From Pseudomonadota bacterium (GTDB lineage Bacteria > Desulfobacterota > S145-22), in assembly GCA_015493505.1 (NCBI GenBank), contig WGDA01000005.1, positions 8,525 through 72,524 of the forward strand: 64,000 bases of DNA, written 5' to 3'. Both the position numbers and the translations under genes were made by a program. Below the pieces are notes generated by a model, which was not told the origin of the DNA, did no database searches, and saw only the letters and a list, made by a program, of their open reading frames with translations. This document shows, piece after piece, positions 1-64,000 of the stretch. Each line of letters opens with the position of its first letter. Positions within the stretch are counted from its first letter, which is position 1.

Positions 1-792
1 CATTGCCAGCGTCAGGCGGTCAATCATCTCTGCGGCGTTGTTGGTGGCCGATTCCATGGCCGTCATTCGGGCGCCATGCTCGCTGGCTATCGATTCCAGC
101 AATGCCCTGAAGATCTGCACCTCGATATATTTCGGAAGTACCTGGTTCAGAATCACCTTTTCCGACGGCTCATAAATATAATCCGTCAGCACGCCCCCTT
201 CGGGCATCTCATCGGGCTCGATCGGCAGAAGTTTCTGAACCACCACGTTTTGAGAGATGGCGGAACGAAAATGATTATAGACCATCACCAGTTCGTCAAA
301 TTCCCCCGCCTCGTAGGCGGCCACGATATCCTTGCCCACCATCGTCGCCGTCGCGTAGTCAATATCACCCAGGATATTTCTGTACTCCTTGCGGATGGGA
401 TACTCACGCCGCTTGAAAAATTCCAGGCCCTTGCGGCCGATGATATTCAACTGGACGGTTTCCACACCCTCCTCTTTGTTCTTGAGGAGGTGAACCACTT
501 CCCGGATGATATTCTGGTTGAACCCGCCACACAGCCCACGGTCCGACGTGATGACCAGGATTTCCCGGGTCTTGACCTCCCGCCGGACGAGCAGGGGATG
601 GCGATCGAGTTCCACCCGCGCGGACAGGTCATTGATGACTTCCCGCATCTTGTCCGCGTAGGGACGGGCCTGAACGATGGTCTCCTGGGCGCGCCGCAGC
701 TTTGCGGCGGCCACCATCTTCATGGCCTTGGTAATCTGCTGCGTGTTCTTAACGCTGGCTATTCTCTTTCGTATGTCTTTGAGACTGGGCAC
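1..792 (-). CDS. atpG: F0F1 ATP synthase gamma subunit. It is 3'-truncated at the window edge, so the C-terminus continues beyond position 1.
   Basis: The minus-strand translation from GTG at 792 reads VPSLKDIRKRIASVKNTQQITKAMKMVAAAKLRRAQ..., a typical gamma-subunit N-terminus. It lies downstream of atpA. The + strand ORF 76..897 is the antisense shadow. Confidence 0.85.
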   Translation of the reverse strand, partial: MPSLKDIRKRIASVKNTQQITKAMKMVAAAKLRRAQETIVQARPYADKMREVINDLSARVELDRHPLLVRREVKTREILVITSDRGLCGGFNQNIIREVVHLLKNKEEGVETVQLNIIGRKGLEFFKRREYPIRKEYRNILGDIDYATATMVGKDIVAAYEAGEFDELVMVYNHFRSAISQNVVVQKLLPIEPDEMPEGGVLTDYIYEPSEKVILNQVLPKYIEVQIFRALLESIASEHGARMTAMESATNNAAEMIDRLTLAM

Positions 793-871
793 TTTTTCCT
801 TTCTTTCCCCTTCGTCGCGCTTCTGACTACACAGATGTCCCCATCAGGCTGGCCCAACGGGGCATCCCATT

Positions 872-2383
<1,512 letters not shown>

Positions 2384-2392
2384 TTCCTCTCT

Positions 2393-2935
2393 CTAACCCA
2401 TTAACAGTTTTTCTCGATAACGATTTAGCTGTCCCTTCACGCTGCCGTCTATGACGATCTCTCCGATCCGGGCCTTCACCCCTCCGATCAGCCCGGGATC
2501 CACCTCTTTTTCCAGGATGACCTCTTTTTCCATATAATCCGCCAGGGCCTTTTTAAGGGTCTCGAACTCTTTCTCTTTCAAGGGCTCTGTCGTGTACAGG
2601 ACCCCCCTTATGCGATTCTGTTCTTTGTCGAGCAAATCCTGAAAGATTTTATAAATCGCTGGGAGCAGGGTAATCCGTTCTTTTTCCACAAGGATGTCCA
2701 GGAAACGAATCATCGATTCGCTAAACCCCACTTTTTGCGCCACCTGGCTCATCACTTTTCTCCGGCCTTCCAGCGGCCAGATGGGCAGGGAAACAGCTTT
2801 CCAGAGGTTGGGGAATTCCTTGAAGAGGGACTGTATCTTGACAAGCTCGTCATGGATTTCCCCCGCCCGATTCTCTTTGAGGCCTATCTCCATCAGTGCC
2901 TTGGCGTAGCGTCTCGCCACAACGGTTTCTTTCAA
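2393..2935 (-). CDS. atpH: F0F1 ATP synthase delta (OSCP) subunit.
   Basis: It is 180 aa, lies between atpF and atpA, and has an OSCP-like N-terminus MKETVVARRYAKAL. Confidence 0.85.
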   Translation of the reverse strand: MKETVVARRYAKALMEIGLKENRAGEIHDELVKIQSLFKEFPNLWKAVSLPIWPLEGRRKVMSQVAQKVGFSESMIRFLDILVEKERITLLPAIYKIFQDLLDKEQNRIRGVLYTTEPLKEKEFETLKKALADYMEKEVILEKEVDPGLIGGVKARIGEIVIDGSVKGQLNRYREKLLMG

Positions 2936-3522
2936 TTCAGTCTCCCAAGCTGCTGCACGTACAGATCAAGAAGCCTTTTCTGGTCTTCCGGCGTGATACT
3001 TTTTCGCACCAGTCTCTCCGCGAGTGCCAAGGCCTCAAGCGCCACTTCCTCCCGGAGCTTCTTTTTCAACTGTTCCATCTCTTCTGTCAGTTCCTGCTCG
3101 GCCTGCGCCCGCATCAAAGCTGCCTTTTTCTCCGCTTCCTCCATGAGGTGCTTTTTCTCTTCCTCGACTTCCTTCAGCATCTGTTCGCGAATGGACTGGA
3201 TTTCCTTATCCATGTTCGCCAACCGCTGCTGGGCCTCCTGGTAAGTTTTCTCAGCCGCCTCCGACAGCTCTCGGGCCTTCTGGAGTTCTTCCTTGACCTG
3301 AAGATGCCTTTTTTCAAGAAATTCGGTGAGGGGCTTCCGCAAGAGCTTGAAAAGCAGAAAAATGAGGATAGCAAAATTGATAATCCTGTAGATGTAATCC
3401 TTCCAGTTTACCCCCTGCTTTCCCGCCTCCGCGGCTATGGCCGGAAAAGCGAAGGCCAACAGCAGCGCGCCCCCTGTCATGCAGGCCAGCAAAAGCCCAA
3501 GGATTGTCCTTCTTTTCATCAC
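2932..3522 (-). CDS. atpF: F0F1 ATP synthase subunit b.
   Basis: It is 196 aa with an N-terminal TM helix and then a long charged coiled coil. Its start overlaps atpH by 4 nt. Confidence 0.8.
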   Translation of the reverse strand: MMKRRTILGLLLACMTGGALLLAFAFPAIAAEAGKQGVNWKDYIYRIINFAILIFLLFKLLRKPLTEFLEKRHLQVKEELQKARELSEAAEKTYQEAQQRLANMDKEIQSIREQMLKEVEEEKKHLMEEAEKKAALMRAQAEQELTEEMEQLKKKLREEVALEALALAERLVRKSITPEDQKRLLDLYVQQLGRLN

Positions 3523-3944
3523 GCTGCCCTTCCCAGCACCTTTTCCGCCATGCGCCTGGCAAACGGTTCCACCTCTTTTTTCAGCGCAGCCTCCACCTCT
3601 TTCATCTCACTCATCAGTTTGTCCCTTAACGCCGGGATGTCTTTATTAATCGTATCGCGCGCCCGGTCAAGGATCTCCCGCTGTTCCGCCGTGATTTTTG
3701 CCCGAATCCGCGCCTTTTCCCTGGCTGCCTCCGATCGGGCTTCAGCGAGCTTTTCCTTCAGGAGGGCCTCCTCGCTCCTGGCCTTTTCCTGCAAAGCCAA
3801 TGCCCGCTCCTGGGCGCCAACGGTCGCTTCCCGCCGTCTGTCCAGCGCCTTCAGGATAGGGCGGAAAACAAGTTGGTTGATCAAGTAAACAAACAGGATG
3901 AAAATCCCCGCCTGGACCAATAATGTATAATTTATGTTAATCAT
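3519..3944 (-). CDS. F0F1 ATP synthase subunit b' (second b-type subunit).
   Basis: It is 141 aa with one N-terminal TM helix and a charged coiled coil, directly upstream of and overlapping atpF. The b'/b pair with atpB and atpE absent is the split atp arrangement typical of many deltaproteobacteria. Confidence 0.7.
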   Translation of the reverse strand: MININYTLLVQAGIFILFVYLINQLVFRPILKALDRRREATVGAQERALALQEKARSEEALLKEKLAEARSEAAREKARIRAKITAEQREILDRARDTINKDIPALRDKLMSEMKEVEAALKKEVEPFARRMAEKVLGRAA

Positions 3945-4003
3945 ACCTTGGGCACACCCTCACGCAAAAAAATTTTCCCCTTGCTACCATAGACTTTTAC
4001 CCT

Positions 4004-4009
4004 TGTCAA
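4004..4009 (-). promoter_or_regulatory. Candidate -35 hexamer (TTGACA on the minus strand) for the atpF'-atpF-atpH-atpA-atpG operon.
   Basis: The hexamer lies in the divergent 266-bp intergenic region upstream of atpF'. The -10 element is not well defined. Confidence 0.2.
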
Positions 4010-4141
4010 GTTTTTCACAATGTCATTTTTTACCTCTTTCTGATATTGCTCGGGTATTTTTCGGTAAGAATCCTGGTTCGGCACGCGTGGTGCCTCCTTG
4101 ACCTCCCTCATGTTAATAGGGTATTGGAGAGGAAAACAGTT

Positions 4142-4170
4142 GGACTATCCCGGCAGAAACGGGATAGTCC
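4142..4170 (+). promoter_or_regulatory. Perfect inverted repeat GGACTATCCCG-N7-CGGGATAGTCC (11-bp arms) in the 5' region of the MBL/beta-CASP gene.
   Basis: It was read directly from the sequence. It lies 40 bp upstream of the ATG at 4211, after a TTGACC -35-like hexamer at 4098. Confidence 0.5.
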
Positions 4171-4210
4171 GGCATCAAGGCACTCAACCCCGAAGAAAGG
4201 AGCACCCCGA

Positions 4211-5836
4211 ATGATTAAAGTGACATGTCTCGGAGCGGCTGGAACCGTAACCGGGTCGAATTTTCTCGTTGAAACACCACGTGGCCAGAAAATTCTGGTG
4301 GACTGTGGCCTTTTCCAGGGAGGAAAACTCCTGGAAATGCGGAACTGGGCACCATGGGATTTCCATCCCGACCTGGTTGAAACCATGTTCCTGACGCATG
4401 CACACATCGATCACTCCGGGCGCATCCCCAAATTGGTCAAGGACGGGTTCACAGGTAAGATTCTGACCTCGAAACCCACGGCGGAGCTTTGCGAGATCAT
4501 GCTTCTCGACTCCGCGCACATCCAGGAGATGGACGCCGAATGGCAGACGAGGAAGAACAAACGTAAGGGACACCGGCCGGTCGAGCCCCTCTATACCATC
4601 GACGATGCGAAAAAGGCCCTCCCCCTCCTCCGGGCCGTGGAGCGGGATGAAATCCTCCCCATTGCGGAAGGGGTGCGGGCGCGGTTGCGAAATGCCGGCC
4701 ACATCCTGGGGTCTTCGATCCTGGAATTGTGGCTGGAACTGGACGGTGGGGAAATCAAAATTGTCTTTTCGGGGGACATCGGTAAGGCCAACCAGCTTAT
4801 CCTCAAGGAAGCTGCCCACATTTTCAAGGCTGACTACCTCTTCGTGGAATCAACCTATGGAAACCGGTTGCATAAGCCCCTCGAAGACAGCAAGAAAGAA
4901 CTCCTCGAGGCCATTCAATACGCGGTCTCCAATCATGAGAAGGTGATTATCCCATCGTTCGCAGTGGAGCGCACCCAGGAGGTCATTTACATCCTGGGGG
5001 AATTCTACCGAAACGGAACCCTCCCGGAAATCCCCATCTATCTCGACAGCCCCCTGGCTATTAAGGCAACGGAGATTTTCCGGAAAAACAAGGCGTTCTA
5101 CGACAAAGAGGCGCTGGCCGTGGTGGACGCCGGTTTCGATCCCTTCAGTCTCCCCAACCTCCATTACACCCCCTCCACGAAGGAGTCGATCCAGATCAAC
5201 GAACAGAAGGGGTCCGCCATCGTGATCGCGGGCAACGGCATGTGCACCGCGGGGCGCATCAAGCATCACCTGAAACACAATCTGTGGCGGAAAGGGGCGA
5301 GTATCGTCATCGTCGGGTACCAGGCACAGGGGACCACAGGACGCCAGATCGTTGAAGGACGCAAACATGTAAAAATCTTCCGGGAAGATGTGGCGGTCAA
5401 CGCACGGGTCTTCACTATCGGCGGGTTTTCATCCCACGCGGACCAGAGGGACCTCCTCAACTGGGTGGGAAATTTCAAATCTTCCCGTCCCAAGGTGTTT
5501 GTCGTCCACGGCGAACCTTCTTCCAGCGCGGCGCTCGCGGAGAAGATTCACGCCGACCTGGGGTTTGAGACACACGTACCCAAATGGAAGGAAACCCTGT
5601 ATCTCAAACAGAAGGAGGCACCCGTGGAGACCGCGGGAGCCGTGGAAGCGGAAAAACCCATCGAAGCCACTTTTGTGGAAACGCTTTCCCGCCTGGAGCA
5701 GGAAATTCAGAAGATCAAGCGCCAAATACAGCAGCAGGCCGTGCAGGGCACCCTGGGCGAGGAAGACCTCGACCGGCTGAAATATATGGAGGAGGAACTG
5801 ACGCACATCCTTTCAGGACGGTCAGTGGGGCGGTAA
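4211..5836 (+). CDS. Metallo-beta-lactamase-fold, beta-CASP family hydrolase (RNA-metabolising MBL-type ribonuclease-like) with a C-terminal coiled-coil tail.
   Basis: It has the HAHIDHSG metal-binding motif, the beta-CASP region and the C-terminal RMMBL-like region. The ATG at 4211 is preceded by the RBS GAAAGGAG. The longer track ORF (4046) is an upstream extension. Confidence 0.8.
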   Translation: MIKVTCLGAAGTVTGSNFLVETPRGQKILVDCGLFQGGKLLEMRNWAPWDFHPDLVETMFLTHAHIDHSGRIPKLVKDGFTGKILTSKPTAELCEIMLLDSAHIQEMDAEWQTRKNKRKGHRPVEPLYTIDDAKKALPLLRAVERDEILPIAEGVRARLRNAGHILGSSILELWLELDGGEIKIVFSGDIGKANQLILKEAAHIFKADYLFVESTYGNRLHKPLEDSKKELLEAIQYAVSNHEKVIIPSFAVERTQEVIYILGEFYRNGTLPEIPIYLDSPLAIKATEIFRKNKAFYDKEALAVVDAGFDPFSLPNLHYTPSTKESIQINEQKGSAIVIAGNGMCTAGRIKHHLKHNLWRKGASIVIVGYQAQGTTGRQIVEGRKHVKIFREDVAVNARVFTIGGFSSHADQRDLLNWVGNFKSSRPKVFVVHGEPSSSAALAEKIHADLGFETHVPKWKETLYLKQKEAPVETAGAVEAEKPIEATFVETLSRLEQEIQKIKRQIQQQAVQGTLGEEDLDRLKYMEEELTHILSGRSVGR

Positions 5837-5838
5837 GG

Positions 5839-6285
5839 CTACTCGCACGCCCCGATACGTTTTCCCTTCATGTGAAGGATCATCCGCATTTTCTGCTTTC
5901 CTCCGAGGGTCGACTCCATGCGGATGGTCCCTACGAAGGTATCCCCGGCATAGGTTACCTCTCCATGCCCCGACGTGTGGTTCTGGTCGGTACAGGCCAT
6001 GTCCCATGAAACCGTGTTCCCGTCTACCTTCGTGTTCTTGACCTCGCATGGCTGTTTGACGCCTGGGCGGGACGGTTGTTTCGGAACCAGATCGTCCTTC
6101 GTCAGGCACTGTTTGGTGGTAATAGAGGGCATTTTCATGGGTACGCCCACCATCTCCATGGTGGTGGTAATCTCCCACTGGCCCGGGTTCATGTCGGGGG
6201 CGGCATTGGCTGTTTCCACCATCAGGAAAAGCCCTGCAAACACGGCCAGCGCGACCGCGAGGACACCTTTGATATATTGTTTCAC
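5839..6285 (-). CDS. DUF3617-family secreted or lipoprotein-like protein.
   Basis: It has a signal peptide and the DUF3617 pattern GQWEITTTMEM...C...GNT.SW.M.C...SG.G..TY.GD. The start was moved to the GTG at 6285, preceded by the RBS AAGGAGAC. Confidence 0.6.
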   Translation of the reverse strand: MKQYIKGVLAVALAVFAGLFLMVETANAAPDMNPGQWEITTTMEMVGVPMKMPSITTKQCLTKDDLVPKQPSRPGVKQPCEVKNTKVDGNTVSWDMACTDQNHTSGHGEVTYAGDTFVGTIRMESTLGGKQKMRMILHMKGKRIGACE

Positions 6286-6391
6286 ATACGTCTCCTTGAT
6301 TTTGATTGTTGTGGTGGTGGGGCGATTGTGGCGCCCCTGCATGCCAGAAAAGAATGTTTCAGAAGGAGATGAAGTTTCACCCCCGGCAGGG

Positions 6392-6808
6392 CTATGACTC
6401 CAAAAGCTTGTCCTGGCCCTGCGTGGCGGCTTCGGGGTTCAGAACCGACACCTTCGCCTTCAGGGGGGCGTCCAGCTGCTCCATGCGACAGGTGCCGTCA
6501 AAGATGACCCCTTCCTGAATCGTCAGTTTGGGCGTCAGGATGTTTCCGTAAACCTTGCCGGGAGAAAGAATCTCGAGGTTGTCCTTCGCGTAAACATTTC
6601 CGCGGACGGTTCCGCTGATAATAATCTCGCCCGCGTTGATTTCGGCGTTTACCTCTGCCGTTTCCCCAATGATGACCACATCATCCGTGTGAATCTCTCC
6701 CTGAAATTTGCCGTCGATCCTGACGGTTCCTTCAAAAATCAGCTTTCCCTCGAAGCTTGTCTGCTCCCCCAGAAAAGCCCGGATATCTCTCGATGGTCCC
6801 TTTGCCAT
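6392..6808 (-). CDS. Bactofilin (polymer-forming cytoskeletal protein, CcmA-like).
   Basis: It has the beta-helical bactofilin repeat pattern (G.V.G.V...G.I.G). It starts at MAKGPSRD with the RBS GAGGAAAGA and lies immediately downstream of parB. Confidence 0.8.
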   Translation of the reverse strand: MAKGPSRDIRAFLGEQTSFEGKLIFEGTVRIDGKFQGEIHTDDVVIIGETAEVNAEINAGEIIISGTVRGNVYAKDNLEILSPGKVYGNILTPKLTIQEGVIFDGTCRMEQLDAPLKAKVSVLNPEAATQGQDKLLES

Positions 6809-6901
6809 AGGTCTTTCCTCGCGTCGTGGGTATATTTTCAATCATCCGCCTTTTAACACAATCACAGGGCCCTTTCAACCGGCCTCCCGTCAATTTCCCG
6901 T

Positions 6902-7744
6902 TCAGGAGCAGATTCTTCTGATCAGGCCCTCCAGTTCGTCCAGGTTGAAAAAGGATATTCGAATGGCGCCCTTTTTTCCCTGAAGTTGCACCTTGACCTT
7001 TGTTCCCAACGCCCGTTCCAGGCGGTTTTCGATATCGATGATGAAGGGATCCTCAACCCGTTTTTCCTTCCGCGCCGTCTCTTTCTCCAGAATCTTCCTG
7101 ACGCGGCGCTCCGTCTCCCGGACGGAAAGCCCTCTTTTGACAATTTCATCCGCCAGCGCTTCCTGAAGCTGAAAATCGCCGAGGGGGACAAGCGCCCGGG
7201 CGTGTCCCGCGCTGACCTCGCCCTGGCTCACCAGGCGCTGGACCTTGGGAGAGAGCTGAAGGAGCCGCACGGTATTGGCAATGGTGGAACGGTTGCGTCC
7301 CAGCCGGCTGGCCAGCGTTTCCTGCGTCAGCCCCCACTGTTTCATCAGCTCCACGTATGCCAGCGCCTCTTCAATGGGATTCAGGTCCTCCCGCTGCAGG
7401 TTTTCGATGAGGGCCGCTTCCAGGCTCTCCTGCTCTCCGAATTCCTGGATGACCACGGGCACTTCCCGCAGCCCGGCCTTCTGCGCGGCCCGCCATCGGC
7501 GCTCCCCCGCCACGATTTCGTATCCGTCGCCCAGAGGCCGGACCAGCAGGGGCTGCAAAATCCCTTTCTCCCGGATAGAAGCAGCAAGGGCGTCCAGCTT
7601 TTCCTGATTGATGGTTTTGCGGGGCTGGGATTGATTGGGGCGCAGCCTTTCAATTCCCACAAAGATGAAATTTCCTTCTTCTCCCGCCCCTTCAGGGATC
7701 AGGGCGTGAATCCCCTTACCCAACACCTTTTTCCTGGGCACCAT
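6902..7744 (-). CDS. parB: Chromosome partitioning protein ParB (Spo0J).
   Basis: It has the ParB N-terminal motif KKVLGKGIHALI, the GERRWRA motif and an HTH region. Confidence 0.9.
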   Translation of the reverse strand: MVPRKKVLGKGIHALIPEGAGEEGNFIFVGIERLRPNQSQPRKTINQEKLDALAASIREKGILQPLLVRPLGDGYEIVAGERRWRAAQKAGLREVPVVIQEFGEQESLEAALIENLQREDLNPIEEALAYVELMKQWGLTQETLASRLGRNRSTIANTVRLLQLSPKVQRLVSQGEVSAGHARALVPLGDFQLQEALADEIVKRGLSVRETERRVRKILEKETARKEKRVEDPFIIDIENRLERALGTKVKVQLQGKKGAIRISFFNLDELEGLIRRICS

Positions 7745-8507
7745 TTCCTCCTTTTCCCATCAATTCCTTCGCCAGCGTCTGATACGCCAAGGCTCCCACG
7801 CAGCGTTCATCGTATTCGAAGATGTTTTTTCCAAAGCTGGGGGCCTCGCTCAACCGAACATTTCGATTTATGACCGTCCTGAAGACCCGATCCCGGAAAT
7901 GCCGGCAGACCTCTTCCCGAACCTGGTGGGAAATGTTGTTTCTTACATCGAACATGGTGAGGAGTATCCCGAGCATGTGGAGCCGCGGGTTGACCGAGTT
8001 CTTGATCAGGCGGAGGGTCCGCAACAGTTGCGAAAGCCCCTCCATGGCATAAAACTCACACTGAAGGGGAACGATCACCTCATTCGCGGCCGTAAGCGCG
8101 TTCACCGTAAGCAGGCCGAGAGACGGGGGGCAATCGATCAACACATACCGATACTCCCCTGAGATACGTTCGAGGCAGCGCTTCAGGAAATATTCCCGCC
8201 CGATCTCGTGAACCAGCTCCACCTCGGCGCCGATGAGGTTTCCATTCGCGGGCAAGAGGTCCATCCCCTTCATCGATGTAGCGATAATGGCCTGTCGGAC
8301 GGGTATATTTTCCAGCAGTGCGTCATAAACCGAGGTGGTCAGGTCTTCCTTCTCCAGGCCGCATCCGCTCGTGGCGTTCCCCTGCGGATCCATGTCTACC
8401 AGCAGGACCCGCTGACCCTCGAGGGCCAGCGCCGCCGAAAGGTTGACGGCGGTTGTCGTCTTGCCTACCCCCCCCTTCTGGTTCGCCACGGCGATAATTT
8501 CTGTCAT
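7716..8507 (-). CDS. parA: Chromosome partitioning ATPase ParA (Soj).
   Basis: It has the deviant Walker A motif KGGVGKTT and is 263 aa. It lies upstream of and overlapping parB. Confidence 0.9.
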   Translation of the reverse strand: MTEIIAVANQKGGVGKTTTAVNLSAALALEGQRVLLVDMDPQGNATSGCGLEKEDLTTSVYDALLENIPVRQAIIATSMKGMDLLPANGNLIGAEVELVHEIGREYFLKRCLERISGEYRYVLIDCPPSLGLLTVNALTAANEVIVPLQCEFYAMEGLSQLLRTLRLIKNSVNPRLHMLGILLTMFDVRNNISHQVREEVCRHFRDRVFRTVINRNVRLSEAPSFGKNIFEYDERCVGALAYQTLAKELMGKGGNGAQEKGVG

Positions 8508-8612
8508 TCCCGTCCTCTCTTTTTGGCAAATTCCGTTCGCGCGCGATTGCCTTCTTATATCACCGTCCCGCGCGAAGAGAAAGCATTTCAGCCGGTCTCT
8601 CCCATGAGAGGC

Positions 8613-11132
8613 TTAAGCCATCACGTCTTTCAGGGTGTCGAGAATCTCTTTCGCTTTCTGGAAGTTTGGCCCCGCCCGAAGCCCACGTTCCCGGCGCTTC
8701 CTGGGGGTTTTCCCGCTTCCCTGAACCTCCTCGAAAATCCCGTCCTCGAGGGCAACACGCAGCCACCCCTGGAAGGTTGCCGAGGTCAGGGATTCCGGAC
8801 AATGGGCCTGGCCGGTTGAAAGCATCTCCTTCCCCCATCGAATCATCTCCTGAATCACTTTTCCCTCTTTGGCCTCCCTCCCTTCCATCTTTCTTACCGT
8901 GTAGGACACCCCAACCAGAAACCCTTCCAGGGCGCTCAGGGTTAAATGCCGGAGATCCCTTGCTTCGTCCTCGTCCAGCGTTTCGAGGCGCGTCTGCCCC
9001 AGGCGGTACCAGCGTCTGGGATGTTCCACCGGCAGGAGAAACTCGTACCGAAACAGGTGGAAAAGGAACGAGAAAGCCCTGTAAGGCGTCAGCGCGCCTC
9101 TGTTTCGTCCCGCCCGGGCCGCCCAGGCGTAGAGAGAGAGGGGCGCGAGGTGGGCGATCATCATGTTCTTGGAAAACTCGAGGTGAATCCGTTTTTCCGG
9201 CGGCACGAAATAAAAGGGGTCCGCTTCATCAACTTCCACCCCCTTCCGGATGATGCCATCCTGGGTAAAAAGGCCGAGTGACCGGAGGTAGGCCTCCCGC
9301 GCTTCTTCCGCCTTCACGGGGATGTCTGTTCCTATCTCCTCGAGGATACGCCTGTAGAGTTCGGCGGTCTTCACCACCTCGGACTGGCTGATTCCCCGGC
9401 CAACGCGCGAAAGCAGCGCCGCGGCCACGAGCGAGGAAGGGGTAACCGCCATGGCGCTCTGGATGGCACGGATTATGTCGTCCGCGACTTTCTGATACAG
9501 ATCCCGGCGGTGGACGACAGCTTCCGGCATGGCCGCCACGTTCTTTTCCTCCAGGTACCTTTTGAGGGAGATAGGAGCCCCAAACCGCACGAACACGGTT
9601 CCATACCGCTTTCGGAAAATCTTACGTATTCTGAGCAGATCCCGCTTCTTCTCCTTGCGCTTTTCTTCCCCTCGCAGTTCCCGGATATATCCCTCTTCCT
9701 CCACGATTCTTTCATAGGAAATCGCCGTTGGTACCACGTAGATGTCCTTCACCGATTCCTCGGCCAGCGCGCGAAAAATCATGGCGATCATCCCTTTTTT
9801 CGGCAGAATCAGTTTCCCCGTCCGGCTTCTCCCCCCCTCGATAAAAAACTCTATGGGAACCCCCTCCCGGATCAGTTCTCTCAGGTAGAGGTAGAACACC
9901 TCTCCATAGAGAAGGTTGTCCCTGAAGCTCCTTCGGATAAAAAAGGCGCTGGACCGCCTGAAAACCGGACCCACCGGCCAGAACGAGAGGTTGGTCCCCG
10001 CGGCCACCAGGGGCAACGGCAGGTTCATTTTGTAGAGCACGTAGGACAGCAGGAAATAATCGATGTGGCTCTTGTGAGAAGGGATATAGACGAGGGAATG
10101 GTTCCGCGCGATCCTTCGCAGCCGCTGCTGCATGGCTTCATTCACGTCAACCCCGTCGTACAGGTTCTGCCAGACCCACCGCAGGATTTTTTCCCAGACC
10201 TTCACGTAGGAAATGCGAAGGTCGGCGGCAATTTCCATGACATATCCCTTCACCTTTTTCGCCAGTTCCTCAACCGGCTTGCCCTCTTCAGCCGCCCGCT
10301 TCTCCAGGTAATCCCACAGGTCAGGCATCTCCAAAATCTGTGAGACCATGCGCCTTCGAGAGGGAAGGGGAGGGCCGGAGATGCCACGCAGCTTTTTATC
10401 CAGAATGGAGACGGCGGCCTGCCGCAGCTCCAGGGCAATCTCACTGTCCGACTTGCCGGGGTTCTGCTTTAAAACCCGCTGCACGTCGATGGGGGGTCCC
10501 AGGCGAACCTGTATTCTCTTTCTGAAAAGGACATTCTTGACCCGCAACGTCCATTTGGGGGTAGAGAATTTTCCCCAGAACGCCGTGTAGAGGGAGCGTT
10601 TCTCCGTCTGGGGAAGAACATCATGGATAACAAGGTGCGGGACGAGGTAAATGGGCAGCGAAGAGCTTCTTTGCGCCCGCACCACCGCTTTGAGCGGCGT
10701 GGTGCGAAAATTCAGGCATCGCTGGACATAGGCGTCAGCCGGGTTGATATACACAGTAAAGGGAACCCGTCCAAGGGTCGAAATATCCTCATTTTCGGCA
10801 AAGGGGTCGAAAAGGCATCTCCTCTTCACAATCCACAGGAGGTGCGCCTTCAGGTGTGCCAGCCATCCCCGGATGGATATCCACGGGAGCATGGATATCC
10901 CCAACGGAAACTTGGGGTAATTTCCCCCCTTCTGGCGATAGAGGTAGTAGAGCGCCAGGAAATCGATGCGGCTGGGGGAATCCAGCAGCGGGACGACCAC
11001 CCCCTTCGCCACGAGGGCGCGCCACTTCTTGAGGTGATCGGGTGAAATCTCCACGCGGGCGAAAAGCCCCGGGAACAAGCGCCGGGAGATCCACCCCTGC
11101 ATCAGGTCAAATCGATACGGTTTCAGTCCCAT
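8613..11132 (-). CDS. plsB: Glycerol-3-phosphate acyltransferase, PlsB type.
   Basis: It has the H(X)4D motif HKSHIDYFLLSY and a long colinear block matching E. coli PlsB (AGTNLSFWPVGPVFRRSSAFFIRRSF, FIEGGRSRTGKL). The track ORF start (11366) overlaps rsmE, so the start was moved to the ATG at 11132 (MGLKPYRFD). Confidence 0.85.
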   Translation of the reverse strand: MGLKPYRFDLMQGWISRRLFPGLFARVEISPDHLKKWRALVAKGVVVPLLDSPSRIDFLALYYLYRQKGGNYPKFPLGISMLPWISIRGWLAHLKAHLLWIVKRRCLFDPFAENEDISTLGRVPFTVYINPADAYVQRCLNFRTTPLKAVVRAQRSSSLPIYLVPHLVIHDVLPQTEKRSLYTAFWGKFSTPKWTLRVKNVLFRKRIQVRLGPPIDVQRVLKQNPGKSDSEIALELRQAAVSILDKKLRGISGPPLPSRRRMVSQILEMPDLWDYLEKRAAEEGKPVEELAKKVKGYVMEIAADLRISYVKVWEKILRWVWQNLYDGVDVNEAMQQRLRRIARNHSLVYIPSHKSHIDYFLLSYVLYKMNLPLPLVAAGTNLSFWPVGPVFRRSSAFFIRRSFRDNLLYGEVFYLYLRELIREGVPIEFFIEGGRSRTGKLILPKKGMIAMIFRALAEESVKDIYVVPTAISYERIVEEEGYIRELRGEEKRKEKKRDLLRIRKIFRKRYGTVFVRFGAPISLKRYLEEKNVAAMPEAVVHRRDLYQKVADDIIRAIQSAMAVTPSSLVAAALLSRVGRGISQSEVVKTAELYRRILEEIGTDIPVKAEEAREAYLRSLGLFTQDGIIRKGVEVDEADPFYFVPPEKRIHLEFSKNMMIAHLAPLSLYAWAARAGRNRGALTPYRAFSFLFHLFRYEFLLPVEHPRRWYRLGQTRLETLDEDEARDLRHLTLSALEGFLVGVSYTVRKMEGREAKEGKVIQEMIRWGKEMLSTGQAHCPESLTSATFQGWLRVALEDGIFEEVQGSGKTPRKRRERGLRAGPNFQKAKEILDTLKDVMA

Positions 11133-11137
11133 CTTCC

Positions 11138-11875
11138 CTATCCATCCCCAAGGACATACTGCAGGATCGATAATACCTTTATCACGGCTGTCTCCAAACG
11201 CAAGGTGCGGGCCCCGAGATGGCAGGGAACAAACCCCCGGGAACACGCCCGCTGAATCTCCGCAGGCGAGAATCCCCCCTCCGGACCGATCGCCACCGTT
11301 ACCCCCCGCGTCGCGTCTCCTTCGTTCAGGCATGCCTTCAGCCCCCGTTCCGCGTCCGGCGCGCACACGAGTTTCAGGGAGGCGTCATTCATCCCCAGTG
11401 CCTTGTCCAGGGGCGTAACCTCCAAAAGCTCAGGGATGGTGGAGCGGTAGGATTGTTTCGCTGCCTCCTTCAAAATCTGTTTCCACCGTTCCCGTTTGCG
11501 GGCCGCCCGCTCTCCCGAGAAGCGGGGAACGCTACGTTCGGAAACAACCGGAACGATCCGGCGCACCCCAAGCTCCGTGGCCTTCTGGAGAATCCATTCC
11601 CACTTCTTCCCCTTAGGCAACGCCTGGATCAAAGTCATCGCCAGCGGGGATTCGGCGGCCCTGGAAACGGGGCGCTCCAGGCGCGCCACGGTTCTGACGT
11701 CATCCGACTCTGCGATAACGGCGTGATACAGGGATTCACCATCGGAAACGAGAATCCGGTCCCCCGGCCTGAGCCGCAAGACCCGCCTCAAATGCGCGTG
11801 TTCCGCGCCCGCCACGACCGCCTCCGCCTTTTCCGCGTTCAGAGAGTCGGCAAAAAACTGGAAGGTTCGGCTCAC
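11138..11875 (-). CDS. rsmE: 16S rRNA (uracil1498-N3)-methyltransferase RsmE.
   Basis: It is an RsmE-family (SPOUT) sequence. The GTG start at 11875 overlaps the prmA stop (GTGA). Confidence 0.75.
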   Translation of the reverse strand: MSRTFQFFADSLNAEKAEAVVAGAEHAHLRRVLRLRPGDRILVSDGESLYHAVIAESDDVRTVARLERPVSRAAESPLAMTLIQALPKGKKWEWILQKATELGVRRIVPVVSERSVPRFSGERAARKRERWKQILKEAAKQSYRSTIPELLEVTPLDKALGMNDASLKLVCAPDAERGLKACLNEGDATRGVTVAIGPEGGFSPAEIQRACSRGFVPCHLGARTLRLETAVIKVLSILQYVLGDG

Positions 11876-12747
11876 GCCCCCGCCCCCCGTGGCGCCAGCG
11901 CGAATGAAACCCACTCGCCCAGTGTCCTTCGCGACCGTTTTTTTAACCCGGCCTCCAGGGCCCTTTCGAGAAACCCGTCTGCCTGCTCCCGCAGAAGGCC
12001 GGACACTACGAAGACGCCCGCGGGCGCCAGGCGCCCGGCAAACGCTGTCAGCAGTTCAGACAGGGTTGGCAAGGTGATGTTGGCCAGGATCAGGCGGTAC
12101 TGGCCCCGGACGGCCTGGATCGGGCCCCTGAAAAACCGGATTTTCTCAGCGACGCCGTTGTTTTCGGCGTTTTTCCTGGCAATGGTGATGGCGACCGGGT
12201 CGATATCCAGGGCCACGATCCGCTGCCCCCCCAGCCGCGCCGCCGCAATGGCCAGGATGCCGGATCCCGTCCCCACGTCAAGGATCCCCTCCAGAACGGC
12301 GGGAGACTCCTTTTTCAGGCGGATGAGATGGCGCAGACACAACCGGGTGGAGGCGTGCCCTCCCGTGCCAAAGGCCATCTGAGGATCGATGGAGATGACC
12401 GGACAAGAGGCGGGTTTTCGCAGCTTTCGCCACGACGGTTTGATAATCAGGTCATGCCCGAAACGATAAATCTTCGCGTACCGTTTCCAGGCGTCCCGCC
12501 AGTCCGACTCCTTCAGGAAACCCACCGTGATCTCGGGAACCGGCACGTCAAAATTCAGGCATATTTCATTCAGTTTTTCAAGGATTGTCTCCCTGACGGC
12601 GGCCCAGCGCGCCTCTTCGAGATAAAATGAAATCTTCTTCGCGCCTGCCTCGTCCTCCCAGACCACTGGCTGGAACGCGCCCTGGCCCAGAAAGGCCAGA
12701 ATCGCCTCCGCACAAGGACCCGGATTATGAAGGTTTACCTCGATCAT
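11872..12747 (-). CDS. prmA: Ribosomal protein L11 methyltransferase PrmA.
   Basis: It has PrmA family sequence with the SAM-binding motif DVGTGSGILAIAA and is 291 aa. Confidence 0.85.
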   Translation of the reverse strand: MIEVNLHNPGPCAEAILAFLGQGAFQPVVWEDEAGAKKISFYLEEARWAAVRETILEKLNEICLNFDVPVPEITVGFLKESDWRDAWKRYAKIYRFGHDLIIKPSWRKLRKPASCPVISIDPQMAFGTGGHASTRLCLRHLIRLKKESPAVLEGILDVGTGSGILAIAAARLGGQRIVALDIDPVAITIARKNAENNGVAEKIRFFRGPIQAVRGQYRLILANITLPTLSELLTAFAGRLAPAGVFVVSGLLREQADGFLERALEAGLKKRSRRTLGEWVSFALAPRGAGA

Positions 12748-12923
12748 CTTGTTGAAATTCTACCAAATTCCCCCTGAAATGTCATGGCAATCTCATGGAA
12801 TTTTCCTGTCGATTTCAGGGGAGAACTTCCGAGGGACTCTGCCCCTCGCCGAACCGGTTTTATCATTTGACAATCCCCGCGTCCTGGTCAATAATACCCG
12901 CGAATCTTAAACGGAAAACCGAG

Positions 12924-13160
12924 ATGCGTATAAGAGAAATCACACTCGAAACCACGCTGCTGGAGCTTGTGGAAGCCTACCCCGAGGCCTGTAAAATCTT
13001 CGAGCGCTATAACGCCCAGGCCGGCGAGTGCATTCTGTGTTACAGCCTGTTTGAACCGCTAAAAAAGGTGATCGAAAAATACGGGCTCAACGAAGAATCC
13101 CTTTTGTCTGAATTGCGGGCCGTCCAGCAAACCCCTCGCGATGCCTCTCGGAATACCTGA
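12924..13160 (+). CDS. DUF1858-like small protein (redox-disulfide-like CxxC domain).
   Basis: It is 78 aa from the ATG at 12924. The pattern ITLETTLLELVEAYPEACKIFERYNAQAGECILC...KYGLNEESLLSELRA resembles DUF1858. The upstream part of the track ORF is not supported. Confidence 0.45.
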   Translation: MRIREITLETTLLELVEAYPEACKIFERYNAQAGECILCYSLFEPLKKVIEKYGLNEESLLSELRAVQQTPRDASRNT

Positions 13161-13431
13161 AAGACAAGTTCCTCCTCCCGGCTTGCCCAAAACCTTTAAA
13201 ACGGCCAATTTCCGTCCTTTTCCGGTATGATTGCGGGGCCGCTTTACCCGGGTTCCAATCTATGATATAGAATCAAACTAATGTTGAAATGTGACATTTT
13301 CTCTTGTTTTTTTCCGTTGTTCCAAACCTTGATTGGATTATCCTTTTGTCTTCAAAGATGACAGGGGGATGTGGCGTGGAGGCCCCGGGGGCTTCCATAC
13401 AAGAGTCAACCTATAAAAACAGGAGGGGGAT

Positions 13432-14454
13432 ATGAAACGGTTTAAAATCATTACAATCCTGGTTGCCCTGGCGTTTCTTTCAGCCATGGTGGCTGCGGCC
13501 TCGGCAGGGACCCTGCAGGATGTCCGCAAGAGAGGGTACCTCAAGGTCGGGGTCAACGGAAGTGTCTTCGGCTTCAGCATGCCGGATAAAAAAGGCGTGT
13601 GGCGGGGACTCGACGTGGATACCGCCAAAGCCATCGCCGTGGCGGTTTTCGGTGACGCGAGCAAGATAAAATACATCGCGCTCACCGCCGTCCAGCGTCT
13701 CCCGGCGCTCCAGTCCGGGGAGATCGATGTGCTTTGCCGCAATACGACCCAAACGCTGACCCGTGACACCGTCAACGGCCTGAATTTCGCCCATGTCAAT
13801 TTTTATGACGGCCAGGGCTTTCTGGTTCCGAAAAAACTTGGAGTCAAGAGTGCCAAGGAACTGAACGGGGCCACGGTCTGTGTGTTGCCCGGCACGACCA
13901 CCGAGATGAACGCTGCCGACTTTTTCCGGAAAAACGGCATGAAATGGAAACCCGTGGTCATCGAGCAGTCCTCGGAGCTCAACAAGGCCTTCTTCGCTGG
14001 CAGGTGTGACGTGATTACCTCGGATTCCTCCCAGCTTGCCGCCATTCGTTCCATCGCGCCCAACCCCAAGGACTACGTGCTGCTGCCAGAGATTATCTCC
14101 AAGGAGCCCCTCGCCCCCGTGGTCCGTCACGGCGACGACCAGTGGTACGATATTGTCAACTGGACGGTCATGGCTCTGATCCAAGCGGAGGAACTGGGCA
14201 TCACATCCAAAAACGTGGATGTAATGCTCAAAAGCAGCGACCCAAGGGTCAAGCGGTTCCTCGGGGTTACCCCCGGGCTCGGCAAGGATCTTGGGCTGGA
14301 CAACAAATGGGCCTACAACATCATCAAAGCGGTGGGGAACTACGGAGAAATCTTCGAGCGCAACGTGGGCGTCAACACCCCTCTGGGACTCAAGCGTGGT
14401 CTGAACGCCTTGTGGACCAAGGGCGGGCTGATGTATTCCGCACCGTTCCGTTGA
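13432..14454 (+). CDS. aapJ: General L-amino acid ABC transporter, periplasmic substrate-binding protein (AapJ/BztA-like).
   Basis: It has a signal peptide and a polar amino-acid SBP fold, with the RBS CAGGAGGGGG. It is followed by two permeases and an ATPase. Confidence 0.8.
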   Translation: MKRFKIITILVALAFLSAMVAAASAGTLQDVRKRGYLKVGVNGSVFGFSMPDKKGVWRGLDVDTAKAIAVAVFGDASKIKYIALTAVQRLPALQSGEIDVLCRNTTQTLTRDTVNGLNFAHVNFYDGQGFLVPKKLGVKSAKELNGATVCVLPGTTTEMNAADFFRKNGMKWKPVVIEQSSELNKAFFAGRCDVITSDSSQLAAIRSIAPNPKDYVLLPEIISKEPLAPVVRHGDDQWYDIVNWTVMALIQAEELGITSKNVDVMLKSSDPRVKRFLGVTPGLGKDLGLDNKWAYNIIKAVGNYGEIFERNVGVNTPLGLKRGLNALWTKGGLMYSAPFR

Positions 14455-14524
14455 GATGACACTGAGGCGGGCACTCCCGAAGAAGTGCCCGCCTCGTCTC
14501 TTCGCTTGATGTTCCGAGAAATCC

Positions 14525-15751
14525 ATGAAACAGGGCGGAGCGCCTTTGGACAAACCAAGCACACACACCGCAAACGGTCCGTATCTTAAGGAAATTGAAA
14601 AGGTCCCTTTCTGGCTGGACCCCAAAAAACGGGCCTGGGTTTATCAGTTTTTCGTCTTCTGCATGGTCGGCCTGCTGGCCTACTATCTCGTCTCCAACAC
14701 CATTCTGAACCTGAAACGACAGCATATCGCAACCGGCTTCGGGTTTCTTCACAAAGAGGCCTCTTTCGAGATCGGGGAATCGCTTATTCCCTATTCGGCG
14801 GCCAGCACCTATGGCCGCGCCCTGCTCGTTGGCGCCCTCAATACCATCAAAGTTTCATTTATCGGCATCATCATTACCCTGATCTTAGGCACGATGATTG
14901 GCGTCGCGCGCCTGTCGAGTAACTGGCTGGTTTCCAAACTCGCGGGGTTCTATATCGAGGTGATGCAGGACATTCCGGTCCTGCTGCAGCTATTTTTCTG
15001 GTACGCCATTTTTTATGAAACCCTGCCCTCTCCACGCCAGGCACTGCATCCCTTCAACGGGCTCTTCCTGAGCAACCGGGGGGTCGCCCTCGCGGTTCCC
15101 GCCGCGATTCCCGCTTACAAATACATGCTCCTTGCCTTCATCGCGGGATGCGTCGCAGCCTATTTCTTGCGGAAGTGGGCGCGAAAACGCCAGGAAAGAA
15201 CCGGGAAAATCTTCCCAGTCTTTCTTACCTCCACAGCCATGATCCTTGGGTTCCCCCTTATCGTGTGGGTTGCCTTCGGCGCCCCCATCCAAATGAACAT
15301 CCCGAAACTCTCGGGGTTCAATTTCAAGGGGGGCATCATGCTCACCCCCGAGTTTATCGCCCTCCTGACCGGACTGGTTCTCTACACCTCTGCGTTCGTG
15401 GCCGAGGTGGTTCGCGCAGGGATTCAATCCGTCAGCAAGGGACAACGGGAGGCAGCCATGGCCCTGGGGCTGAAGCCACCTTACGTCCTGAATCTGGTCA
15501 TCCTCCCCCAGGCGATGCGGGTGATTATCCCCCCGCTTACCAGCCAGATGCTCAACCTGACCAAGAACAGCTCCCTGGCGGTCGCCATCGGGTTTCCCGA
15601 TTTTGTTTCCGTTGCCAACACCTGTATCAATCAGACGGGGCAGGCCGTGGAAGGGGTGGCCCTGATCATGGCGGTTTATCTCATCTTCAGCCTGTCCACC
15701 TCGCTGTTCATGAACTGGTACAACAAAAAAACCGCGCTCGTGGAAAGATAA
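14525..15751 (+). CDS. aapQ: General L-amino acid ABC transporter permease (AapQ/BztB-like).
   Basis: It is a multi-TM permease with the EAA-like loop of polar amino-acid transporters. Confidence 0.8.
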   Translation: MKQGGAPLDKPSTHTANGPYLKEIEKVPFWLDPKKRAWVYQFFVFCMVGLLAYYLVSNTILNLKRQHIATGFGFLHKEASFEIGESLIPYSAASTYGRALLVGALNTIKVSFIGIIITLILGTMIGVARLSSNWLVSKLAGFYIEVMQDIPVLLQLFFWYAIFYETLPSPRQALHPFNGLFLSNRGVALAVPAAIPAYKYMLLAFIAGCVAAYFLRKWARKRQERTGKIFPVFLTSTAMILGFPLIVWVAFGAPIQMNIPKLSGFNFKGGIMLTPEFIALLTGLVLYTSAFVAEVVRAGIQSVSKGQREAAMALGLKPPYVLNLVILPQAMRVIIPPLTSQMLNLTKNSSLAVAIGFPDFVSVANTCINQTGQAVEGVALIMAVYLIFSLSTSLFMNWYNKKTALVER

Positions 15752-15757
15752 GGACCC

Positions 15758-16861
15758 ATGGAAGAATACACGCCTGAAGCCGCATACAGCCCCATGAAAC
15801 CCCCGATCACGCACACGGGCGTCATTGGATGGATCAAGAAGAATCTCTTTAACGGCTACCTCAACTCTCTGCTGACCCTGGGAATCCTTTTCGTTTTCTA
15901 CAAAATCATCCCGCCCTTTATCCGGTGGGCCTTCCTCGACAGCGTCTGGTGCCCGGATTGCGCCGGCGCGTGCAGAAAGGCGGCCGGCGCCTGCTGGTCC
16001 GTGGTAACCTCCAATATCCGATTTATCATCTTTGGGTTCTATCCCTACAGCCAGCAATGGCGCCCCCTCATCGCCATGCTCCTCCTCTTCGGACTCATCT
16101 ACTACAGCAGCAAGAGGGAAAACTGGAGAAAATCCTTGATTTACATCTGGGCCATCGGACTTTTCGTCATGGGCACCCTGATGAAGGGGGGCATTTTCGG
16201 ACTCGTCCCCGTGGAGAGCACCAAATGGGGCGGCCTTCCCCTGACCCTTCTCCTCTCCGTCTTCGGACTGACCGCGGCGTATCCCCTGGGCGTCATTCTC
16301 GCCCTGGGCAGGCGGTCCAAGATGCCGGGGATCCGGTGGCTGTCCATTATCTACATAGAACTGATTCGAGGCGTCCCGCTCATCAGCCTCCTTTTCATGG
16401 CCTCGATTATCTTTCCCCTCTTCCTCCCCGAAGGGGTTACCATCAACAAGATTCTTCGGGCGCAGGTGGCCATCATTCTGTTCACCGCGGCCTACATCGC
16501 CGAGGTGGTCCGCGGCGGGCTTCAGGGGATTTCAAAGGGCCAATACGAGGCGGCGGAATCCCTGGGGTTGAACTATGTCCTGACCATGCGCCTGGTCATC
16601 CTGCCCCAAGCCCTGAAGATCGTTATCCCCCCAACCGTCAGCATCCTGATTTCCGCCTTCAAAGACACCTCGCTGGTGGTCATCATCGCCCTTTGGGATC
16701 TGATGAAAACCACCCAGTCCGTGCTGTCTCACCCCAAGTGGATGGGGTTTTCGCCGGAAGCCTACATCTTTCTCGCCATCCTCTACTTCCTCGGTTGCTT
16801 TTCCATGTCCAACTACAGCCGGAAGCTCGAACGGGAACTGTCGCAGGGAGAACAACGGTAA
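15758..16861 (+). CDS. aapM: General L-amino acid ABC transporter permease (AapM/BztC-like).
   Basis: It is the second permease, with the conserved permease signature GLQGISKGQYEAAESLGL. Confidence 0.8.
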   Translation: MEEYTPEAAYSPMKPPITHTGVIGWIKKNLFNGYLNSLLTLGILFVFYKIIPPFIRWAFLDSVWCPDCAGACRKAAGACWSVVTSNIRFIIFGFYPYSQQWRPLIAMLLLFGLIYYSSKRENWRKSLIYIWAIGLFVMGTLMKGGIFGLVPVESTKWGGLPLTLLLSVFGLTAAYPLGVILALGRRSKMPGIRWLSIIYIELIRGVPLISLLFMASIIFPLFLPEGVTINKILRAQVAIILFTAAYIAEVVRGGLQGISKGQYEAAESLGLNYVLTMRLVILPQALKIVIPPTVSILISAFKDTSLVVIIALWDLMKTTQSVLSHPKWMGFSPEAYIFLAILYFLGCFSMSNYSRKLERELSQGEQR

Positions 16862-16879
16862 TGGATTCACGAAAATTTT

Positions 16880-16942
16880 CCTTTCACTCCGTGAAATCCG
16901 CTTTGCTGTGGCTTCGCCCCCTGGTTAAACATAAAAGTAACA
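16880..16942 (+). promoter_or_regulatory. Cluster of inverted repeats in the aapM-aapP intergenic region: TTCACG-N18-CGTGAA and GTTTACC-AG-GGTAAAC.
   Basis: It was read directly. The second repeat is a perfect 7-bp-arm palindrome with a 2-nt spacer. It is followed by TTTCAC/TTTAC direct repeats up to 16995. Confidence 0.4.
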
Positions 16943-17003
16943 GGTTTACCAGGGTAAACTTTTCACATTTCACTTTTTACTTTACACTACTTGGGGCCAA
17001 CTC

Positions 17004-17780
17004 ATGACGAATAAAACAAAACAGGAACCGACCGCCCAGCCTTCATCCAACGCCATGATTGAGATCATCGATCTTCACAAGTGGTATGGAGAACTTCATG
17101 TCCTGCAGGGAATCAACCTCACGGTGAAACGGCAGGAACGCATCGTGATTTGCGGGCCCTCCGGCTCGGGGAAATCCACCCTCATCCGGTGCATCAACCG
17201 GCTGGAGGAACACCAGCGCGGGCGAATCATCGTGGACGGGGTCGAGCTGACCAACAACGTCAAGAATATCGAGAAAATTCGCGCGGAAGTCGGGATGGTC
17301 TTTCAGCACTTCAACCTCTTTCCCCACCTGACCATCCTGGACAACCTGACCCTGGGCCCCATCTGGGTCCGGAAGATCCCCAGGAAAAAGGCGGAAGAAA
17401 CCGCCATGTACTATCTGGAAAAGGTACACATCGCGGACCAGGCAAAAAAGTATCCCGGCCAGCTCTCCGGCGGCCAGCAGCAGCGGGTCGCCATCGCCCG
17501 AAGCCTCTGTATGAATCCCAAGATCATGCTTTTCGATGAGCCAACCTCCGCCCTCGATCCGGAAATGATCAAGGAGGTCCTGGACGTCATGGTCGAGCTG
17601 GCCCGCGAAGGTATGACCATGATCGTCGTCACCCACGAGATGGGATTCGCCAAGAGCGTGGCGCATCGGGTGCTGTTCATGGATTATGGCCGCATCGTTG
17701 AGGAAAACACCCCGGAGGAATTCTTCTCCAACCCCCGACACGAACGCACCAAACTCTTCCTGAGTCAGATTCTGAGGTAA
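17004..17780 (+). CDS. aapP: General L-amino acid ABC transporter ATP-binding protein (AapP/GlnQ-like).
   Basis: It has Walker [10 protein letters not shown], the signature [13 protein letters not shown] and Walker B. Confidence 0.85.
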
Positions 17781-17808
17781 ATCAAGAGATTCTATAAAAA
17801 GTCTTTCT

Positions 17809-18336
17809 CTATTCCGGCACCACCTTGCCGATGTAGGGAAGATTCCGGTGCTTCTGGGCATAGTCGATGCCGTACCCCACGACGAAGACATCGGGAATCT
17901 TGAACCCCACGTAGTCCACCTCGACCGGCACCTCGCGTCGTTCCGGCTTGTCGAGCAAGGTACAGATGCGAAAGGAGGCGGGGCTTTTCAGCAGCAAATA
18001 ATCCCGAACCTTCTCAAGGGTGTATCCCGTGTCGATGATATCCTCAATGATAATGACGTTCTTCCCCCGGATATCCTCTTCCAGGTCCTTGTTAATCTTG
18101 ACCTCGCGGGAGCTTTCCATATCACTGCCATAGCTGGATACGACCATGAAATCGATTTTCGCGTCCAGCTTGATCTCCCGGGAGAGATCCGCCAGGAAGA
18201 TGGTGGATCCCCGCAACAGCCCCACCAGAATGACCTCCTCCGAATCCTGGTAATCCTGCGTAATCTGCTCACCGAGCTCCTTGACCTTTTCCCTTATCTC
18301 GTCTTCCGGAATCAGCACGTCGACATGGTATTTCAT
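17809..18336 (-). CDS. hpt: Hypoxanthine-guanine phosphoribosyltransferase.
   Basis: It is 175 aa and has the PRPP-binding motif [13 protein letters not shown]. Confidence 0.85.
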
Positions 18337-18429
18337 GTTCTTCCCCTTACTGTTATCAAGTTTTGGATTTTTTATAACACAAAACGGTTTCGGTTTAAAT
18401 CAGGTTCACGAGGATAGGCATGTTCATCC

Positions 18430-18455
18430 GCGCGCCGTCCAGTTCGCGCTTTTTT
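18430..18455 (+). terminator. GC hairpin plus T6 (GCGCG-N10-CGCGC-TTTTTT), a possible intrinsic terminator or attenuator in the leader region upstream of the ABC permease gene.
   Basis: It was read directly. There is no + strand gene upstream, and hpt is divergent. Confidence 0.3.
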
Positions 18456-18573
18456 CTTGCCCGTCAACTTCAACGCCTTCACGCCATTACCTATTGTTTC
18501 CGTTGAATTTTATTGGTGTTGCCAATCCGTTCACCCTTGACACCCCCCTTCGATTCGGGTAGGAAAAACGACC

Positions 18574-19452
18574 ATGAAACCATTCCCGGAATCGGCAGAA
18601 TCCCGGTCACTTTCATCCGCGCATCACCCTGAAAATACCCAACGCCGATGGACGGACAAGGATTTTCTGAAACCCAAGGAACCTATCCGCCATCGCGTTT
18701 ATCTCAGCCTGACAGCCATTTCTGTCTCCGCCATATTTCTGCTCTGGATGATTCTGACCTATGGTGGCCTCGTGGATCCCATGTTTCTGCCATCTCCCAC
18801 AGCAATTCTGAAAACCGGATACCACCTGTTTGCCACGGGTGAAATCTATCCAAACATCTGGACAAGCCTCTACGTGGTGGTTGTGGGATTCATCCTTGCC
18901 GCCATTATCGCGGTGCCTGCCGGCATTCTCATGGGAAGCTTCAAGTTCGTGGAGGCCTTGATCGAACCTATCATCAATTTTGTTCGATATCTCCCGGTCA
19001 GCGCCATGATCCCCCTGCTTATTCTCTGGATCGGTATCGGGGACGTGGAAAAGATCGCGGTGATCTTTCTGGGGACCCTGTTCCAACTGACCTTTTTGAT
19101 TGCCGACGTCTCCGCCAATGTCCCGAAAGAACTCCTGCAAGTTGCCTACACCCTGGGCGCGCGTAAGCGGGACGTTACACTGCGTGTTTTGATTCCCGCT
19201 TCGCTTCCCGGGATCATGGACAACCTGAGAATCACCATGGGATGGGCATGGACTTATCTGATTGTCGCGGAGTTGGTGTCAGCGGAACGGGGGCTGGGGT
19301 ATATGATCCTCCAGGCCATGCGGGGAATGCAGACGGATGTCATCTTCGTGGGACTCTTCGTGATTGGGCTGTTGGGCCTCATCACCGACCAGACATTCAA
19401 ATACCTGACCATCTGGCTGCTTCCCTGGTCCGAAAAGGCCTCTGTGTCATGA
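18574..19452 (+). CDS. ABC transporter permease, NitT/TauT (SsuC/TauC/ThiX-like) family.
   Basis: It is a 6-TM permease with the EAA motif of the nitrate/sulfonate/taurine family. Confidence 0.75.
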   Translation: MKPFPESAESRSLSSAHHPENTQRRWTDKDFLKPKEPIRHRVYLSLTAISVSAIFLLWMILTYGGLVDPMFLPSPTAILKTGYHLFATGEIYPNIWTSLYVVVVGFILAAIIAVPAGILMGSFKFVEALIEPIINFVRYLPVSAMIPLLILWIGIGDVEKIAVIFLGTLFQLTFLIADVSANVPKELLQVAYTLGARKRDVTLRVLIPASLPGIMDNLRITMGWAWTYLIVAELVSAERGLGYMILQAMRGMQTDVIFVGLFVIGLLGLITDQTFKYLTIWLLPWSEKASVS

Positions 19453-20249
19453 AAAAGAAGCTCATCATCGAAGAGGTGACCAAACGGTTTGTCACGCCCA
19501 AGCGCGAGGAGATCGTTGCGCTCGAAAATGTGTCCGCGTATGTGGAAACCTCCGAGTTTGTGACCATCGTGGGCACCTCCGGGTGCGGCAAATCCACCCT
19601 TTTAAAGATTGTCGCGGGCCTGGAAAGGCCCTCATCCGGAAAGGTGCTCCTGGACGGCCGGGAGATTCGGGAGCCCGGAGCCGACCGCGGCATGGTCTTC
19701 CAGTCCTACACCCTTTACCCTTGGCTAACGGTCAAGGATAACATCGCCTTTGGCCTTCGGCTGAAAAAGACCTCGAAAAAAGAGATTGATGAGATTGTGA
19801 CCTATTATCTCGAAAAGGTGGGCCTGGCCGGATTCGACGCGTATTACCCGAAAGCGCTTTCCGGCGGCATGAAACAAAGGGTCGCCATCGCGCGCGCCAT
19901 GGCGAACAACCCGGAAATCCTGCTGCTGGACGAACCTTTCGGCGCCCTGGACGCCCAGACCCGTGTCATCATGCAGGAACTGCTCCTCCAGCTCATGGAA
20001 GAGACCAAGATGACAGTTTTATTCGTTACCCATGACATCGACGAGGCCATTTATCTGGGGGATACCGTGTACATCATGACAGCCCGTCCGGGCCGCATCA
20101 AGGAAGAAGTCAAGGTCGACGTTCCGCATCCCCGTTCACCCGATATCAAGATGTCTCCCATGTTTTTGGAATTGAAGAAAAAAGTGGTAAAGTCTATCCG
20201 GGAAGAAACCATTAAGGCCGTGGCACAGACCTTCGGGGGTTTGGCCTAA
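19449..20249 (+). CDS. ABC transporter ATP-binding protein, NitT/TauT (SsuB/TauB-like) family.
   Basis: It has Walker A GTSGCGKST and the signature [14 protein letters not shown]. Its ATG overlaps the permease stop (ATGA). No substrate-binding protein gene is adjacent. Confidence 0.8.
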   Translation: MKKKLIIEEVTKRFVTPKREEIVALENVSAYVETSEFVTIVGTSGCGKSTLLKIVAGLERPSSGKVLLDGREIREPGADRGMVFQSYTLYPWLTVKDNIAFGLRLKKTSKKEIDEIVTYYLEKVGLAGFDAYYPKALSGGMKQRVAIARAMANNPEILLLDEPFGALDAQTRVIMQELLLQLMEETKMTVLFVTHDIDEAIYLGDTVYIMTARPGRIKEEVKVDVPHPRSPDIKMSPMFLELKKKVVKSIREETIKAVAQTFGGLA

Positions 20250-20263
20250 GGGGAGGAAAAACA

Positions 20264-20500
20264 ATGAGTGAGGAAAAGCCCCTTACGCGTGACGAAAGGC
20301 TTGTTAGGGAAGGATGGACCAAAAAATTTACCTGTGACGCCTCACGGGTCGAGGAATTCGTGGAAACCTATGAATCCATCGGCTTTGAGGTGCGGGTGGA
20401 ACCGGTTTCGGAGGATGACCCGGATCTGACCTGCCAGGTCTGCTACTCGGGGAACCGGAAAAACTACAAAACCATTTACACCCGCCCCAGGCAATCCTGA
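20264..20500 (+). CDS. Small Cys-containing protein of unknown function (78 aa).
   Basis: It has a strong RBS GGGGAGGAAAAACA and starts 12 nt after the ATPase stop. It contains C24 and a CxxC (CQVC) near the C-terminus. I do not recognise a family. Confidence 0.45.
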   Translation: MSEEKPLTRDERLVREGWTKKFTCDASRVEEFVETYESIGFEVRVEPVSEDDPDLTCQVCYSGNRKNYKTIYTRPRQS

Positions 20501-20592
20501 GTGCCTGGCAGGTGTTTATTCGGACTGCCGATCCTTCCCACTTGAAGAAACGAACAAAAAAAGATAGGATTTCCTGAAAAAAAAGGGGGAAG

Positions 20593-21708
20593 ATGATGAA
20601 AAAAATTATTGTGTTTGTGGCAATCGTTGTCAGCGCCGTACTGTTTTTGGCACAGGCTGGAATGAGTTCCGGAACCATTAAAATCGGTGCCGTTCAACCA
20701 CTGTCCGGAAATCTGGCTGTCTATGGACAGGGATTTAAAATGGCCATCGACCTGGCCGTGGATGAAATCAACGCCAACGGCGGCATCAAGGGAAAAAAAC
20801 TGGAAGTCATCTATGAGGACGGAAAGGGAACCGCCAAGGACAGCGTGGCCGCCGTCAGGAAGCTGATAGACGTGGATAAGGTTCCTGTCATCCTTGGGCC
20901 GGCTGCCAGTACCAACTTTCTGGCTGTCGCCCCCATCTGTGAACGGGCCCATGTGGTCCTTATCGGGGCGGAAAGTGCCTCCCCCGCTATCACAAAGGCG
21001 GGTGATTATATCTTCCGCGTCTTCCCGTCCGACAAGCTGCAGGGAAAAGGGGTTGCCGACCTGGTCATCAAGCTGGGATATAAAAAGGTTCCGGTTCTTT
21101 ACATCAATAATGACTGGGGCAAAGGGCTGAAAGACGAATTCGTTAAGAACTTCACGAAAAAGGGTGGCAAGATACTATCTGAAATTCCTTATGATCAGGG
21201 GAAAACCGACTACCGCGCGCAGCTTCTGAAGATCAAGCAGCTTCACCCGAAGGCGGCCGTTGCCCTTGTCTATGTGAAAGACGGTGCCGTCATCTTCAAA
21301 CAGGCCTACGAACTGGGCATCCAGACCCAGTGGATTACCGGATCCGCCGCCAAATCCGGTAAACTTATCAAACTGGCGGGCAAAGCGGTGGAGGGCCTGA
21401 TCGGCACGTATCCCAACTTTTCCACAACATCTCCACAATACAAGCATTTCGTGGCACTTTGGAAAAAGAAATACGGGGACAAAAAGATAGGGATTTTCGC
21501 CGAATACAACTACGATATGGTCCACCTGGTGGCAAAGGCCATCGCGAAAGGCGGCACGACCCCGGACGGTATCCGCAAGGCCCTGTACGAAGTCAGCAAG
21601 GGCTATAAGGGGGTGACCGGCGACAAGACCTTTGATGCCAACGGTGACGTGGGAAGCGCCTACGGGGTCTGGATGGTGAAAGACGGCAAAATCGTCACCA
21701 GGAAATGA
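20593..21708 (+). CDS. livK: Branched-chain amino acid ABC transporter substrate-binding protein (LivJ/LivK-like).
   Basis: It has a signal peptide and a Peripla_BP_6-type sequence. Confidence 0.8.
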   Translation: MMKKIIVFVAIVVSAVLFLAQAGMSSGTIKIGAVQPLSGNLAVYGQGFKMAIDLAVDEINANGGIKGKKLEVIYEDGKGTAKDSVAAVRKLIDVDKVPVILGPAASTNFLAVAPICERAHVVLIGAESASPAITKAGDYIFRVFPSDKLQGKGVADLVIKLGYKKVPVLYINNDWGKGLKDEFVKNFTKKGGKILSEIPYDQGKTDYRAQLLKIKQLHPKAAVALVYVKDGAVIFKQAYELGIQTQWITGSAAKSGKLIKLAGKAVEGLIGTYPNFSTTSPQYKHFVALWKKKYGDKKIGIFAEYNYDMVHLVAKAIAKGGTTPDGIRKALYEVSKGYKGVTGDKTFDANGDVGSAYGVWMVKDGKIVTRK

Positions 21709-22577
21709 GCCTGTTCCTTCAGTCCCTTCTGGACGGGCTGATTGCCGGGAGTATTTACGCCCTGTTCGCCGTCGGGCTCACGCTCATCTACGGGACCCTT
21801 CATTTTATCAATTTCGCCCATGGGGAGCTCATCATGGCGGGGGCGTATTTCGCCTACCTGTTCATGATGCCTCCCCTTCACCTTTCTCCTTTTATCAGCG
21901 GGGGATGCGCCATCGTGGGGGTCGTTTGCCTGGCTCTCCTGATGGATCGCTCCGTCTTTTCCCCTCTTCGTAACGCCAATTCCCTGCTGTTGCTTATCGC
22001 CTCCCTGGGAATTTCCCTCTTCTTTCAGAATCTCGCCCAGGTTATCTGGGGCGCTGAGATCCGAACCTTTCCCTTCCCCCTGGAGCGGGGAATTTCACTC
22101 GGACCCGTGGTGATAACCCCGGTCCAGGCCTGGATCCTCATCATCGCCGCGGGGGCCATTTTTCTCCTCTATCTCTTCCTGAAGTTCACCCGGGCGGGCA
22201 AGGCCATCCGCAGCGTTTCCGACAATCCCCGCCTGGCGAAGACCTTCGGGGTAGAGACGGAGCGGGTCATCCGTTTCGTCTGGATCGTGGCGGCGTCGCT
22301 TGCCGCCGTGGGGGGCGTCCTGTACGCCGCGGATACCAACCTGGAACCCCACATGGGAACCATCAACCTGGTCAGGGCGTTTGCCGCCGTTCTCCTTGGC
22401 GGGGTCGGCAATGTCTGGGGAGCCCTGATCGGAGGGATCGTCATCGGCCTGTCTGAAAACCTGGGTGTTCTCATACTTCCCATCGGTTACAAGGACGCGA
22501 TTGCCTTTTGCGTCATCATTCTCCTTCTTCTCTTCCGACCGGAGGGGATTCTGGGGGTGCGCTGGGGCGTCCGATGA
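21705..22577 (+). CDS. livH: Branched-chain amino acid ABC transporter permease LivH.
   Basis: It is a LivH-type permease of 290 aa. Confidence 0.8.
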   Translation: MSLFLQSLLDGLIAGSIYALFAVGLTLIYGTLHFINFAHGELIMAGAYFAYLFMMPPLHLSPFISGGCAIVGVVCLALLMDRSVFSPLRNANSLLLLIASLGISLFFQNLAQVIWGAEIRTFPFPLERGISLGPVVITPVQAWILIIAAGAIFLLYLFLKFTRAGKAIRSVSDNPRLAKTFGVETERVIRFVWIVAASLAAVGGVLYAADTNLEPHMGTINLVRAFAAVLLGGVGNVWGALIGGIVIGLSENLGVLILPIGYKDAIAFCVIILLLLFRPEGILGVRWGVR

Positions 22578-23461
22578 CCAACTATCTCCTCCATATCCTC
22601 ATCGTCTGTGAGATCATCATTCCCTTCGCGCTGGGGCTCCAACTGGAGATTGGAGAAACGGGCCTGTACAATTTTGGGCATGTTGCCTTCTTTGGAATCA
22701 GCGCCTATGCGTCCGCCCTTTTGACAACCCATGGCATCCCTTTCATGGGCGCCCTTTTCGCCAGCCTCGCCCTGGCCGGCCTTTTCGCCTGGGGCGTTGG
22801 ATATCCCATTCTGCGGCTCAGGGGAGACTATTTCGGGCTGGCCATGCTGGGTTTTGCCGAGATCATGCGCAAAATCTTCCTCAACGAGTCATGGCTGACC
22901 CGTGGGCCCATGGGAATCCCGGGGATCCCCCGCCCCTCCTTTTTCGGGGTTCCCATCCACACGCTTCCCCGTTTCGCCATTTTTTACGGTCTTTTTGTCA
23001 TCGCGGCGGCCTTTGCCGTGTACCATGTTACCCGTTCCCCTCTCGGAAGGGTTTTTCACGCCATCCGGGACGATGAATATTCCGCCAGCGCCGTGGGGAA
23101 AGACACCTTTCGTTTCAGACGAACCAGTCTCCTCATGGGAACCCTGCTGGCGGCCCTGGGAGGGGTTTTCTGGGCCCATTATATCACCTTCATCAGCCCG
23201 TCCGACTTCACCCTGAACGAGACAATTCTGGCCCTGTTGATTGTTGTCATCGGGGGGCGATGGGGAATGGCGGGAACGATTCTCGCGACCTTTTTTGTCA
23301 TCGGTTTCCAGGAAGGATTGCGGTTCCTGCCCCTCCCGGAATCGTTCGGACGTTTGATTGCCCCCATGCAGCAGATGTTCTTCGGCCTGGTTCTCGTCCT
23401 GATTGTCCTGAAACGGGAAAAAAGCTGGTTTCATAAGGGAGACCGCCTTGCTCAGGGTTGA
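22574..23461 (+). CDS. livM: Branched-chain amino acid ABC transporter permease LivM.
   Basis: It is a LivM-type permease. The start was moved to the ATG at 22574 (MTNYLLHIL), which overlaps the livH stop. Confidence 0.75.
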   Translation: MTNYLLHILIVCEIIIPFALGLQLEIGETGLYNFGHVAFFGISAYASALLTTHGIPFMGALFASLALAGLFAWGVGYPILRLRGDYFGLAMLGFAEIMRKIFLNESWLTRGPMGIPGIPRPSFFGVPIHTLPRFAIFYGLFVIAAAFAVYHVTRSPLGRVFHAIRDDEYSASAVGKDTFRFRRTSLLMGTLLAALGGVFWAHYITFISPSDFTLNETILALLIVVIGGRWGMAGTILATFFVIGFQEGLRFLPLPESFGRLIAPMQQMFFGLVLVLIVLKREKSWFHKGDRLAQG

Positions 23462-24197
23462 AAACCTCTCGAAGCGTTTCGGAGGGGTGTGGGCGGTCCG
23501 GGACTGCAGCCTTCAAACGAAAGACTGGCACGCCGTGGGAGTCATCGGCCCCAATGGGTCGGGCAAGACCACGCTTTTTCATCTCATCACGGGATTCTAC
23601 ACGCCGGACTCCGGTAAGATTTTCTTCAAGGGTGAGGAGATTCAGGCGCTTCCCACGCATCAGATTGTCCGTGCGGGGATCGGGAGAACCTTTCAGCTCT
23701 CCCGTGTATTCGAATCGCTGAGCCTGCTGGACAATCTCCTTATCGCCCGACGGGACATTCCGGGAGAAAAGGTCATCGCTCTTTTCACGCGATGGGGAAA
23801 AGTCCGGGAAAGCGAGGAGGTAGCCACCTCACGGGCGTTTGCCTATCTCAACCTGATGGGCTTGGGCGAGAAGGCGAAGGAACCCGCGGGGAACCTTTCA
23901 TACGGACAGCGAAAGCTCCTTGAACTGGCCCGGACGCTCATGCTGGATCCCTCGCTCATTCTCCTGGATGAACCCGCCGCGGGCATCAACCCGACCCTGA
24001 CGCGGAAAATCATTTCGGTCATTCAATCCCTGAAGAAGGAAGGGAAACGGTTCCTCATCATCGAACACAACATGGACGTCATCATCTCCCTCTGCGACTG
24101 GGTTTACGTTCTGGATGCTGGGGCCGTCATCGCCAGTGGCCCGCCCGGGATTATCCGGAGCGACCCTGCCGTCCTGGAGGCCTATTTTGGAAAATAG
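23448..24197 (+). CDS. livG: Branched-chain amino acid ABC transporter ATPase LivG.
   Basis: It has Walker A GPNGSGKTT and the signature LSYGQRKLLELAR. Confidence 0.85.
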   Translation: MLRVENLSKRFGGVWAVRDCSLQTKDWHAVGVIGPNGSGKTTLFHLITGFYTPDSGKIFFKGEEIQALPTHQIVRAGIGRTFQLSRVFESLSLLDNLLIARRDIPGEKVIALFTRWGKVRESEEVATSRAFAYLNLMGLGEKAKEPAGNLSYGQRKLLELARTLMLDPSLILLDEPAAGINPTLTRKIISVIQSLKKEGKRFLIIEHNMDVIISLCDWVYVLDAGAVIASGPPGIIRSDPAVLEAYFGK

Positions 24198-24933
24198 GAT
24201 CCCTATCCTTTCAATCGAGCATCTCACAACCGGATACGCCAGGATTCAGGTCCTGACGGATATCCGCCTGGAGGTTTTCCCCTCCGAGATCGTCTGCATC
24301 ATCGGGCCCAATGGCGCGGGAAAGTCCACGATCCTCAAGGCCATCTACGGATTCCTTCCCCCTTGGAAGGGGCGGATCGTGTTCAAAGGCGAGGATATCT
24401 CCCATCTTCCCGTCACCCATCGTGTCACCCGTGGAATGGTGCTGGTTCACCAGGATCAGAACATCTTTCCCAGCCTGACCATCCAGGAGAACCTGGAGAT
24501 GGGAGGGTATCTGGTCACGAAACCGTCATCCCGAAAGGCGCGTACCGAACAAATTTTCGAGATGTTTCCCTTCCTTCGCGCCAAACGCAAACATCCCGCC
24601 CGCTCCCTCTCCGGAGGAGAACGCCAGCTTCTGGCCATCGGCATGGCCCTGATGACGAACCCCGAGCTGATTCTTCTCGACGAACCCTCCATGGGCCTTT
24701 CGCCTCAGATGATGGCGCGGGTCTTTTCCTGGGTCAACCAGATTCATGAAGCGGGAAAGGCCATTCTCATGGTGGAACAAAACGCGAAACAGGCACTCGA
24801 AATCGCGCAGAGGGGGTACGTTTTCGACCTGGGGAAAAACCGCTTTGAAGGGAAAGCGGCAGCACTCCTTGACGATCCGGAGGTCAAAACGGTATATCTT
24901 GGCGGAGGAGGCATGGATGAAAATTTACCGTGA
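24187..24933 (+). CDS. livF: Branched-chain amino acid ABC transporter ATPase LivF.
   Basis: It has Walker A GPNGAGKST and the signature LSGGERQLLAIGMAL. The start is set at the TTG at 24187, preceded by GGAGG. The in-frame upstream ATG at 24115 is the alternative. Confidence 0.75.
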   Translation: MENRIPILSIEHLTTGYARIQVLTDIRLEVFPSEIVCIIGPNGAGKSTILKAIYGFLPPWKGRIVFKGEDISHLPVTHRVTRGMVLVHQDQNIFPSLTIQENLEMGGYLVTKPSSRKARTEQIFEMFPFLRAKRKHPARSLSGGERQLLAIGMALMTNPELILLDEPSMGLSPQMMARVFSWVNQIHEAGKAILMVEQNAKQALEIAQRGYVFDLGKNRFEGKAAALLDDPEVKTVYLGGGGMDENLP

Positions 24934-25837
24934 CATCACCGAGACAGTGGGGCATACCCCGCTGGTCCAGCTCAACAAGATTCCCCCTGAAGGAGAAACC
25001 CTCTGGGCGAAACTTGAATTTTTTAACCCCTGCTCCAGCATCAAGGACCGCCTCGGGATTGCCTTGATTGAGGCGGCTGAAAAAGCGGGGGAAATCGGCC
25101 CCAACTCTATCCTGATTGAGGCGACCAGCGGAAACACGGGGATTGGGCTGGCGTTCGCGTGTGCGGCCAAGGGATACCCTTTAACCATTGTCATGCCGGA
25201 AGATATGAGTGATGAACGCAAATACCTGCTGAAGGCCCTGGGCGCCACGCTCATTCTCACACCCAAAGAGGGGGGAATCCCGGGTGCTGTCAGCCGCGCG
25301 AAACGGATGGCCGCTGAAAACCCCGATTATTACCCCACACGCCAGTTTGACAACCCCGCCAATCCGGCCATCCATGAAAAAACCACCGCCAGAGAAATCT
25401 GGCGAGACACGGACGGAACCGTTGAGTTGGTGGTGATTGGCGTGGGCACGGGCGGTACGCTGACAGGAGTTGCCAGGTATTTAAAGAAAAAACGGCCTGA
25501 AACCCTCATTGTGGCCGTGGAACCGGCATCCTCCGCTGTTTTGTCCGGGAAGAGGCGGGGAGCACACAAAATACAGGGGATTGGCGCCGGGTTCGTTCCG
25601 GCCGTCTGTGACAAGACACTCATCGACCATGTCATCCCGATTTCCGATGAAGATGCGATTGACATGACCCGGCGGCTGGCGCGGGAAGAGGGAATTTTCG
25701 CGGGCATCTCCTCAGGGGCCGCCGTGGCCGCGGCCATCTCCCTGCTCGAAAAACAGGAGTTCTCCGGAAAGAAAACAGTGGTCATCCTGCCCGATGGCGG
25801 AGATCGCTACCTCTCCACCGATGCTTTCCAGGTGTAG
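24917..25837 (+). CDS. cysK: Cysteine synthase (O-acetylserine sulfhydrylase), CysK/CysM family.
   Basis: It has the PLP-enzyme motifs SIKDR and GNTGIGLA. The ATG at 24917 is preceded by the RBS GGAGGAGG and overlaps the livF end. Confidence 0.85.
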   Translation: MKIYRDITETVGHTPLVQLNKIPPEGETLWAKLEFFNPCSSIKDRLGIALIEAAEKAGEIGPNSILIEATSGNTGIGLAFACAAKGYPLTIVMPEDMSDERKYLLKALGATLILTPKEGGIPGAVSRAKRMAAENPDYYPTRQFDNPANPAIHEKTTAREIWRDTDGTVELVVIGVGTGGTLTGVARYLKKKRPETLIVAVEPASSAVLSGKRRGAHKIQGIGAGFVPAVCDKTLIDHVIPISDEDAIDMTRRLAREEGIFAGISSGAAVAAAISLLEKQEFSGKKTVVILPDGGDRYLSTDAFQV

Positions 25838-25851
25838 AGGCTGATAGAGCC

Positions 25852-26601
25852 GTGCCTGTGCCATCCCTGAACATCCTGAGAGACCTGAAGGAACGAATTC
25901 GGAACGCAAAACATGTTGTCGCTATTACTGGTGCCGGCATCTCTGCTGAAAGCGGGATTCCCACGTTTCGGGGGAAGGACGGACTTTGGAAACAGTATCG
26001 CGCGGAAGAGCTGGCCACGCCCTGGGCCTTCGAGAAAAACCCGGAGCTTGTCTGGAAATGGTATGACTGGCGCAGAGGCATCATCGCGAAGGCCACGCCC
26101 AACGCCGGGCATGTTACCCTGGCCCGGATGGAGGATTTCTACCCGGAATTTACCCAGATCACCCAGAACGTGGACGGCCTGCACCGCAAAGCCGGGAGTC
26201 AAAAGGTTATTGAAATCCACGGTAACCTCTGGCGCGTGCGGTGCGTCCGCGAAGGAAAAACATTCTATCTGGAAGACGTCCCCCTCAGGGAGATTTCCCC
26301 CCGGTGCTCTTGCGGCGCCATCCTGCGGCCCGACGTGGTCTGGTTCGGGGAATCCCTGGATCCGGAATTGATTCGGAAGGCCCATGAGGAGCTGGCGGCT
26401 TGCAACCTGCTTCTCGTCATCGGGACTTCCGGTATTGTTCAGCCGGTGGCGAGTTTCCCGGCCATCGCCAGGCAATCAGGCGCTTACATTGTTGAAATCA
26501 ATCTGGAGACAACCCCCCTCACTTCTTTGGCGGATCTTTCGCTGAAAGGGAAATCGGGGGATATTCTTCCCGCCCTCTTTGACTTCCAAAGCGATTCATG
26601 A
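25852..26601 (+). CDS. cobB: NAD-dependent protein deacylase (sirtuin, CobB/Sir2 family).
   Basis: It has GAGISAESGIPTFRG, a Zn ribbon CSCG...C region, and QNVDGLH. Confidence 0.85.
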   Translation: MPVPSLNILRDLKERIRNAKHVVAITGAGISAESGIPTFRGKDGLWKQYRAEELATPWAFEKNPELVWKWYDWRRGIIAKATPNAGHVTLARMEDFYPEFTQITQNVDGLHRKAGSQKVIEIHGNLWRVRCVREGKTFYLEDVPLREISPRCSCGAILRPDVVWFGESLDPELIRKAHEELAACNLLLVIGTSGIVQPVASFPAIARQSGAYIVEINLETTPLTSLADLSLKGKSGDILPALFDFQSDS

Positions 26602-26643
26602 ACACCATCAGATCTGCTTTGCCTGCATGGCGTCCCGTGGCAC

Positions 26644-26672
26644 TTGACATTTCACGCCGTTTTAACTAAAAA
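26644..26672 (+). promoter_or_regulatory. Sigma70-like promoter TTGACA-N17-TAAAAA upstream of the TPR gene.
   Basis: It was read directly; the spacing is exactly 17 nt. Confidence 0.4.
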
Positions 26673-26689
26673 TTGTTGAACCTTGGCAA

Positions 26690-27625
26690 ATGGGAGTGGT
26701 GTTGGCGAAAAGAAGTCTCATCGGCAGAATCTTTGGCATAAAGAAAAAGTCAACCAAAGTTGACGTCAAAGAACTGAAAAAAAGGCTTGAGGACAACCCA
26801 AAAGACCTGAAAGCTATTCTCAAGCTTGGCGATTATTATTCTACCAAACGTAAGAAGAACAAGGCCATCGAATACTATCAGACGGCAGCCCGGATCTGTA
26901 TTGAAGACGGGTTTGTCAACAAGGGCATTGCCATAGTCAAAAAGATTGCCACACTGGACCAGAAAAACCCTGAAATATACCGGCAATTGGCCGATCTCTA
27001 TCTGAGGCAGAACCTCTTCGGGGAGGCGACCATCCAGCTTCAGAAGGCACTGGAACTGGATCCCGACAATGCCGAAATCAAGGAAACCCTTGAGAAACTC
27101 ACCGGGACATCTGACGATCAGCGCGCTATCATCGATTCTCTCCGGGCTGACCGGGAGGTTCAGATCGCCTCCCAAACGGAGACGGAAGAGATTATCCGTG
27201 AGGCGAAGGAACAGATCCGGAAACAGATTTCCAATGAAGACGTCGTGGAACACTACGACCTGGGTGTCGCTTACATGGAAATGGAACTCTATGAAAGCGC
27301 CATCGAGGAATTTGGGATCACCCTCAATTCTCCAGAGTTTTTTGAAGACTCCATCCGGCTCATCTACGAATGTTTCTTCTCGATGGACCGGATTCAGGAC
27401 GCCATCGAATACTTCAAGGCCCTGCTGGAACGCCCCAACATCTCACCATTGCAAAAGGGGGTCATCCGTTTCCACATCGGTATGGCCTATGAAGACTCTC
27501 TTGAGACGAACAAAGCCATTGAAATCTACGAAGACCTTCTCAACACGGGGTATCCCAAGCCGGATGTCCTCATCCAGAGAATTGATCGGCTGAAACATAC
27601 GGCCAGTTTTGACGACCTTGCCTAA
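26690..27625 (+). CDS. Tetratricopeptide-repeat protein.
   Basis: It has TPR-like repeats (YYQTAARICIEDG, ADLYLRQNLFGEAT, KALELDPDNAE). Its function is unknown. Confidence 0.6.
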   Translation: MGVVLAKRSLIGRIFGIKKKSTKVDVKELKKRLEDNPKDLKAILKLGDYYSTKRKKNKAIEYYQTAARICIEDGFVNKGIAIVKKIATLDQKNPEIYRQLADLYLRQNLFGEATIQLQKALELDPDNAEIKETLEKLTGTSDDQRAIIDSLRADREVQIASQTETEEIIREAKEQIRKQISNEDVVEHYDLGVAYMEMELYESAIEEFGITLNSPEFFEDSIRLIYECFFSMDRIQDAIEYFKALLERPNISPLQKGVIRFHIGMAYEDSLETNKAIEIYEDLLNTGYPKPDVLIQRIDRLKHTASFDDLA

Positions 27626-27727
27626 CAATATTCAACGCAGGATGAATGAGCGGTGTAACATCACCGCGGTAAAAAATGACGTATTTCTCCTGAGAAAAAT
27701 AAATCTGCCGAAAAAAGGAGGCTCATT

Positions 27728-28693
27728 ATGAAACGCATTGGTGTCCTGACGAGTGGAGGGGACTCCTCCGGAATGAACGCCGCCATCCGGGCCGTGGTGC
27801 GGGCGGGAATCGATAAGGGGCTTGAAGTTTACGGATTCATCCAGGGGTACGCTGGGGTGCTCGACAAGCATTACAAGGTGATGGAGTCCTCAAGTGTCAG
27901 TGGCATCATCAACCGGGGTGGGACCATCCTGAAAAGCGCCCGGTGTGAAGAATTTAAAACAGATCGCGGTCAGGAGGAAGGCCTTGATACCCTTCGGGAC
28001 CTGGGCGTGGATGGCCTGGTCGTTATCGGCGGTGACGGGTCGCTTCGTGGCGCCAACGCCCTTCATGAACTGGGCATGCCGGTCGTGGGTATCCCCGCGA
28101 CAATCGATAACGATGTGTACGGAACAGACATGGCAATTGGTGTGGATACCTGTTTGAATACCATCACATGGGCCATCGATACCATCAAGGACACGGCGTC
28201 TTCTCATGAGCGCGCCTTCATCATTGAGGTCATGGGGAGGGAGTCGGGATACCTGGCTATCATGTCATCCCTCTCGTGCGGCGCGGAAGCGGCGATCGTG
28301 CCGGAATTCCCGTATGACCTGGAAAAAATCGGTGAAAAGCTCGCGGAAAGGTTCAAGGAAGGGAAAACCGACAGCATTATTATCGTGGCCGAGGGGGCTT
28401 CGAGCGCCTACACCATTCAACGCCGCCTCAAGAACCATATCGGCTTTGAAACCCGAATCACGGTTCTTGGGCATATCCAGCGTGGCGGGGTCACCAGTGT
28501 CTTCGACCGGACGTTAGCCAGCAGGATGGGGGTCGAGGCGGTCAACGCCCTCACGGACGGCAAAACCGGGGTTATGATAGGCTTGTCGAAAAACAAGTAT
28601 GTGGAAGTGCCTTTTGCCGACGTGATGGAAAAGAAAAAGGAGCTCGATCCGAAGCTCTTCGATTTAGCCAGAGCCCTCGGGGTGATTCTTTAA
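27728..28693 (+). CDS. pfkA: ATP-dependent 6-phosphofructokinase.
   Basis: It has GVLTSGGDSSGMNAAIRAVV and GGDGSLRGA motifs and the RBS AAGGAGG. Confidence 0.9.
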   Translation: MKRIGVLTSGGDSSGMNAAIRAVVRAGIDKGLEVYGFIQGYAGVLDKHYKVMESSSVSGIINRGGTILKSARCEEFKTDRGQEEGLDTLRDLGVDGLVVIGGDGSLRGANALHELGMPVVGIPATIDNDVYGTDMAIGVDTCLNTITWAIDTIKDTASSHERAFIIEVMGRESGYLAIMSSLSCGAEAAIVPEFPYDLEKIGEKLAERFKEGKTDSIIIVAEGASSAYTIQRRLKNHIGFETRITVLGHIQRGGVTSVFDRTLASRMGVEAVNALTDGKTGVMIGLSKNKYVEVPFADVMEKKKELDPKLFDLARALGVIL

Positions 28694-29488
28694 GGCGCGT
28701 TCCCGCTCTTTGACCGCTTCCCAGGCGTCATCCATCTCGCGCGCGCCGGCGCTCGAGGGAAGCGTTTTCCTCATCTCGCTGAAACGGGTGATAAATTTTT
28801 GGTTCGCCTGGTGCATGACCTCTTCCGCGTTTCCCCCAAAACGGCGGACAAGGTTCACGATCGTGAAGAGAAGGTCTCCCACTTCCTCGAGAACCTCTGG
28901 AGCGGAGCCTTTTCGGTAGGCGGCCTTCACCTCTTCCAGCTCTTCATCTATCTTTTCGAAAATTCCGTGGATTTCCGGCCAGTCGAATCCCGCCTTTGCG
29001 GCCCTTTCCGAGACGCGATGGGCGCGCAAAAGCGCGGGCAGCGCCTTGGGGATGCCATCCAGCGCGGAATCCATCCGCTTCTCCACCTTCTTCAGCCTGT
29101 ACCAGTTGGCCTCGACTTCCCGGGCGGAGGAAACGGTCACATCCCCAAAGACATGGGGGTGCCGATAAATCATCTTTTTCGAAATTCTGTCAAGGACATC
29201 TCCAAAATCGAACTTCCCCTCTTCCAGCGCTATCTGGGAATGAAGGGCTATCTGAAGAAGCACATCGCCCAGCTCTTCTTTGATTTTTTCGGGGTCACCA
29301 GAATCGATGGCCTCCGTCAGCTCGTAAGCCTCTTCAATTACGTAGGATTTCAGGCTTTTGTGCGTCTGCTCGCGATCCCAGGGACATCCGTCCGGCGCCC
29401 TGAGACGCCGGATAATCTCGAGAAAATTCAGAAGTTTCTCACAGATCTCATCTCGTTGTATCGCCTCGCGCGTATCGGGGTTGGACAA
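28664..29488 (-). CDS. mazG: Nucleoside triphosphate pyrophosphohydrolase MazG.
   Basis: It has the tandem MazG domains with EELGDVLLQI and EEVGDLLFTIVNL motifs. Confidence 0.85.
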   Translation of the reverse strand: MSNPDTREAIQRDEICEKLLNFLEIIRRLRAPDGCPWDREQTHKSLKSYVIEEAYELTEAIDSGDPEKIKEELGDVLLQIALHSQIALEEGKFDFGDVLDRISKKMIYRHPHVFGDVTVSSAREVEANWYRLKKVEKRMDSALDGIPKALPALLRAHRVSERAAKAGFDWPEIHGIFEKIDEELEEVKAAYRKGSAPEVLEEVGDLLFTIVNLVRRFGGNAEEVMHQANQKFITRFSEMRKTLPSSAGAREMDDAWEAVKERERALKNHPEGSG

Positions 29489-29506
29489 GGTGGGCCCCCT
29501 TCTCTA

Positions 29507-30679
29507 CTAAAATTTCAGGTTGGCAAGCCGGTCGGCGGCCTCTTTCAACCGATCCTCACCAACCGTCAGGGCCATCCGCACGTATCCCTCGCCTTCGGGG
29601 CCAAACCCGTTTCCCGGCGTGATGACAATCCCTGTCTCCTCCAGGACCTTCGTGGCGAACGCCGCGGAGGTTGACCCGTCCGGCACCTTGATCCAAAGGT
29701 AAAAGGTCGCCTTGGGCGGGGTAACCGCCAGGCCCATCCGGTTCAGGGCGGCAACCATGATGTCGCGGCGTTTCTGATAAGTGGCACGCATCTCTTCCAC
29801 GCAGGCCTGATCTCCGCTCAACGCCTCGATTCCCGCCGCCTGAACTGCTTCAAAGGCCCCGGAATCGATATTGCTCTTTACCTTTCCGAGCGCCTGAATG
29901 ACCTCCCGGTTCCCGACGGCAAACCCCAGCCGCCACCCCGTCATTCGGTAGGTTTTGGAAAGAGAGTGGAACTCGATTCCAACCTCCTTTGCCCTCTTCA
30001 CCTCCAGAAAGCTCATGGGGCGATAGCCGTCATAGCTCATCTCGGTGTATGGCGCATCATGGCAGACAATGACGCCGTTTTCCCGGGCGAAGGCCACCAG
30101 GCGTTCGAAGAAGTCCCGTTCCGCCACTGCGCCGGTGGGGTTGTTCGGATAATTCAGGAAAAAAAGCTTCGCGCGCCTTTTTTGGTCCTCCGGGATCGCC
30201 TCAAGGTCTGGCAGGAAACCGTTTTGCTCCAGGAGAGGCACGGCATGGGCGGTGCCCCCCGCAAACTGAATGCCCGTCCGGTAAACGGGATATCCCGGGC
30301 TGGTATACAGCCCCACGTCCCCCGGGTTGATAAAAGCAAGCGGAATATGCGCGATTCCTTCCTTGGAGCCGATCAGGGCGAGGACTTCGGTTTCCGGGTC
30401 CAGCGCGATCTGAAACCGTTTTTTATACCAGTCGGCCACCGCTTTCCTGAATTCCAGCATTCCCACATAGGAGGGGTAGGTATGGTATTTCGGGTTCGCG
30501 ACAGCCTCCCGCATCCTGTGGACGATATGTTCAGGCGTTGGCAGGTCTGGGTCACCCACGCCCAGGTCAATGATATCGATTCCCTTTTTCTGGACTTCCG
30601 ATTTTTTACGGTCGATCTCAGCGAAGAGATAGGGGGGAAGCTGTGTAATCCTCTCCGCTCTTTTTTTCTGGATGTTCAT
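29507..30679 (-). CDS. dapL: LL-diaminopimelate aminotransferase-like class I PLP aminotransferase (DapL-like).
   Basis: It has a DapL-type N-terminus QLPPYLFAEID and an aminotransferase class I/II sequence with NYPNNPTG. Confidence 0.65.
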   Translation of the reverse strand: MNIQKKRAERITQLPPYLFAEIDRKKSEVQKKGIDIIDLGVGDPDLPTPEHIVHRMREAVANPKYHTYPSYVGMLEFRKAVADWYKKRFQIALDPETEVLALIGSKEGIAHIPLAFINPGDVGLYTSPGYPVYRTGIQFAGGTAHAVPLLEQNGFLPDLEAIPEDQKRRAKLFFLNYPNNPTGAVAERDFFERLVAFARENGVIVCHDAPYTEMSYDGYRPMSFLEVKRAKEVGIEFHSLSKTYRMTGWRLGFAVGNREVIQALGKVKSNIDSGAFEAVQAAGIEALSGDQACVEEMRATYQKRRDIMVAALNRMGLAVTPPKATFYLWIKVPDGSTSAAFATKVLEETGIVITPGNGFGPEGEGYVRMALTVGEDRLKEAADRLANLKF

Positions 30680-30690
30680 GAAGCGCCTCC

Positions 30691-31383
30691 TTAAAAATCT
30701 GTTGTCTTTTCAAGTATTCCGTCTTTCAGTGTGTAAGCGGTGTCCATATACCCCGCTAGCTCCCGGTTATGGCTGACCACAATCATGGTCAGGCCCACCT
30801 GTTTATTCAGGGATAAAATCAGTTCGTGAACCGTCCGGGCTGTCTGAGGATCCAGGTTCCCCGTCGGCTCGTCCGCCAAAAGCAGGGCGGGAGACATCAT
30901 CAGGGCCCGCGCGATGGCGACCCGCTGTTGTTCCCCGCCGGACAATTCTCCCGGCTTGTGGTTGAAGCGTTGTGATCCCACCCCCACCTTTTCCAGGAGT
31001 TCCTGGGCGCGTTCCCGTGTCTCCGGGGATTTCTCTCGCGCGATCATGGCGGGCATTAGGACGTTCTCCAGCGCCGTGAACTCCGGCAGCAGGTAATGAA
31101 ACTGGAACACGAAACCAATGGTCCTGTTACGAAAGGCTGCCAACTCTTCGGGGGACAGGGAAAACACGTCCCGATCGTCGTAAAAGACGGAACCCTCCGT
31201 GGGAACGTCAAGGGTGCCAAGGATATGGAGCAGGGTGCTTTTCCCGGTGCCCGACACGCCAAGAATGCAGACGGTTTCTCCCCGGCGGACCGTCAGATTC
31301 ACGCCTTTCAGGACATCAACCTGTCGGGTCCCCGTCCGAAAGGTCTTCTTGAGATGGTTGACGGACAGCAGGGTCTCATTCAT
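30691..31383 (-). CDS. lolD: Lipoprotein-releasing system ATP-binding protein LolD.
   Basis: It has Walker [10 protein letters not shown] and the signature [15 protein letters not shown], adjacent to the FtsX-like permease. Confidence 0.8.
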
Positions 31384-32605
31384 AACGCAGGCCCTCTACC
31401 GGTGGCAGGCTTGCCGCCTGTCGCGCGGGGTAGATGGTCGCCAGGAAGCAAATGCCGATGGCGGAACCGGCGATAATCAGAAAATCCGACCAGGCCATCT
31501 GCACGGGAAGTGTCGAGATGTAATACACGTCCGTCGGCAGTTTGATGAACTGATACTTCTTCAGCAGGGCGCAGGCGATATACGCGAGGCCCGAACCCAG
31601 CAAGGTTCCGAAAACCCCGACGATCATGCCCTCCCGGATAAAGATCTTCATAATAGAGCGGCTGGTAGCACCCATGGCCTTGAGGATAGCGATGTCGCGG
31701 TGCTTCTCCATCACCACCATGATGAGTGAGCTGACGATGTTAAAAGCGGCCACCCACACGATCAGGGTCAGGATGATAAACATGGTGATGCGCTCCAGCT
31801 TCAGCGCGGAGAAGAGGTTGCGGTTCATGGTCATCCAGTCCCGCGTGAAATAAGGGAACTGGAGTTTCCGCCAGATTGCCTTTCCAATCTTTTTGACGTC
31901 GTAGATATTCTTGACCTTGACCTCGATTCCCGTGACACCACCCCGAAGCCGGAGGAACCTCTTGGCAACATCCAGGTCAATGAAGGCGAAACCGGAATCG
32001 TAGTCGTACATCCCGGACTCGAAGATTCCCGCCACTCGGAAGCGGCGGAACCGAGGGATTTCTCCCGCGGGGGTAATCACCATGCCCTGAGGTGAGATCA
32101 CCCGGACGATGCTTCCCACACGCAGTCCTCCCATGCTTCGCGCCAGCTCGTTTCCGACGAGAATTCCCGGCAATCCGCCATGGGGCTTCAAATCCAGGCT
32201 GCCCTGCTTGATAATCTTCGGAAGGACCGTAACGCTTCCGATCGACCGCTCGTCTATCCCCCGCAATACGACCCCCGTGGCGGAAAAGGTGGATGAAAGC
32301 ATCGCTTGCGAATAGACAAAGGGACTGGCGCCAGTCACGCCGGGGACGCTCTTGATTTCCTTGATGATACGCCCCGGGTCCATAATCAGGCCACCGCTCC
32401 TGAGAACCACGATATCGGCGTTCATCCCTAGGATCTTCCCCTTCAGGTCATTTTCAAAGCCGCGCATCACGGAGAGAACGATGATCAGTGCCATGACCCC
32501 AAGGGTTACACCGGCGATGGAGATGAGGGTGATGACCGAGACAAAAGACTGCCGGCGTTTCGATTTCAGATAGCGAAGTGAGATGAAGGTTTCATACCTC
32601 ATCAT
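31376..32605 (-). CDS. lolC: Lipoprotein-releasing system permease LolC/LolE (FtsX-like).
   Basis: It has the MacB/FtsX fold with 4 TM helices and a periplasmic domain, and is 409 aa. Confidence 0.75.
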   Translation of the reverse strand: MMRYETFISLRYLKSKRRQSFVSVITLISIAGVTLGVMALIIVLSVMRGFENDLKGKILGMNADIVVLRSGGLIMDPGRIIKEIKSVPGVTGASPFVYSQAMLSSTFSATGVVLRGIDERSIGSVTVLPKIIKQGSLDLKPHGGLPGILVGNELARSMGGLRVGSIVRVISPQGMVITPAGEIPRFRRFRVAGIFESGMYDYDSGFAFIDLDVAKRFLRLRGGVTGIEVKVKNIYDVKKIGKAIWRKLQFPYFTRDWMTMNRNLFSALKLERITMFIILTLIVWVAAFNIVSSLIMVVMEKHRDIAILKAMGATSRSIMKIFIREGMIVGVFGTLLGSGLAYIACALLKKYQFIKLPTDVYYISTLPVQMAWSDFLIIAGSAIGICFLATIYPARQAASLPPVEGLRYE

Positions 32606-34097
32606 CCGAATCCTTGACAGGGCGGAGCAGGGGAAAGAGGATCACCTCCCGAATCGAGTGGGTGTTAGTCAGCAGCATCACGAGCCGGTCGATACCAATC
32701 CCTTCACCCGCGGTGGGAGGCATGCCGTATTCCAGGGCCCGGATATAATCCTCGTCCATCTGATGTGCCTCCTCGTCACCCGTTTCCCGCTCCTTTAACT
32801 GATCCAGAAAGCGCTGCTTTTGATCCACCGGATCGTTCAGCTCCGAGAACCCGTTGGCGATCTCCCGTCCCGCGACAAACAGCTCGAAACGGTCCGTTAA
32901 AGATGGATCCGTCTCGTTTCGCCGCGAAAGGGGAGACACCTCCACCGGATACTGGGTGATGAAGGTTGGCTGGATCAGTTTTTCCTCCACCGTCTCCTCG
33001 AAAATCGTCATCAGCAATTTCCCGGGGCTGTGGATCCCCACGACCTCCACGTCTGTCTTATTGTGGAGGTAATTTTCCATCTTCGTGGAGTTTCGCAGAA
33101 TCTCCTCAGAAATCTCCGGGGCATACGCCAGAACCGCTTCCCTGACGGTCATGCGCTTCCAGGGAGGCGTGTAATCGATGGTGAAATCGCCATAGGGAAG
33201 GGTCCGCGTCCCGTAAAGGGTTTCCGCCAAGTGGCTGACGAGCGTCTCCGTGAGGGCGAGAAGATCTTCATAGGTGGCATAGGCGAGATAGAACTCCAAC
33301 ATGGTAAATTCTGGATTATGTTGTGTAGAAATCCCTTCGTTCCGAAAATTCCGGTTCAACTCGAATACACGATCCAAGCCGCCGACCACCAGGCGTTTCA
33401 GGTAGAGTTCCGGCGCGATTCGCAGGTACAGCTTCATGTTCAGGGCGTTGTGATGGGTGATAAAGGGCCGCGCCGCCGCGCCGCCATACAGGGGTTGCAT
33501 CATGGGGGTTTCCACTTCCAGGAATCCCCGATCCGTAAAAAACTGACGTATCAGGCGGATGATTTGCGCGCGTTTGAAAAAAATCTCGCGGACGTTCTGA
33601 TTGACGATCAGGTCCACGTACCGCTGTCGGTAACGGGTTTCCACGTCGGTCAGTCCGTGCCATTTCTCCGGCAGGGGGCGGATGGATTTGGTCAGGAGTG
33701 TCAGGGAATCCGCCAGAAGGGTCAGCTCGTTGGTTCTCGTTCGGAAAAGGGTTCCGGTCACCCCGATAAAATCGCCCACGTCCAGTTTCTTGAAAACGGC
33801 AAAGGCGTCGTTGCCAACCTTGTCTTTCCGGACATAAACCTGAAGTTGGCCCGTCATATCCATCAGTTTGACAAACGCCGCCTTCCCAAAGCTCCTCAGG
33901 GCAACCATCCGGCCGGCGATGGCGAAAGTCTCTTTCAAGGCTTCAAGTTTTTCCCCCTCCCACGCCTGATAGGTCTCGGCTACCTGACCAATCTGATGGG
34001 AAATCTTAAAATCGTTTCGGAAGGTGGGGGTTCCGCTGGCTTTCAACTCTTCTATCTTTTTTAGACGCACGCTTCGCAAACTGTTCTGATCGGGCAT
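32592..34097 (-). CDS. lysS: Lysine--tRNA ligase (class II).
   Basis: It has the class II aaRS motifs FRNEG and GGLDR... The start is at MPDQNS with the RBS AAGGAG. The longer track ORF start is less likely. Confidence 0.9.
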   Translation of the reverse strand: MPDQNSLRSVRLKKIEELKASGTPTFRNDFKISHQIGQVAETYQAWEGEKLEALKETFAIAGRMVALRSFGKAAFVKLMDMTGQLQVYVRKDKVGNDAFAVFKKLDVGDFIGVTGTLFRTRTNELTLLADSLTLLTKSIRPLPEKWHGLTDVETRYRQRYVDLIVNQNVREIFFKRAQIIRLIRQFFTDRGFLEVETPMMQPLYGGAAARPFITHHNALNMKLYLRIAPELYLKRLVVGGLDRVFELNRNFRNEGISTQHNPEFTMLEFYLAYATYEDLLALTETLVSHLAETLYGTRTLPYGDFTIDYTPPWKRMTVREAVLAYAPEISEEILRNSTKMENYLHNKTDVEVVGIHSPGKLLMTIFEETVEEKLIQPTFITQYPVEVSPLSRRNETDPSLTDRFELFVAGREIANGFSELNDPVDQKQRFLDQLKERETGDEEAHQMDEDYIRALEYGMPPTAGEGIGIDRLVMLLTNTHSIREVILFPLLRPVKDSDDEV

Positions 34098-34153
34098 AAA
34101 AGTTATCTCTCCTTTGTTTGTCCTGCTTCTTTTAGAGGAGTTTTGGAGGTTCG

Positions 34154-34837
34154 TCAAGGGGAAGGGGAATCGCCTGGCTTTTCCGCGCGAAACACGGTAA
34201 ACCCGGCGTTGGGATGGGCCCCCTGTTTTCCATCCTCCAGATCATACCTGGGCTGACCCGGCGGCTGAAACAGGGTGGAAAAGGCCTCTGTCGCCCCAAA
34301 CCCCGCCTGGCGTAACATTTCAAAGACCTCTAAGGCGGTGTAAAACGTCGCCAGGGAATAAAAAGGGTGCCCGTCATCAGCCTGCTTCCGGTAGACACGC
34401 CCCCAGGGAGACTCCTTCAGCACCATCCCCAAAACCACCACCCCTCCCCGCCTGAGAACCCGAAAGGCCTCTCGCAGGACGGCCAATGGGTCTTGTACGA
34501 AACAGAGGGTTACCACGAGCAGGCAGGTTTGAAAGGTTTCCGCTGGGAAGGGGAGGTGTTCTCCCGTCCCTTGTATCACCCGTATCCCCCTTTCCCTCGC
34601 GAGACGTAAAGGGCTCCGGGCGGGGTCAACACCAAACGCCACCGCGAGCGCTTGGGCGAAACGCCCGCTTCCCACGCCGACTTCAAGGGAAAGCGCTGTT
34701 TCTTCAGGCATGACACGCCGAAGAAGGTCCACCTCCAAGGCAAAAAGGGACCGTCCGGGTTCCTTTTTGTACCAGGCGTCATACTGGGCATGCAGGGTAT
34801 CAAACGGACGCGCTTTTTCCCCGGTATCCCCTTTCAT
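34154..34837 (-). CDS. Class I SAM-dependent methyltransferase.
   Basis: It has the SAM motif LEVGVGSGRF and the Methyltransf_11 pattern. Confidence 0.65.
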   Translation of the reverse strand: MKGDTGEKARPFDTLHAQYDAWYKKEPGRSLFALEVDLLRRVMPEETALSLEVGVGSGRFAQALAVAFGVDPARSPLRLARERGIRVIQGTGEHLPFPAETFQTCLLVVTLCFVQDPLAVLREAFRVLRRGGVVVLGMVLKESPWGRVYRKQADDGHPFYSLATFYTALEVFEMLRQAGFGATEAFSTLFQPPGQPRYDLEDGKQGAHPNAGFTVFRAEKPGDSPSP

Positions 34838-34846
34838 TTTCTGCCA

Positions 34847-35335
34847 TCAGTATTCATGGGGAATCCCGAGGATATGCAGCGCGAGATGGCGGAGGTCTCC
34901 AGTCTTTTCAATCCAGCCGTAATTGGCGTCTTTTTTGGCGTCCAGGTCCTTGATATAGGGTTTGATATCCAGAAGGGGCGTGCCGTCGAAAACGTCCAAC
35001 CCTGTCGTATGGATAATATTTTCCTCGATCTTGAGAATCCTGACCACGCTGAGCCCGATGGGGTTAGGGCGCAGGGGAGACCGGCTGGCAAACAGCCCCA
35101 CGGTGATCTCCCCTGCCCAGATGGGTGCCACTTTCATGGACACGGGTCGCGAGAGCCGATCGATATAGTACAGGAGATAGATATAGCGGAAGCTTTCAAG
35201 GTCCTGAAGCCCTTCCCGATATTCCGGGAGCACCTTCACCTGGAAGACACCCTCGTCCGATTCCACTGGCTGATAGGGTGCCTTCTCACGATAGGGGGTG
35301 TGAATCACACCGATGGGGTGAAAGGTAATCTCCAT
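34847..35335 (-). CDS. trmO: tRNA (adenine37-N6)-methyltransferase TrmO (TsaA/YaeB family).
   Basis: It has the TsaA-like motifs RPNPIGLSVVRIL and DGTPLLDIKPY. Confidence 0.8.
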   Translation of the reverse strand: MEITFHPIGVIHTPYREKAPYQPVESDEGVFQVKVLPEYREGLQDLESFRYIYLLYYIDRLSRPVSMKVAPIWAGEITVGLFASRSPLRPNPIGLSVVRILKIEENIIHTTGLDVFDGTPLLDIKPYIKDLDAKKDANYGWIEKTGDLRHLALHILGIPHEY

Positions 35336-35337
35336 TT

Positions 35338-36120
35338 CTACTCCCGCTCGAGGGCGCTCAGAATCTCCTTGTCAAAACGCCCTTTCTGATAGCCGTTTAA
35401 ATCCAAAAACGCTCTGGAAAACCCCAATTTTCCAAGGTATTCCAGGTAACCTCCCCTCAGTGGCTGCTGCGCCAGGCGCGCCACGTCGTTTGGGTGGACT
35501 TCGATCCGCACGGTGTTGCCAAAGTAACGCGCCCGCACTTGGTGAAAACCGCGTTCCCGCAGGAATTCTTCCGCGTCGTTAATCTTTTTGATAACATCAC
35601 GTGTCAGGGGAATCCCGTACGGGACGCGTGTGGCAAGGCAGCCGATATCGTCGACTCCCCGGGTGATTTTGTGTTCCCTCCTCAAGACGTCGATATCCGT
35701 GTCCAGCATTCCGGAAAGCCTCAGAGGGCTTTCCACCCCCAACTCCTCCAGCGCCAGCAGGCCGGGACGGTGTTCGTTGAGGGCCTCGGAAAGGTTGGTC
35801 CCTTCCATGAACCGGAAGGTTTCAGAGGGATAATCAAAATGTTTGAACAAGGTATCGAACAGGTGCCGCTTGCAGTAGTAACACCGCTCCTTTCCGTTGA
35901 CGGCCACGCCTGGAATGCTTAGAAGGTCCACGGGCAGGATCGTGTAGTTTATCCCCCTGTTTTCGAGGAACTTGTAGATATTTTCAAGCGTTCTGGGCGA
36001 GACAAACGGGGTCTGAAAAAAAACGGCGTGACAGATGCGGGTGGTAAACCGATAAATGACTTCCAAAAGAAAGGTGCTGTCGCCACCTCCTGAAAAGGCA
36101 AGGATGATTTTCTGTTTCAT
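35338..36120 (-). CDS. larE: LarE-family PP-loop ATP pyrophosphatase (ATP-dependent sacrificial sulfur transferase LarE-like, TIGR00268-type).
   Basis: It has the PP-loop SGGGDST. The blocks CYYCKRHLF, RPGL, GCLATRVPYGIPLTRD..., RVRYFGNTVRIEV and FLDLNGYQKGRFD are colinear with L. plantarum LarE, including the catalytic Cys position. Confidence 0.7.
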   Translation of the reverse strand: MKQKIILAFSGGGDSTFLLEVIYRFTTRICHAVFFQTPFVSPRTLENIYKFLENRGINYTILPVDLLSIPGVAVNGKERCYYCKRHLFDTLFKHFDYPSETFRFMEGTNLSEALNEHRPGLLALEELGVESPLRLSGMLDTDIDVLRREHKITRGVDDIGCLATRVPYGIPLTRDVIKKINDAEEFLRERGFHQVRARYFGNTVRIEVHPNDVARLAQQPLRGGYLEYLGKLGFSRAFLDLNGYQKGRFDKEILSALERE

Positions 36121-36123
36121 GGC

Positions 36124-38757
36124 TCAATCAGACAACAGGGTATCCGCGAGCGCGAGCGCCTTTTCCAGGTTCTCCGGCTGTTTGCCGCCGGCGCTGGCCA
36201 TGTCCTTTCGCCCACCACCTTGCCCGCCGATCAGTGGCGCGAGTTTTTTGATGATGGCGCTGGCATCGTATCGATCCGTGATTTCCCGGGACACCATGAC
36301 CAGCAGATGTGCCTTTGTTTTGTTCCGGCTGCCCAGAATCAGGACACATTGATCTAGCCTGTTTTTAATCTCGTCCCCCATGGATCTCAGCGCCTTGGGT
36401 TCCGCGTCCGGAATCACCGACGCAACGAGCTTGACGCCATTCACCTCTTTCGCCCGGGCGATCACATCTGAAATCCGCGAAGACGTCATCTTGAATTCCA
36501 GAGCCTGTATCTTCTTTTCATAGGCCTTAAGCTCTTCCTGAAGCGATGCCGCTCGTTTTCTGGCATCCTGAGGCGGAACCTTGAGCTGTCTCGCCACCCC
36601 TTCCAGTATCTCTCGCTGTTGCTGGACATACCGGATGGCGGCGGCACCTGCGACAGCCTCGATCCGGCGCACTCCGGAGGCGACACTCTCCTCGCTCACG
36701 ACGAAACAGGCCCCGATATCGCCCGTTCTTTCCACGTGGGTTCCACCGCAGAGCTCCGTGCTGTATCCCGGAACCTGAACAACCCGGACTACGTCTCCGT
36801 ATTTATCCCCAAAAAAGGCCAGCGCTCCCGCTTTGATTGCCTCATCGTAGGATTTTTCCATTTTCACGAAAGGCAGATTCTCCTGAATCTTCTCGTTGAC
36901 GAGCGCCTCTATCTGCAGAATTTCCGTGGGGCGAAGCGCCTGAAAATGGGTGAAGTCGAAGCGCAACCGGGTATCGGAAACGTGGGAACCCGCCTGTCGA
37001 ACGTGTTCTCCAAGCACCTGACGCAACGCGGCATGAAGCAGGTGGGTGGCACTGTGGTGACGGGCGGTCTCGCCGCGTCGCCGGGTGTCGATCTCCAGGA
37101 CGACCTTGTCTCCCACGGAAAGGGGCCCTTTGAGAATCTTGACCCGATGCACGGTAAAATCCGGAAGGGGTTTCTGGGTATCCAGCACCTCGGCCTCAAG
37201 GTTCTGGCCTCGCGCCATGCCCCGGTCGCCAACCTGCCCGCCAGCCTCCCCGTAGAAGGGAGTTTCCGGCGTGATCATCTCAACCGTTTCCCCTTCCCGA
37301 CCTTCGTCAACCGTTTCACCGTCCCGCACTATGGCGTGAACCACGGTTTCGAGGGACGTTTCTTCGTAGCCACGAAACGCGACATTGCCCAACTGGGATT
37401 TGAGTTTGCGGTAAACCGGCGGGACCTCCTTCTCTCCGGATCCCTTCCATGCCCTTTGGGCCCGCTCCCGCTGCTCTTCCATCCGCGCCTGGAAGCCGGC
37501 GTGATCCAGAGTTAACCCTGTCTCCCGGGCGATATCTTCCGCCAGATCCACCGGAAACCCGTAGGTATCGTAGAGCTTGAAGATGACATCTCCAGGGATG
37601 ACTGTTTCGCCCTTCTCTTTCAGGACTTCAAGTGTCTCGTTCAAAAGCTTCATGCCGTTGTTCAGGGTGGAGGAAAAGCGGTCTTCTTCGCTGTAAATCA
37701 ATTTGCTGATCGTTTCCCGATGGGTCATGAGCTCCGGATAAACATCCCCCATCATCTCAATCACCCTGTCGGCAACCTGATACAAAAAGGGTTTTTGAAA
37801 ACCCAGCAGATAGCCGTATCGCATCCCCCGCCGCATGATGCGCCTGAGGACATATCCCCGCCCCTCATTGGAGGGAAGGACCCCGTCCGCGATCAGAAAC
37901 GCGGCGGAACGGCTGTGGTCCGCGATAATTCTCAAGGCGATATCGTGCCGTTCCTCCTCTCCATAAGAGACATGCGCCATCCGCGCCACCATGTTGATGA
38001 TGGGGACAAACAGATCCGTCTCATAGTTACTGTGTACCGACTGCAGAATGGCGGCGATCCGCTCCAGCCCCATCCCCGTGTCGATACTGGGACGGGGGAG
38101 GGGGTCCATGCGGCCATCCTCATGCCGGTTGAACTGCATGAAGACCAGATTCCACAACTCCAGGAACCGGTCACAGTCACAACCGATTTGACAGTCCGGG
38201 CGGTGGCACCCCACCTCTGGGCCCTGGTCTATATGGATTTCCGAACAGGGGCCGCATGGGCCTGTGTTGCCCATCGCCCAGAAATTGTCCTTCTCTCCCA
38301 TTCTGACGATACGCACTTCGGGAATACCAATCTTCTTGTGCCAGATATCAAACGCCTCATCATCGTCCTGATAGATGGTAATCCAGAGCTGTTCCTTTGG
38401 GAGTTTGAAGACCTGGGTCAAAAGCTCCCAGGCCATGGAGATCGCGCCTTCTTTGAAATAATCCCCAAAGGAAAAGTTCCCGAGCATCTCGAAAAAGGTG
38501 TGATGGCGCGCCGTGTAGCCCACGTTGTCGAGGTCGTTGTGCTTCCCTCCCGCCCGCATACACTTCTGGCACGTGGTGGCGCGGGAATAAGGACGTGTTT
38601 CTTCACGGGTAAAAACAGACTTGAACTGAACCATGCCCGCGTTGGTGAAAAGAAGCGTGGGATCGTCCATCGGGATCAGCGGGGAACTTTTCACCACCTG
38701 ATGGCCCCGTTCGCGGAAAAACTCCAGAAAGGTTTTGCGTATCTCGTCAGATTTCAT
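36124..38757 (-). CDS. alaS: Alanine--tRNA ligase.
   Basis: It is 877 aa and has the AlaRS N-terminus FTNAGMVQFK, the editing HxxxH/CxxxH region, and a C-terminal DHHA1. Confidence 0.95.
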   Translation of the reverse strand: MKSDEIRKTFLEFFRERGHQVVKSSPLIPMDDPTLLFTNAGMVQFKSVFTREETRPYSRATTCQKCMRAGGKHNDLDNVGYTARHHTFFEMLGNFSFGDYFKEGAISMAWELLTQVFKLPKEQLWITIYQDDDEAFDIWHKKIGIPEVRIVRMGEKDNFWAMGNTGPCGPCSEIHIDQGPEVGCHRPDCQIGCDCDRFLELWNLVFMQFNRHEDGRMDPLPRPSIDTGMGLERIAAILQSVHSNYETDLFVPIINMVARMAHVSYGEEERHDIALRIIADHSRSAAFLIADGVLPSNEGRGYVLRRIMRRGMRYGYLLGFQKPFLYQVADRVIEMMGDVYPELMTHRETISKLIYSEEDRFSSTLNNGMKLLNETLEVLKEKGETVIPGDVIFKLYDTYGFPVDLAEDIARETGLTLDHAGFQARMEEQRERAQRAWKGSGEKEVPPVYRKLKSQLGNVAFRGYEETSLETVVHAIVRDGETVDEGREGETVEMITPETPFYGEAGGQVGDRGMARGQNLEAEVLDTQKPLPDFTVHRVKILKGPLSVGDKVVLEIDTRRRGETARHHSATHLLHAALRQVLGEHVRQAGSHVSDTRLRFDFTHFQALRPTEILQIEALVNEKIQENLPFVKMEKSYDEAIKAGALAFFGDKYGDVVRVVQVPGYSTELCGGTHVERTGDIGACFVVSEESVASGVRRIEAVAGAAAIRYVQQQREILEGVARQLKVPPQDARKRAASLQEELKAYEKKIQALEFKMTSSRISDVIARAKEVNGVKLVASVIPDAEPKALRSMGDEIKNRLDQCVLILGSRNKTKAHLLVMVSREITDRYDASAIIKKLAPLIGGQGGGRKDMASAGGKQPENLEKALALADTLLSD

Positions 38758-39932
38758 ATGGACCCTCTTTCCCAGGATGGTTTAAACAACTCAATATCCG
38801 GCTCTCCCCCTTCACTACCCGATTTGTGCTCTTCAAAAGGTTCCCACGTCATATCGCTGCTGACCATGATTCCTTTGACGCGCAGCGCGAAGTCATCGGG
38901 GTTCGTGCTGTTGGTCAGCGCTGTTTCGTAGGTAATCATCTTCCGTTGCAGGAGGTCCATCAGGGACTGGTCAAAGGTCTGCATGCCATAGGTGTGGTAC
39001 CCCTTGGAGATGGCCTCTTCGATTTCCCGGGTGCGGTCACGGTCGATGATACATTCCCGGATATGCGCCGTTGAGACCAGCACCTCCACCGCCGGCACGC
39101 GGCCCTTTCCGTCCGCCATGGGGATCAGCCTCTGTGAGATAACCCCTTTGAGGATGGAGGCAAGCTGAAGGCGTATCTGTTTCTGCTGAAACGGGGGATA
39201 CATGGAAACGATGCGCGTGACCGTCTCCATGGCGTCTGTTGTGTGAAGGGTGGAGAGTACGAGATGCCCCGTTTCCGCCGCAGTCATGGCGATATTGATG
39301 GTCTCGAAATCCCGCATTTCACCCACCAGGATGACGTCTGGGTCCTGGCGCACGGCGCTCCGCAAGGCGTTGACAAACGAGTCCGTATCCACGCCGATCT
39401 CCCGCTGGTCAATGATGCACTTCTTGTCTCTATGGAGGAATTCGATGGGGTCTTCTATAGTAATGATATGGAGGTTGCGCCTGTTGTTAATCAGGTCGAT
39501 CATGGCCGCCAGGGTAGTCGATTTACCGCTCCCTGTGGTCCCGGTCACCAGCACCAGCCCGCGAGGCTCCATCGCGATTTTTTCCAGCACAGGTGGCAGG
39601 TTCAGCTCCTCAATCGTCTGAATTTTATAGGGAATTGCTCGGATGGAAATCCCCAGGGTTCCCCGCTGCTTGAAGATGTTGATCCTGAACCGGCCCAGCC
39701 CGGGCACGCCATAACCGATGTCCACGTCCTGCAGTTTCGCCAGCCTCTCGCGATGAATATCCGCCATCAACTTTTGGGCAAAGTGGTCTACGTCCTCCTG
39801 CCTGAAAGGTGACACAGAGGCTACCGACCTCAGTTTCCCATTGATCCTCAGGATGGGCGGCAGCCCAACCTTGACGTGAATGTCACTCGCGCCTTTTTTG
39901 ATGGCAAGCCTCAGAATATCTTCAATCTCCAT
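38754..39932 (-). CDS. pilT: Type IV pilus retraction (twitching motility) ATPase PilT.
   Basis: It has Walker [10 protein letters not shown], Asp box, and the PilT sequence [16 protein letters not shown]. Confidence 0.9.
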
Positions 39933-40962
39933 CCTTCACTCCTTCGGGAAGAAGCCCCTCGGCCGTTAGCACTTTCTGGCGGATCTCCTCCAGAACGTCC
40001 CGGTTTTCCTCCAGAAAGGTTCTGGCATTGTCCCGTCCCTGTCCCAGTCGGATATCCCCGTAGGAAAACCACGTTCCGCTCTTCTCCACGATATCCTTCT
40101 CGACCGCCAGGTCCAGTAACTCTCCTTCCCTCGATATCCCTTTTCCATAAAGGATGTCAAATTCCGCTTCCCGGAAGGGAGGAGCCAGCTTGTTTTTCAC
40201 AACTCGTACCCGCGCCCGGACCCCCAGGGCCTTGTCCGCTTTCTTGATGCGGCCAATTCCCCGGATATCCAGCCGCACGGAAGAGTAAAACTTCAAGGCG
40301 TTTCCGCCCGTCGTTGTTTCCGGGTTTCCAAACATGACGCCAATCTTCATGCGTATCTGGTTGATGAAAATCACAACCGTATCCGACTTTCCGGTAATCG
40401 CGGTCAGTTTTCTCAACGCCTGGGACATAAGCCGCGCCTGGAGCCCCATGTGCGCGTCTCCCATATCCCCCTCCAGTTCAGCCCTGGGGACAAGGGCGGC
40501 GACAGAGTCCACCACGATCACATCCACGGCCCCGCTCCGAACCAGGATCTCCGTTATCTCGAGAGCCTGTTCACCAGAATCCGGCTGTGAAAGCAGGAGC
40601 TCATCCGTGTTGACGCCCAAGCGTTTGGCGTAGGTCAGGTCCAGGGCGTGCTCCGCGTCCACGAATGCCGCCACGCCACCATCCTTCTGTGCCTCCGCGA
40701 CGATATGAAGGGCGAGGGTCGTCTTGCCTGACGCCTCCGGCCCATAGATTTCGACGATTCTGCCGCGAGGAACCCCTCCAACCCCCAGCGCCAGATCAAG
40801 TCCCAGCGAGCCCGTTGAAATGGCCTGAATTCCCTGGGGGGCGACCCCTTCACCCAGGCGCATGATCGAACCCTTTCCAAACTGCTTTTCTATCTGGGTG
40901 ATGGCCAGGCTGATCGCCTTCTGTTTCGCTTCCATCGGTTCTGTCATTTTAGACTCCTTCAA
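39922..40962 (-). CDS. recA: Recombinase RecA.
   Basis: It has [10 protein letters not shown] and the RecA signature. The exact start is one of three Met codons near 40962-40935. Confidence 0.95.
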
Positions 40963-41530
40963 GAGGAAAATGTTTAAGAGGCTGATACCGAGCGCCGTCA
41001 GGTGCCAGAATACTTTGAAACAAAACCAGCTCGTTTACCTTGAAATGCGGGCCCGGCGGCAGGTTTTGGAAACCTTCCCACGCCATTCGCAGGGATTTTC
41101 GAACCCTTCCCATCGTGATATGCGCTGAAAAGGGCCGTTTTTCCACGGGAAACCCCGCCTGAGCGAGAGCCTGTTCCAGGGACGCGTGCAACCTTTTCAG
41201 CGGTTTTGTTTCCCCTTCCTCCTCAACACCGGTCCAAAGGACACGGGGCGCCCTGAGGCTGGGGAAGGCGCCGACACCTTTGACTCTCAGCTCGAACGGA
41301 GAAACCTCCGCCGCCACGGGTCCAACAATATCACCGATTTTTTCCACGGATTCGGTGGGTATCTGCCCAAAAAAATGCAGCGTGACGTGAAGACCTTCAC
41401 GCTTGACCCACCGGACCGCGCCTTTCGCGACACGCGCCATCTCCTGCCTTCTCTGTTCAATCCAGTCCTTGGAGTCCTCAGGAATCTCGAGGGCCAGAAA
41501 GGCACGAATCATATCCATTCCCCGCTTCAT
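40949..41530 (-). CDS. thpR: RNA 2',3'-cyclic phosphodiesterase ThpR (LigT, 2H phosphoesterase).
   Basis: It has two H-x-T-x motifs (HVTLHF and HITMGR). The start is probably [11 protein letters not shown] at 41512. Confidence 0.8.
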
Positions 41531-41578
41531 CGTTTAGAACCTGCCCAGTTATGCTAACATATCGACTTAAAATGTCAA

Positions 41579-42172
41579 TTAAACAGTACCTTTTTTACGA
41601 ATCCACCGGCGCGCGTCGCGAACCACCTTCCGCCACGCAGGCTTCAGGAGGTTCAGCCCATCCCTTCTGGACATGGCCCACGCGAAGAAGGGGAAGGTAA
41701 GCACCACCTCAAGACATAACGCGGCAAGGTTGTGCCAGGAAAAGAGAATATGAAAACGCGTTCCCCGGTTCATGTTAAGAAACACCCAGAACGGGAAACG
41801 GACCGTATGATGGCTGAAGGGCCAGAAAAGGGGCAGGCCATATGGCGCGACGGTGTCCCGTGTCATCATATCCAGGAAGAGATGCGAAAATGGGACAGCC
41901 AAAAAGGGCCAGCATGCCGCTCTGTGGCCCTTGAAAAAGGCAGGGTAGAGAAGATACGCCACCACCGCCAGGGAAACCGCGAACAAAAGGCTGTGTGATA
42001 ATCCATGATGGAACCGGCTGGGGGCGCCAATCAGGATACCAGGAATAAAATCCAGGTCGGCAAAATTCCCCATGACGACCCAAAATCCTACCCATTTGAC
42101 CCACGGTTCCTTTTCAGGCTTGGGAGCCACGAGGGCCATTGAAACAAGACTGTGAGCGACAGGGGATGGCAT
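41579..42172 (-). CDS. ydjM: Membrane-bound metal-dependent hydrolase, YdjM/DUF457 family.
   Basis: It is a His-rich multi-TM protein of the YdjM family with the RBS GGAGG. It lies upstream of thpR-recA. Confidence 0.6.
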   Translation of the reverse strand: MPSPVAHSLVSMALVAPKPEKEPWVKWVGFWVVMGNFADLDFIPGILIGAPSRFHHGLSHSLLFAVSLAVVAYLLYPAFFKGHRAACWPFLAVPFSHLFLDMMTRDTVAPYGLPLFWPFSHHTVRFPFWVFLNMNRGTRFHILFSWHNLAALCLEVVLTFPFFAWAMSRRDGLNLLKPAWRKVVRDARRWIRKKGTV

Positions 42173-42242
42173 ACCAATTCCTCCACCGGCATCATAACAG
42201 GGCCAGGTCCCTGGTTCAATATTCCTGGCGTTACAGCTGAAC

Positions 42243-42269
42243 TTGACTTGCCCATGGAACTTGTATAAA
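42243..42269 (+). promoter_or_regulatory. Sigma70-like promoter TTGACT-N15-TATAAA for zapB-zapA.
   Basis: It was read directly in the divergent region between ydjM and zapB. Confidence 0.4.
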
Positions 42270-42293
42270 CTTCATTGTGAAAAGAGACAGGAT

Positions 42294-42521
42294 GTGAAAT
42301 TGGACCATTTTGAGCGATTAGAAAAGGAGGTTGACCGTTTAATCAGTGCTTACGCGAAGTTGAAAGATGAGGTGAATTCCATCCGCGAGGCCTCACGGGA
42401 CAGAAGCAGTGAAGTGATGGCGTTACAGCGTCGCGTCAGCAAACTTGAACAGGACAGGCGTTTAGCACTGGAGAAAATTAACCAGTTGTTGGAGCAACTT
42501 AACCAGATTGACCTTGGATAG
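42294..42521 (+). CDS. zapB: Cell division protein ZapB-like coiled-coil protein.
   Basis: It is about 75 aa and all coiled coil (DHFERLEKEVDRLISAYAKLKDE...), immediately upstream of zapA. The start is the GTG at 42294 or the TTG at 42300. Confidence 0.55.
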   Translation: MKLDHFERLEKEVDRLISAYAKLKDEVNSIREASRDRSSEVMALQRRVSKLEQDRRLALEKINQLLEQLNQIDLG

Positions 42522-42525
42522 TCAG

Positions 42526-42816
42526 ATGGCCGCGACAAAAGATGAACCGATCAAAGTTTACATCCTGGGTCAGGAATATATTGTCAGGAGCGAGGAAGGA
42601 GAAGACTATGTGCAAAAGGTGGCATCGTATGTAAACGAACAGATTGAAACCATCATTGAAACAACGAAAACCGTAACAACTTTCAAAGTCGCGATCCTCG
42701 CTGCCATGAGAATCGCGGATGAATATTTTAAAGAAATGGAGAAAAACAAGAGGTTAGTAGATTTTGTGGAGAATCGTTCGAAAAGTCTTTTGAAAAAAAT
42801 AGAAAGGCAGGTATGA
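42526..42816 (+). CDS. zapA: Cell division protein ZapA.
   Basis: It has the ZapA N-terminal block KVYILGQEYIVRSEE. Confidence 0.75.
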   Translation: MAATKDEPIKVYILGQEYIVRSEEGEDYVQKVASYVNEQIETIIETTKTVTTFKVAILAAMRIADEYFKEMEKNKRLVDFVENRSKSLLKKIERQV

Positions 42817-43150
42817 AAATGTTCCCCTGCTTTGTGCGTGAATGTCGACATTTTTTGAGCCAACAGCCAAAAAACGGAAGGATCCTCTACCTGTTGTGTG
42901 CATGCCTCACGCGAGGAAGCCTAATACAGGCATCGATCCGTCCACCTGCGAGAGCAGGTTCAAACTTGTCGGCCACACGGCAAAAGCGGGGGAATATTTT
43001 GGATATGATATGATCAGAAAGGGGAACGGGCGGCGGTCTATTAAAGAAGTGCAAACGCGCCAATCCACGCGCGAAGGAATCGTGAGGGGGGTATACACCA
43101 CACCTCAAACGGCCCCCGAGAAAAATCACTGCGCTGTTCCCGGCCTTTCA

Positions 43151-43183
43151 CGGTGGCGCGCCACCGCGTGATACATCTTTTCT
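43151..43183 (+). terminator. Palindromic GC stem (CGGTGG-CGCG-CCACCG) followed by a U-rich stretch. It is a probable intrinsic terminator closing the zapA-downstream non-coding region.
   Basis: It was read directly. The U tract is short and displaced, so the call is moderate to weak. Confidence 0.35.
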
Positions 43184-43250
43184 CCCTGAATCTACCTTTT
43201 CCTCTTGACCCGATAAACGCCTAAAACGCGTCTCGGGGAAGGGAGGGCGT

Positions 43251-44822
43251 ATGATACATCTCAGTGTGTTTTTCGTGACCGTTTTTACTCTGGTATTTAC
43301 CGTGCTTGGGGTCGTCGCGGGATTTTTCATCCGGAAAAAGATTGTCGAAGGAAAAATCAAATCCGCGGAACAGCTCTCAAAAAAGATTATCGAGGAAGCG
43401 GAAAAGAAGGCGGAGCTTCTCAAGAAAGAAGCCCTGATCCAGGCGAAGGACCACCTGTATCAGTCAAAAGCCGAGATTGAGAAAGAAAGCCGTAAAAAGA
43501 TGAAGGAGCTCCAGTCTCTGGAGAGTTCCTTGCTCCAGCGGGAGGCTGCCCTGGACAAACGGGATGAAGCCCTGCTGGAGAAAGAAGAGAAGCTGACGAA
43601 GAGCCGGGAAGAACTGGAAGAAAAAACGCTGCAAGTTACGGAGATGAAAGAGGAACTCCAAAAGCAGATTTTGATGGAGCGGGAGAGGCTTGAAAACATC
43701 GCGGGGCTGTCCGCTGAACAGGCGAAAAAGATGCTGATGGCGTCTCTGGAGGAAGAGGCCAAACATGAAGCGGCCAAGCGTATCCGGCAGATTGAGGAGA
43801 CGGCGAAACTGGAGGCGGACAAGCGGGCGAAAGAGATTATCAGCATCGCCATCGGGCGTTTCGCGAGCGAGTACGTCAGTGAAAAAACCGTTACCGTTGT
43901 GAACCTGCCCAGTGACGACATGAAAGGCAGGATCATCGGCCGGGAGGGGAGAAACATTCGCGCCATCGAGGCGGCAACCGGCGTGGACCTGATTGTGGAT
44001 GATACCCCGGAGGCGGTTATCCTTTCCGGGTTCAACCCCATCCGCCGCGAAATCGCCAGGATCACCCTGGAAAAACTCATCAAGGACGGACGGATCCACC
44101 CAGCGAGGATAGAAGAGGTGGCCACCCGTTCGGAGGAAGAGGTGGAGGCCACCATCAAGGAAGCGGGGGAACAGGCCACCTTTGACCTTGGCATCCATGG
44201 GCTGCACCCTCAGCTGATCCGGTTGCTCGGGAGCCTCAAGTTCAGGACGAGTTACGCCCAGAACGTCTATCAGCACTCTATCGAGGTAGCTTTTCTGTGT
44301 GGCCTAATGGCGTCAGAGCTGGGGCTTGACACAAAACTGGCGCGCCGTGCTGGGCTTCTGCACGACATCGGCAAGGCCATTGACCACGAGGTAGAGGGGT
44401 CCCACGCGAAAATTGGCGCCGACCTCGCGAGAAAATACGGTGAAAAACCCGAGATCGTGAACGCCATCGCCTCGCATCACAACGAAGAAAAACCCCAGAC
44501 TATTCTGGACCACCTTGTTCAGGCGGCCGATGCCCTTTCAGGCGCTCGTCCCGGCGCAAGGCTCGAGCTCTTCGAGAGCTATGTGCGACGTCTCGAGGAC
44601 CTGGAAAACATCGCCAAAGGCTTCAAAGGGGTGGAGAAGGCTTACGCGATCCAGGCTGGACGGGAATTGCGGGTCATGGTCAAAAGCAACGACGTGGACG
44701 ATGACCGCGCGACGATTCTCTGCAACGACATCGCCAAGCAGATAGAAAAGAAGCTTACCTATCCCGGCCAGATAAAGGTTACTGTCATCCGGGAACTTCG
44801 TTCGGTTAGCTATGCGAAATAA
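43251..44822 (+). CDS. rny: Ribonuclease Y.
   Basis: It has an N-terminal TM helix, a coiled coil, a KH domain ([16 protein letters not shown]) and an HD domain (LLHDIGKA). Confidence 0.95.
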
Positions 44823-45603
44823 TGCCTCCCCCCTCCGTATTCTGTTTGTCGGTGATATTGTCGGACGTCCGGGCCGAAACGCACTAAAGGCGTGGTTGCC
44901 ATCCTGGAGGGAACGGCAGCATATCGATTTCGTCGTGGCCAATGGGGAAAACGCTGCCGGCGGCATGGGTGTCACCGTCAAGATATTTCACGAGCTCCTC
45001 GACGCCGGAATCGACGTCATGACTTCTGGAAACCATATTTGGAGCAAAAAAGAGATCTATCCCATCCTCGAATCGTCTGACCGGTTGCTGCGGCCAGCCA
45101 ATTACCCCGAGAATGTTCCGGGAAAGGGATGGGCGATTTTCCCCGTCAGGGGAGAAAAGATTTTGGTGGCCAACCTGGAAGGGCGGGTCTTCATGAAAAG
45201 CCTTGAATGCCCTTTCAGGACCGTAGACACGCTGCTTGAAACACATCAGCCGAAAATCGCCCTGATCGACTTTCACGCCGAAGCCACCTCCGAGAAGATC
45301 GCCCTCGGCTGGTATCTGGACGGACGGGTTTCCGCCGTCGTGGGTACCCATACCCATGTCCAGACCTCCGACGAAACCCTCCTCCCCCATGGAACCGCCT
45401 ATATGACAGATTTGGGCATGACGGGGCCCGTCAATTCCATCATCGGCATGAGAAGGGACGTGGTGCTTCAGCGTTTCCTTACCCAGATGCCCTCCAAATT
45501 TGAGGTGGCCTCCGGCAAATCAGCCATTTCAGGCGCAATCGTCGAGATTGATATCCATACCGGAAAAGCCGTAGCCATTGAGAGAGTTCAGGTTTTCCCC
45601 TAA
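44812..45603 (+). CDS. ymdB: YmdB-family metallophosphoesterase (2',3'-cyclic-nucleotide 2'-phosphodiesterase, TIGR00282).
   Basis: It has the motifs ILFVGDIVG and GNH and lies directly downstream of rny, as in the conserved rny-ymdB pair. Confidence 0.85.
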
Positions 45604-45630
45604 CCCTTGGCTGAAAAGGAGAAAAACGAC

Positions 45631-45969
45631 ATGAATGACAAGGTACTCGTCATCCTTTCATCAGGCGAAAGAGAAAAGGTTATCACGGGCCTCATGTACG
45701 CCACGAACGCGCTGAAATACTCCTGGATGGAAGAGGTCAAGGTTGTCCTCTTTGGCCCCAGCCAGCAGCTTTCACTAAAAGATAAGGAGATCCAGGGTTA
45801 CCTCGATGAGCTGGTCAGCGAACTGGGCGCTTCTCCTGCCACGTGCAAATACATCGCGGACCAGGAAGGTTTCTCCCGTGAGCTTGCCGACATGGGCCTG
45901 AACGTAGTGTACGTGGGCACGCTCATCTCGGACGCCATCAAGGAAGGTTTTGTCCCTCTTGTCTTCTGA
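45631..45969 (+). CDS. DsrE/DsrF-like family protein.
   Basis: It has the DsrE-like fold sequence KVLVILSSGEREK...FGPSQ. The ATG at 45631 is preceded by the RBS AAGGAG. The track's TTG start at 45607 is less likely. Confidence 0.55.
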   Translation: MNDKVLVILSSGEREKVITGLMYATNALKYSWMEEVKVVLFGPSQQLSLKDKEIQGYLDELVSELGASPATCKYIADQEGFSRELADMGLNVVYVGTLISDAIKEGFVPLVF

Positions 45970-46378
45970 CGGCAATCTTGATGCTCTCGCAAAAAGTCAG
46001 AATTAGAAGGCAAAGTAAAAAGCTTCACCTTCAAGGAGCGCAATTCCTGAGGAATGAGGCGACCTTGAAGGTCGCTGCAATGATTCACCTTGTTAAATCG
46101 GCTTTGCCGTCTCGCTTCGCGAGATTTAACAGGGCAGGGGATGCAGCGCGACGCCGAAATTGGACTTCCAAGGAAGTCATTTTGGCGAAACTGACATAAG
46201 GTGATAATATTGTTACACGTTCACCCAAACAACAAGAAACGTTCAATGTCAGCGGACTTCGTTACTGATAGACTGCCGAAAAACGGCATAAATTAGCTTT
46301 TTACGAAGCCGCCAATCTTCAATGAAGTAAAAAAGGTCACAAAAGGCGTGGCCGTATATCAAAATCGCCTTTAACCAG

Positions 46379-46407
46379 TTGACAGCACTACCAAATTTCG
46401 ATATAAA
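46379..46407 (+). promoter_or_regulatory. Near-consensus sigma70 promoter TTGACA-N17-TATAAA for the HDOD-GAF gene.
   Basis: It was read directly. It sits 34 bp upstream of the ATG at 46441, which has the RBS AAAGGA. Confidence 0.5.
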
Positions 46408-46440
46408 TAACCTACAATTGTAAAGTTGTAAAAGGATATC

Positions 46441-47958
46441 ATGCCACAAAACAACAGAACTCCCTCAAAAGTACTGGAAAAAATCAAAGACATTGGCGAT
46501 TTGCCGGTAATGACCGCGACCATCCGGCAGATTACTCACCTGGAAAAGCAGGAAACGTCATCGGCCGCCGACCTTGCCCAGGTTATCCTTAAAGATCTCG
46601 CCCTGACCACAAGGGTCCTGAAACTGGCCAATTCCGTCTATTACAACTGGAGCCAGAAGGAGATTACAACGGTATCCCGTGCCGTTGTGGTTCTGGGTTT
46701 TGAAACAGTGATCAACCTGTCCGTGGGGGTCAGCGTGCTCGACTATTTTTACAGAAGCCCCAGAAGCAAACATCTCCGCGCCCATCTCTTCGTCACCATG
46801 TTCGCCGCCATCTTTTCCAGGATTCTTGCTGAGCGTTTAGGGTTTAAAAATTTCGAGGAGGTTTTCATCCTCACGTTGCTTAACAATGTGGGCCTTTTGA
46901 TGACTGCCTATGGCCTTCCAGAGGAATTCGAGCAAATCCGTCAGATGGTCATCACGGGAGAAAAGGGGAAAAATACGGCGGCGAAAGAAATCTTGGGGAC
47001 GACATTTTCGGATCTCAATATCGAATTGACGCGGTTCTGGGGCTTTCCGCCCACACTCATCAGCGAACTGGAGCTTGTGAACCTTGGATCTCCGGGTATC
47101 ATCGTCACGAAAGACGATATATTGAGAAGCATAGTCGCCTGCGCGACCGAACTTTTTTATTCCCTGCACGCTCGCGAGGCCTTTTGGGTACCCCGGGATA
47201 CCAAACAAGTCATGAAACGCTACTTCCCAGCTCTGGAGATCCCGGAAGATCAGGGGAAAGCGCTCATTCGGCGGGCTATTCACGAGGGTAAAGAGTTTCT
47301 TGACGTCCTTCAGATGGAATTTTCGCCTAAAGAGTTTAACACCCTGGCGGAAGAGTTTGTGGCGGAATTTCCCGTCTCTGAAGAGAAAGCGATTGAGACT
47401 CCCGGCACTCTTCCATGGTGGAAGATGTCTCAACAGCAACGCGCCCAATTCATGAAAAACACGATGGCCGATATCGACAACAGCATCCAGGAAAACGTTT
47501 CCCCCAACGACGTGCTCATGATTGCCATGGAAGGTATCCTGAAGGGCGTGGGATTCGACCGTGTGATCCTTTTCCTGGTGGACCGAAAACAAAAGAAGTT
47601 GCGGGCGAAGGCGGGTATTGGGGACCCTCTCCCCGACGATATCGCGTCGCTCACCGTGGATATCCATGACAACGCCAATGACCATTTCAACATCTCTGTC
47701 AGGGAAATAAGGCCCTTTCTGGTGCCTTCGGTCAAACGCCCGCCTGACCGGGCGCTCGTAAACTGGGACCTTTTCAATCAACTGAAAGGGACCAGCTTTT
47801 GTCTTCTTCCCTTTTCATTCATGAGGAAAACAATCGGGCTTTTCTATGCGGACCGCGTGCGTTCGAACAAACCCGTTTCTGACAGTGAGTTCAAATCGCT
47901 TCTTCAATTCAAGGCCCTGATAGAAGCCGCCTTCCAGTTGCGAGCGAAAGGAAAATGA
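46441..47958 (+). CDS. HDOD domain signalling protein with a C-terminal GAF-like domain.
   Basis: It has an N-terminal HDOD pattern (VLKLANSVYY, GFETVINLSV, LLNNVGLL) and a C-terminal GAF-like region (GFDRVILFLVD...TIGLFYADR). Confidence 0.65.
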   Translation: MPQNNRTPSKVLEKIKDIGDLPVMTATIRQITHLEKQETSSAADLAQVILKDLALTTRVLKLANSVYYNWSQKEITTVSRAVVVLGFETVINLSVGVSVLDYFYRSPRSKHLRAHLFVTMFAAIFSRILAERLGFKNFEEVFILTLLNNVGLLMTAYGLPEEFEQIRQMVITGEKGKNTAAKEILGTTFSDLNIELTRFWGFPPTLISELELVNLGSPGIIVTKDDILRSIVACATELFYSLHAREAFWVPRDTKQVMKRYFPALEIPEDQGKALIRRAIHEGKEFLDVLQMEFSPKEFNTLAEEFVAEFPVSEEKAIETPGTLPWWKMSQQQRAQFMKNTMADIDNSIQENVSPNDVLMIAMEGILKGVGFDRVILFLVDRKQKKLRAKAGIGDPLPDDIASLTVDIHDNANDHFNISVREIRPFLVPSVKRPPDRALVNWDLFNQLKGTSFCLLPFSFMRKTIGLFYADRVRSNKPVSDSEFKSLLQFKALIEAAFQLRAKGK

Positions 47959-47977
47959 TAAAAGGAACTGAGAAACC

Positions 47978-49312
47978 ATGGTAAAGCAGGCAAGAATCAT
48001 CCCCTTCAGGGGGCTTTGTTACAACCCGGAGAAGGTCCGATACGAGGATGTGGTTGCCCCTCCTTATGACGTTATCTCTTCCCGACAGGAAGGCGAGCTT
48101 TCCACGCGGTCTCCCTACAATATCGTCCGGCTCATCCTGAGCAAAGACTCGGAAGGGAAGGATCGCTACACCGTTGCCAGCGAACTTTTGCGTCGCTGGA
48201 TTCGCGAGAAAATTCTGGTTTTCGATGCCAAACCCGCCATCTATTTTTACCTGCAGGATTATGCCCTTGAGGATGGAACCCAGTTGACCAGAAAGGGTTT
48301 TATCGCTCTGTGCCGTCTGGAAGACTACACGTCGGGCAATATCGTGCCGCATGAAAAAACGCACCAGAAGCAGATCGACGACCGGCTTCGGCTTCTTCGG
48401 GCCTGCCGGGCAAACCTCAGCCCGATTCTTTCCCTCTACACGGACCCCAATTTGACGATCAACGAAACCTTTCTCGAAAAACGCCAGGAACTCCCCCTTC
48501 TCGACACCTCGGATCAGGACGGGGTTCGACACCGATTTTACCGCGTCACCGACCCCGAGGCCCTGGACCTGGCGGTTCGGGTCCTTTCGGAGAAAAAGCT
48601 CCTCATTGCCGACGGGCATCATCGTTACGCCACCGCCCTCGCATATAAAAAGGAGATGGAGAAACAGGCGGCACATCCCTCCGATCAGGCCCCATACCAG
48701 TATATCATGATGTATTTTACCAACACGAAAGACAAAGGACTAACCATTCTTCCCTCTCATCGCCTCATCCACAGCCTGCCGGACCTGAACGTGGACACCC
48801 TGATATCCCGAATCAGGGAAAGCTTCGAGGTTACGGAGTTCCCTTTCGACAGCCCCGAGGAAGAGAAACGCCAGAGAGAACGCTTCTTTTCAGCCCTCAA
48901 GGACACGCAAGGGAAACGCGTCGCCCTGGGGCTCTATCTTGAAAAACGCCACTGCTTCTGCCTCTTGACCCTCAAAGAGGCGGCGGAAAATGATCCGGTG
49001 CTTCAATCCATGCCCCACGCCATCAGGAGCATGGCCATCCCCATTTTCAACGAGCTCATCCTGAAGCGCATTCTCCATCTCGATTCGGATCAGAAACGGC
49101 AGGCGCATATCAATATCATCAAGAACAACCAGAAGGCGATTGACCTCATTCACTCCGGAAGGTTTCAGATGGCCTTTCTCTTCAACCCAAACACCCTTAA
49201 AGAGATTCACGATGTCATTTCGGAAAACCAGGTCATGCCGCAGAAATCCACCTTTTTTTACCCCAAACTCCTGACGGGGCTTGTTATATACAAACACGAC
49301 ATCCCCGATTGA
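47978..49312 (+). CDS. DUF1015 family protein.
   Basis: It is 444 aa, has the characteristic IADGHHRY motif and has DUF1015-like sequence throughout. Confidence 0.65.
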   Translation: MVKQARIIPFRGLCYNPEKVRYEDVVAPPYDVISSRQEGELSTRSPYNIVRLILSKDSEGKDRYTVASELLRRWIREKILVFDAKPAIYFYLQDYALEDGTQLTRKGFIALCRLEDYTSGNIVPHEKTHQKQIDDRLRLLRACRANLSPILSLYTDPNLTINETFLEKRQELPLLDTSDQDGVRHRFYRVTDPEALDLAVRVLSEKKLLIADGHHRYATALAYKKEMEKQAAHPSDQAPYQYIMMYFTNTKDKGLTILPSHRLIHSLPDLNVDTLISRIRESFEVTEFPFDSPEEEKRQRERFFSALKDTQGKRVALGLYLEKRHCFCLLTLKEAAENDPVLQSMPHAIRSMAIPIFNELILKRILHLDSDQKRQAHINIIKNNQKAIDLIHSGRFQMAFLFNPNTLKEIHDVISENQVMPQKSTFFYPKLLTGLVIYKHDIPD

Positions 49313-49330
49313 TCTGTTTCCCTCCCCCAT

Positions 49331-50086
49331 ATGGCTTCCGACATCAACCGAGAAGAGACGCTCGACACTCTGGGGGCCCACCGGCTTCTCTTAAAGCAGC
49401 CGCGCGACGGCTATCGGTTTTCCATCGACAGCCTGCTCCTCTGGGGGTTTCTGCGCCCTGCGCCCCGGGAGCACTGGGTGGACCTTGGCACTGGCTGCGG
49501 TATTCTGGCCATTGCCCTGGCAAAAATCAATCATGTTTCGAAGGTAACGGCGGTGGAGATTCAGCCCACACTGGTGGCTTACGCCCGGGAGAACCTTCGC
49601 CTGAACCAGGTTGAGGACCAAATTCACCTGATTGAGGGGGATATCAGGAACACGTGGATCCTCCAGGAAATCGCCCCGGCTGATGGCGTCTGCGCCAACC
49701 CCCCTTATTACAAAACCTTTACCGGGAGACTCAACAAAAACCAGGAAAAGGCCCTCGCTCGGCACGAGATCATGGGCACCGTTGAGGATTTTCTTAAAAC
49801 GGGCCTTTCCCTCTTACGGAGAGGGGGGCAGTTCTCCACTATTCTGCCGGTGGCCCGCCTGACAGAGGCGTTGCCTCTTTTTTCAGCCGCGCGCCTGTAC
49901 CCCGCGCATATCCGTTTTGTGCATCCCTTTGACGATCAGCCTGCCACCCACTTCCTGATTACGGCGGTCAAGGGGAAACAGGAGGCGTTTACCCTCCACC
50001 CCCCTCTTATCCTCTATCAGGGCCAAAACTGCTATACCCCCGAACTCGATGCCCTGATGACGCTGAACCCCCTTCGATTTCCATAA
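49331..50086 (+). CDS. tRNA1(Val) (adenine37-N6)-methyltransferase-like N6-adenine methyltransferase (TrmN6/YfiC family).
   Basis: It has the SAM motif DLGTGCGILA and the N6-methyltransferase catalytic motif NPPY. Confidence 0.7.
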   Translation: MASDINREETLDTLGAHRLLLKQPRDGYRFSIDSLLLWGFLRPAPREHWVDLGTGCGILAIALAKINHVSKVTAVEIQPTLVAYARENLRLNQVEDQIHLIEGDIRNTWILQEIAPADGVCANPPYYKTFTGRLNKNQEKALARHEIMGTVEDFLKTGLSLLRRGGQFSTILPVARLTEALPLFSAARLYPAHIRFVHPFDDQPATHFLITAVKGKQEAFTLHPPLILYQGQNCYTPELDALMTLNPLRFP

Positions 50087-50224
50087 CCTCCCGCTGGCTG
50101 GTCTCTGATTTGTTAGCCATTTTCCCCGGGACATGCGCCCATTGCAATATCAAGTTGACAACAAACGGGTATCCGGTATATCTGAAGACGAGTAAGGAAC
50201 ACCTTCAACAAAAAGGAGTCGGGC

Positions 50225-50674
50225 ATGAGCCGGTTTGAACGGTGGATGCAATCCTTCCTGCGGGTATTATTCCGCTTCGATATCATTCTCCATATCCTCG
50301 TCGCGATTCTGCTCATCGCGCTTGTCCTCAGCATGGCCTTTTACACGGTCACCCATTTCAGGGTCTATTCCCCCAAAATGGTTCTCAGTGTCATTGATGA
50401 TGTCATGTTGATGCTCATTATCCTTGAGCTGCTCTGGCCGGTTTTGAGGTTTCTCCGCAAAGAGCCCTTTTCACTGAGTCCCTTCATCTATGTTGGAATA
50501 ATCTCCGGTGTGAGGAGAATTCTTTCCATCGAGGCGGCCGCGTCCATCGAACACGCCAGGGATTATTATCAACTTGCCGAGATCGGAGTCAGCGTGGGGG
50601 TGGTGCTGGTTCTCGCCATCACCCTCCTCCTATATGAAAAGTCGCGGAAAGACAGCGCCTTTGATGACGAATAA
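50225..50674 (+). CDS. psiE: PsiE-family phosphate-starvation-inducible membrane protein.
   Basis: It is 149 aa with 4 TM helices, PsiE-like sequence and the RBS AAGGAG. Confidence 0.55.
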   Translation: MSRFERWMQSFLRVLFRFDIILHILVAILLIALVLSMAFYTVTHFRVYSPKMVLSVIDDVMLMLIILELLWPVLRFLRKEPFSLSPFIYVGIISGVRRILSIEAAASIEHARDYYQLAEIGVSVGVVLVLAITLLLYEKSRKDSAFDDE

Positions 50675-50754
50675 GGGATTTCGTTTGACTTTCCCCGGGA
50701 CTTGGTCTAAAATTTATTAAACGTCAGTTAAAAAAGTCATAAAGGAGGTTGGTT

Positions 50755-51615
50755 ATGGACATCAAGACAATCGGAGTCGTTGGCGCCGGCGCGATGGGTA
50801 GCGGAATCGCCCAGGTGGCGGCCACCGCTGGGTATCAGGTGATTATGCGGGATATTGAAGACCGTTTCGTGGAAAGAGGCCTCAGCGGAATCGACAAATT
50901 CCTGTCACGGAGCGTGCAGAAAGGAAAGGTTACGGAAGACCAGAAAAAAGAAATCTTGGGACGGATTAAAGGGACAACCAATCTGGAAGACCTAAAAGAC
51001 GCGGATTACGTGATTGAGGCGGTCATTGAGAACCTTGACCTGAAAAAAGAGGTCTTCAAGGCCCTGGATGAAATGTGCCGGCCCGAGGTGATTCTGACAA
51101 GCAACACCTCATCCATGTCCATCACCGAAATCGCCTCGGCCACCAAACGCCCTGACAAAGTAGCTGGAATGCATTTCTTCAACCCGGCTCCCATCATGAA
51201 ACTCGTGGAAATCATCCACGGATTCAACACCAGTGATGATACGATTAAGGTTATTTTTGACGTCACGGAGAAAATGGGCAAGGTGGCTGTCGAGGTGAAA
51301 AAAGACAGCCCGGGCTTTATCGTGAACCGTATCATGATTCCTCACATGATCGAGGCCATCAAGATCGTGGAAGAGGGAATCGCCACGCCGGAAGATGTGG
51401 ATAAGGCGGTCAAATTGGGGCTGAATTATCCGATGGGCCCCTTCGAGCTCATGGACCTTACGGGCATTGACATTGCCTACCACGTCACGGAATATTTCTA
51501 CAAAGAGCTGAACAAAGAGCAGAAATGGGTCTCCCCGAACCTGTTGAAGACCATGATCCGCGCGGGACGCCTCGGGAAGAAAACGGGTGCCGGCTGGTAT
51601 GATCATGACAAATAG
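50755..51615 (+). CDS. hbd: 3-hydroxybutyryl-CoA dehydrogenase (3-hydroxyacyl-CoA dehydrogenase, NAD-binding).
   Basis: It has the Rossmann motif GVVGAGAMGSGIAQV and a 3HCDH C-terminal domain. The ATG at 50755 is preceded by the RBS AAGGAGG. Confidence 0.85.
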   Translation: MDIKTIGVVGAGAMGSGIAQVAATAGYQVIMRDIEDRFVERGLSGIDKFLSRSVQKGKVTEDQKKEILGRIKGTTNLEDLKDADYVIEAVIENLDLKKEVFKALDEMCRPEVILTSNTSSMSITEIASATKRPDKVAGMHFFNPAPIMKLVEIIHGFNTSDDTIKVIFDVTEKMGKVAVEVKKDSPGFIVNRIMIPHMIEAIKIVEEGIATPEDVDKAVKLGLNYPMGPFELMDLTGIDIAYHVTEYFYKELNKEQKWVSPNLLKTMIRAGRLGKKTGAGWYDHDK

Positions 51616-51686
51616 GCTCTTGCTTTAAAAGCGATGTAACGGGGAGCCTGGGGCTCCCCGTTTGTCAAAAGGATATTTTCTCTGAA

Positions 51687-52478
51687 ATGGCACACGCGTC
51701 CCCCATCCTGTTTGATACCCATGCTCACCTTGGGCTGGAGCACACGTACGATGTCGATCTCGAAGAGGTCATCCGACGTGCCCATGCGGCGGGCGTTCGG
51801 TATATCGCCACGGTGGGCATCGACGTAGCGGAGAGCCGAAAGGCCATTGAGATCGCCCAGTCACATGAAGACGTGTTTGCTGTCGTGGGTGTGCATCCTC
51901 ATGAGGCGAAAAGTGTCACCGGCAAAACACTGGAAACGATGGAGAGGCTGGCGCGGCGGGAAAAGGTGGTCGCCTATGGGGAAATAGGCCTTGATTTTTA
52001 TCGGAATCGTTCCCCGAAGGCCACCCAGATGACCGTCTTCCGGGAACAGATCCAGCTTGCCAAAAGCCTCCGGCTTCCCATCGTCATTCACGACAGGGAA
52101 GCCCATGCTGAGACCCTGAAAATCCTGAAAGAAGAAAAAGCGCAGGACGTGGGAGGTATTCTGCACTGCTTCAGCGGAGATGTCAGGATGGCATGGGAGT
52201 GTATTACCCTGGGATTTTTCATCTCCATCCCCGGGACCGTCACCTTCAAAAACGCCAGAATAATCCAGGAGGTCGTTTGTGAAATCCCCCTGGACTACTT
52301 GTTGACGGAAACGGACTGCCCCTTTCTGACACCCGTCCCCCACCGGGGAGAAAGAAACGAACCCGCTTATGTCCGGTATACGGCTGAGACCATTGCCAGA
52401 CTTAAGGCGATATCCTTTGAGACCGTGGCGGAGGCCACGACCCGGAACGCCCAAACGGTTTTCCGAATAGCCCCTTAA
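51687..52478 (+). CDS. tatD: TatD-family metal-dependent hydrolase (DNase).
   Basis: It has FDTHAHL and HxH motifs, is 263 aa and has the TatD pattern. Confidence 0.8.
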   Translation: MAHASPILFDTHAHLGLEHTYDVDLEEVIRRAHAAGVRYIATVGIDVAESRKAIEIAQSHEDVFAVVGVHPHEAKSVTGKTLETMERLARREKVVAYGEIGLDFYRNRSPKATQMTVFREQIQLAKSLRLPIVIHDREAHAETLKILKEEKAQDVGGILHCFSGDVRMAWECITLGFFISIPGTVTFKNARIIQEVVCEIPLDYLLTETDCPFLTPVPHRGERNEPAYVRYTAETIARLKAISFETVAEATTRNAQTVFRIAP

Positions 52479-52494
52479 ACAGAGGAAACGACCC

Positions 52495-53058
52495 ATGCCT
52501 TGCGCCTTTATCGTTGTCGATATGCTTGTGGGATCTTTCACGAATCCGGATGCCCCGCTGAGCCGGCAGGCGAAAAGGATTATACCCGTGATTCAGCAAA
52601 CCTTGCGAACCGCCCGTTCTGAAGGCGCTCCCGTCATTTATGCCTGTGACAGCTTCCTGTCCGGTGATTTTATCTTCAAAGGCCGGATGAGGGAACACGC
52701 CATCCGCGGAACGGAGGAAGTCCGCGTCATTTCGGAGCTCGCGCCGCAACCCGGTGACACCATTCTGGAAAAACGGCGATTCAGCGCCTTTTTCAAGACC
52801 GACCTGGATCAGACTCTCAGGCTGTGGGGCGTGGATACCGTTGCCGTCATGGGAGTCACTACCCACGTCTGCGTGTTGACGACCGCCTTGGATGCCATCG
52901 CCAACGATTTCGCCTGTATCATCATTGAGGACGGCTGTTGCTCCCACAAGGAAGAAATCCACCAGGGAGTTCTCAACGCCTACCGGCACTCCGCCCTCTA
53001 TCCCCTCCTACGAGTTTTGCCGGCGGGAGAGGCTTTAAAGGAATGTTTTCATGATTGA
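52495..53058 (+). CDS. Isochorismatase-family cysteine hydrolase.
   Basis: It has the isochorismatase fold with the catalytic Cys in GVTTHVCVLTTALDA. Confidence 0.7.
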   Translation: MPCAFIVVDMLVGSFTNPDAPLSRQAKRIIPVIQQTLRTARSEGAPVIYACDSFLSGDFIFKGRMREHAIRGTEEVRVISELAPQPGDTILEKRRFSAFFKTDLDQTLRLWGVDTVAVMGVTTHVCVLTTALDAIANDFACIIIEDGCCSHKEEIHQGVLNAYRHSALYPLLRVLPAGEALKECFHD

Positions 53059-53623
53059 ACAGGTCAAAAAAGCGATCGCGTCCCGCCCCAAACGCTATCT
53101 GCCGGTTGATGGCCTGAAGCCTGCCGCGGTAACGGTCCCCCTCTTTCTGAAGGGCGATGAATGGCATGTTCTCTTAACGCGCAGGACCCAGGAAGTGCGG
53201 CATCACAAGGGCGAAATCTCTTTCCCCGGCGGAGCGGTGGACCCACAAGACGCCTCCCTCCTGGAGACGGCCCTCCGTGAAACGGAGGAAGAGGTGGGTA
53301 TCCATAGAAAGGATGTAACCTTTCTTGGTGAGTTGAACGATATTCAGACCATGTCCCGTTTTCGGATCAGCCCCTTTGTTATTGTGTTTCCCTATCCTTA
53401 TCCTTTTCAGGTCTGCCGCGCCGAGATTGATGAGCTTCTCGAAATTCCCCTCGGGAGGCTTCAGCGCGACGCCAGACTGGAGGAAAAAACGGCGGAATAC
53501 GAGGGACTGCGTGCCAAGATTTATTTCTATTATTTTCGCGATGTCGTAATCTGGGGCGCCACGGCGAAAATTCTCAAGCAGTTGTTTGATCTCGTGGATT
53601 TTTCGCGGGACCTCCGTGAATGA
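53051..53623 (+). CDS. NUDIX hydrolase, CoA pyrophosphatase-like (NudL/YeaB type).
   Basis: It has the Nudix box GEISFPGGAVDPQDASLLETALRETEEEVG. Confidence 0.75.
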   Translation: MIEQVKKAIASRPKRYLPVDGLKPAAVTVPLFLKGDEWHVLLTRRTQEVRHHKGEISFPGGAVDPQDASLLETALRETEEEVGIHRKDVTFLGELNDIQTMSRFRISPFVIVFPYPYPFQVCRAEIDELLEIPLGRLQRDARLEEKTAEYEGLRAKIYFYYFRDVVIWGATAKILKQLFDLVDFSRDLRE

Positions 53624-53634
53624 AGTGATGGTTT

Positions 53635-53880
53635 GTGGCAATGAGAGAGTGGTTAAAAATCGCTTTTCGAAGGGATGTCTGCCTCAGAGGACTCAGGGTG
53701 GCAGGCGTGGTGGGAACGCTCTTGGTCATCATCAATCAGGGAGACCTGCTTTTCCATGGGCAATGGTCCATTCGGCAGGGGGTTAAAATCGTGTTGACCT
53801 ATTTCGTGCCCTACGGCGTTTCCACTTACGCGAGCGTTGCTTCCATCCGCAAGATGGAGAGAGAAGGGGGATCACGCTAA
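53635..53880 (+). CDS. NrtS-family small membrane protein.
   Basis: It is about 80 aa. The pattern LRVAGVVGTLLVIINQGD...KIVLTYFVPYGVSTYASV matches my recollection of the NrtS family. The start is ambiguous (GTG at 53635 or ATG at 53641). Confidence 0.45.
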   Translation: MAMREWLKIAFRRDVCLRGLRVAGVVGTLLVIINQGDLLFHGQWSIRQGVKIVLTYFVPYGVSTYASVASIRKMEREGGSR

Positions 53881-53925
53881 ACAACCATGAAGAAAAGGCG
53901 GAAGTTTAAAAATACCTTGTCAGAG

Positions 53926-53949
53926 TTGACATTTTGTGCTATTGCACAA
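53926..53949 (+). promoter_or_regulatory. TTGACA -35-like hexamer immediately followed by a perfect 16-bp palindrome, TTGTGCTATTGCACAA (53934..53949). It is a candidate operator or promoter for the decarboxylase-like operon.
   Basis: It was read directly. It is 28 bp upstream of the small-ORF ATG at 53978, which has the RBS GAGGAGG. Confidence 0.5.
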
Positions 53950-53977
53950 AACCGCCTGTAAGAGGAGGAAAAAGAAC

Positions 53978-54112
53978 ATGTATAACTGGGATCTGGCCTT
54001 CAAGGTTTTTTTCTACGGTTTTTCAGGGGTCTTCATCTGTCTGATCATCCTGATGTTTTTCGTTCAGATCAGCGGCATGGTCTTTAAAAACTTCAGAAAG
54101 AAAAAATCTTAG
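53978..54112 (+). CDS. Small single-TM membrane protein (44 aa). It is a candidate OadG-like gamma subunit of the Na+-translocating decarboxylase and is not in the supplied ORF track.
   Basis: The ATG at 53978 is preceded by a strong RBS AGAGGAGGAA. The product MYNWDLAFKVFFYGFSGVFICLIILMFFVQISGMVFKNFRKKKS is one hydrophobic helix plus a basic tail. The gene lies directly upstream of the beta-subunit gene, as oadG does. Confidence 0.5.
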   Translation: MYNWDLAFKVFFYGFSGVFICLIILMFFVQISGMVFKNFRKKKS

Positions 54113-54170
54113 GCCACTGGCGCTTCGTGGCCTGAGTTAACCCATCAGCCTTTTCTGCGAGGAGACGAAG

Positions 54171-55289
54171 ATGGACGCTTTTTCAATCCACACCCTGTTG
54201 CTGAAGACGGGAATCCTGCATCTCACTTATGGCCATGTCATCATGTGGGCGATTGGGTTTCTGTTTGTCTATCTCGGCATCAAAAAGAATTTCGAGCCGC
54301 TGCTCCTGGTTCCTATCGGGTTTGGCATCTTTATCGTAAACCTTCCCCTGGCCCCTCTGGCGGGAAAGGGAGACCTGATCTGGATATTTTATCATTACGG
54401 CCTGGAGTGGGAGGTCATCCCCCCGCTGATTTTCATGGGTGTCGGGGCGCTAACGGATTTTGGCCCCCTCATCGCGAACCCTAAGACCTTGTTGCTGGGT
54501 TCCGCCGCGCAGTTTGGGGTTTACGTGACCTTTTTCGGCGCCATCGCGCTGGGGTTCACCGTGAAGGAAGCCGCTTCCATCGGAATCATCGGGGGCGCCG
54601 ATGGGCCCACCTGCATCTATCTGACCGCCAAGCTTGCCCCTCGGCTGCTGGGCGCCAACGCCATTGCCGCTTACTCCTATATGGCCATGGTTCCTCTCAT
54701 TCAACCCCCTATCATGCGGCTGATGACGACCAAAAAAGAACGACAAATCGTGATGAAACAGCTCCGGCCAGTCTCCAAGCTGGAGAAAATCTTGTTTCCC
54801 ATGATCGCCACGCTGGTCATCTGCCTGCTCGTCCCGGAATCCGCCCCCCTCATGGCGATGCTTATGCTTGGGAACCTTTTCCGTGAGTGTGGTGTGGTTC
54901 AGCGCCTTTCTCACGCGGCGCAAAACGAGCTGCTCAACATCCTGACCATCTTTCTGGGAATTGCTGTCGGCACCACCATGCGGGCGGAGACCTTCCTGAA
55001 CCCCCAGCCGATTTTCATTTTCATCCTTGGCCTGTTCGCTTTCTCTTTCAGCACCGTGGGTGGCCTGTTGATGGCAAAATTCATGAACCTTTTTCTGAAG
55101 GACAAGATTAATCCCTTGATCGGTTCGGCGGGAGTGTCCGCCGTTCCAATGGCCGCCCGAGTGTCCCAGGTGGAAGGGCAAAGAGAGAACCCGAGAAACT
55201 TCCTCCTGATGCACGCGATGGGACCCAATGTGGCGGGTGTTATCGGAACAGCCACGGCGGCGGGGATGTTTCTGGCCCTTCTCAAATAA
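54171..55289 (+). CDS. oadB: Na+-translocating decarboxylase beta subunit (OadB/GcdB/MmdB family).
   Basis: It is 372 aa, polytopic, with the OadB-family sequence and the RBS GAGGAGA. Confidence 0.85.
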
Positions 55290-55362
55290 GACTTGACAAT
55301 GATAACGTTTACAAATAAAAGGGTGGTTGTGACCACCCTTTTATTGTAACAAGGAGGAGAAA

Positions 55363-56856
55363 ATGGAAGCGAAAAATCCGGTCAAGATTACGGATACCAC
55401 ATTACGGGATGGGCACCAGTCCATCTTCGCCACGCGCATGCGCACGGAAGACATGATCCCCATCGCGGAGAAAATCGACCAGATGGGATACCATTCTGTC
55501 GAGATGTGGGGTGGAGCCACGTTCGACGTCATGCACAGGTTTCTGGGGGAGGATCCGTGGGAACGGATTAGAACCCTGAGGAAACACATGCCCAATACCC
55601 CGTTCCAGATGCTTTTAAGGGGCCAAAATCTGGTGGGGTACCGGAACTATCCCGACGACGTCGTGGAGGCGTTCGTGCAGACGGCCTGCGACGTGGGGAT
55701 CGATATCTTTCGTGTCTTCGATTCCGTGAACGATGAACGCAATTTTGAAACCTGTTTCAGAGTCATCAAGAAGAATGGGAAACACATCCAGGGAACCGTC
55801 TGCTATTCCCTCACGGAAAGGCGGCTGGGGGGCCCTATCTATAACATTGACTATTTTGTAAACAAGGCCCTGAAGATTCAGGAGATGGGCGCGGACTCCA
55901 TCTGCATCAAGGACCAGGCGGGTTTGATCTCTCCCTATGACGCCTATGAACTAATCAAGGCCCTGAAGGAAAAGCTGGATGTTCCCGTGCAGTTGCATAC
56001 CCACTTCACCAGTGGCATGGGCGCCCTTTCGCTGCTGAAGGCGGTCGAGGCGGGTGTGGACGTCATCGACCTGGCCACGGCTCCCTTTGGGATGCGTACC
56101 TCTGAACCCGCCATGGAGCCTTTCATCGTGGCGCTTCAGGGAACGGGACGGGACCCGGGCCTCGATCTGAACAAAGTCTTCGAGATAGGGAATTATCTGG
56201 AAACCATTATTCCGAAATATAAGAGATTCGCGGATCAGACCCGGTTTTCTGTCATCGACACCACCGTTCTGGTTCATCAGATTCCTGGCGGCATGACAAC
56301 CAACCTTGTCAACCAGCTCAAGCAGGCGAAGGCGCTTCACCGACTTCCGGAGGTTCACAAGGAAGTCGCCCAGGTTCGGAGTGAGCTGGGATACCCTCCA
56401 CTTGTGACCCCATCCAGTCAACTGGTTGGCGCCCAGGCGGTTATGAACGTCCTGTTTGGACGCTATAAAATGATTACCAACCAGACGAAGGACTATGTCT
56501 TCGGACTGTACGGCAAGCCACCCGTCCCGGTGGATCCGGAGATACAGAAACTCGTTCTGAAAGGGTATCCCCGGGGAGAGACGCCCATCACCTGCCGGGC
56601 GGCGGACCTTCTGGAACCGGAGCTCGACAAGGCGAAGGAAGCCACGAAAGACCTGGCCAAGTCCCTCGAGGATGTCCTGATCTACGCCCTCTTCCCCACC
56701 ACTGGGTTACAGTTCCTGAAATGGAAGTATGGTGTTGAACCGATGCCCGACAGTGTCAAGCCCGTGACCCTGGAAGACGTCCAGAAGGAAGAGGAGCTGG
56801 TACGACTCGCGAGGGAAGGGAAACTCATCCGGAAAGAGGACTGCCCCAACGGGTAA
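55363..56856 (+). CDS. oadA: Oxaloacetate decarboxylase alpha / pyruvate carboxylase subunit B-type carboxyltransferase (5S-type TIM barrel). It lacks a C-terminal biotinyl (BCCP) domain.
   Basis: The N-terminus VKITDTTLRDGHQS is the HMGL-like carboxyltransferase signature. The protein is 497 aa and ends without an AMKM biotinylation motif. Confidence 0.8.
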   Translation: MEAKNPVKITDTTLRDGHQSIFATRMRTEDMIPIAEKIDQMGYHSVEMWGGATFDVMHRFLGEDPWERIRTLRKHMPNTPFQMLLRGQNLVGYRNYPDDVVEAFVQTACDVGIDIFRVFDSVNDERNFETCFRVIKKNGKHIQGTVCYSLTERRLGGPIYNIDYFVNKALKIQEMGADSICIKDQAGLISPYDAYELIKALKEKLDVPVQLHTHFTSGMGALSLLKAVEAGVDVIDLATAPFGMRTSEPAMEPFIVALQGTGRDPGLDLNKVFEIGNYLETIIPKYKRFADQTRFSVIDTTVLVHQIPGGMTTNLVNQLKQAKALHRLPEVHKEVAQVRSELGYPPLVTPSSQLVGAQAVMNVLFGRYKMITNQTKDYVFGLYGKPPVPVDPEIQKLVLKGYPRGETPITCRAADLLEPELDKAKEATKDLAKSLEDVLIYALFPTTGLQFLKWKYGVEPMPDSVKPVTLEDVQKEEELVRLAREGKLIRKEDCPNG

Positions 56857-56870
56857 GGGCCACCAACAAG

Positions 56871-56928
56871 CCGGGGAAAGGACAGGCGCGAGCCTTTGGG
56901 GTTTAGTGTGTTTAGTGTCCTTCCCCGG
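56871..56928 (+). terminator. Long imperfect stem-loop (CCGGGGAAAGGACA ... TGTCCTTCCCCGG) after the carboxyltransferase gene. It is a possible terminator or processing site and contains a GTTTAGTGT x2 direct repeat.
   Basis: It was read directly. There is no clear U-tract. Confidence 0.3.
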
Positions 56929-57018
56929 CACACCAGACCAGATTACTTGAAAAAACCACTCAAAAAGGCTACATTGGAAATGTGTATCTGCATCTAATCG
57001 TGGCGGGAGGAGATTACA

Positions 57019-60000
57019 ATGATTTCCATCGGAATTGATATTGGGTCTGTGAGTACGGATGTCGTTGTAATTGATGACCAGGGAAAGATCCTGGACGATC
57101 GATATATCCGTAATTTCGGGAAACCACTTCAGGCAACGCTGGACACCCTGTCAGAGTTGCTCGAGACATACGGGCCGGAGAACATCGAACGCGTAAGTTT
57201 CACCGGCACGGGTGGCAAGCTGGTGGCCCGTCTGAGCAAGGGGTTTTTCGTCAACGAAATCATCGCCCAGGCCAAGGCGGTTACCACCCTTTACCCGCAG
57301 GCGCGAACCATCATGGACATCGGAGGGGAGGACTCAAAGCTCATTCACCTGGAAGAAGAAAACGGAGTCGTCAAGATTCGTGATTTTTCCATGAATACCC
57401 TCTGTGCCGCGGGAACAGGCTCTTTTCTCGATCAACAGGCCACCCGCCTGGGATACAAGATTGAAGACCTGGGCGAGATCGCGCTTCAGTCGGAAAATCC
57501 CCCCCGCATCGCGGGACGATGCAGCGTGTTCGCCAAATCGGACATGATACACCTCCAGCAGATCGCCACGCCAGACAAAGACATCCTCGCGGGCCTCTGT
57601 TACGCCCTCGCGAGAAACTTCAAGAGCAGCATCGGCAAGGGAGAAGAATTCGTCCGTCCCATCGTGTTTCAGGGCGGTGTCGCGGCCAATCCCGCCATGC
57701 GGAAGGCCTTTCTGGATGTCCTGGAACTCGAAGACAATGAACTGATTATTCCGGAGCATTTCACCGCCATGGGTGCCATTGGTGCCGTCTTCCAGGCCCG
57801 GCAGGAGGGGGTCACAACCGGCGCCCCGGACCTGGAAGCCATCCGCGCGTATATTTCCCAGAGTGAACGCGAGGACAACCCTCTTAAACCTCTTTCCCTC
57901 TCCTCTCTTCACACAAAACAGGAATCCTCCCCAAAACCCTCTCTGGGTAAAAAGAAAATCCGTGGTTATCTCGGACTCGACGTGGGCTCCATCAGCACCA
58001 ACCTGGTGGTGCTCGATGAGAACCTGAACCTGATTACCAAACGATACCTAATGACCGCCGGGAAACCCATCGACGCCGTCCGAACCGGCCTGAAATCCAT
58101 TGGGGAAGAACTGGGTGACCGGGTCGAAATCATCGGAGCCGCCACAACCGGTTCCGGCCGGTACCTGACAGGTGATTACGTGGGAGCGGACGTGGTCCGG
58201 AACGAAATTACCGCCCAGGCGACGGCGGCCATCCATATCGATCCGGAGGTGGACACTGTCTTCGAGATTGGTGGGCAGGACTCCAAATACATCAGCATCG
58301 ATGATGGTGTGGTGGTCGATTTTGAGATGAACAAGTCATGCGCCGCAGGCACCGGCTCCTTCCTGGAAGAGCAGGCGGAACGACTGGGAATCTCCATCAA
58401 GAAGGAGTTCAGCGAGCTGGCCCTCTCGGCGAAAAGGCCCGTCAGGATGGGAGAACGTTGTACGGTCTTCATCGGTTCCGACCTGGTGCATCACCAGCAG
58501 CAGGGCGCGCAAACGGACGACCTGGTGGCGGGACTTTCCTATTCCATCGTCCTGAACTACCTGAACCGGGTGGTTGGTGACCGGAGAATCGGCAAGAAAA
58601 TCTTTTTTCAGGGGGGAACGGCCTTCAACAAAGGGGTCGTGGCGGCCTTTGAAAAGATTGTGGGACAGCCCATCGTGGTTCCACCCAACCATGATGTCAC
58701 GGGAGCCATCGGTGCCGCCATCCTCGCGAAGGAGTACAAGGATCAGCACCCGGGCCCCTCAAATTTCAAGGGATTCGACCTGTCTGAACGCTCTTACACC
58801 ATCAAGACCTTCGAATGTAAGGGGTGCGACAACCGATGCCTCATCCGGCAGGTCAGCATCGAGAACGAACAGCCGCTCTTCTACGGCAGCCGGTGTGAAA
58901 AGTATGATGTGGTCAAGAAAAAGAAACGGGTGGATTTGCCCAACCTGTTTGACGAGCGGGAGACGCTTCTCCTGAACGCCTACGACGGAGACCCGGAAGA
59001 TCCAACGGACCCGAAGGTCATTGGAATCCCCCGCCTGCTTTATTTCAATGAATACTTTCCCTTCTGGCTCACCTTTTTCAAGGCCTTGGGATATACCCCC
59101 ATGATTTCGGCCCCCACACGCCGCGAACTGATACGCAAGGGCGTGGAAGCCGTAGTGGCCGAAACCTGTTTTCCCGTCAAAGTGGCCCATGGGCATGTGA
59201 TCGACCTGTTGGAAAAGGGTGTGGCCAACCTCTTCCTGCCAAGCGTGATCGATCAGCCCCCGCTGGTTAAAGACGCCGTTAACAGCTTCAACTGCCCCTA
59301 TTCCCAGACCATTCCCTACACCTTTCCCTCCGCCATCAACTTTTCCAAATATCACACCCGGGTCTTGAGCCCCATTATCCGTTTCGGGCAGGGAGAGAAG
59401 GTGCTGAAGGAGGATATGGAAGCGCTTGGGAAGATGTTTGGCATTCCAAAAATCAAGGTCTTTGAAGCCTTTGTAAAGGCATGGGACACCCAGCAGGATT
59501 TCTACGCCAAACTCAAGAAACGGGGAAGGGAAGTCCTGAAACAGTTACGGGAAAAGGACGACCTGGGAATCGTGATTGTGGGACGCCCTTACAACACATG
59601 CGACAGCGGCGTAAATCTGAATATCCCCAAAAAACTTCTGGATCTGGGGGTCCTGCCCATCCCCATGGATTTTCTCGATCTGGAAGACCTCGAATCGTCT
59701 GAGGGAATCCGGGACATCTACTGGAAGTACGGACAGAAAATCCTTGCCACGGCCAAGAAGCTGAAAGGGCGGGATAACCTGTTCGCCCTCTATATCACGA
59801 ATTTTGGCTGCGGGCCGGACTCTTTCATTTCTCATTTTTTCAGGGAGATGAGCAAGGGAAGCCCCTATCTCCAGCTTGAAATTGACGAACACAGCGCGGA
59901 CGCCGGCGCCATCACCCGGTGTGAGGCCTTTTTGGACAGCCTCAGAAACGTGAGAAAGCGCCGGGCGGCCATGAAGCCCGTCCAGTCTGAAACGCCTCAT

Positions 60001-61233
60001 GTGAAAAGGTCCGTGCCCCGCCTGGCCGACCGGGTCATTTATATCCCCCACATGGCTGACCATGCGTACGCCTTTGCGGCGGCTTTCCATGCGTGTGGAC
60101 TCCAGGCGGACGTCTTCCCCGAATCGACCGAGGAGACCCTGGAGTATGGAAGAAAGTATACCACGGGGAAGGAATGTTTCCCCTGTATCGTGACGACGGG
60201 AGACCTCATCCGCATCACCAAGATGCCAGGGTTCGACCCCAAAAAGGTCGCCATTTTCTTCCCTTCCGGATCCGGACCCTGCCGGTATGGCCAGTATCAC
60301 CGCTTTCACCGCCTGCTGCTGGATCAGTTGGGACACAAGGACATCCCCATTTTTGCCCCTGAGCAGGATGAATCCCTGTACGAAGACGTCTCCGCGCTCG
60401 GAAAGAAATTCCGAAGGCTGGGGTGGCAGGGAATCGTGGCCGTGGACCTCCTTTACAAGATGCTCCATGAAACCAGGCCCTACGAAGTGGTCAAGGGTTC
60501 CACGGACGCGGTCTATAAACGCTGCCTGGAAAAGATCTGTGATGACATCCGGAATGAGCGGAACCTGATTGACACGTTTGATGCCATTATCAGCGAATTC
60601 CGGACCATCGAGGTGGACCGCTCCGAGAAGAAACCCCTCATTGGGATCGTGGGGGAAATCTTCGTTCGCCTCAACCGCTTCAGCAACGAGGATGTGATCC
60701 GAAAGGTTGAAGACCTGGGAGGGGAGGTTTGGCTCGCCCCCCTGTCTGAGTGGATATACTATACCAACTTCACGGCCCGGATGAGAAATACCATCAAAAA
60801 GAAGTGGCTGAGCAACCTGAAACTGTCGATTGTGGAGCATTTTCAGAAGAAGGATGAGAAGATGCTCATGAATTTCCTTTCCCGTTACCTGAGAAATTCC
60901 CACGAGCCGGAAACGGAGGAGATTATCGAAAAGGCCTCCGCCTATCTTCACCCAAGTTTCGAGGGCGAGGCGATTTTAAGTGTTGGGAAGGCCATCGACC
61001 TGAAGGATAAAGGGGCGAGCGGGGTCATCAACATCATGCCATTCACCTGTATGCCGGGGACCATTGTCAGCGCCATTCTCAAGCGGTTCAGGGAGGAAAA
61101 TCAGCACTTTCCCATTCTGAACATGGCGTATGACGGGCAGGAACAGACCAACACCATGACCCGATTGGAGGCCTTCATGCATCAGGTGAAGGAATTTCAG
61201 AAACAGACAATCCGTCAATCGCAGGAAAGGTGA
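57019..61233 (+). CDS. Large fusion protein of unknown function. It has two BadF/BadG/BcrA/BcrD-type ATPase (activase) repeats, a Cys4 motif, and two 2-hydroxyacyl-CoA dehydratase (HgdA/HgdB, BcrB/BcrC)-like domains.
   Basis: It is 1404 aa with the RBS GGGAGGAG. The ATPase repeats run aa 1-255 and about aa 316-570, each with DxGSxST, CAAGTG and RCxVFxxSD motifs. CKGCDNRC...C lies at aa 600-626. Dehydratase-family blocks are NFGCGPDSF...EIDEH, GSGPCRYGQY and MPFTCMPG. Confidence 0.85.
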   Translation: MISIGIDIGSVSTDVVVIDDQGKILDDRYIRNFGKPLQATLDTLSELLETYGPENIERVSFTGTGGKLVARLSKGFFVNEIIAQAKAVTTLYPQARTIMDIGGEDSKLIHLEEENGVVKIRDFSMNTLCAAGTGSFLDQQATRLGYKIEDLGEIALQSENPPRIAGRCSVFAKSDMIHLQQIATPDKDILAGLCYALARNFKSSIGKGEEFVRPIVFQGGVAANPAMRKAFLDVLELEDNELIIPEHFTAMGAIGAVFQARQEGVTTGAPDLEAIRAYISQSEREDNPLKPLSLSSLHTKQESSPKPSLGKKKIRGYLGLDVGSISTNLVVLDENLNLITKRYLMTAGKPIDAVRTGLKSIGEELGDRVEIIGAATTGSGRYLTGDYVGADVVRNEITAQATAAIHIDPEVDTVFEIGGQDSKYISIDDGVVVDFEMNKSCAAGTGSFLEEQAERLGISIKKEFSELALSAKRPVRMGERCTVFIGSDLVHHQQQGAQTDDLVAGLSYSIVLNYLNRVVGDRRIGKKIFFQGGTAFNKGVVAAFEKIVGQPIVVPPNHDVTGAIGAAILAKEYKDQHPGPSNFKGFDLSERSYTIKTFECKGCDNRCLIRQVSIENEQPLFYGSRCEKYDVVKKKKRVDLPNLFDERETLLLNAYDGDPEDPTDPKVIGIPRLLYFNEYFPFWLTFFKALGYTPMISAPTRRELIRKGVEAVVAETCFPVKVAHGHVIDLLEKGVANLFLPSVIDQPPLVKDAVNSFNCPYSQTIPYTFPSAINFSKYHTRVLSPIIRFGQGEKVLKEDMEALGKMFGIPKIKVFEAFVKAWDTQQDFYAKLKKRGREVLKQLREKDDLGIVIVGRPYNTCDSGVNLNIPKKLLDLGVLPIPMDFLDLEDLESSEGIRDIYWKYGQKILATAKKLKGRDNLFALYITNFGCGPDSFISHFFREMSKGSPYLQLEIDEHSADAGAITRCEAFLDSLRNVRKRRAAMKPVQSETPHVKRSVPRLADRVIYIPHMADHAYAFAAAFHACGLQADVFPESTEETLEYGRKYTTGKECFPCIVTTGDLIRITKMPGFDPKKVAIFFPSGSGPCRYGQYHRFHRLLLDQLGHKDIPIFAPEQDESLYEDVSALGKKFRRLGWQGIVAVDLLYKMLHETRPYEVVKGSTDAVYKRCLEKICDDIRNERNLIDTFDAIISEFRTIEVDRSEKKPLIGIVGEIFVRLNRFSNEDVIRKVEDLGGEVWLAPLSEWIYYTNFTARMRNTIKKKWLSNLKLSIVEHFQKKDEKMLMNFLSRYLRNSHEPETEEIIEKASAYLHPSFEGEAILSVGKAIDLKDKGASGVINIMPFTCMPGTIVSAILKRFREENQHFPILNMAYDGQEQTNTMTRLEAFMHQVKEFQKQTIRQSQER

Positions 61234-61238
61234 ACTGT

Positions 61239-63359
61239 ATGACAAAAAAAATCGCGTTGGTTCTATGTGTCATCCTGGTGGGGTCTTTCGTTACCGGTTG
61301 TGGGGAATCTTTAATGTTCTGGAAAAAGAAGAAAGAGATTGAGGTCAGCCACCAGAAGCTGCCCCCCTTCAAAACCCTCTTCGAACGAACAGTCGAGATG
61401 TACAATTCCAAGCAGTACAAAGACGCCATCAACTCCTTTCTCTTCCTTCGCGAAAACTATCCTCAAGAGACGGCCTACCAGTCCCGCATCACCCTCTATC
61501 TGGCAGACAGCCATTTCCACCAGAAGGAATACCCGGAAGCCATCGCGAACTATCGGGAATTTATCAAACTTTACCCGACAAGCCCGGATGTTCCCTATGC
61601 CTATTTTCAGATTGGAATGTGTAACTACAAAGAGCGGCGAACCTATGATCGCGATGCCACCTTTGTCCGCAAGGCGATTGAGAATTTCAAGAAGGTGCTC
61701 CAGATCGCCCCGCCCGGCGTGCTGGTCAATGAGTCCATCCGCATGATCGCCCTGTGTCAGCGGGAGCTGGCACTCCATGACCTGTTTATCGCGGATTTTT
61801 ACATGCGGACCCACCACTACAAATCCGCTATTTTCAGGTACGAAGACGTGCTCCATTCCTTCCCCGATTTCAAAATCTATGACAGGGCCCACTTGGGGAT
61901 TGGAAAGGCCTACCTGAAGTTGAAAAAGCGGAATGAGGCCTTTCGCCACCTCAGCTATGTGGCTAAAAATTATCCGAACACCCCTTACGGGAAAGAGGCC
62001 TGGAAACTGCTCCAGAAGGATTTCAAGGTGGCATCTCGTGATCAGTTGCCCGATGTGACCTTCCCTATGGCAAACGTGGCCTCTGCTACGCCGCCGGCAC
62101 CAGCCACAAAACCAGTACCGTCTCCAGCGCCCGAAAAGGCAACCGCCTCGACAAAAACAGCCGGGGGAAAACAGGTAAAAACAAACGCGCCGGCCTCCAC
62201 CACACCTCCCGCCAAGGTCGCCAAAAAACCCGCGCCCGAACCGAAACCGCATACCTATTTCCCGAAAATCACCAAGGTTCAGGAAAAACCTGCTGTTTCC
62301 TCTCCACCCGTCAAGACGGTAAAATCTTCCGAACCGCAAACGAAAGTCGTCAAGACCACGCCGCAGGCGAAGGAGCAGACGCGCAACGGAACCACGTCAA
62401 AAGCCGCGCCGGCACCCAAAACTCCCCCCGTGTCGCCTCCCCTTAAACACGTAAAAAAACCCACTCCGGCGCCTCCCGCGCCGCAACATGTGGCGACCGC
62501 TTCAACGTCTCCCACGCCCCCTACGCCTCACAAAACCGTAACGGCCAAAAAGGTTGCCGTGAAAAAACCCAGCCAACCAAAGCCCGTTAGCGCGGTCCCA
62601 GCCTCTCCAAAGACTCAAGAAACACCCGTGCCCCAAAAGCCCTCCGAGGAAAAGGCAGCGCCTCAAAAACCTGTCCAGGCACCTGCCGCTTCCATGGCCT
62701 CGAAACCCGCTTCACCTGCCCCGCCACCCAAAAAAGCGGCGCAGAAGGCGGCTCCGCCCGCTACCGCCGTTCAAAAGTCTCAACCGCCTACTGGGAAGGC
62801 GACGCCTTCACCGGCTGTAAAGAAGGCTGAAAAAACCCCTTCAAATGTCAAAAAAATGGTGAAGACCGACACCCTGCCTCCCAAAAAGGTGAAACAACCC
62901 TCTTCAGGCCTGGTTGGCGCGCTCGACACCCGAAAACCCATTCATATCACAGCAGACCACGTGGAATCCCAGCAGGGGAAAAATTCCGTTCGGTTCTATG
63001 GGCGGGTTGTGGCGAAGCAGAAAGACGTGACCCTCAAATGCGATGATCTCACGGCGTTTTATACCTCCGGAGGCAAGGCCATCGATAAAATCGTGGCTCA
63101 TGGCCATGTCGTCATCACCCAGCTCAACAAGAAGGTCAAGTGTGGAAAGGCGATATTTTACAACGCCGCGCGAAAGATTATCCTGGAAGACTCCCCCATC
63201 GCCTGGGATGGCAACAACCGCATCAGCGGAAGCAAGATGGTGCTCCTTCTCGACAAGAACGAAATTCAGATTCTCGGGTCAAAAAAGAAGCCCACGGAGC
63301 TTGTAATCTATCCGAATCAAAAACCGGGGTTACTGAAGAGTCCAGCTCAGTCGAAGTAA
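61239..63359 (+). CDS. bamD: Lipoprotein fusing a BamD-like (YfiO) TPR domain to an LptA/OstA-N-like domain through a long Pro/Ala/Lys-rich linker.
   Basis: It has a signal peptide with the lipobox VTGC. The BamD-like TPR region runs to about aa 260 (YKDAINSFLFL..., EYPEAIANYREFI..., YKSAIFRYEDVL...). An approximately 250-aa low-complexity PAK-rich segment follows. The C-terminal LptA-like domain reads PIHITADHVE...GNNRISGSKMVLLLDKNEIQILG. Confidence 0.65.
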   Translation: MTKKIALVLCVILVGSFVTGCGESLMFWKKKKEIEVSHQKLPPFKTLFERTVEMYNSKQYKDAINSFLFLRENYPQETAYQSRITLYLADSHFHQKEYPEAIANYREFIKLYPTSPDVPYAYFQIGMCNYKERRTYDRDATFVRKAIENFKKVLQIAPPGVLVNESIRMIALCQRELALHDLFIADFYMRTHHYKSAIFRYEDVLHSFPDFKIYDRAHLGIGKAYLKLKKRNEAFRHLSYVAKNYPNTPYGKEAWKLLQKDFKVASRDQLPDVTFPMANVASATPPAPATKPVPSPAPEKATASTKTAGGKQVKTNAPASTTPPAKVAKKPAPEPKPHTYFPKITKVQEKPAVSSPPVKTVKSSEPQTKVVKTTPQAKEQTRNGTTSKAAPAPKTPPVSPPLKHVKKPTPAPPAPQHVATASTSPTPPTPHKTVTAKKVAVKKPSQPKPVSAVPASPKTQETPVPQKPSEEKAAPQKPVQAPAASMASKPASPAPPPKKAAQKAAPPATAVQKSQPPTGKATPSPAVKKAEKTPSNVKKMVKTDTLPPKKVKQPSSGLVGALDTRKPIHITADHVESQQGKNSVRFYGRVVAKQKDVTLKCDDLTAFYTSGGKAIDKIVAHGHVVITQLNKKVKCGKAIFYNAARKIILEDSPIAWDGNNRISGSKMVLLLDKNEIQILGSKKKPTELVIYPNQKPGLLKSPAQSK

Positions 63360-64000
63360 GACGCCGCCTTCTTGCCCGTCCGTCACCTCAACCATGGCGG
63401 GGTTGTGCGTGAGGAGGCGTGAAAGGGCGGGGAAGAGTGTCTGTATGTCGGGATCCTGTATCCCGTTCCGAAGCGCCTTGATTTCCTTCTCCGACAGGGC
63501 TGGCAGGGAATCTTCAAAGGAGATGAAAAAGGTTTCTTCCGCCGGAGAATCCACCTCGATCCGAAGCTTTCCCCCCTCCTGAGGGCGCGCCCGTTCGATG
63601 ACGCGGAGAACCCACTCATCCATGAATGAGGTAAAATGAAAGGGTATCCCTTTCACGGGAGGAGTCTGGGGGTTTATCTGGATTTCTTTTTCCAGTTTAT
63701 GCTTGAAAAACATATCCCCCATCCAGAACTGGACGTTTTCCTCAATCAGCGTTCCCACCTGAAAAAGACTGGGGGAGTCCTGCTCTTCCGTGTTGACCTT
63801 CCACATCAGGGTCTCAACGATCTTGGAAATTTTGGAGACCTGTTGCGTAATTTCATCGACGTGTTTCCGGAGTTCTTCCTGCCCCTTCAGTTTTAGGGAA
63901 AGCAGGTCGCTATTCATCATAATCAGGGAAAGGGGCGTCATGATATTATGGCCGATACCAGCCGAAAGCCTGCCAATATGGGCCAGACGCTTTATTCTGT
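63330..64000 (-). CDS. Sensor histidine kinase, C-terminal part. The 5' end lies beyond the window end.
   Basis: The minus-strand translation continues past 63941 without a start codon. The H-box is AHIGRLSAGIGHNIMTPL and is followed by an ATPase-like C-terminus. Confidence 0.55.
   Translation of the reverse strand, partial: RIKRLAHIGRLSAGIGHNIMTPLSLIMMNSDLLSLKLKGQEELRKHVDEITQQVSKISKIVETLMWKVNTEEQDSPSLFQVGTLIEENVQFWMGDMFFKHKLEKEIQINPQTPPVKGIPFHFTSFMDEWVLRVIERARPQEGGKLRIEVDSPAEETFFISFEDSLPALSEKEIKALRNGIQDPDIQTLFPALSRLLTHNPAMVEVTDGQEGGVLLRLSWTLQ

What the first reader, a model, noticed from the sequence alone, without database searches (positions are those of the whole stretch)
53926..56928. 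Atypical Na+-pumping decarboxylase-like operon with a tiny gamma-like ORF, a beta subunit, and a carboxyltransferase without a biotin domain
Seen in the sequence: the gene order is a 44-aa single-helix ORF, then oadB, then an OadA/PycB-type carboxyltransferase. A 44-aa single-helix ORF (53978..54112) with a strong RBS sits exactly where oadG would be. It is missing from the ORF track because of its size. The alpha-like protein (497 aa) stops after the carboxyltransferase domain and has no biotinyl domain.

Established knowledge: canonical OadGAB is encoded in the order gamma-alpha-beta. OadA carries a C-terminal BCCP whose biotin shuttles CO2 to OadB.

Inference: a separately encoded biotin carrier must serve this complex, or the carboxyltransferase belongs to a different split pyruvate-carboxylase or transcarboxylase-like system that has recruited an OadB-type pump.

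The neighbouring genes encode a CoA pyrophosphatase-like NUDIX enzyme, hbd and the giant activase-dehydratase protein. This suggests the locus is an anaerobic acyl-CoA or oxo-acid energy-conservation module.
Basis: partly seen in the sequence, partly recalled or inferred. Interest (0 to 1): 0.6.

Follow-up and report, generated by a model that had tools for sequence, protein, structure and literature searches.

The report
Split sodium-pump decarboxylase with a mini anchor subunit
Three adjacent genes encode the membrane pump, a stripped-down 44-residue anchor peptide and a biotin-free carboxyl-transfer enzyme of a sodium-pumping decarboxylase. It is a real lineage-specific variant of a well-known enzyme family, and it must borrow its biotin carrier from a gene elsewhere in the genome.

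Summary
A 44-aa single-helix ORF (53978-54112) is followed by oadB (54171-55289) and then a 497-aa OadA/PycB/5S-type carboxyltransferase with no biotinyl domain (55363-56856). None of this is an artefact. The short alpha is a common natural form. The 44-aa ORF belongs to a conserved family of 43-67-aa "mini-gamma" peptides that match the transmembrane part of OadG and always sit just upstream of one distinct oadB clade.

The order beta then biotin-less alpha recurs in many other loci, and split oxaloacetate decarboxylases are described in Enterococcus faecalis.

What looks new is a co-loss of the tether. Mini-gamma has no cytoplasmic tail and alpha has no association or biotin domain. In sister loci the biotin carrier is a bare ~70-aa biotinyl domain with no anchor peptide.

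No biotin carrier, 12S transferase or biotin carboxylase lies in the window or about 10 kb either side.

Best reading: an untethered, modular Na+-translocating (oxaloacetate) decarboxylase served by a trans-encoded mini-BCCP. The neighbouring genes do not support a dedicated acyl-CoA module. A conserved TTGACA box plus hairpin between oadB and alpha suggests partly separate transcription.

Verdict: new variant of a known kind, moderate interest.

The parts
53926..53977 (+). Upstream region of mini-gamma: TTGACA (53926-53931), an 8-bp inverted repeat TTTTGTGC/GCACAAAA (53932-53951) and the RBS GAGGAGG (53962-53968). Its role as a promoter or operator is unverified.
   Evidence: Read directly from the sequence. 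It is only partly conserved in the 88% orthologous locus L089. The sigma-70 scan did not call a promoter here.
53978..54112 (+). Mini-gamma: a 44-aa homologue of the N-terminal transmembrane helix of OadG/GcdD/MmdD. It has no linker and no cytoplasmic C-terminal tail.
   Evidence: Pfam OAD_gamma E = 3.1e-5, model positions 3-39 of 76. The family has 27 representatives, nearly all 43-67 aa, and 24 of 24 tested match OAD_gamma. The ORF is conserved upstream of oadB in L089, L093-L096, L098, L099, L101, L102, L105, L173 and L177. pN/pS is 0.24.
54171..55289 (+). Beta subunit (OadB/GcdB/MmdB family): carboxybiotin decarboxylase and Na+ pump, 372 aa, short form.
   Evidence: OAD_beta 536 bits; TIGR01109 516 bits, above its cutoff of 190.6. 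E = 2.8e-123 to Salmonella OadB 6IVA. Equivalents of Glu40, Asp203, Tyr229, Arg304, Asn311, Asn373, Gly377, Ser382, Arg389 and Asn412 are conserved, and Ser419 is Thr (alignment; residue roles from PMC7274780).
55293..55343 (+). Conserved non-coding block between oadB and alpha: TTGACA (55293-55298), a 17-nt spacer, then a 12-bp-stem hairpin TAAAAGGGTGGT/ACCACCCTTTTA (55316-55343) followed by T-rich sequence. It is a candidate terminator for gamma-beta and/or a promoter-operator for alpha.
   Evidence: RNA fold -22.8 kcal/mol, z = -4.3, with 0 of 200 shuffles folding as well. Both the AGACTTGACAAT box and the hairpin stems are conserved in L089 although synonymous sites are saturated and the rest of the spacer differs. 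The block is absent in L093, where alpha starts 5 bp after oadB.
55363..56856 (+). Alpha: OadA/PycB/transcarboxylase-5S-type oxaloacetate/pyruvate carboxyltransferase, 497 aa. It ends just before the point where biotin-bearing homologues continue with the anchor peptide, Ala/Pro linker and biotinyl domain.
   Evidence: HMGL-like and PYC_OADA only. E = 1e-139 to 5KS8, 7e-137 to V. cholerae OadA 2NX9 and 8e-126 to 5S 1RQB. Equivalents of 2NX9 Asp17, Lys178, His207 and His209 are D16, K183, H212 and H214, all invariant in alignment A1. The same C-terminus occurs in dozens of homologues.
57019..61233 (+). Neighbouring 1404-aa protein with two BcrAD_BadFG ATPase modules, DUF2229 and a weak HGD-D match. 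It is a recurrent neighbour whose link to the pump is unproven.
   Evidence: Domains. A 1422-aa homologue lies directly upstream of mini-gamma/oadB in L094, which has no alpha.

Best explanation
The locus encodes three of the four parts of a biotin-dependent Na+-translocating decarboxylase in a split, untethered form.

**Proposed mechanism**
1. Alpha takes the beta-carboxyl of oxaloacetate and puts it on biotin, releasing pyruvate.
2. The biotin is carried not by alpha but by a separate small carrier protein encoded elsewhere. By analogy with sister loci this is most likely a bare ~70-aa biotinyl domain.
3. The carboxybiotin carrier then reaches the membrane beta subunit.
4. Beta decarboxylates the carboxybiotin and uses the energy to export Na+.
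5. The 44-aa mini-gamma is the beta-bound transmembrane helix of OadG and presumably only stabilises beta.

**Why untethered**
Mini-gamma lacks the cytoplasmic tail. Neither alpha nor the clade's carriers have the ~30-residue anchor peptide that the tail normally binds. The soluble parts are therefore not clamped to the pump. The gamma-beta module can then be shared with other carboxyltransferases (GcdA/MmdA-type) through the same free carrier.

**Shown**
- Gene identities.
- Intact catalytic residues.
- Family-level conservation of mini-gamma.
- Its restriction to one beta clade.
- Covariation of mini-gamma with anchor-less carriers.
- Absence of a carrier in about 84 kb.

**Inferred**
- Oxaloacetate as the substrate.
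- Physical cooperation of alpha with beta.
- Na+ as the coupling ion.
- The identity of the carrier.
For: **Part identities**
- Domain assignments.
- Beta keeps every residue shown to be essential in Salmonella/Klebsiella OadB (with PMC7274780).
- Alpha keeps the residues aligned to Asp17, Lys178, His207 and His209 of V. cholerae OadA.

**Mini-gamma**
- In the Salmonella beta3-gamma3 structure only gamma residues 2-43 are ordered on beta. That is the size of mini-gamma.
- The mini-gamma family has 27 representatives, and 24 of 24 tested match OAD_gamma.
- Beta subunits preceded by a mini-gamma cluster together in an NJ tree, apart from those with a long gamma. L114 is the exception: it branches alone at the midpoint root.

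**Linkage of beta and alpha**
- The order gamma-beta-alpha is kept in the 88% orthologue.
- It is also kept in L093, where beta is 80% identical and alpha starts 5 bp after beta.
- The pairing beta then biotin-less alpha recurs independently in many loci that also carry gamma and BCCP.

**Tether covariation**
- Loci with a gamma tail of 31 residues or fewer have carriers with the biotinyl-Lys 26-35 residues from the start and no anchor motif (L096, L101, L105; also L097, and a 71-aa carrier in L173).
- Loci with a tail of about 50 residues or more have carriers with 74-116 residues before the Lys, nearly all with an anchor motif.

**Literature**
- Gamma is a TM helix, an AP linker and a C-terminal segment that binds a ~30-aa peptide of OadA. 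GcdC is a 30-aa anchor, an AP linker and a ~70-aa biotinyl domain (PMC7145394).
- A split OAD is described in E. faecalis (PMC6193673).
Against: - No biotin carrier was found in the window or about 10 kb beyond each end. The fourth part is therefore hypothetical for this genome.
- The ~69%-identical alpha homologues are stand-alone genes with no oadB nearby. Alpha can evidently work without an adjacent pump.
- Most mini-gamma/oadB pairs sit alone among housekeeping genes, or next to 12S-type transferases rather than alpha.
- A conserved TTGACA box plus strong hairpin separates oadB from alpha here.
- Sequence cannot distinguish an OAD alpha from a transcarboxylase 5S or a PycB carboxyltransferase.
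- No expression, biotinylation or transport data exist.
Confidence: 0.55

Rival explanations
1. Alpha is mainly the 5S-type half of a methylmalonyl-CoA:pyruvate transcarboxylase, or the carboxyltransferase of a multi-subunit ATP-dependent pyruvate carboxylase. On this reading the mini-gamma/beta module mainly serves another decarboxylase such as glutaconyl-CoA or methylmalonyl-CoA decarboxylase, whose transferase is encoded elsewhere. The adjacency would then reflect only use of a common biotin-carrier pool, or chance.
For: - The best NCBIfam model above its cutoff is 'pyruvate carboxylase subunit B', a domain-level model.
- Alpha matches the 5S structure at E = 8e-126.
- Close homologues are stand-alone, one of them next to malate dehydrogenase and fumarase.
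- The biotin-bearing form sits with a 12S transferase, mutase, MeaB and epimerase.
- Sister mini-gamma/beta modules are paired with 12S-type transferases, and in L105 with an acyl-CoA dehydrogenase.
- A conserved promoter-like box and hairpin lies between oadB and alpha.
- The Geobacter and syntrophic propionate-oxidiser literature treats such genes this way (PMC2996986; PMC11201294).
Against: - No 12S transferase and no biotin carboxylase is present in the window.
- Beta-alpha adjacency is conserved in the 88% orthologue and is nearly overlapping in L093.
- The same pairing arose or persists in unrelated lineages.
- This rival is not exclusive of the main explanation if the carrier is shared.
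Confidence: 0.3
2. The module runs in reverse. The Na+ gradient drives beta to carboxylate the free biotin carrier, and alpha then carboxylates pyruvate to oxaloacetate without ATP. This would be useful to an energy-limited anaerobe.
For: The parts are the same as in the main explanation. The literature on syntrophic propionate oxidisers proposes sodium-import-driven carboxylation by a methylmalonyl-CoA decarboxylase (PMC11201294). Reversibility of this enzyme family in vitro rests on my own knowledge and was not checked here. No pyruvate carboxylase biotin-carboxylase subunit lies in the window.
Against: There is no direct evidence here.
Confidence: 0.1
3. The short gamma and short alpha are decay products: truncated remnants of a once canonical oadGAB, no longer functional together.
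For: Both proteins lack segments that are present in the canonical enzymes.
Against: - Both short forms are conserved families with clean, shared termini.
- The small ORF is under purifying selection.
- The catalytic residues are intact.
- All three genes have strong ribosome-binding sites.
Confidence: 0.02

Closest known systems
Canonical oxaloacetate decarboxylase Na+ pump OadGAB (Klebsiella pneumoniae, Vibrio cholerae, Salmonella Typhimurium; structures 6IVA/6IWW and 2NX9)
   Same: The beta family and all its functionally essential residues are the same. The alpha carboxyltransferase fold and metal/lysine site are the same. Gamma has a homologous N-terminal transmembrane helix.
   Different: - Gene order is gamma-beta-alpha, not gamma-alpha-beta.
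- Gamma is 44 aa with no linker or C-terminal tail.
- Alpha lacks the association (anchor) segment and the biotinyl domain.
- Beta is the short 372-aa form, lacking about 55 residues of the enterobacterial loop.
Split oxaloacetate decarboxylase of Enterococcus faecalis (OadA, OadB, OadD, OadH; operons oadHDB-citCDEFX-oadA-citMG). An archaeal OAD from Archaeoglobus fulgidus has also been partly characterised.
   Same: The carboxyltransferase and the biotin carrier are separate polypeptides, and there is a small extra subunit functionally equivalent to gamma (PMC6193673 and PMC3198936; the A. fulgidus enzyme is cited in PMC8100219).
   Different: - In E. faecalis the carrier gene lies in the same locus, embedded in citrate-fermentation genes. 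Here no carrier and no citrate lyase genes are nearby.
- The small subunit here is a TM-only OadG homologue.
- The subunit composition of the A. fulgidus enzyme rests on my memory of Dahinden et al. 2004 and was not read here.
Glutaconyl-CoA and methylmalonyl-CoA decarboxylases (GcdABCD, MmdADECB) and the common clusters 12S-CT / gamma / BCCP / beta / biotin-less alpha
   Same: They share the beta plus small-anchor plus free-BCCP logic. In many sampled loci a biotin-less OadA-type gene directly follows beta, as it does here.
   Different: - Those systems have a long gamma/delta (roughly 50-250 residues after the helix).
- Their BCCP carries an N-terminal anchor and an Ala/Pro linker.
- The window clade has neither.
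- No crotonase-fold 12S-type transferase lies in the window.
Transcarboxylase 5S subunit (Propionibacterium freudenreichii, 1RQB) and two-subunit pyruvate carboxylase beta subunit (5KS8)
   Same: The carboxyltransferase domain is the same, and 5S likewise has no biotin domain. The biotin-bearing paralogue of the window's alpha sits in a transcarboxylase-type cluster.
   Different: No 12S, 1.3S or biotin carboxylase partner lies nearby. The gene is adjacent to a membrane carboxybiotin decarboxylase instead.

Membership tests
Biotin-dependent Na+-translocating decarboxylases (OAD/Mmd/Gcd) | Integral membrane beta subunit of the OAD_beta family with the Na+-binding and essential residues | tested here: met
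   OAD_beta 536 bits and TIGR01109 516 bits. Equivalents of E40, D203, Y229, R304, N311, N373, G377, S382, R389 and N412 are conserved, and S419 is Thr (with PMC7274780).
Biotin-dependent Na+-translocating decarboxylases (OAD/Mmd/Gcd) | Small single-pass subunit (gamma/delta) with an N-terminal transmembrane helix bound to beta | tested here: met
   OAD_gamma match to model positions 3-39. All 24 family members tested match OAD_gamma. The gene always lies immediately upstream of oadB. Physical binding to beta was not tested.
Biotin-dependent Na+-translocating decarboxylases (OAD/Mmd/Gcd) | Gamma C-terminal segment that binds the ~30-residue anchor peptide of alpha or of the biotin carrier | tested here: not met
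   The protein ends 8 residues after the helix. The tail after the helix is 18-31 residues by the stop-to-stop measure across the clade, against roughly 50 or more elsewhere. Alpha stops before the anchor segment seen in biotin-bearing homologues.
Biotin-dependent Na+-translocating decarboxylases (OAD/Mmd/Gcd) | Carboxyltransferase that loads biotin from the substrate | tested here: met
   HMGL-like and PYC_OADA domains; active-site equivalents D16, K183, H212 and H214. Substrate specificity was not tested.
Biotin-dependent Na+-translocating decarboxylases (OAD/Mmd/Gcd) | Biotin carrier domain or protein | tested here: not met
   None in any frame of the 64 kb, and none among the genes called about 10 kb beyond each end. 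The rest of the genome could not be searched with these tools.
Biotin-dependent Na+-translocating decarboxylases (OAD/Mmd/Gcd) | Decarboxylation-driven Na+ transport | not testable with these tools
   Needs biochemistry.
Canonical OadGAB operon | Order gamma-alpha-beta, with alpha carrying an association domain and a C-terminal biotinyl domain | tested here: not met
   The order is gamma-beta-alpha, and alpha has no Biotin_lipoyl domain. Canonical loci in the sample show G, alpha+BCCP (about 603 aa), then beta.
E. faecalis-type split OAD (OadA/B/D/H) | Separate carboxyltransferase without biotin, plus a separate biotin carrier gene in the same locus | tested here: inconclusive
   The separate transferase is present. 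No carrier gene is in the locus. Homology of mini-gamma to OadH was not tested.
Methylmalonyl-CoA:pyruvate transcarboxylase (12S/5S/1.3S) | 5S-type transferase together with a 12S transferase and a 1.3S carrier | tested here: not met
   5S similarity E = 8e-126, but no 12S-type ORF and no carrier lies in the window. Their presence elsewhere in the genome was not testable.
Two-subunit pyruvate carboxylase (PycA/PycB) | PycB with a C-terminal biotinyl domain, and a biotin carboxylase partner | tested here: not met
   No biotinyl domain. No biotin carboxylase homologue in the window.

The most novel reading that the evidence does not exclude
A whole clade of Thermodesulfobacteriota-type anaerobes uses an untethered 'hub' version of the Na+-pumping decarboxylases. 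A minimal beta/mini-gamma pump and a freely diffusing ~70-aa biotin carrier would be shared among several soluble carboxyltransferases (OadA/5S-type, GcdA/MmdA-type). Oxaloacetate, glutaconyl-CoA and methylmalonyl-CoA decarboxylation, transcarboxylation between them, and possibly Na+-driven carboxylation in reverse would then all run through one carrier pool rather than through dedicated tethered complexes.
Probability: 0.3. Interest if true: 0.55.

Novelty: new variant of a known kind. Interest (0 to 1): 0.38.

Why it matters
Current models of Na+-translocating decarboxylases assume that the gamma/delta tail and the anchor peptide hold the carboxyltransferase and the swinging biotin domain above the pump.

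A natural lineage that has dropped both halves of that tether, yet keeps every catalytic residue, would show that tethering is dispensable. It would also supply a minimal beta plus 44-residue gamma pair for structural and reconstitution work.

For genome interpretation it matters in two further ways. In syntrophic and sulfate-reducing anaerobes, 'pycB/oadA' genes without a biotin domain and orphan oadB genes are routinely annotated separately. Recognising them, together with the tiny and often uncalled gamma and ~70-aa carrier genes, as parts of one modular system changes energy-budget reconstructions, both for Na+ export and for ATP-free carboxylation.

Tried and rejected
- **Frameshift or truncation artefact for alpha.** Rejected: there is no biotinylation motif in any frame, the downstream spacer is too short, and many homologues share the identical end.
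- **Chance ORF for the 44-aa peptide.** Rejected.
- **Biotin carrier, 12S transferase or biotin carboxylase in the window.** Motif scan plus phmmer with seeds taken from fetched loci found none.
- **Extending the search about 10 kb beyond both window ends** through public contigs found none. The whole MAG (GCA_027055435.1) could not be scanned with these tools.
- **Word-index homology search with the 44-aa peptide.** It returned only 3 close relatives, so the exhaustive profile search was needed.
- **PDB sequence search with the peptide.** No hit.
- **Consensus terminator scan.** It did not report the oadB-alpha hairpin, probably because its A/T-extended stem uses up the T-run. Folding and cross-locus alignment were used instead.
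- **Rfam.** No known RNA family lies in the locus.
- **L119.** It was first scored as a mini-gamma locus. It actually has a long gamma interrupted by an in-frame stop and groups with the long-gamma betas.
- **Organism identity.** It could not be fixed. Relatives' proteins are labelled Deltaproteobacteria, Thermodesulfobacteriota, Syntrophaceae, and one Latescibacteria.

Full report
**1. What is there**

The region holds three co-directional genes, each with a strong ribosome-binding site.

- *Small ORF.* The 44-aa ORF (53978-54112; MYNWDLAFKVFFYGFSGVFICLIILMFFVQISGMVFKNFRKKKS) has one hydrophobic helix and a basic C-terminus. It matches Pfam OAD_gamma at E = 3.1e-5, just below the gathering score, and only over model positions 3-39 of 76, which is the transmembrane part.
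- *Beta.* The 372-aa protein (54171-55289) is a full-length OAD_beta/TIGR01109 member.
- *Alpha.* The 497-aa protein (55363-56856) has HMGL-like and PYC_OADA domains and no Biotin_lipoyl domain.

**2. Are the short forms real?**

*Alpha.*
- Among the 120 best homologues, roughly two thirds are 492-524 aa with the same two domains. The rest are about 620-675 aa and add a biotinyl domain.
- An alignment shows the short forms all stop about 10 residues after a conserved helix. The long forms continue there with a beta-strand anchor segment (…RTYNVFVEDEYYEVQVEEVG…), an Ala/Pro-rich linker and the EAMKM biotinylation site.
- The window has no plausible biotinylation motif in any frame. Only 162 nt follow the alpha stop.

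*Small ORF.*
- The locus that is 88% identical at alpha (L089-L092) keeps a 43-aa version.
- pN is 0.21 against a saturated pS of 0.86. For oadB the values are pN 0.05 and pS 0.80.
- A profile of three close sequences, searched against 1.84 billion cluster representatives, found 27 proteins at E ≤ 1e-3. Twenty-five of them are 43-67 aa.
- They share the motif W..A..VF..GF.GVF..L..LM.
- All 24 scanned match OAD_gamma, with a best E of 4e-10.

**3. Catalytic competence**

- *Beta.* Aligned to Salmonella OadB (6IVA, E = 2.8e-123), beta keeps Glu40, Asp203, Tyr229, Arg304, Asn311, Asn373, Gly377, Ser382, Arg389 and Asn412, with Ser419 replaced by Thr. The eLife structure paper, with the Klebsiella mutagenesis it summarises, identifies all of these except Arg389 as Na+-binding, essential or structurally required (PMC7274780). 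Arg389 rests on my recollection of that mutagenesis.
- *Gamma.* In that structure only gamma residues 2-43 are visible on beta. The structured, beta-bound part of a canonical gamma therefore has the size of this whole protein.
- *Alpha.* Alpha aligns with V. cholerae OadA (2NX9) so that Asp17, Lys178, His207 and His209 correspond to D16, K183, H212 and H214. All four are invariant in the family alignment. The role of these four as metal ligands and carbamylated lysine comes from my knowledge of the 2NX9 work and was not re-read here.

**4. Comparative context**

From one scan of species genomes anchored on alpha and one scan of metagenomes anchored on beta, I annotated every locus with HMMs and phmmer seeds. 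Three patterns emerged.

(a) *Canonical gammaproteobacterial loci.* These read gamma (about 85-130 aa stop-to-stop), then alpha with a biotin domain (about 603 aa), then beta.

(b) *Long-gamma clusters.* A large set of loci reads 12S-type transferase, long gamma, BCCP (about 125-165 aa), beta, often followed directly by a biotin-less alpha of 460-490 aa. Examples are L048, L069, L104, L148, L155-L159 and L165. A beta followed by a biotin-less OadA-type gene is therefore common, not atypical.

(c) *The window's own group.* In an NJ tree of 91 beta sequences, the betas preceded by a mini-gamma cluster together, apart from those with a long gamma. L114 is the exception and branches alone at the midpoint root. 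L119 was mis-scored: it has a long gamma interrupted by a stop. Within this group the partners vary:
- alpha follows beta in the window, in L089 and in L093;
- a 12S-type transferase is adjacent in L098, L101 and L105 (with an acyl-CoA dehydrogenase in L105, a Gcd-like set);
- a small BCCP is adjacent or nearby in L096, L097, L101, L105 and L173;
- many pairs stand alone among housekeeping genes (L095, L114, L177).

**5. The tether covaries**

The Gcd paper summarises the anatomy of these enzymes (PMC7145394).
- Gamma (there called OadD/GcdD) is a TM helix, an Ala/Pro linker and a C-terminal segment that binds a ~30-residue peptide of OadA.
- GcdC is a 30-residue N-terminal anchor, an Ala/Pro linker and a ~70-residue biotinyl domain.

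In my sample:
- Loci whose gamma has about 50 or more residues after the helix have carriers with 74-116 residues before the biotinyl-lysine. Nearly all of these carry a recognisable K.[FY].V.VNG..Y.V-type anchor.
- Loci with a mini-gamma (31 residues or fewer after the helix) have carriers of about 70-72 aa. Their lysine lies 26-35 residues from the start and there is no anchor.

Alpha in the window likewise stops exactly before the anchor segment. Both sides of the tether have therefore been lost together in this clade. I found no description of this in the papers searched, though the literature search was limited.

**6. Where is the carrier here?**

- There is no biotinyl domain, 12S-type transferase or biotin carboxylase in the 64 kb.
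- There is none among the genes called about 10 kb past either end on public contigs of the same organism.

The requirement for a trans-encoded carrier is thus an inference. It is supported by the sister loci and by the fact that the ~69%-identical alpha homologues are also stand-alone genes.

**7. Is it one operon?**

The 73-nt oadB-alpha spacer contains TTGACA (55293-55298). Seventeen nucleotides later there is a 12-bp-stem hairpin (55316-55343; -22.8 kcal/mol, z = -4.3), followed by TATTG.

In L089 the spacer is 162 nt and otherwise unalignable. The AGACTTGACAAT box and both hairpin arms are nevertheless retained, with a different loop, at a divergence where synonymous sites are saturated. 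This is a conserved regulatory element. It could be a terminator or attenuator for gamma-beta, an operator overlapping an alpha promoter, or both.

In L093 alpha starts 5 bp after beta with no such element. Co-transcription of alpha with gamma-beta is thus plausible but not assured in the window.

**8. The neighbours**

- The NUDIX protein scores 132.7 bits against the CoA pyrophosphatase equivalog, whose cutoff is 134.
- Hbd is clear.
- The giant protein has two BcrAD_BadFG modules plus DUF2229.

However, the whole 43-63 kb stretch is a co-directional mix of unrelated housekeeping genes. The arrangement is kept only in very close relatives. This does not support a dedicated acyl-CoA module.

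One link is worth noting. A 1422-aa homologue of the giant protein lies directly upstream of mini-gamma/oadB in L094, which lacks alpha.

**9. Interpretation**

The best-supported reading is a split, untethered Na+-translocating decarboxylase.
1. Alpha transfers CO2 from oxaloacetate to a free mini-BCCP.
2. Beta decarboxylates the carboxybiotin and exports Na+.
3. Mini-gamma only stabilises beta.

The main rival is that alpha is primarily a transcarboxylase or pyruvate-carboxylase transferase and that gamma-beta mostly serve a Gcd/Mmd-type transferase. This rival is compatible with the same parts sharing one carrier pool, which is the more novel 'hub' reading. Reverse, Na+-driven carboxylation cannot be excluded. 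Decay is excluded.

**10. Verdict**

It overstates the atypical order and the metabolic module.
- This is a new variant of a known kind and is of moderate interest.
- The most useful by-products are the mini-gamma family, its covariation with anchor-less carriers, and the conserved intergenic element.

Noticed in passing
window 55293-55343: A TTGACA box plus a 12-bp-stem hairpin between oadB and alpha is conserved against the 88% orthologous locus, although the surrounding spacer is unalignable. It could be a terminator, an operator or both.
   Followed up: partly
window 57019-61233; L094 3332-7600: A giant (about 1400 aa) protein with two BcrAD_BadFG ATPase modules plus DUF2229 lies next to mini-gamma/oadB in two differently arranged loci. 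In the window it is downstream of alpha. In L094 it is directly upstream of mini-gamma, with no alpha present.
   Followed up: partly
window 53635-53880: An 81-aa ORF (called as 60-68 aa in public assemblies) matches NCBIfam NrtS, a nitrate/nitrite transporter small protein (42 bits, cutoff 25). It sits immediately upstream of mini-gamma and is kept in the 88% orthologous locus.
   Followed up: no
window 42821-42996 (+): 6S/SsrS RNA at 110 bits. It is the only Rfam family at gathering score in the whole window.
   Followed up: no
window 61230-63359: A 706-709-aa protein fuses an N-terminal BamD/YfiO-like TPR lipoprotein domain to a C-terminal LptA/LptD_N domain through a roughly 300-residue Pro/Ala/Lys-rich low-complexity linker. 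This is an unusual architecture.
   Followed up: no
L094 9311-14276: Downstream of mini-gamma/oadB lies a second, divergent oadB paralogue (413 aa). It is followed by a 204-aa ORF that hits the gamma HMM and then a P-type cation ATPase.
   Followed up: no
L179 16822-17977 (about 5 kb beyond the window's end): Three tandem ORFs of 96-97 aa with no Pfam hit are followed by a CstA-family transporter gene.
   Followed up: no
window 54113-54133: A short inverted repeat GGCCAC...GTGGCC lies in the 58-nt spacer between mini-gamma and oadB. No T-run follows it.
   Followed up: no
L084 and L086 about 9270-11494; L093 2233-5914: The alpha gene lies divergent from a yceD-plsX fatty-acid gene cluster (with a small rpmF-like ORF between them in L093) in several relatives. 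It occurs there either alone (L084, L086) or preceded by mini-gamma/oadB (L093), which suggests insertion or loss of the gamma-beta pair at a fixed alpha position.
   Followed up: partly
window 55363-56856, alpha residues about 152-157: A six-residue insertion (ERRLGG) relative to the V. cholerae OadA and Methylobacillus PycB structures is shared by the whole deltaproteobacterial-type alpha clade.
   Followed up: no

Follow-up and report, generated by a model that had tools for sequence, protein, structure and literature searches.

The PlsA/Ger family provides anaerobic bacteria with a route from ester-linked membrane lipids to ether lipids. PlsA, an anaerobic plasmalogen synthase, is encoded by one gene in Enterococcus, Lactococcus, Bifidobacterium, and Listeria and by a split PlsA and PlsR pair in Clostridium perfringens (CPE1194/1195; Q8XL48/47). 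The fused single-gene PlsA proteins of E. faecalis (EF1327/Q835P9), L. cremoris, and B. longum give rise to plasmalogens in E. coli (PMC12838417), and Listeria monocytogenes is a plasmalogen producer (PMC9702350). When the fused glycerol ester reductase (Ger) from Thermotoga maritima (Tmari_0479/AGL49404) or Desulfatibacillum alkenivorans (SHJ90043) is expressed anoxically in E. coli, 1-O-alkyl glycerol ethers and dialkyl glycerol ethers are formed (PMC13159169, PMC11150832). PlsA/Ger enzymes act on the esters of membrane glycerophospholipids and not on acyl-CoAs or 2-oxo acids, and E. coli needs only one such gene to make ether lipids (PMC12838417, PMC13159169, PMC11150832). E. faecalis PlsA and the Ger variants are grouped as 'architecture 1' (supplement, bioRxiv 10.1101/2022.04.21.487849; PMC13159169).

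This study analyzed a 64,000-nucleotide stretch of DNA (the window), in which positions 57019 to 61233 of the plus strand form a complete, unbroken ORF with an intact coding frame for 1404 aa (157.2 kDa), preceded by a ribosome-binding site (GGAGGAG) approximately 6 nt upstream of the ATG. An identical protein is carried by the MAG GCA_027055435.1, from an uncultured organism. A first-pass annotation had described the ORF as an uninterrupted four-module fusion, which was borne out by Pfam and NCBIfam scans and by fold matches, and the Pfam layout (PF01869 twice, PF09989, and PF06050) is that of architecture 1. These findings suggest that the gene probably encodes a PlsA/Ger-family glycerolipid ester reductase, predicted to be an oxygen-sensitive, ATP-dependent iron-sulfur enzyme that converts an acyl ester of membrane phospholipids into an ether. 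The fused gene is an ordinary further member of a widespread, characterised family rather than one that encodes an enzyme of unknown function. The earlier statement that no fused member had an assigned substrate is contradicted by fused PlsA (PMC12838417) and Ger (PMC13159169, PMC11150832).

The N-terminal part comprises two BcrAD_BadFG (ASKHA) ATPase halves that differ from one another. The first, Act1 (aa 2-257; 57022..57789, plus strand), contains GIDIGS, GGEDSK, and GGVAAN and the cluster cysteines C129 and C168, whereas the second, Act2 (aa 318-570; 57970..58728, plus strand), contains GLDVGS, GGQDSK, and GGTAFN and the cluster cysteines C441 and C481. Pfam matched BcrAD_BadFG twice in the window protein (2e-83), most strongly over aa 318-570, and Act1 was placed at approximately aa 2-257 by NCBIfam benzoyl-CoA reductase D/Q matches (BcrD/BzdQ-like, 1e-37 to 3e-39). 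Act1 matched MbdP (9gai_C) at 2.9e-22, and Act2 matched HadI (4eht; 3.8e-32), MbdQ, HgdC (1hux), and DCCP-R (7yyl_E); in the alignment with HadI, C441 and C481 fall on its CAAGTG and CTVF motifs. The four cysteines are invariant in 51 homologues, in an alignment reaching down to approximately 32% identity, and the PlsA proteins of Listeria, Collinsella, and Fusobacterium keep them too.

The ATPases are followed by a Cys-rich linker (58816..58896, plus strand) with the motif C600-x2-C603-x3-C607-x18-C626, which likewise shows no variation among the 51 homologues or in PlsA of Listeria, Collinsella, and Fusobacterium. These four residues may bind additional metal, in the form of a structural Zn or of a [4Fe-4S] cluster serving as a relay; the region was modelled as low-confidence beta-strands. 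The eight cysteines of the ATPases and linker had been named in the first-pass annotation, and all were found at the positions and in the contexts given there.

Two catalytic halves make up the remainder. Red1 (approximately aa 668-975; 59020..59943, plus strand) includes the Pfam domain DUF2229 (PF09989; aa 668-885, 6.2e-66, profile positions 2-217 of 218) and the invariant cysteines C717, C759, and C931, and Red2 (approximately aa 1005-1395; 60031..61203, plus strand), the equivalent of PlsR, includes C1053, C1088, and C1344. Both halves adopt the HAD/BCR/DCCP catalytic-subunit fold. In Pfam, Red2 has a weak HGD-D match over a 59-residue stretch (aa 1329-1387), whose 28.4 bits equal exactly the gathering threshold, and a profile of the catalytic region searched against the PDB did not detect HAD chains by sequence. 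The two halves are themselves homologues (hhalign probability 95-97.5%), and the alignment pairs the three invariant cysteines of Red1 with those of Red2. The catalytic module is pseudo-heterodimeric, as is the activase to which it is joined in a single chain, in agreement with the earlier description. The motifs CGPD...EIDEH, GPCRYGQY, and MPFTCMPG that had been quoted are present, and three of the catalytic part's six invariant cysteines fall within them; with the eight of the ATPases and linker, these six bring the invariant cysteines of the 51-homologue alignment to 14.

We compared the window protein with members of the PlsA clade. The Listeria monocytogenes PlsA orthologue (WP_014600632) aligned collinearly at 100% coverage and 27.5% identity (E 9e-149), Collinsella aerofaciens PlsA collinearly over its full length at 99% coverage, and the Fusobacterium A+R pair collinearly at 96-99% coverage; all 14 invariant cysteines are common to these proteins. 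Single-gene PlsA has the same module order (Act1-Act2-Cys motif-Red1-Red2) and a similar length (1415-1475 aa versus 1404 aa), and, like the window ORF, it is a stand-alone gene. The PlsA-PlsR operon of C. perfringens contains the same modules, with PlsR corresponding approximately to aa 1005-1404, but distributes them over two genes, whereas the window protein is one polypeptide. The same split occurs in Fusobacterium animalis (975 + 404 aa), where the separate 404-aa gene is collinear with Red2. Because identity to PlsA is low (27-28%), the full-length homology demonstrates family membership, not orthology. The window protein belongs to a different clade of mostly diderm and deep-branching anaerobes, its product may be a saturated alkyl ether where that of PlsA is a vinyl ether, and, unlike E. 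faecalis PlsA, its gene has no adjoining TetR-type regulator. In C. aerofaciens, as in E. faecalis, a TetR gene adjoins the PlsA gene.

Homologues of the window protein are numerous, with at least 8000 90%-identity clusters at E <= 1e-10, and the catalytic half alone matched 5274 50%-identity clusters. They are full-length proteins, and the 120 matches listed are approximately 1400 aa long; the split pseudogene fragments considered in the first-pass annotation were not what this check revealed. The window clade, at 44-62% identity, comprises Thermodesulfobacteriota, Nitrospirota, anammox Planctomycetota, Thermodesulfatator, and one Thermotogaceae MAG. Relatives at 46-53% identity include Ca. 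Scalindua, a Thermodesulfatator MAG, a Thermotogaceae MAG, and MAGs labelled Desulfobacteraceae or Desulfarculaceae, and a Brocadiia (anammox) representative shows approximately 42% identity over the catalytic half.

The membership of this clade, namely Thermotogaceae, Thermodesulfatator, anammox bacteria, and Desulfobacterota MAGs, coincides with taxa carrying Ger-type genes. A 'modified plsA' (Ger) has been described in these taxa, which are reported to make alkyl ethers, not plasmalogens (PMC8788747). Ger shares the BBD(+H) fused architecture with the window protein, is of comparable size (159 kDa, and 153 kDa for its paralogue Ger2, versus approximately 157 kDa), and likewise comes from an anaerobe; orthology to validated Ger or PlsA enzymes is putative, drawn from the matching of taxa and from the Listeria protein as a proxy. 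Because the clade consists of Thermodesulfobacteriota, anammox bacteria, Thermodesulfatator, and Thermotogaceae and is not the PlsA clade of Firmicutes and Actinobacteria, its placement leans somewhat toward a Ger-type product, an alkyl ether, over a vinyl ether.

By analogy with the HAD/BCR/DCCP systems and the published PlsA proposal, the reaction may proceed as follows. The substrate would be the sn-1 acyl ester (in Ger, also the sn-2 ester) of already-assembled membrane phospholipids. The N-terminal ATPase halves would form a pseudo-dimer holding one [4Fe-4S] cluster between C129/C168 and C441/C481, which a low-potential donor such as ferredoxin or flavodoxin would reduce. ATP hydrolysis would then push an electron, possibly through C600/603/607/626, to two three-Cys [4Fe-4S] sites in Red1 and Red2, and one-electron reductions of the ester carbonyl would lead to a hemiacetal-level intermediate. 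Dehydration of this intermediate would give a 1-alkenyl (vinyl) ether, which Ger-type enzymes would reduce further to the saturated 1-O-alkyl ether. A transmembrane segment was looked for in the window protein and none was found, which counts against the ether-lipid reading, since such an enzyme would need access to membrane lipids.

The same chemistry could stop at dehydration, in which case the enzyme would be a canonical PlsA-type plasmalogen synthase with an sn-1 vinyl ether as its product. The Pfam architecture shared with E. faecalis PlsA and the 14 cysteines shared with the Listeria, Collinsella, and Fusobacterium proteins are consistent with this possibility, as is the view that Ger and PlsA are at present indistinguishable by sequence (PMC13274423). 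However, the window protein is only 27-28% identical to PlsA-clade references that are 34-45% identical among themselves, and these references show at most 31% identity to any window-clade member. The window clade also has its own motifs around the cluster cysteines, namely GPCRYGQY, EIDEHSADAG, and PFTCMPGT, where the PlsA clade has GGGCRxxNY, KIDExxNLG, and PF(A/G)CLPNH, respectively. Together with the alkyl ethers reported for the phyla concerned, these differences make a plasmalogen synthase a tentative alternative. It is less probable still that the protein is a diverged paralogue resembling Ger2, which would use the same electron injection on another carbonyl or ester (acyl-CoAs and derivatives of 2-oxo or 2-hydroxy acids are examples), perhaps in connection with the adjacent Na+-translocating decarboxylase. 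Ger2 (SHK01260), a close paralogue in D. alkenivorans, did not yield ether lipids in E. coli, and the T. geofontis and Kuenenia homologues were likewise negative (PMC11150832), so that clade membership does not guarantee activity; nevertheless, the authors ascribed the Ger2 result to inclusion bodies or expression problems (PMC11150832). The first-pass annotation had pointed in a similar direction, taking the upstream Na+-decarboxylase operon as a hint of an acyl-CoA or 2-oxo-acid pathway, a suggestion at odds with the membrane glycerophospholipid esters on which characterised family members act.

The genomic neighbourhood bears directly on this unlikely paralogue. Five of the 83 loci examined (the window itself, L002, L004, L020, and L029) have an OAD-beta gene at most three genes away from the homologue, which speaks for this reading, as does a 3-hydroxyacyl-CoA dehydrogenase gene 5.4 kb upstream of the window ORF. 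These five loci all belong to one Thermodesulfobacteriota lineage, the side and distance of the OAD gene vary among them, and the other 78 loci lack it; the proximity looks like drifting lineage synteny rather than an operon. Within the window, two elements stand between the upstream OAD-alpha gene and the ORF. One is a stable stem-loop (56870..56929, plus strand; -36.9 kcal/mol, z = -2.9) that has no U tract and may be a terminator or insulator, and the other is a sigma-70-like promoter match (56947..56975, plus strand; TTGAAA, a 17-nt spacer, and TACATT) located 44 nt upstream of the start codon, a consensus match only, of a kind no commoner in the region than in shuffled sequence. CoA-transferase and 2-hydroxyacid dehydrogenase genes were found neither in the 64-kb window nor as conserved genes across the 83 loci, and aromatic-degradation genes were neither found around the window gene nor conserved near its homologues. 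The conserved-neighbour check of the fused homologues proposed earlier revealed no conserved partner gene across the 83 loci, which fits a family in which a single gene is sufficient for ether-lipid synthesis.

A fused DCCP/DCCP-R-type system, in which a double-cubane [8Fe-9S] cluster serves an ATP-dependent reductase of small molecules (acetylene or hydrazine-like compounds, for example), is highly improbable. DCCP of Carboxydothermus hydrogenoformans (6eno/7yyl) was the top structural match for the catalytic half, with DCCP-R matching the ATPase; however, HadB/C, BzdN/O, and MbdO/N scored essentially equally, and identity to DCCP is 12-16%. The double cubane is reportedly held by six cysteines of one subunit of approximately 420 aa (Jeoung and Dobbek 2018), whereas the six invariant cysteines here are split 3+3 over two mutually alignable halves, as in HAD alpha/beta. 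The window protein further differs from DCCP in its fused chain and its proposed substrate class.

Two other ATP-dependent radical systems were considered and rejected. A HAD system (HadBC-HadI, HgdAB-HgdC) consists of a separate homodimeric activator and an alpha/beta dehydratase acting on a CoA thioester, whereas the window encodes one ORF with a pseudo-heterodimeric activase, an extra four-Cys motif, and a membrane lipid ester as the proposed substrate. Class I benzoyl-CoA reductases (BcrABCD, BzdNOPQ, MbdONQP) have four subunits rather than a single chain; the window protein scored far below the cut-offs of the benz_CoA_red equivalog models (186 versus 578 and 129 versus 313), and its catalytic part is 11-15% identical to these enzymes.

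The forward-strand ORF at 57019-61233 was uninterrupted and was preceded, approximately 6 nt upstream of its ATG, by a GGAGGAG ribosome-binding site; it encodes a single chain of 1404 aa (157.2 kDa), as the first-pass annotation had read it. The Pfam scan identified two tandem BcrAD_BadFG ATPase domains (2e-83), the best stretch spanning aa 318-570 and the first copy approximately aa 2-257 (a position taken from the NCBIfam matches), together with DUF2229 at aa 668-885 (6e-66) and a short match to HGD-D (aa 1329-1387), the score of which was exactly equal to the gathering threshold. In NCBIfam, the generic "acyl-CoA dehydratase activase" domain model was matched twice, and all benzoyl-CoA reductase equivalog models fell far under their cut-offs. 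A sequence search of the PDB returned matches confined to the ATPase part, namely HadI (4eht, 3.8e-32), MbdQ and MbdP (9gai), HgdC (1hux), and DCCP-R (7yyl_E), and in these alignments C441 and C481 lay within the activators' CAAGTG and CTVF motifs. Every cysteine listed in the first-pass annotation was found at its assigned position. Besides the two ATPase halves (Act1 and Act2) and the two catalytic halves (Red1 and Red2), the protein contained a fifth element, the invariant motif C600-x2-C603-x3-C607-x18-C626. No transmembrane helix was predicted in the protein, and no second copy of the gene was found within the window.

A function has been published for this architecture. The plsA-plsR pair of C. 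perfringens (CPE1194/1195) is an anaerobic plasmalogen synthase, which forms vinyl ethers; in E. faecalis, L. cremoris, and B. longum, plsA and plsR are one ORF of 4248-4920 bp arranged as Act1-Act2-Red1-Red2, and each of these single genes yields plasmalogens in E. coli (PMC12838417; PMC9702350). The "modified PlsA" proteins of T. maritima (Tmari_0479) and D. alkenivorans (SHJ90043) produced 1-O-alkyl glycerol ethers in anoxic E. coli, the latter also dialkyl ethers, and were named glycerol ester reductase, Ger (PMC13159169; PMC11150832). The supplement of a preprint gives the E. faecalis architecture as PF01869 + PF01869 + PF09989 + PF06050 (bioRxiv 10.1101/2022.04.21.487849), exactly that reported by Pfam for the window protein. 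The earlier statement that no fused member had an assigned substrate is thus out of date, because single PlsA and Ger genes make ether lipids in E. coli. The reading "unknown function" probably arose because the annotation says "acyl-CoA dehydratase activase" and NCBIfam contains no PlsA- or Ger-specific model.

At the sequence level, the C-terminal 800 residues resembled HgdAB only marginally. A profile built from 40 diverse homologues of the catalytic half and searched against the PDB recovered no chain of a 2-hydroxyacyl-CoA dehydratase (HAD), a class I benzoyl-CoA reductase (BCR), or a double-cubane cluster protein (DCCP); the link to these enzymes was consequently drawn from predicted structure. 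The AlphaFold2 model of aa 580-1404 (pLDDT 71, pTM 0.65) had DCCP (7yyl, 6eno), BzdN/O (8s02), HadB/C (3o3m/n), and MbdO/N (9g87) as its best Foldseek matches, with E values of 7e-6 to 9e-4 and a probability of 1.0, which is the fold family expected for this half. By hhalign, Red1 (approximately aa 668-975) and Red2 (approximately aa 1005-1395) showed mutual homology (probability 95-97.5%, E 2e-11 to 7e-8), and their alignment paired three invariant cysteines, C717-C1053, C759-C1088, and C931-C1344. This arrangement matches the alpha/beta layout of HAD, with one three-cysteine site per half, and is unlike the six-cysteine single-subunit site of DCCP; a DCCP-type double cubane was rejected because the cysteines are split three per half between Red1 and Red2. 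Membership of the protein in HAD or BCR was rejected. The four-module layout of two ATPase halves followed by Red1 and Red2 was therefore borne out, with the fold of the latter two as predicted by the model.

On this basis, a mechanism can be proposed. Within the chain, Act1 and Act2 would pair as a pseudo-dimer, with C129/C168 and C441/C481 together holding a single bridging [4Fe-4S] cluster; the homology and the ligands were observed, and the cluster itself is presumed. By analogy with HgdC/HadI, BCR, and DCCP-R, a low-potential donor would reduce this cluster, and ATP binding and hydrolysis would drive the electron into the tethered Red1/Red2, possibly through the four-cysteine linker site. 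According to published proposals for PlsA/Ger and the heterologous-expression data, the two three-cysteine [4Fe-4S] sites may then reduce the sn-1 ester carbonyl of a phospholipid stepwise, dehydration would yield the vinyl ether, and an extra reduction in Ger-type enzymes would yield the alkyl ether.

Homologues were searched starting from the window protein, a MAG labelled Desulfobacteraceae, and a Thermotogaceae MAG; the proteins listed were unnamed or from MAGs, none of them from T. maritima, D. alkenivorans, E. faecalis, or C. perfringens. At least 8000 clusters at 90% identity scored E <= 1e-10 against the window protein; the 120 clusters listed were approximately 1400 aa long and, where named, were called "CoA activase." The catalytic half alone matched 5274 clusters at 50% identity, 1105 of them at <= 1e-30, and most were 1350-1450 aa. 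A scan of genome contigs identified at least 597 relatives in species-representative genomes, the best 80 of which included Thermodesulfobacteriota, Nitrospirota, Planctomycetota (including Ca. Scalindua), Thermodesulfatator, Thermotogaceae, Bacteroidota, Armatimonadota, Actinomycetota, Chloroflexota, and others. The fused single-chain form is the norm for the PlsA/Ger family, and full-length homologues were found everywhere, which ruled out a pseudogene or fragment and the possibility that the orthologues are split pseudogene pieces. The window was identical to a contig of MAG GCA_027055435.1, and the nearest relatives of its protein (78-88%, then 61-63% identity) came from MAGs labelled Syntrophaceae or Thermodesulfobacteriota.

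We compared the window protein with named PlsA-clade references drawn from PLSDB (Listeria, Collinsella, and Fusobacterium). The Listeria monocytogenes protein (WP_014600632) comprised 1475 aa and that of Collinsella aerofaciens 1479 aa, a TetR regulator adjoining the gene in the latter, as reported beside plsA in E. faecalis; in Fusobacterium animalis, the gene was in two parts (975 + 404 aa) in the PlsA/PlsR manner. The window protein aligned end to end with the Listeria, Collinsella, and Fusobacterium references (96-100% coverage, 27-28% identity, E down to 9e-149) and had all 14 invariant cysteines in common with them. The references shared 34-45% identity among themselves and no more than 31% with any window-clade protein, and identity within the window clade, across phyla, was 44-62%. 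Judged by sequence, the window gene is thus a clear, uncharacterised new member of the known and widespread PlsA/Ger family, lying outside the PlsA clade of Firmicutes, Actinobacteria, and Fusobacteria. A neighbour-joining tree was star-like and served for coarse grouping only, and two loci (L039 and L080) were left out of its reading because the ORFs picked there were spurious. The clades differed in motifs at the cluster cysteines, at alignment positions corresponding to window aa 925-965, 1048-1096, and 1336-1352: NFGCGPDSF...EIDEHSADAG, GPCR(F/Y)GQY, and PFTCMPGT in the window clade, versus SFGCGxDA...KIDExxNLG, GGGCRxxNY, and PF(A/G)CLPNH in Listeria, Collinsella, and Fusobacterium. A search of the full-text literature for motifs of the family returned no match.

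The PLSDB collection also contained a plasmid-borne paralogue of 1282 aa in Paraclostridium bifermentans (L086; pHD0315_2-2, 3001-6849). Neither the four-cysteine linker motif nor any of the three Red2 cysteines was present, and the gene was adjacent to an ABC transporter and a Crp/Fnr regulator; this member of the family has probably degenerated or diverged in function. Three PLSDB "plasmid" records (NZ_CP030101.1, NZ_CP154629.1, and NZ_CP084075.1, from Listeria, Acetoanaerobium, and Fusobacterium; 2-2.9 Mb) were evidently chromosomes, a caveat for plasmid statistics from that collection; mislabelled chromosomes of this kind supplied the named references.

The window is ordinary chromosomal DNA carrying ATP synthase, tRNA synthetase, recA, RNase Y, and ABC transporter genes. 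Upstream of the PlsA/Ger-like ORF, on the same strand, lies a Na+-translocating oxaloacetate decarboxylase (OAD)-like gene set (53635-56856) comprising OAD-beta (54171-55289) and an OAD-alpha-type carboxyltransferase of 497 aa (55363-56856; HMGL-like and PYC_OADA). No biotinyl domain match was reported in the latter, and no biotin carrier was identified among the scanned neighbours; the ORFs 5' of these genes are short (60-81 aa and 44 aa) and carry no annotation. The first-pass annotation had taken this Na+-pumping decarboxylase operon as a hint of an acyl-CoA or 2-oxo-acid pathway. Clustering of all neighbouring ORFs across 83 loci revealed no conserved partner gene, in keeping with one gene being enough for activity in this family. 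Only five of these loci had an OAD-beta gene nearby, and all five belong to a single Thermodesulfobacteriota lineage. The gene lay on the upstream side in the window and L002 and on the downstream side in L004, L029, and L020; it was missing from L003 (62% identical) and from every other phylum. A TatD, isochorismatase, and NUDIX trio lay near the PlsA/Ger-like gene, on opposite sides of it, in L003 (14613-16815) and the window (51687-53623), which indicates a rearranged lineage synteny. In addition, the 162-nt spacer between OAD-alpha and the ORF held a promoter-like site and a long, nearly perfect stem-loop on the forward strand (56870-56929; -36.9 kcal/mol, z = -2.9) without a U tract. An operon with the OAD genes was rejected on these grounds, and the association looks like drifting lineage synteny rather than a functional unit. 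The architecture and general enzyme logic of the earlier interpretation stood; its claims of an unknown function and a CoA or 2-oxo-acid pathway did not.

Downstream, a gene starting 5 nt past the stop codon (61239-63359, forward strand) encodes a fusion of approximately 706-709 aa with an N-terminal BamD/YfiO-TPR lipoprotein domain and a C-terminal LptA/LptD_N (OstA) domain, an unusual pairing for an outer-membrane biogenesis protein; this neighbour was kept in L002 (78% identical) and not more widely. A 916-aa glycerol-3-phosphate acyltransferase of the PlsB type (Acyltransferase and GPAT_C; 8613-11366, reverse strand) lies approximately 46 kb away; it bears on phospholipid assembly and is unlinked to the ether-lipid gene.

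What novelty remains concerns whether the enzyme is to be assigned to Ger, Ger2, or PlsA, and the motifs near the catalytic clusters that set its clade apart. Ger and PlsA are not yet distinguishable by sequence (PMC13274423). Anammox bacteria, Thermodesulfatator, Thermotogaceae, and Desulfobacterota all contribute relatives to the window clade; because the Ger-type gene was described from these same groups (PMC8788747), we lean, by taxon matching, towards a Ger-type assignment. Ger2, a close paralogue in D. alkenivorans, produced no ether lipids in E. coli (PMC11150832), and homologues from T. geofontis and Kuenenia were likewise negative. The fused enzyme of the Syntrophia-like Thermodesulfobacteriota lineage might be a Ger2-like paralogue outside ether-lipid synthesis, acting on another ester or carbonyl substrate by ATP-driven injection of low-potential electrons and tied functionally to the recurrently neighbouring Na+-translocating decarboxylase genes; we consider this improbable. 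In a milder variant, the clade motifs around the Red1/Red2 clusters could determine alkyl (Ger) versus vinyl (PlsA) products.

The gene is of modest significance: it places one more uncultured lineage of Thermodesulfobacteriota among the bacteria that probably make non-isoprenoid ether lipids, which bear on the "lipid divide," on biomarkers of sulfate-reducing and syntrophic bacteria, and on the debated sources of brGDGTs. Annotation pipelines still call the family "acyl-CoA dehydratase activase." We know of no in vitro biochemistry or solved structure for the PlsA/Ger family, and the window gene offers no special route to such family-level questions.

Two types of lineage-specific neighbour, absent from the window locus, were observed at other loci. 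A 4Fe-4S dicluster protein of approximately 300 aa with an N-terminal Fer4 domain lay directly upstream, on the same strand, in five MAG loci (L032, L037, L043, L051, and L056) labelled Bacteroidales or Rikenellaceae or unnamed, and may serve that lineage's activase as a dedicated electron donor. A radical-SAM protein of approximately 310-335 aa lay one to three genes upstream in L009-L012, L049, and L055 (also L045, L061, and L082), directly so in four of them, under the mixed labels delta proteobacterium, Desulfobaccales, Desulfarculaceae, and Desulfobacteraceae. Membrane-spanning lipid synthases (Mss) are also radical-SAM enzymes, but this neighbour is much shorter.

Follow-up and report, generated by a model that had tools for sequence, protein, structure and literature searches.

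The Gram-negative outer membrane is built jointly by two machines, the β-barrel assembly machine (BAM), which inserts β-barrel proteins, and the Lpt system, which delivers LPS; both are antibiotic targets. A known meeting point of the two is LptD, which is a substrate of BAM and touches BamD while it is being assembled; stalled LptD intermediates, too, are contacted by BamD (review PMC13067283). LptM has been implicated in LptD assembly (PMC13067283), and the E. coli outer membrane lipoprotein LptY binds and stabilises the periplasmic β-taco of LptD (bioRxiv 10.1101/2025.04.10.648201). Plain BamDs, those of the nearest other lineages included, are about 240-300 aa long, and stand-alone secreted LptA, which has its own signal peptide, comprises about 160-200 aa. 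The gene described here instead combines four parts in one polypeptide of 706 aa: a lipoprotein signal, a BamD TPR domain, a disordered linker and an LptA-type β-jellyroll, the last forming the C-terminus of the lipoprotein. We found no description of a BamD-LptA fusion in the literature, subscription-only papers lying outside the coverage of the search, and databases name such proteins inconsistently, some records as BamD and others as LptA.

The 706-aa product is encoded by the ORF 61239-63359 on the forward strand of the window, by which we mean the whole 64-kb stretch of DNA that was analysed. The longest reading of the ORF (61230..63359, +) begins at a GTG and would give 709 aa; the ATG at 61239 is the choice of the public gene calls, a Shine-Dalgarno-like site (AGGAAAGG) lies 5' of it, and the TGA of the preceding gene terminates 5 nt ahead of it. 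The features of the gene are as follows.

61239..61301, forward strand: signal peptide MTKKIALVLCVILVGSFVTGC with lipobox VTGC (aa 18-21); direct sequence reading.
61302..61370, forward strand: conserved post-lipobox segment GESLMFWKKKKEIEVSHQKLPPF, leading from the lipid anchor to the TPR domain; alignment A1.
61371..62063, forward strand: BamD (YfiO) TPR domain, aa 45-275; PF13525, TIGR03302, solved BamDs, AlphaFold.
62064..62915, forward strand: Pro/Lys/Ala/Thr-rich disordered linker, aa 276-559 (284 aa, 852 nt); composition, pLDDT.
62244..62315, forward strand: linker motif 1, KPHTYFPKITKVQEKPAVSSPPVK, aa 336-359; alignment A1.
62844..62888, forward strand: linker motif 2, NVKKMVKTDTLPPKK, aa 536-550, adjoining the jellyroll on its N-terminal side; alignment A1.
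62916..63314, forward strand: complete LptA-type (OstA_N / LptD_N) β-jellyroll, aa 560-692; PF03968, 2R19, Foldseek.
63315..63359, forward strand: variable C-terminal tail (aa 693-706) and TAA stop; alignment, ORF coordinates.

The final 30 nt of the gene overlap the 3' end of a convergent minus-strand gene (63330..63941), and its neighbours in the window encode a CoA-enzyme activase, oxaloacetate decarboxylase subunits and two-component regulators; a LolD/LolC-like pair is also encoded within the window. No lpt, lpx or bam genes were found among the 42 of 58 crudely called window ORFs that were compared with Pfam, the other 16 lying at 12795-13160, at 23448-28693 and in short stretches of 42-54 kb. 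Neither the 64-kb window nor the 10 kb around any fusion contains a second BamD, and none of the fusion loci examined has lpt, lpx or bam genes at a distance of up to 10 kb.

Judged by its profile matches and predicted fold, the gene product, a predicted outer membrane lipoprotein, has as its N-terminal half a genuine BamD, the TPR-bearing component of the β-barrel assembly machine. Cys21, the predicted lipidated +1 residue, is invariant in all 18 aligned orthologues (alignment A1), and the +2 residue is Gly, not Asp. Ten positions of the post-lipobox segment are likewise invariant (S24, L25, F27, W28, E33, K40, L41, P42, P43 and F44), and AlphaFold pLDDT is low across this segment. The protein scores 102.7 bits with Pfam YfiO (PF13525; gathering threshold 25) and 177.9 bits, over aa 7-249, with the NCBIfam BamD model TIGR03302 (cutoff 81.4); it falls below the cutoff of the enterobacterial equivalog NF008119 (53 vs 363), as expected because it comes from a distant phylum. 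AlphaFold predicts aa 40-275 with pLDDT above 90 as 12 helices in the five-TPR, all-α fold, and among the solved BamDs matched by sequence 3QKY is best (E = 5.5e-22), with E. coli, Neisseria and others at ~1e-10. The domain contains the DRD motif (aa 137-139). Its Arg200, aligned with R197 of E. coli BamD, is invariant in all eight divergent fusion sequences aligned, covering all fusion groups; in E. coli, R197 contacts BamA POTRA5, with BamA E373 as the partner residue.

The C-terminal domain is a full LptA-family jellyroll on the evidence of profiles and a predicted model. It scores 50.5-53.8 bits with Pfam LptD_N (PF03968, the LptA / LptD N-terminal domain; threshold 20.4), and the family profile aligns with E. 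coli LptA 2R19 over its full length (residues 5-144, E = 2.6e-8). In Foldseek the best matches are LptA 2R19/2R1A (TM 0.72-0.76, target-normalised) and LptH (0.72), with the N-terminal domain of LptD and LptC next in rank; LptC HMMs match weakly. AlphaFold pLDDT is 72-91. The edge strands of the domain, DTRKPIHITAD at the N-terminus and PTELVIYP at the C-terminus, are strongly conserved (DTRxPIxIxxD and KPTELVIYP), and the jellyroll is collinear with operon-encoded LptAs, both edge strands included. Its nearest free relatives are canonical LptAs of 36-40% identity, located in lptC-lptA-lptB-rpoN operons. The five standalone LptA matches that were looked up, the best-scoring one included, come from other assemblies or samples than the fusion-bearing ones (sources of standalone LptAs: GCA_015660955.1, GCA_041890195.1, GCA_037440645.1, JGI 3300038380 and Logan runs), and no canonical lptCAB operon could be linked to a fusion-bearing genome; a tetranucleotide/GC comparison was uninformative because the fusion clade itself spans GC 0.46-0.56. 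The jellyroll of the fusion lies outside any lptC-lptA-lptB (kds...rpoN) operon and has no separate signal peptide, BamD and linker standing where LptA has its own. It misses the LptA equivalog TIGR03002 (whole protein 59.1 bits, domain alone 63.1 bits; cutoff 71.7), as well as NF008143 (20-25 bits vs 234). Because of the score below the LptA equivalog cutoff and the lack of an lpt operon, the name LptA paralogue suits the domain better than "the" LptA.

The linker between the two domains is composed of 21.8% Pro, 16.5% Lys, 15.5% Ala and 11.6% Thr, with a net charge of +38 and a pI of 10.5, and AlphaFold pLDDT is below 50. Its identity among orthologues is ~31%, compared with about 80% for both domains, and its length there ranges from 152 to 357 aa, with the reading frame kept in every case despite the indels. 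Two short motifs nonetheless stand out from this background: in motif 1, Y340 and P342 are invariant and P337 and P357 nearly so, while in motif 2, K542 and P548 are invariant and K538, V541 and P547 occur in at least 90% of sequences. AlphaFold gives no confident contact of either motif with the BamD domain or the jellyroll. Tandem DNA repeats were considered as a source of the linker, and only a single 19-nt match of period 9, nothing sizeable, was found. Across fusion groups the charge of the linker runs from +59 to -30 and its length from about 45 to 357 aa; it is basic in the clade of the window protein, and neutral, acidic or just ~45 aa long in sister groups. Compared across groups, it is tethering alone that is conserved, not linker charge or length.

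A preliminary description of this DNA had proposed a VTGC lipobox, a BamD/YfiO-like TPR domain and a C-terminal LptA/OstA pattern. The invariant cysteine (18/18) bears out the lipobox, PF13525, TIGR03302, the solved BamDs and AlphaFold the TPR domain, and PF03968, 2R19 and Foldseek an LptA-like character in both sequence and fold; its caveat that the C-terminal domain might prove unrelated to LptA fell away on comparison, LptA and LptH being the best structural matches. The Pro/Ala/Lys/Thr low-complexity linker is also present, slightly longer than the ~250 aa (~750 nt) estimated. A long linker of this composition is not essential to the design, since sister groups differ.

Could the fusion be an artefact, in which a frameshift, a chimeric assembly or read-through has joined separate bamD and lptA genes? 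Such a join, also raised in the preliminary description, might seem to be hinted at by three short "standalone" LptA-like proteins in the protein collection, P0202-P0204, which are 72-78% identical to the jellyroll. P0204 (locus L040) is however a fragment created by a 100-N scaffold gap within the linker, and P0203 (locus L041) is another, its locus beginning at a contig edge. The exact 706-aa protein is found on 4 independently assembled contigs; 17 orthologous protein clusters contain the fusion, and at the loci of related GTDB species both domains lie in one intact ORF in six of seven cases despite the linker indels, the seventh being cut by a contig end. The same architecture recurs in at least four other divergent groups and at the 14 further loci described below. 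We found no join, and we regard an artefact as refuted as far as sequence data allow, its probability being practically nil. No split bamD / lptA-like gene pairs were seen in close relatives either, the two candidates examined, P0203 and P0204, being fragments; at the plain-BamD loci (L008-L035), the surrounding 10 kb contain no LptA-like ORF.

The phylogenetic distribution, which the preliminary description had left to be checked, proved to be wide. Uncultured Thermodesulfobacteriota/"Deltaproteobacteria", in lineages related to sulfate reducers, include at least five divergent groups with the BamD-linker-LptA architecture, with at least 12 distinct 50%-identity clusters carrying BamD and LptA-like domains, plus one short-linker group; a metagenome scan with the alignment of one fusion group gave 14 further loci carrying fusion ORFs. 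The fusion is no singular oddity; a broad family is already present in public databases. Pairwise distances of the BamD half and the LptA half are tightly correlated (r = 0.976; Mantel test 0/2000), which shows that the two halves co-evolve. The fusion is old and vertically inherited in several of these uncultured lineages; the trees used were neighbour-joining trees, in which deep branching is unreliable. In one group the fusion sits in a conserved array, ftsA-ftsZ...fusion-tolQRA-tolB-pal-cpoB, directly 5' of tolQRAB-pal-cpoB. The same bacteria encode many other tethered or tandem LptA-like proteins, and the other N-terminal domain found tethered to LptA-like modules matched nothing in Pfam or the PDB apart from a hint of LpoB below threshold.

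We suggest that the fusion is the working BamD of these lineages, with a tethered LptA paralogue that docks near BAM onto the Lpt bridge or LptD; taken as a whole, we consider this model about evenly balanced between right and wrong. The protein is most likely the BamD that belongs to the lineage itself, with an LptA paralogue attached, and the most likely role that we infer for the jellyroll is docking onto the Lpt bridge or the LptD β-taco at BAM. With the BamD half acting in BAM, the jellyroll would be held close to the complex and could dock through β-strand edge pairing, as among LptC, LptA and LptD; its partner might be the periplasmic β-taco of LptD, the outer-membrane-proximal end of the LptC-LptA bridge, or both. 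In this way the sites of OMP insertion would be coupled to the maturation of LptD, itself a BAM substrate, and/or to the assembly of the bridge and the insertion of LPS. LptY, which stabilises the LptD β-taco in E. coli, and the contact of BamD with stalled LptD intermediates offer precedents. The spacer would contribute mainly reach and flexibility, with charge and length being lineage-specific. The position of the jellyroll below the LptA equivalog cutoff, the absence of lpt, lpx and bam neighbours, the lack of a confident AlphaFold contact between the linker motifs and either domain, and the unreliable deep branching of the trees count against this model.

An obligatory form of such a coupling would arise if there were no free LptA in these bacteria, so that the BamD-tethered jellyroll is the bridge unit between LptC and LptD, with BamD as its outer membrane anchor and each LPS bridge nucleated at a BAM complex. 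The jellyroll comprises the whole LptA module, both edge strands included, and is conserved as well as BamD; its nearest free relatives are genuine operon LptAs, and the 284-aa linker, disordered in the predicted model, would be long enough to span the whole periplasm. None of the 40 LptA-like matches is a standalone LptA from a fusion-bearing assembly, although this absence is weak evidence, the search having been word-indexed and not run on whole genomes. The score under the equivalog cutoff points the other way, as does the rough tree, which sets the fused jellyrolls in groups of their own apart from most standalone LptAs and which therefore looks like paralogy. Moreover, lptCAB operons are common among related Thermodesulfobacteriota, and linkers of ~45 aa could hardly reach LptC in the inner membrane without extra bridge units. 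We believe that a sole, anchored LptA is rather unlikely, and that its consequence for the envelope, namely that every trans-envelope Lpt bridge is built from a BamD-tethered jellyroll and nucleated at BAM, is quite improbable.

That the jellyroll has been repurposed altogether, for other hydrophobic cargo, be it another lipid or the acyl chains of lipoproteins, or to act as a holdase on unfolded segments of OMPs that are delivered to BamD, we regard as unlikely. Lpt paralogues are known to take on other roles: LptF/G/C homologues in Caulobacter serve sphingolipid transport (bioRxiv 10.64898/2026.04.12.717747), and a Borrelia LptD homologue is reported to flip surface lipoproteins (bioRxiv 10.1101/2022.12.21.521298). 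The domain score below the equivalog cutoff would fit such a change of role, and so would the many other tethered or tandem LptA-like proteins in the same bacteria, which indicate that the fold is being reused. Against this, the fused jellyrolls keep the signature motifs found across the LptA family and the two edges that form the bridge, alternative lipid pathway genes are absent from the scanned neighbourhood, and nothing positive points to another ligand. A device for co-expression is also conceivable, in which cleavage of the linker in the periplasm frees LptA and a normal BamD. The linker, disordered according to AlphaFold, should for that reason be accessible to proteases, and its two conserved short motifs are possible processing sites; these motifs are not common to the other fusion groups, however, whose linkers differ completely, and short-linker fusions also occur. 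A released jellyroll would furthermore stay in the same compartment, which leaves the benefit unclear, and we know of no BAM or Lpt component that is processed in this way. We hold a polyprotein to be very unlikely.

Returning to the model of a working BamD with a docking LptA paralogue, the inheritance of the same fusion across several lineages suggests that the machines for protein insertion and LPS delivery may act side by side. A tether between OMP and LPS insertion, or an LptA-like module that reaches across the periplasm, are both plausible readings, and the wide conservation of the fusion and the co-evolution of its halves strengthen them. Since the linkers of sister groups are neutral, acidic or ~45 aa long, the comparison favours action near the outer membrane rather than an obligatory reach to the inner membrane. 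A BamD and a complete LptA module that have remained fused over long evolutionary time in several lineages, with co-evolving halves, constitute Rosetta-stone evidence, a classic sign of action in physical proximity. The fusion makes the spatial coordination of OMP and LPS insertion a testable question, and it raises others, namely whether the jellyroll binds the LptD β-taco, LptA or LptC, and whether E. coli BamD lies beside the outer membrane end of the Lpt bridge. Were there no free LptA, OMP and LPS insertion would be obligatorily co-localised, a hard-wired form of a coupling that is merely suspected in model bacteria. There is also a problem of annotation, as pipelines call the fusions "BamD" or "LptA", and scaffold gaps in the linker create spurious stand-alone "LptA" entries.

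With the BamDs of E. coli (5D0O chain D) and Rhodothermus marinus (3QKY) the fusion shares the lipobox signal, the all-helical fold of five TPRs, HMM scores well above cutoff, the conserved DRD motif and the Arg equivalent to R197; it differs in having ~430 extra residues, made up of the disordered linker and the LptA-type jellyroll, and, compared with E. coli BamD, a conserved 23-aa segment after the lipobox. With LptA (YhbN; E. coli 2R19) and LptH (P. aeruginosa 4UU4) it shares the same β-jellyroll, collinear over the mature protein, including the N-terminal "PIxIxSD", the "FxGNVxxxQ" and the C-terminal strands. In contrast to these proteins, the jellyroll lacks its own signal peptide and is attached covalently to a predicted outer membrane lipoprotein; and it is not encoded in lptC-lptA-lptB, scores below the TIGR03002 cutoff and is 36-40% identical to the related operon LptAs. 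The N-terminal β-taco of LptD at the outer membrane end and LptC at the inner membrane end are likewise LptA-like jellyrolls attached to a membrane component, but the anchor of the fusion is a subunit of another machine, BAM, the attachment is a long flexible spacer instead of a rigid junction or a transmembrane helix, and the best match of the jellyroll in both sequence and structure is LptA rather than LptD or LptC. LptY (YedD) and LptM of the E. coli LptDE translocon offer a functional analogy only, as lineage-specific outer membrane lipoproteins that engage LptD; the fusion is unrelated to them in sequence and fold, they stand outside BAM, and an interaction of the fusion with LptD is something that we only infer. 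Pro-rich spacers of the TonB type span the periplasm. The linker of the fusion resembles them in being Pro/Lys-rich, of low complexity and extended, and in linking a part anchored in the membrane with an interaction domain further away, whereas spacer composition varies within the fusion family from basic to acidic, neutral or very short; the likeness does not imply homology.

The fusion gene is called as a single open reading frame on the forward strand, starting at 61230 (GTG) or 61239 (ATG) and ending at 63359. The ATG, which gives a protein of 706 aa and is also the start in public gene calls of the identical protein, is preceded by AGGAAAGG, and the TGA of the upstream gene ends 5 nt before it. 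A lipoprotein signal with the lipobox VTGC is found at the N-terminus (MTKKIALVLCVILVGSFVTGC); its Cys is invariant in 18/18 aligned family members. The profile matches along the protein are as follows.

Domain matches of the fusion protein
aa 7-249: BamD, TIGR03302 (NCBIfam), 177.9 bits against a cutoff of 81.4
aa 45-215: YfiO/BamD (Pfam), 102.7 bits against a cutoff of 25
aa 569-673: LptD_N (Pfam; LptA / LptD N-terminal domain), 50.5 bits against a cutoff of 20.4
C-terminal jellyroll: LptA equivalog, TIGR03002, 59-63 bits, below the cutoff of 71.7

In the full-length AlphaFold model, the TPR domain (aa 40-275) is all-helical and confident (pLDDT >90), aa 279-559 are disordered (pLDDT <50), and aa 560-690 form a beta-sandwich (pLDDT 72-89). 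Profiles and model together bear out the preliminary description of one ORF encoding a lipobox, a BamD TPR domain, a low-complexity linker and an LptA-like C-terminus. A 23-aa segment after the lipobox (61302-61370, GESLxFWKKKKEVEV..KKLPPF) is conserved, with F27 and W28 invariant; it is lacking after the Cys of E. coli BamD, and may be a membrane-proximal or partner-binding element.

That separate genes had been joined artefactually, the frameshift or assembly error against which the preliminary description had guarded, can be rejected. The exact 706-aa protein occurs on 4 independently assembled contigs, including the NCBI MAG GCA_027055435.1 and the Logan assembly of SRR10312499; 17 orthologous protein clusters (51-65% identity, 567-722 aa) have both Pfam domains, and the linker indels are in frame. 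The gene is present in 7 GTDB species-level genomes, with both domains in one ORF in 6/7, the remaining locus (L006) being cut at a contig end. Three short "stand-alone LptA" entries (proteins P0202-P0204) are 72-78% identical to the jellyroll, and for two of them we could establish that they are fragments: in the P0204 locus (L040), the linker is interrupted by a scaffold gap of 100 N (about 5370-5470), while that of P0203 (L041, 1-250) opens at a contig edge. The low-complexity linker thus breaks assemblies and generates spurious "stand-alone LptA" and truncated "BamD" database entries.

Among solved BamD structures, Rhodothermus marinus 3QKY is the best match to the N-terminal half (E = 5.5e-22), with E. 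coli, Neisseria and other BamDs matching at ~1e-10. In E. coli BamD, R197 touches the BamA POTRA5 residue E373; Arg200 of the window protein aligns with this residue (using an E. coli sequence identical to PDB 5D0O chain D), and the equivalent Arg and the DRD motif are invariant in all divergent fusion groups. At the sequence level, the N-terminal half is shown to be a bona fide BamD, and the protein a lipoprotein predicted to be targeted to the OM.

The jellyroll profile matches nearly the whole mature E. coli LptA (2R19, E = 2.6e-8), including the N-terminal strand DTDQPIHIESD; LptH scores far below LptA in the same search, and neither LptC nor LptD is among the sequence-profile matches. Predicted alone, the domain has a core pLDDT of 80-91, and the best Foldseek matches are LptA (target-normalised TM 0.72-0.76) and LptH (0.72), with the LptD N-terminal domain and LptC ranking next, so that the LptA-like assignment made earlier holds on structural comparison as well as by profile. 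From first to last strand the domain is collinear with operon-encoded LptAs and E. coli LptA, the BamD part and linker appearing in effect in place of LptA's signal peptide. Its nearest free relatives are 36-40% identical, and all five that were looked up, the best-scoring included, lie in canonical (kdsABCD-)lptC-lptA-lptB-rpoN-hpf-ptsN operons of Thermodesulfobacteriota/"Deltaproteobacteria" MAGs. Profile match, fold, collinearity and operon-encoded relatives together lead us to regard the jellyroll as LptA-derived. Unlike an LptA equivalog, it is fused, lies outside an lpt operon and falls short of the TIGR03002 cutoff; we therefore call it an LptA paralogue.

The fusion is spread far wider than the single window, as HMMER searches and a metagenome scan of its phylogenetic distribution revealed. 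The jellyroll profile, run against 1.84 billion representatives, matched 4991 LptA-like proteins, with many long proteins among the best 150. Domain HMMs and Pfam identify BamD-linker-LptA proteins in no fewer than 12 distinct clusters at 50% identity, which fall into several groups.

Groups of BamD-linker-LptA fusions
Group i: the window's clade
Group ii: P0187-P0193 (390-434 aa), linker only ~45 aa; added by a further search, which also added P0194
Group iii: P0031, P0075, P0101, P0128, P0152
Group iv: P0029, P0039, P0053 and relatives; Glu/Pro/Lys linkers, acidic or neutral
Group v: P0135

In group iii, P0031 and P0128 have one or two NTF2-like domains (Cds6_C/DUF4440/SnoaL, Pfam) after the jellyroll, P0101 and P0152 have a C-terminal sequence similar to these by eye, and P0075 is shorter, without such domains. 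The metagenome scan for this group yielded 16 loci; 14 of them are untruncated, and in each of these the fusion is one ORF (811-953 aa stop-to-stop). Outside the fusions, the nearest BamDs come from Desulfobulbia, Aminicenantes and Acidobacteriota; they are plain proteins with ORFs of ~250-350 aa stop-to-stop.

In a set of 20 fusions, the pairwise distances between BamD halves track those between LptA halves (r = 0.976, Mantel 0/2000), which indicates that the halves are inherited together. In a rough neighbour-joining tree of BamD, groups ii-iv are monophyletic; close to them are the window clade and P0135, interspersed with a few plain BamDs. The BamDs of Desulfobulbia make up a clade of their own. 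In the jellyroll tree, the fused domains occupy a few neighbouring groups, separate from the majority of stand-alone LptAs and also from a second tethered LptA-like family. The deep nodes of both trees are unreliable. The pattern is consistent with an old fusion that arose once or a few times and was then passed on vertically.

The second tethered family (P0026, P0030, P0033, P0034, P0045, P0050, P0066, P0079, P0085, P0086, P0089, P0096, P0105, P0142) combines a signal peptide, an uncharacterised domain of ~130-150 aa, an acidic Pro-rich linker and an LptA-type jellyroll. Its N-terminal domain, with the signature VGILPFxIYS...FLVYGSLTKI...LSIDARVF, is duplicated in P0079 and P0096; apart from a hint of LpoB below threshold, it matches nothing in Pfam or the PDB. 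Many other proteins (P0019-P0022, P0024, P0032, P0047, P0058, P0083 and others) carry 2-5 tandem LptA-like jellyrolls, some with an extra N-terminal domain; one possibility is that they serve as periplasmic bridges made of a single chain.

The linker (aa 276-559, 284 aa) consists of 21.8% Pro, 16.5% Lys, 15.5% Ala and 11.6% Thr, with a net charge of +38. Orthologues are ~80% identical in both domains vs ~31% in the linker, whose length varies from 152 to 357 aa with the reading frame kept; across the fusion groups its charge ranges from +59 to -30 and its length from ~45 to 357 aa. As far as the alignments go, tethering is its sole conserved property. Two short conserved motifs lie within this fast-evolving disordered region, one at 62244-62315 (KPHxYFPKITKV...PPVK, Y340 and P342 invariant) and one at 62844-62888 (NVKKMVKTDTLPPKK); neither makes confident contacts in the AlphaFold model, and they may be docking or processing sites. 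Sister group iv linkers have a recurrent hydrophobic-[RK][FY][ED]EEG[RK][KQ]P motif (carriers P0027, P0029, P0036-P0039, P0041, P0044, P0053), in full hydrophobic-x-hydrophobic-hydrophobic-[RK]-[FY]-[ED]-E-E-G-[RK]-[KQ]-P-hydrophobic-S, for example LIRFEEEGKKPVS, often twice per linker; it is absent from the window's clade.

The fusion gene lies 3' of oxaloacetate-decarboxylase-like and activase genes, apparently in one transcription unit.

Features around the fusion gene
30691-32605, reverse strand: LolD-like ABC ATPase and LolC/E-like permease (MacB_PCD + FtsX), adjoining lysS
54171-56856, forward strand: oxaloacetate-decarboxylase beta subunit (Na+-pump type) and carboxyltransferase alpha-like subunit, 91-93% identical across the clade
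57019-61233, forward strand: CoA-enzyme activase type protein, 1404 aa, with two BcrAD_BadFG ATPase modules, DUF2229 and an HGD-D-like region
63330-63941, reverse strand: HisKA-only protein, ~232-253 aa, convergent, with a weak HisKA and no HATPase domain

The activase is 82-86% identical across the clade, far more conserved than the BamD-LptA gene overall. The HisKA-only gene, whose position is conserved across the clade, overlaps the 3' end of the fusion gene by 30 nt with its own 3' end, and beyond it lie an NtrY-like kinase, a sigma-54 response regulator and RseC. None of this clade's neighbours is informative about the function of the fusion, and Pfam (42 of 58 crudely called ORFs) found no further lpt, lpx or bam genes in the window. 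Within 10 kb of the fusions, neither an LptA-like nor a BamD gene occurs a second time. The LolD/LolC-like pair fits a diderm that sorts OM lipoproteins such as BamD via Lol. In group iii (L039, L053-L068), every locus with enough flank has the array ftsA-ftsZ-radical SAM-...-fusion-tolQ-tolR-tolA-tolB-pal-cpoB, surroundings of envelope and division genes in which a bamD gene would be at home. Cds6_C also occurs joined to a YkuD L,D-transpeptidase at locus L038, a hint of a connection to peptidoglycan.

These comparisons show that BamD bearing a full LptA-type jellyroll at the end of a disordered tether is a conserved and co-evolving architecture. We suggest that the fusion would be the lineage's working BamD, and that its jellyroll would be held near BAM. 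Edge-to-edge pairing is the assembly mode of all Lpt jellyrolls; the tethered domain would pair in this way with other Lpt jellyrolls, the most plausible partners being the LptD beta-taco or the OM-proximal end of the LptC-LptA bridge. LptD is assembled by BAM and, as an intermediate, touches BamD (review PMC13067283), so a BamD-borne LptA module could act on nascent LptD or on LPS insertion. It might cap and stabilise the nascent beta-taco and pass it into the bridge, or it might keep LPS insertion beside OMP insertion. With a linker conserved only as a tether and variable in charge and length, the common denominator would be an OM-proximal position and not an obligatory inner-membrane reach, although in this clade the 284-aa basic spacer could span the whole periplasm.

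Alternatively, the tethered jellyroll could be the sole LptA, anchored at the OM, a reading that we consider unlikely. A jellyroll repurposed for other hydrophobic cargo, or as a holdase, has a parallel in the Lpt paralogues repurposed for sphingolipids in Caulobacter (bioRxiv 10.64898/2026.04.12.717747); we think this quite unlikely too. Highly improbable, in our view, is a polyprotein whose linker is cleaved to release two proteins.

We found no description of a BamD-LptA fusion in the literature searched. Public databases contain the fusions already, though only with names that were assigned automatically and are inconsistent, alternating between "BamD" and "LptA" (NCBI, JGI); all come from uncultured Deltaproteobacteria MAGs. 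Since both parts belong to well-known families, the kind of system is not new; what makes the fusion valuable is that it offers a natural "Rosetta stone", connecting BAM with Lpt and suggesting direct experiments. For the proposed binding of the jellyroll to LptD, LptY of E. coli would by analogy be a functional precedent: this lipoprotein binds the LptD beta-taco and stabilises it (bioRxiv 10.1101/2025.04.10.648201).
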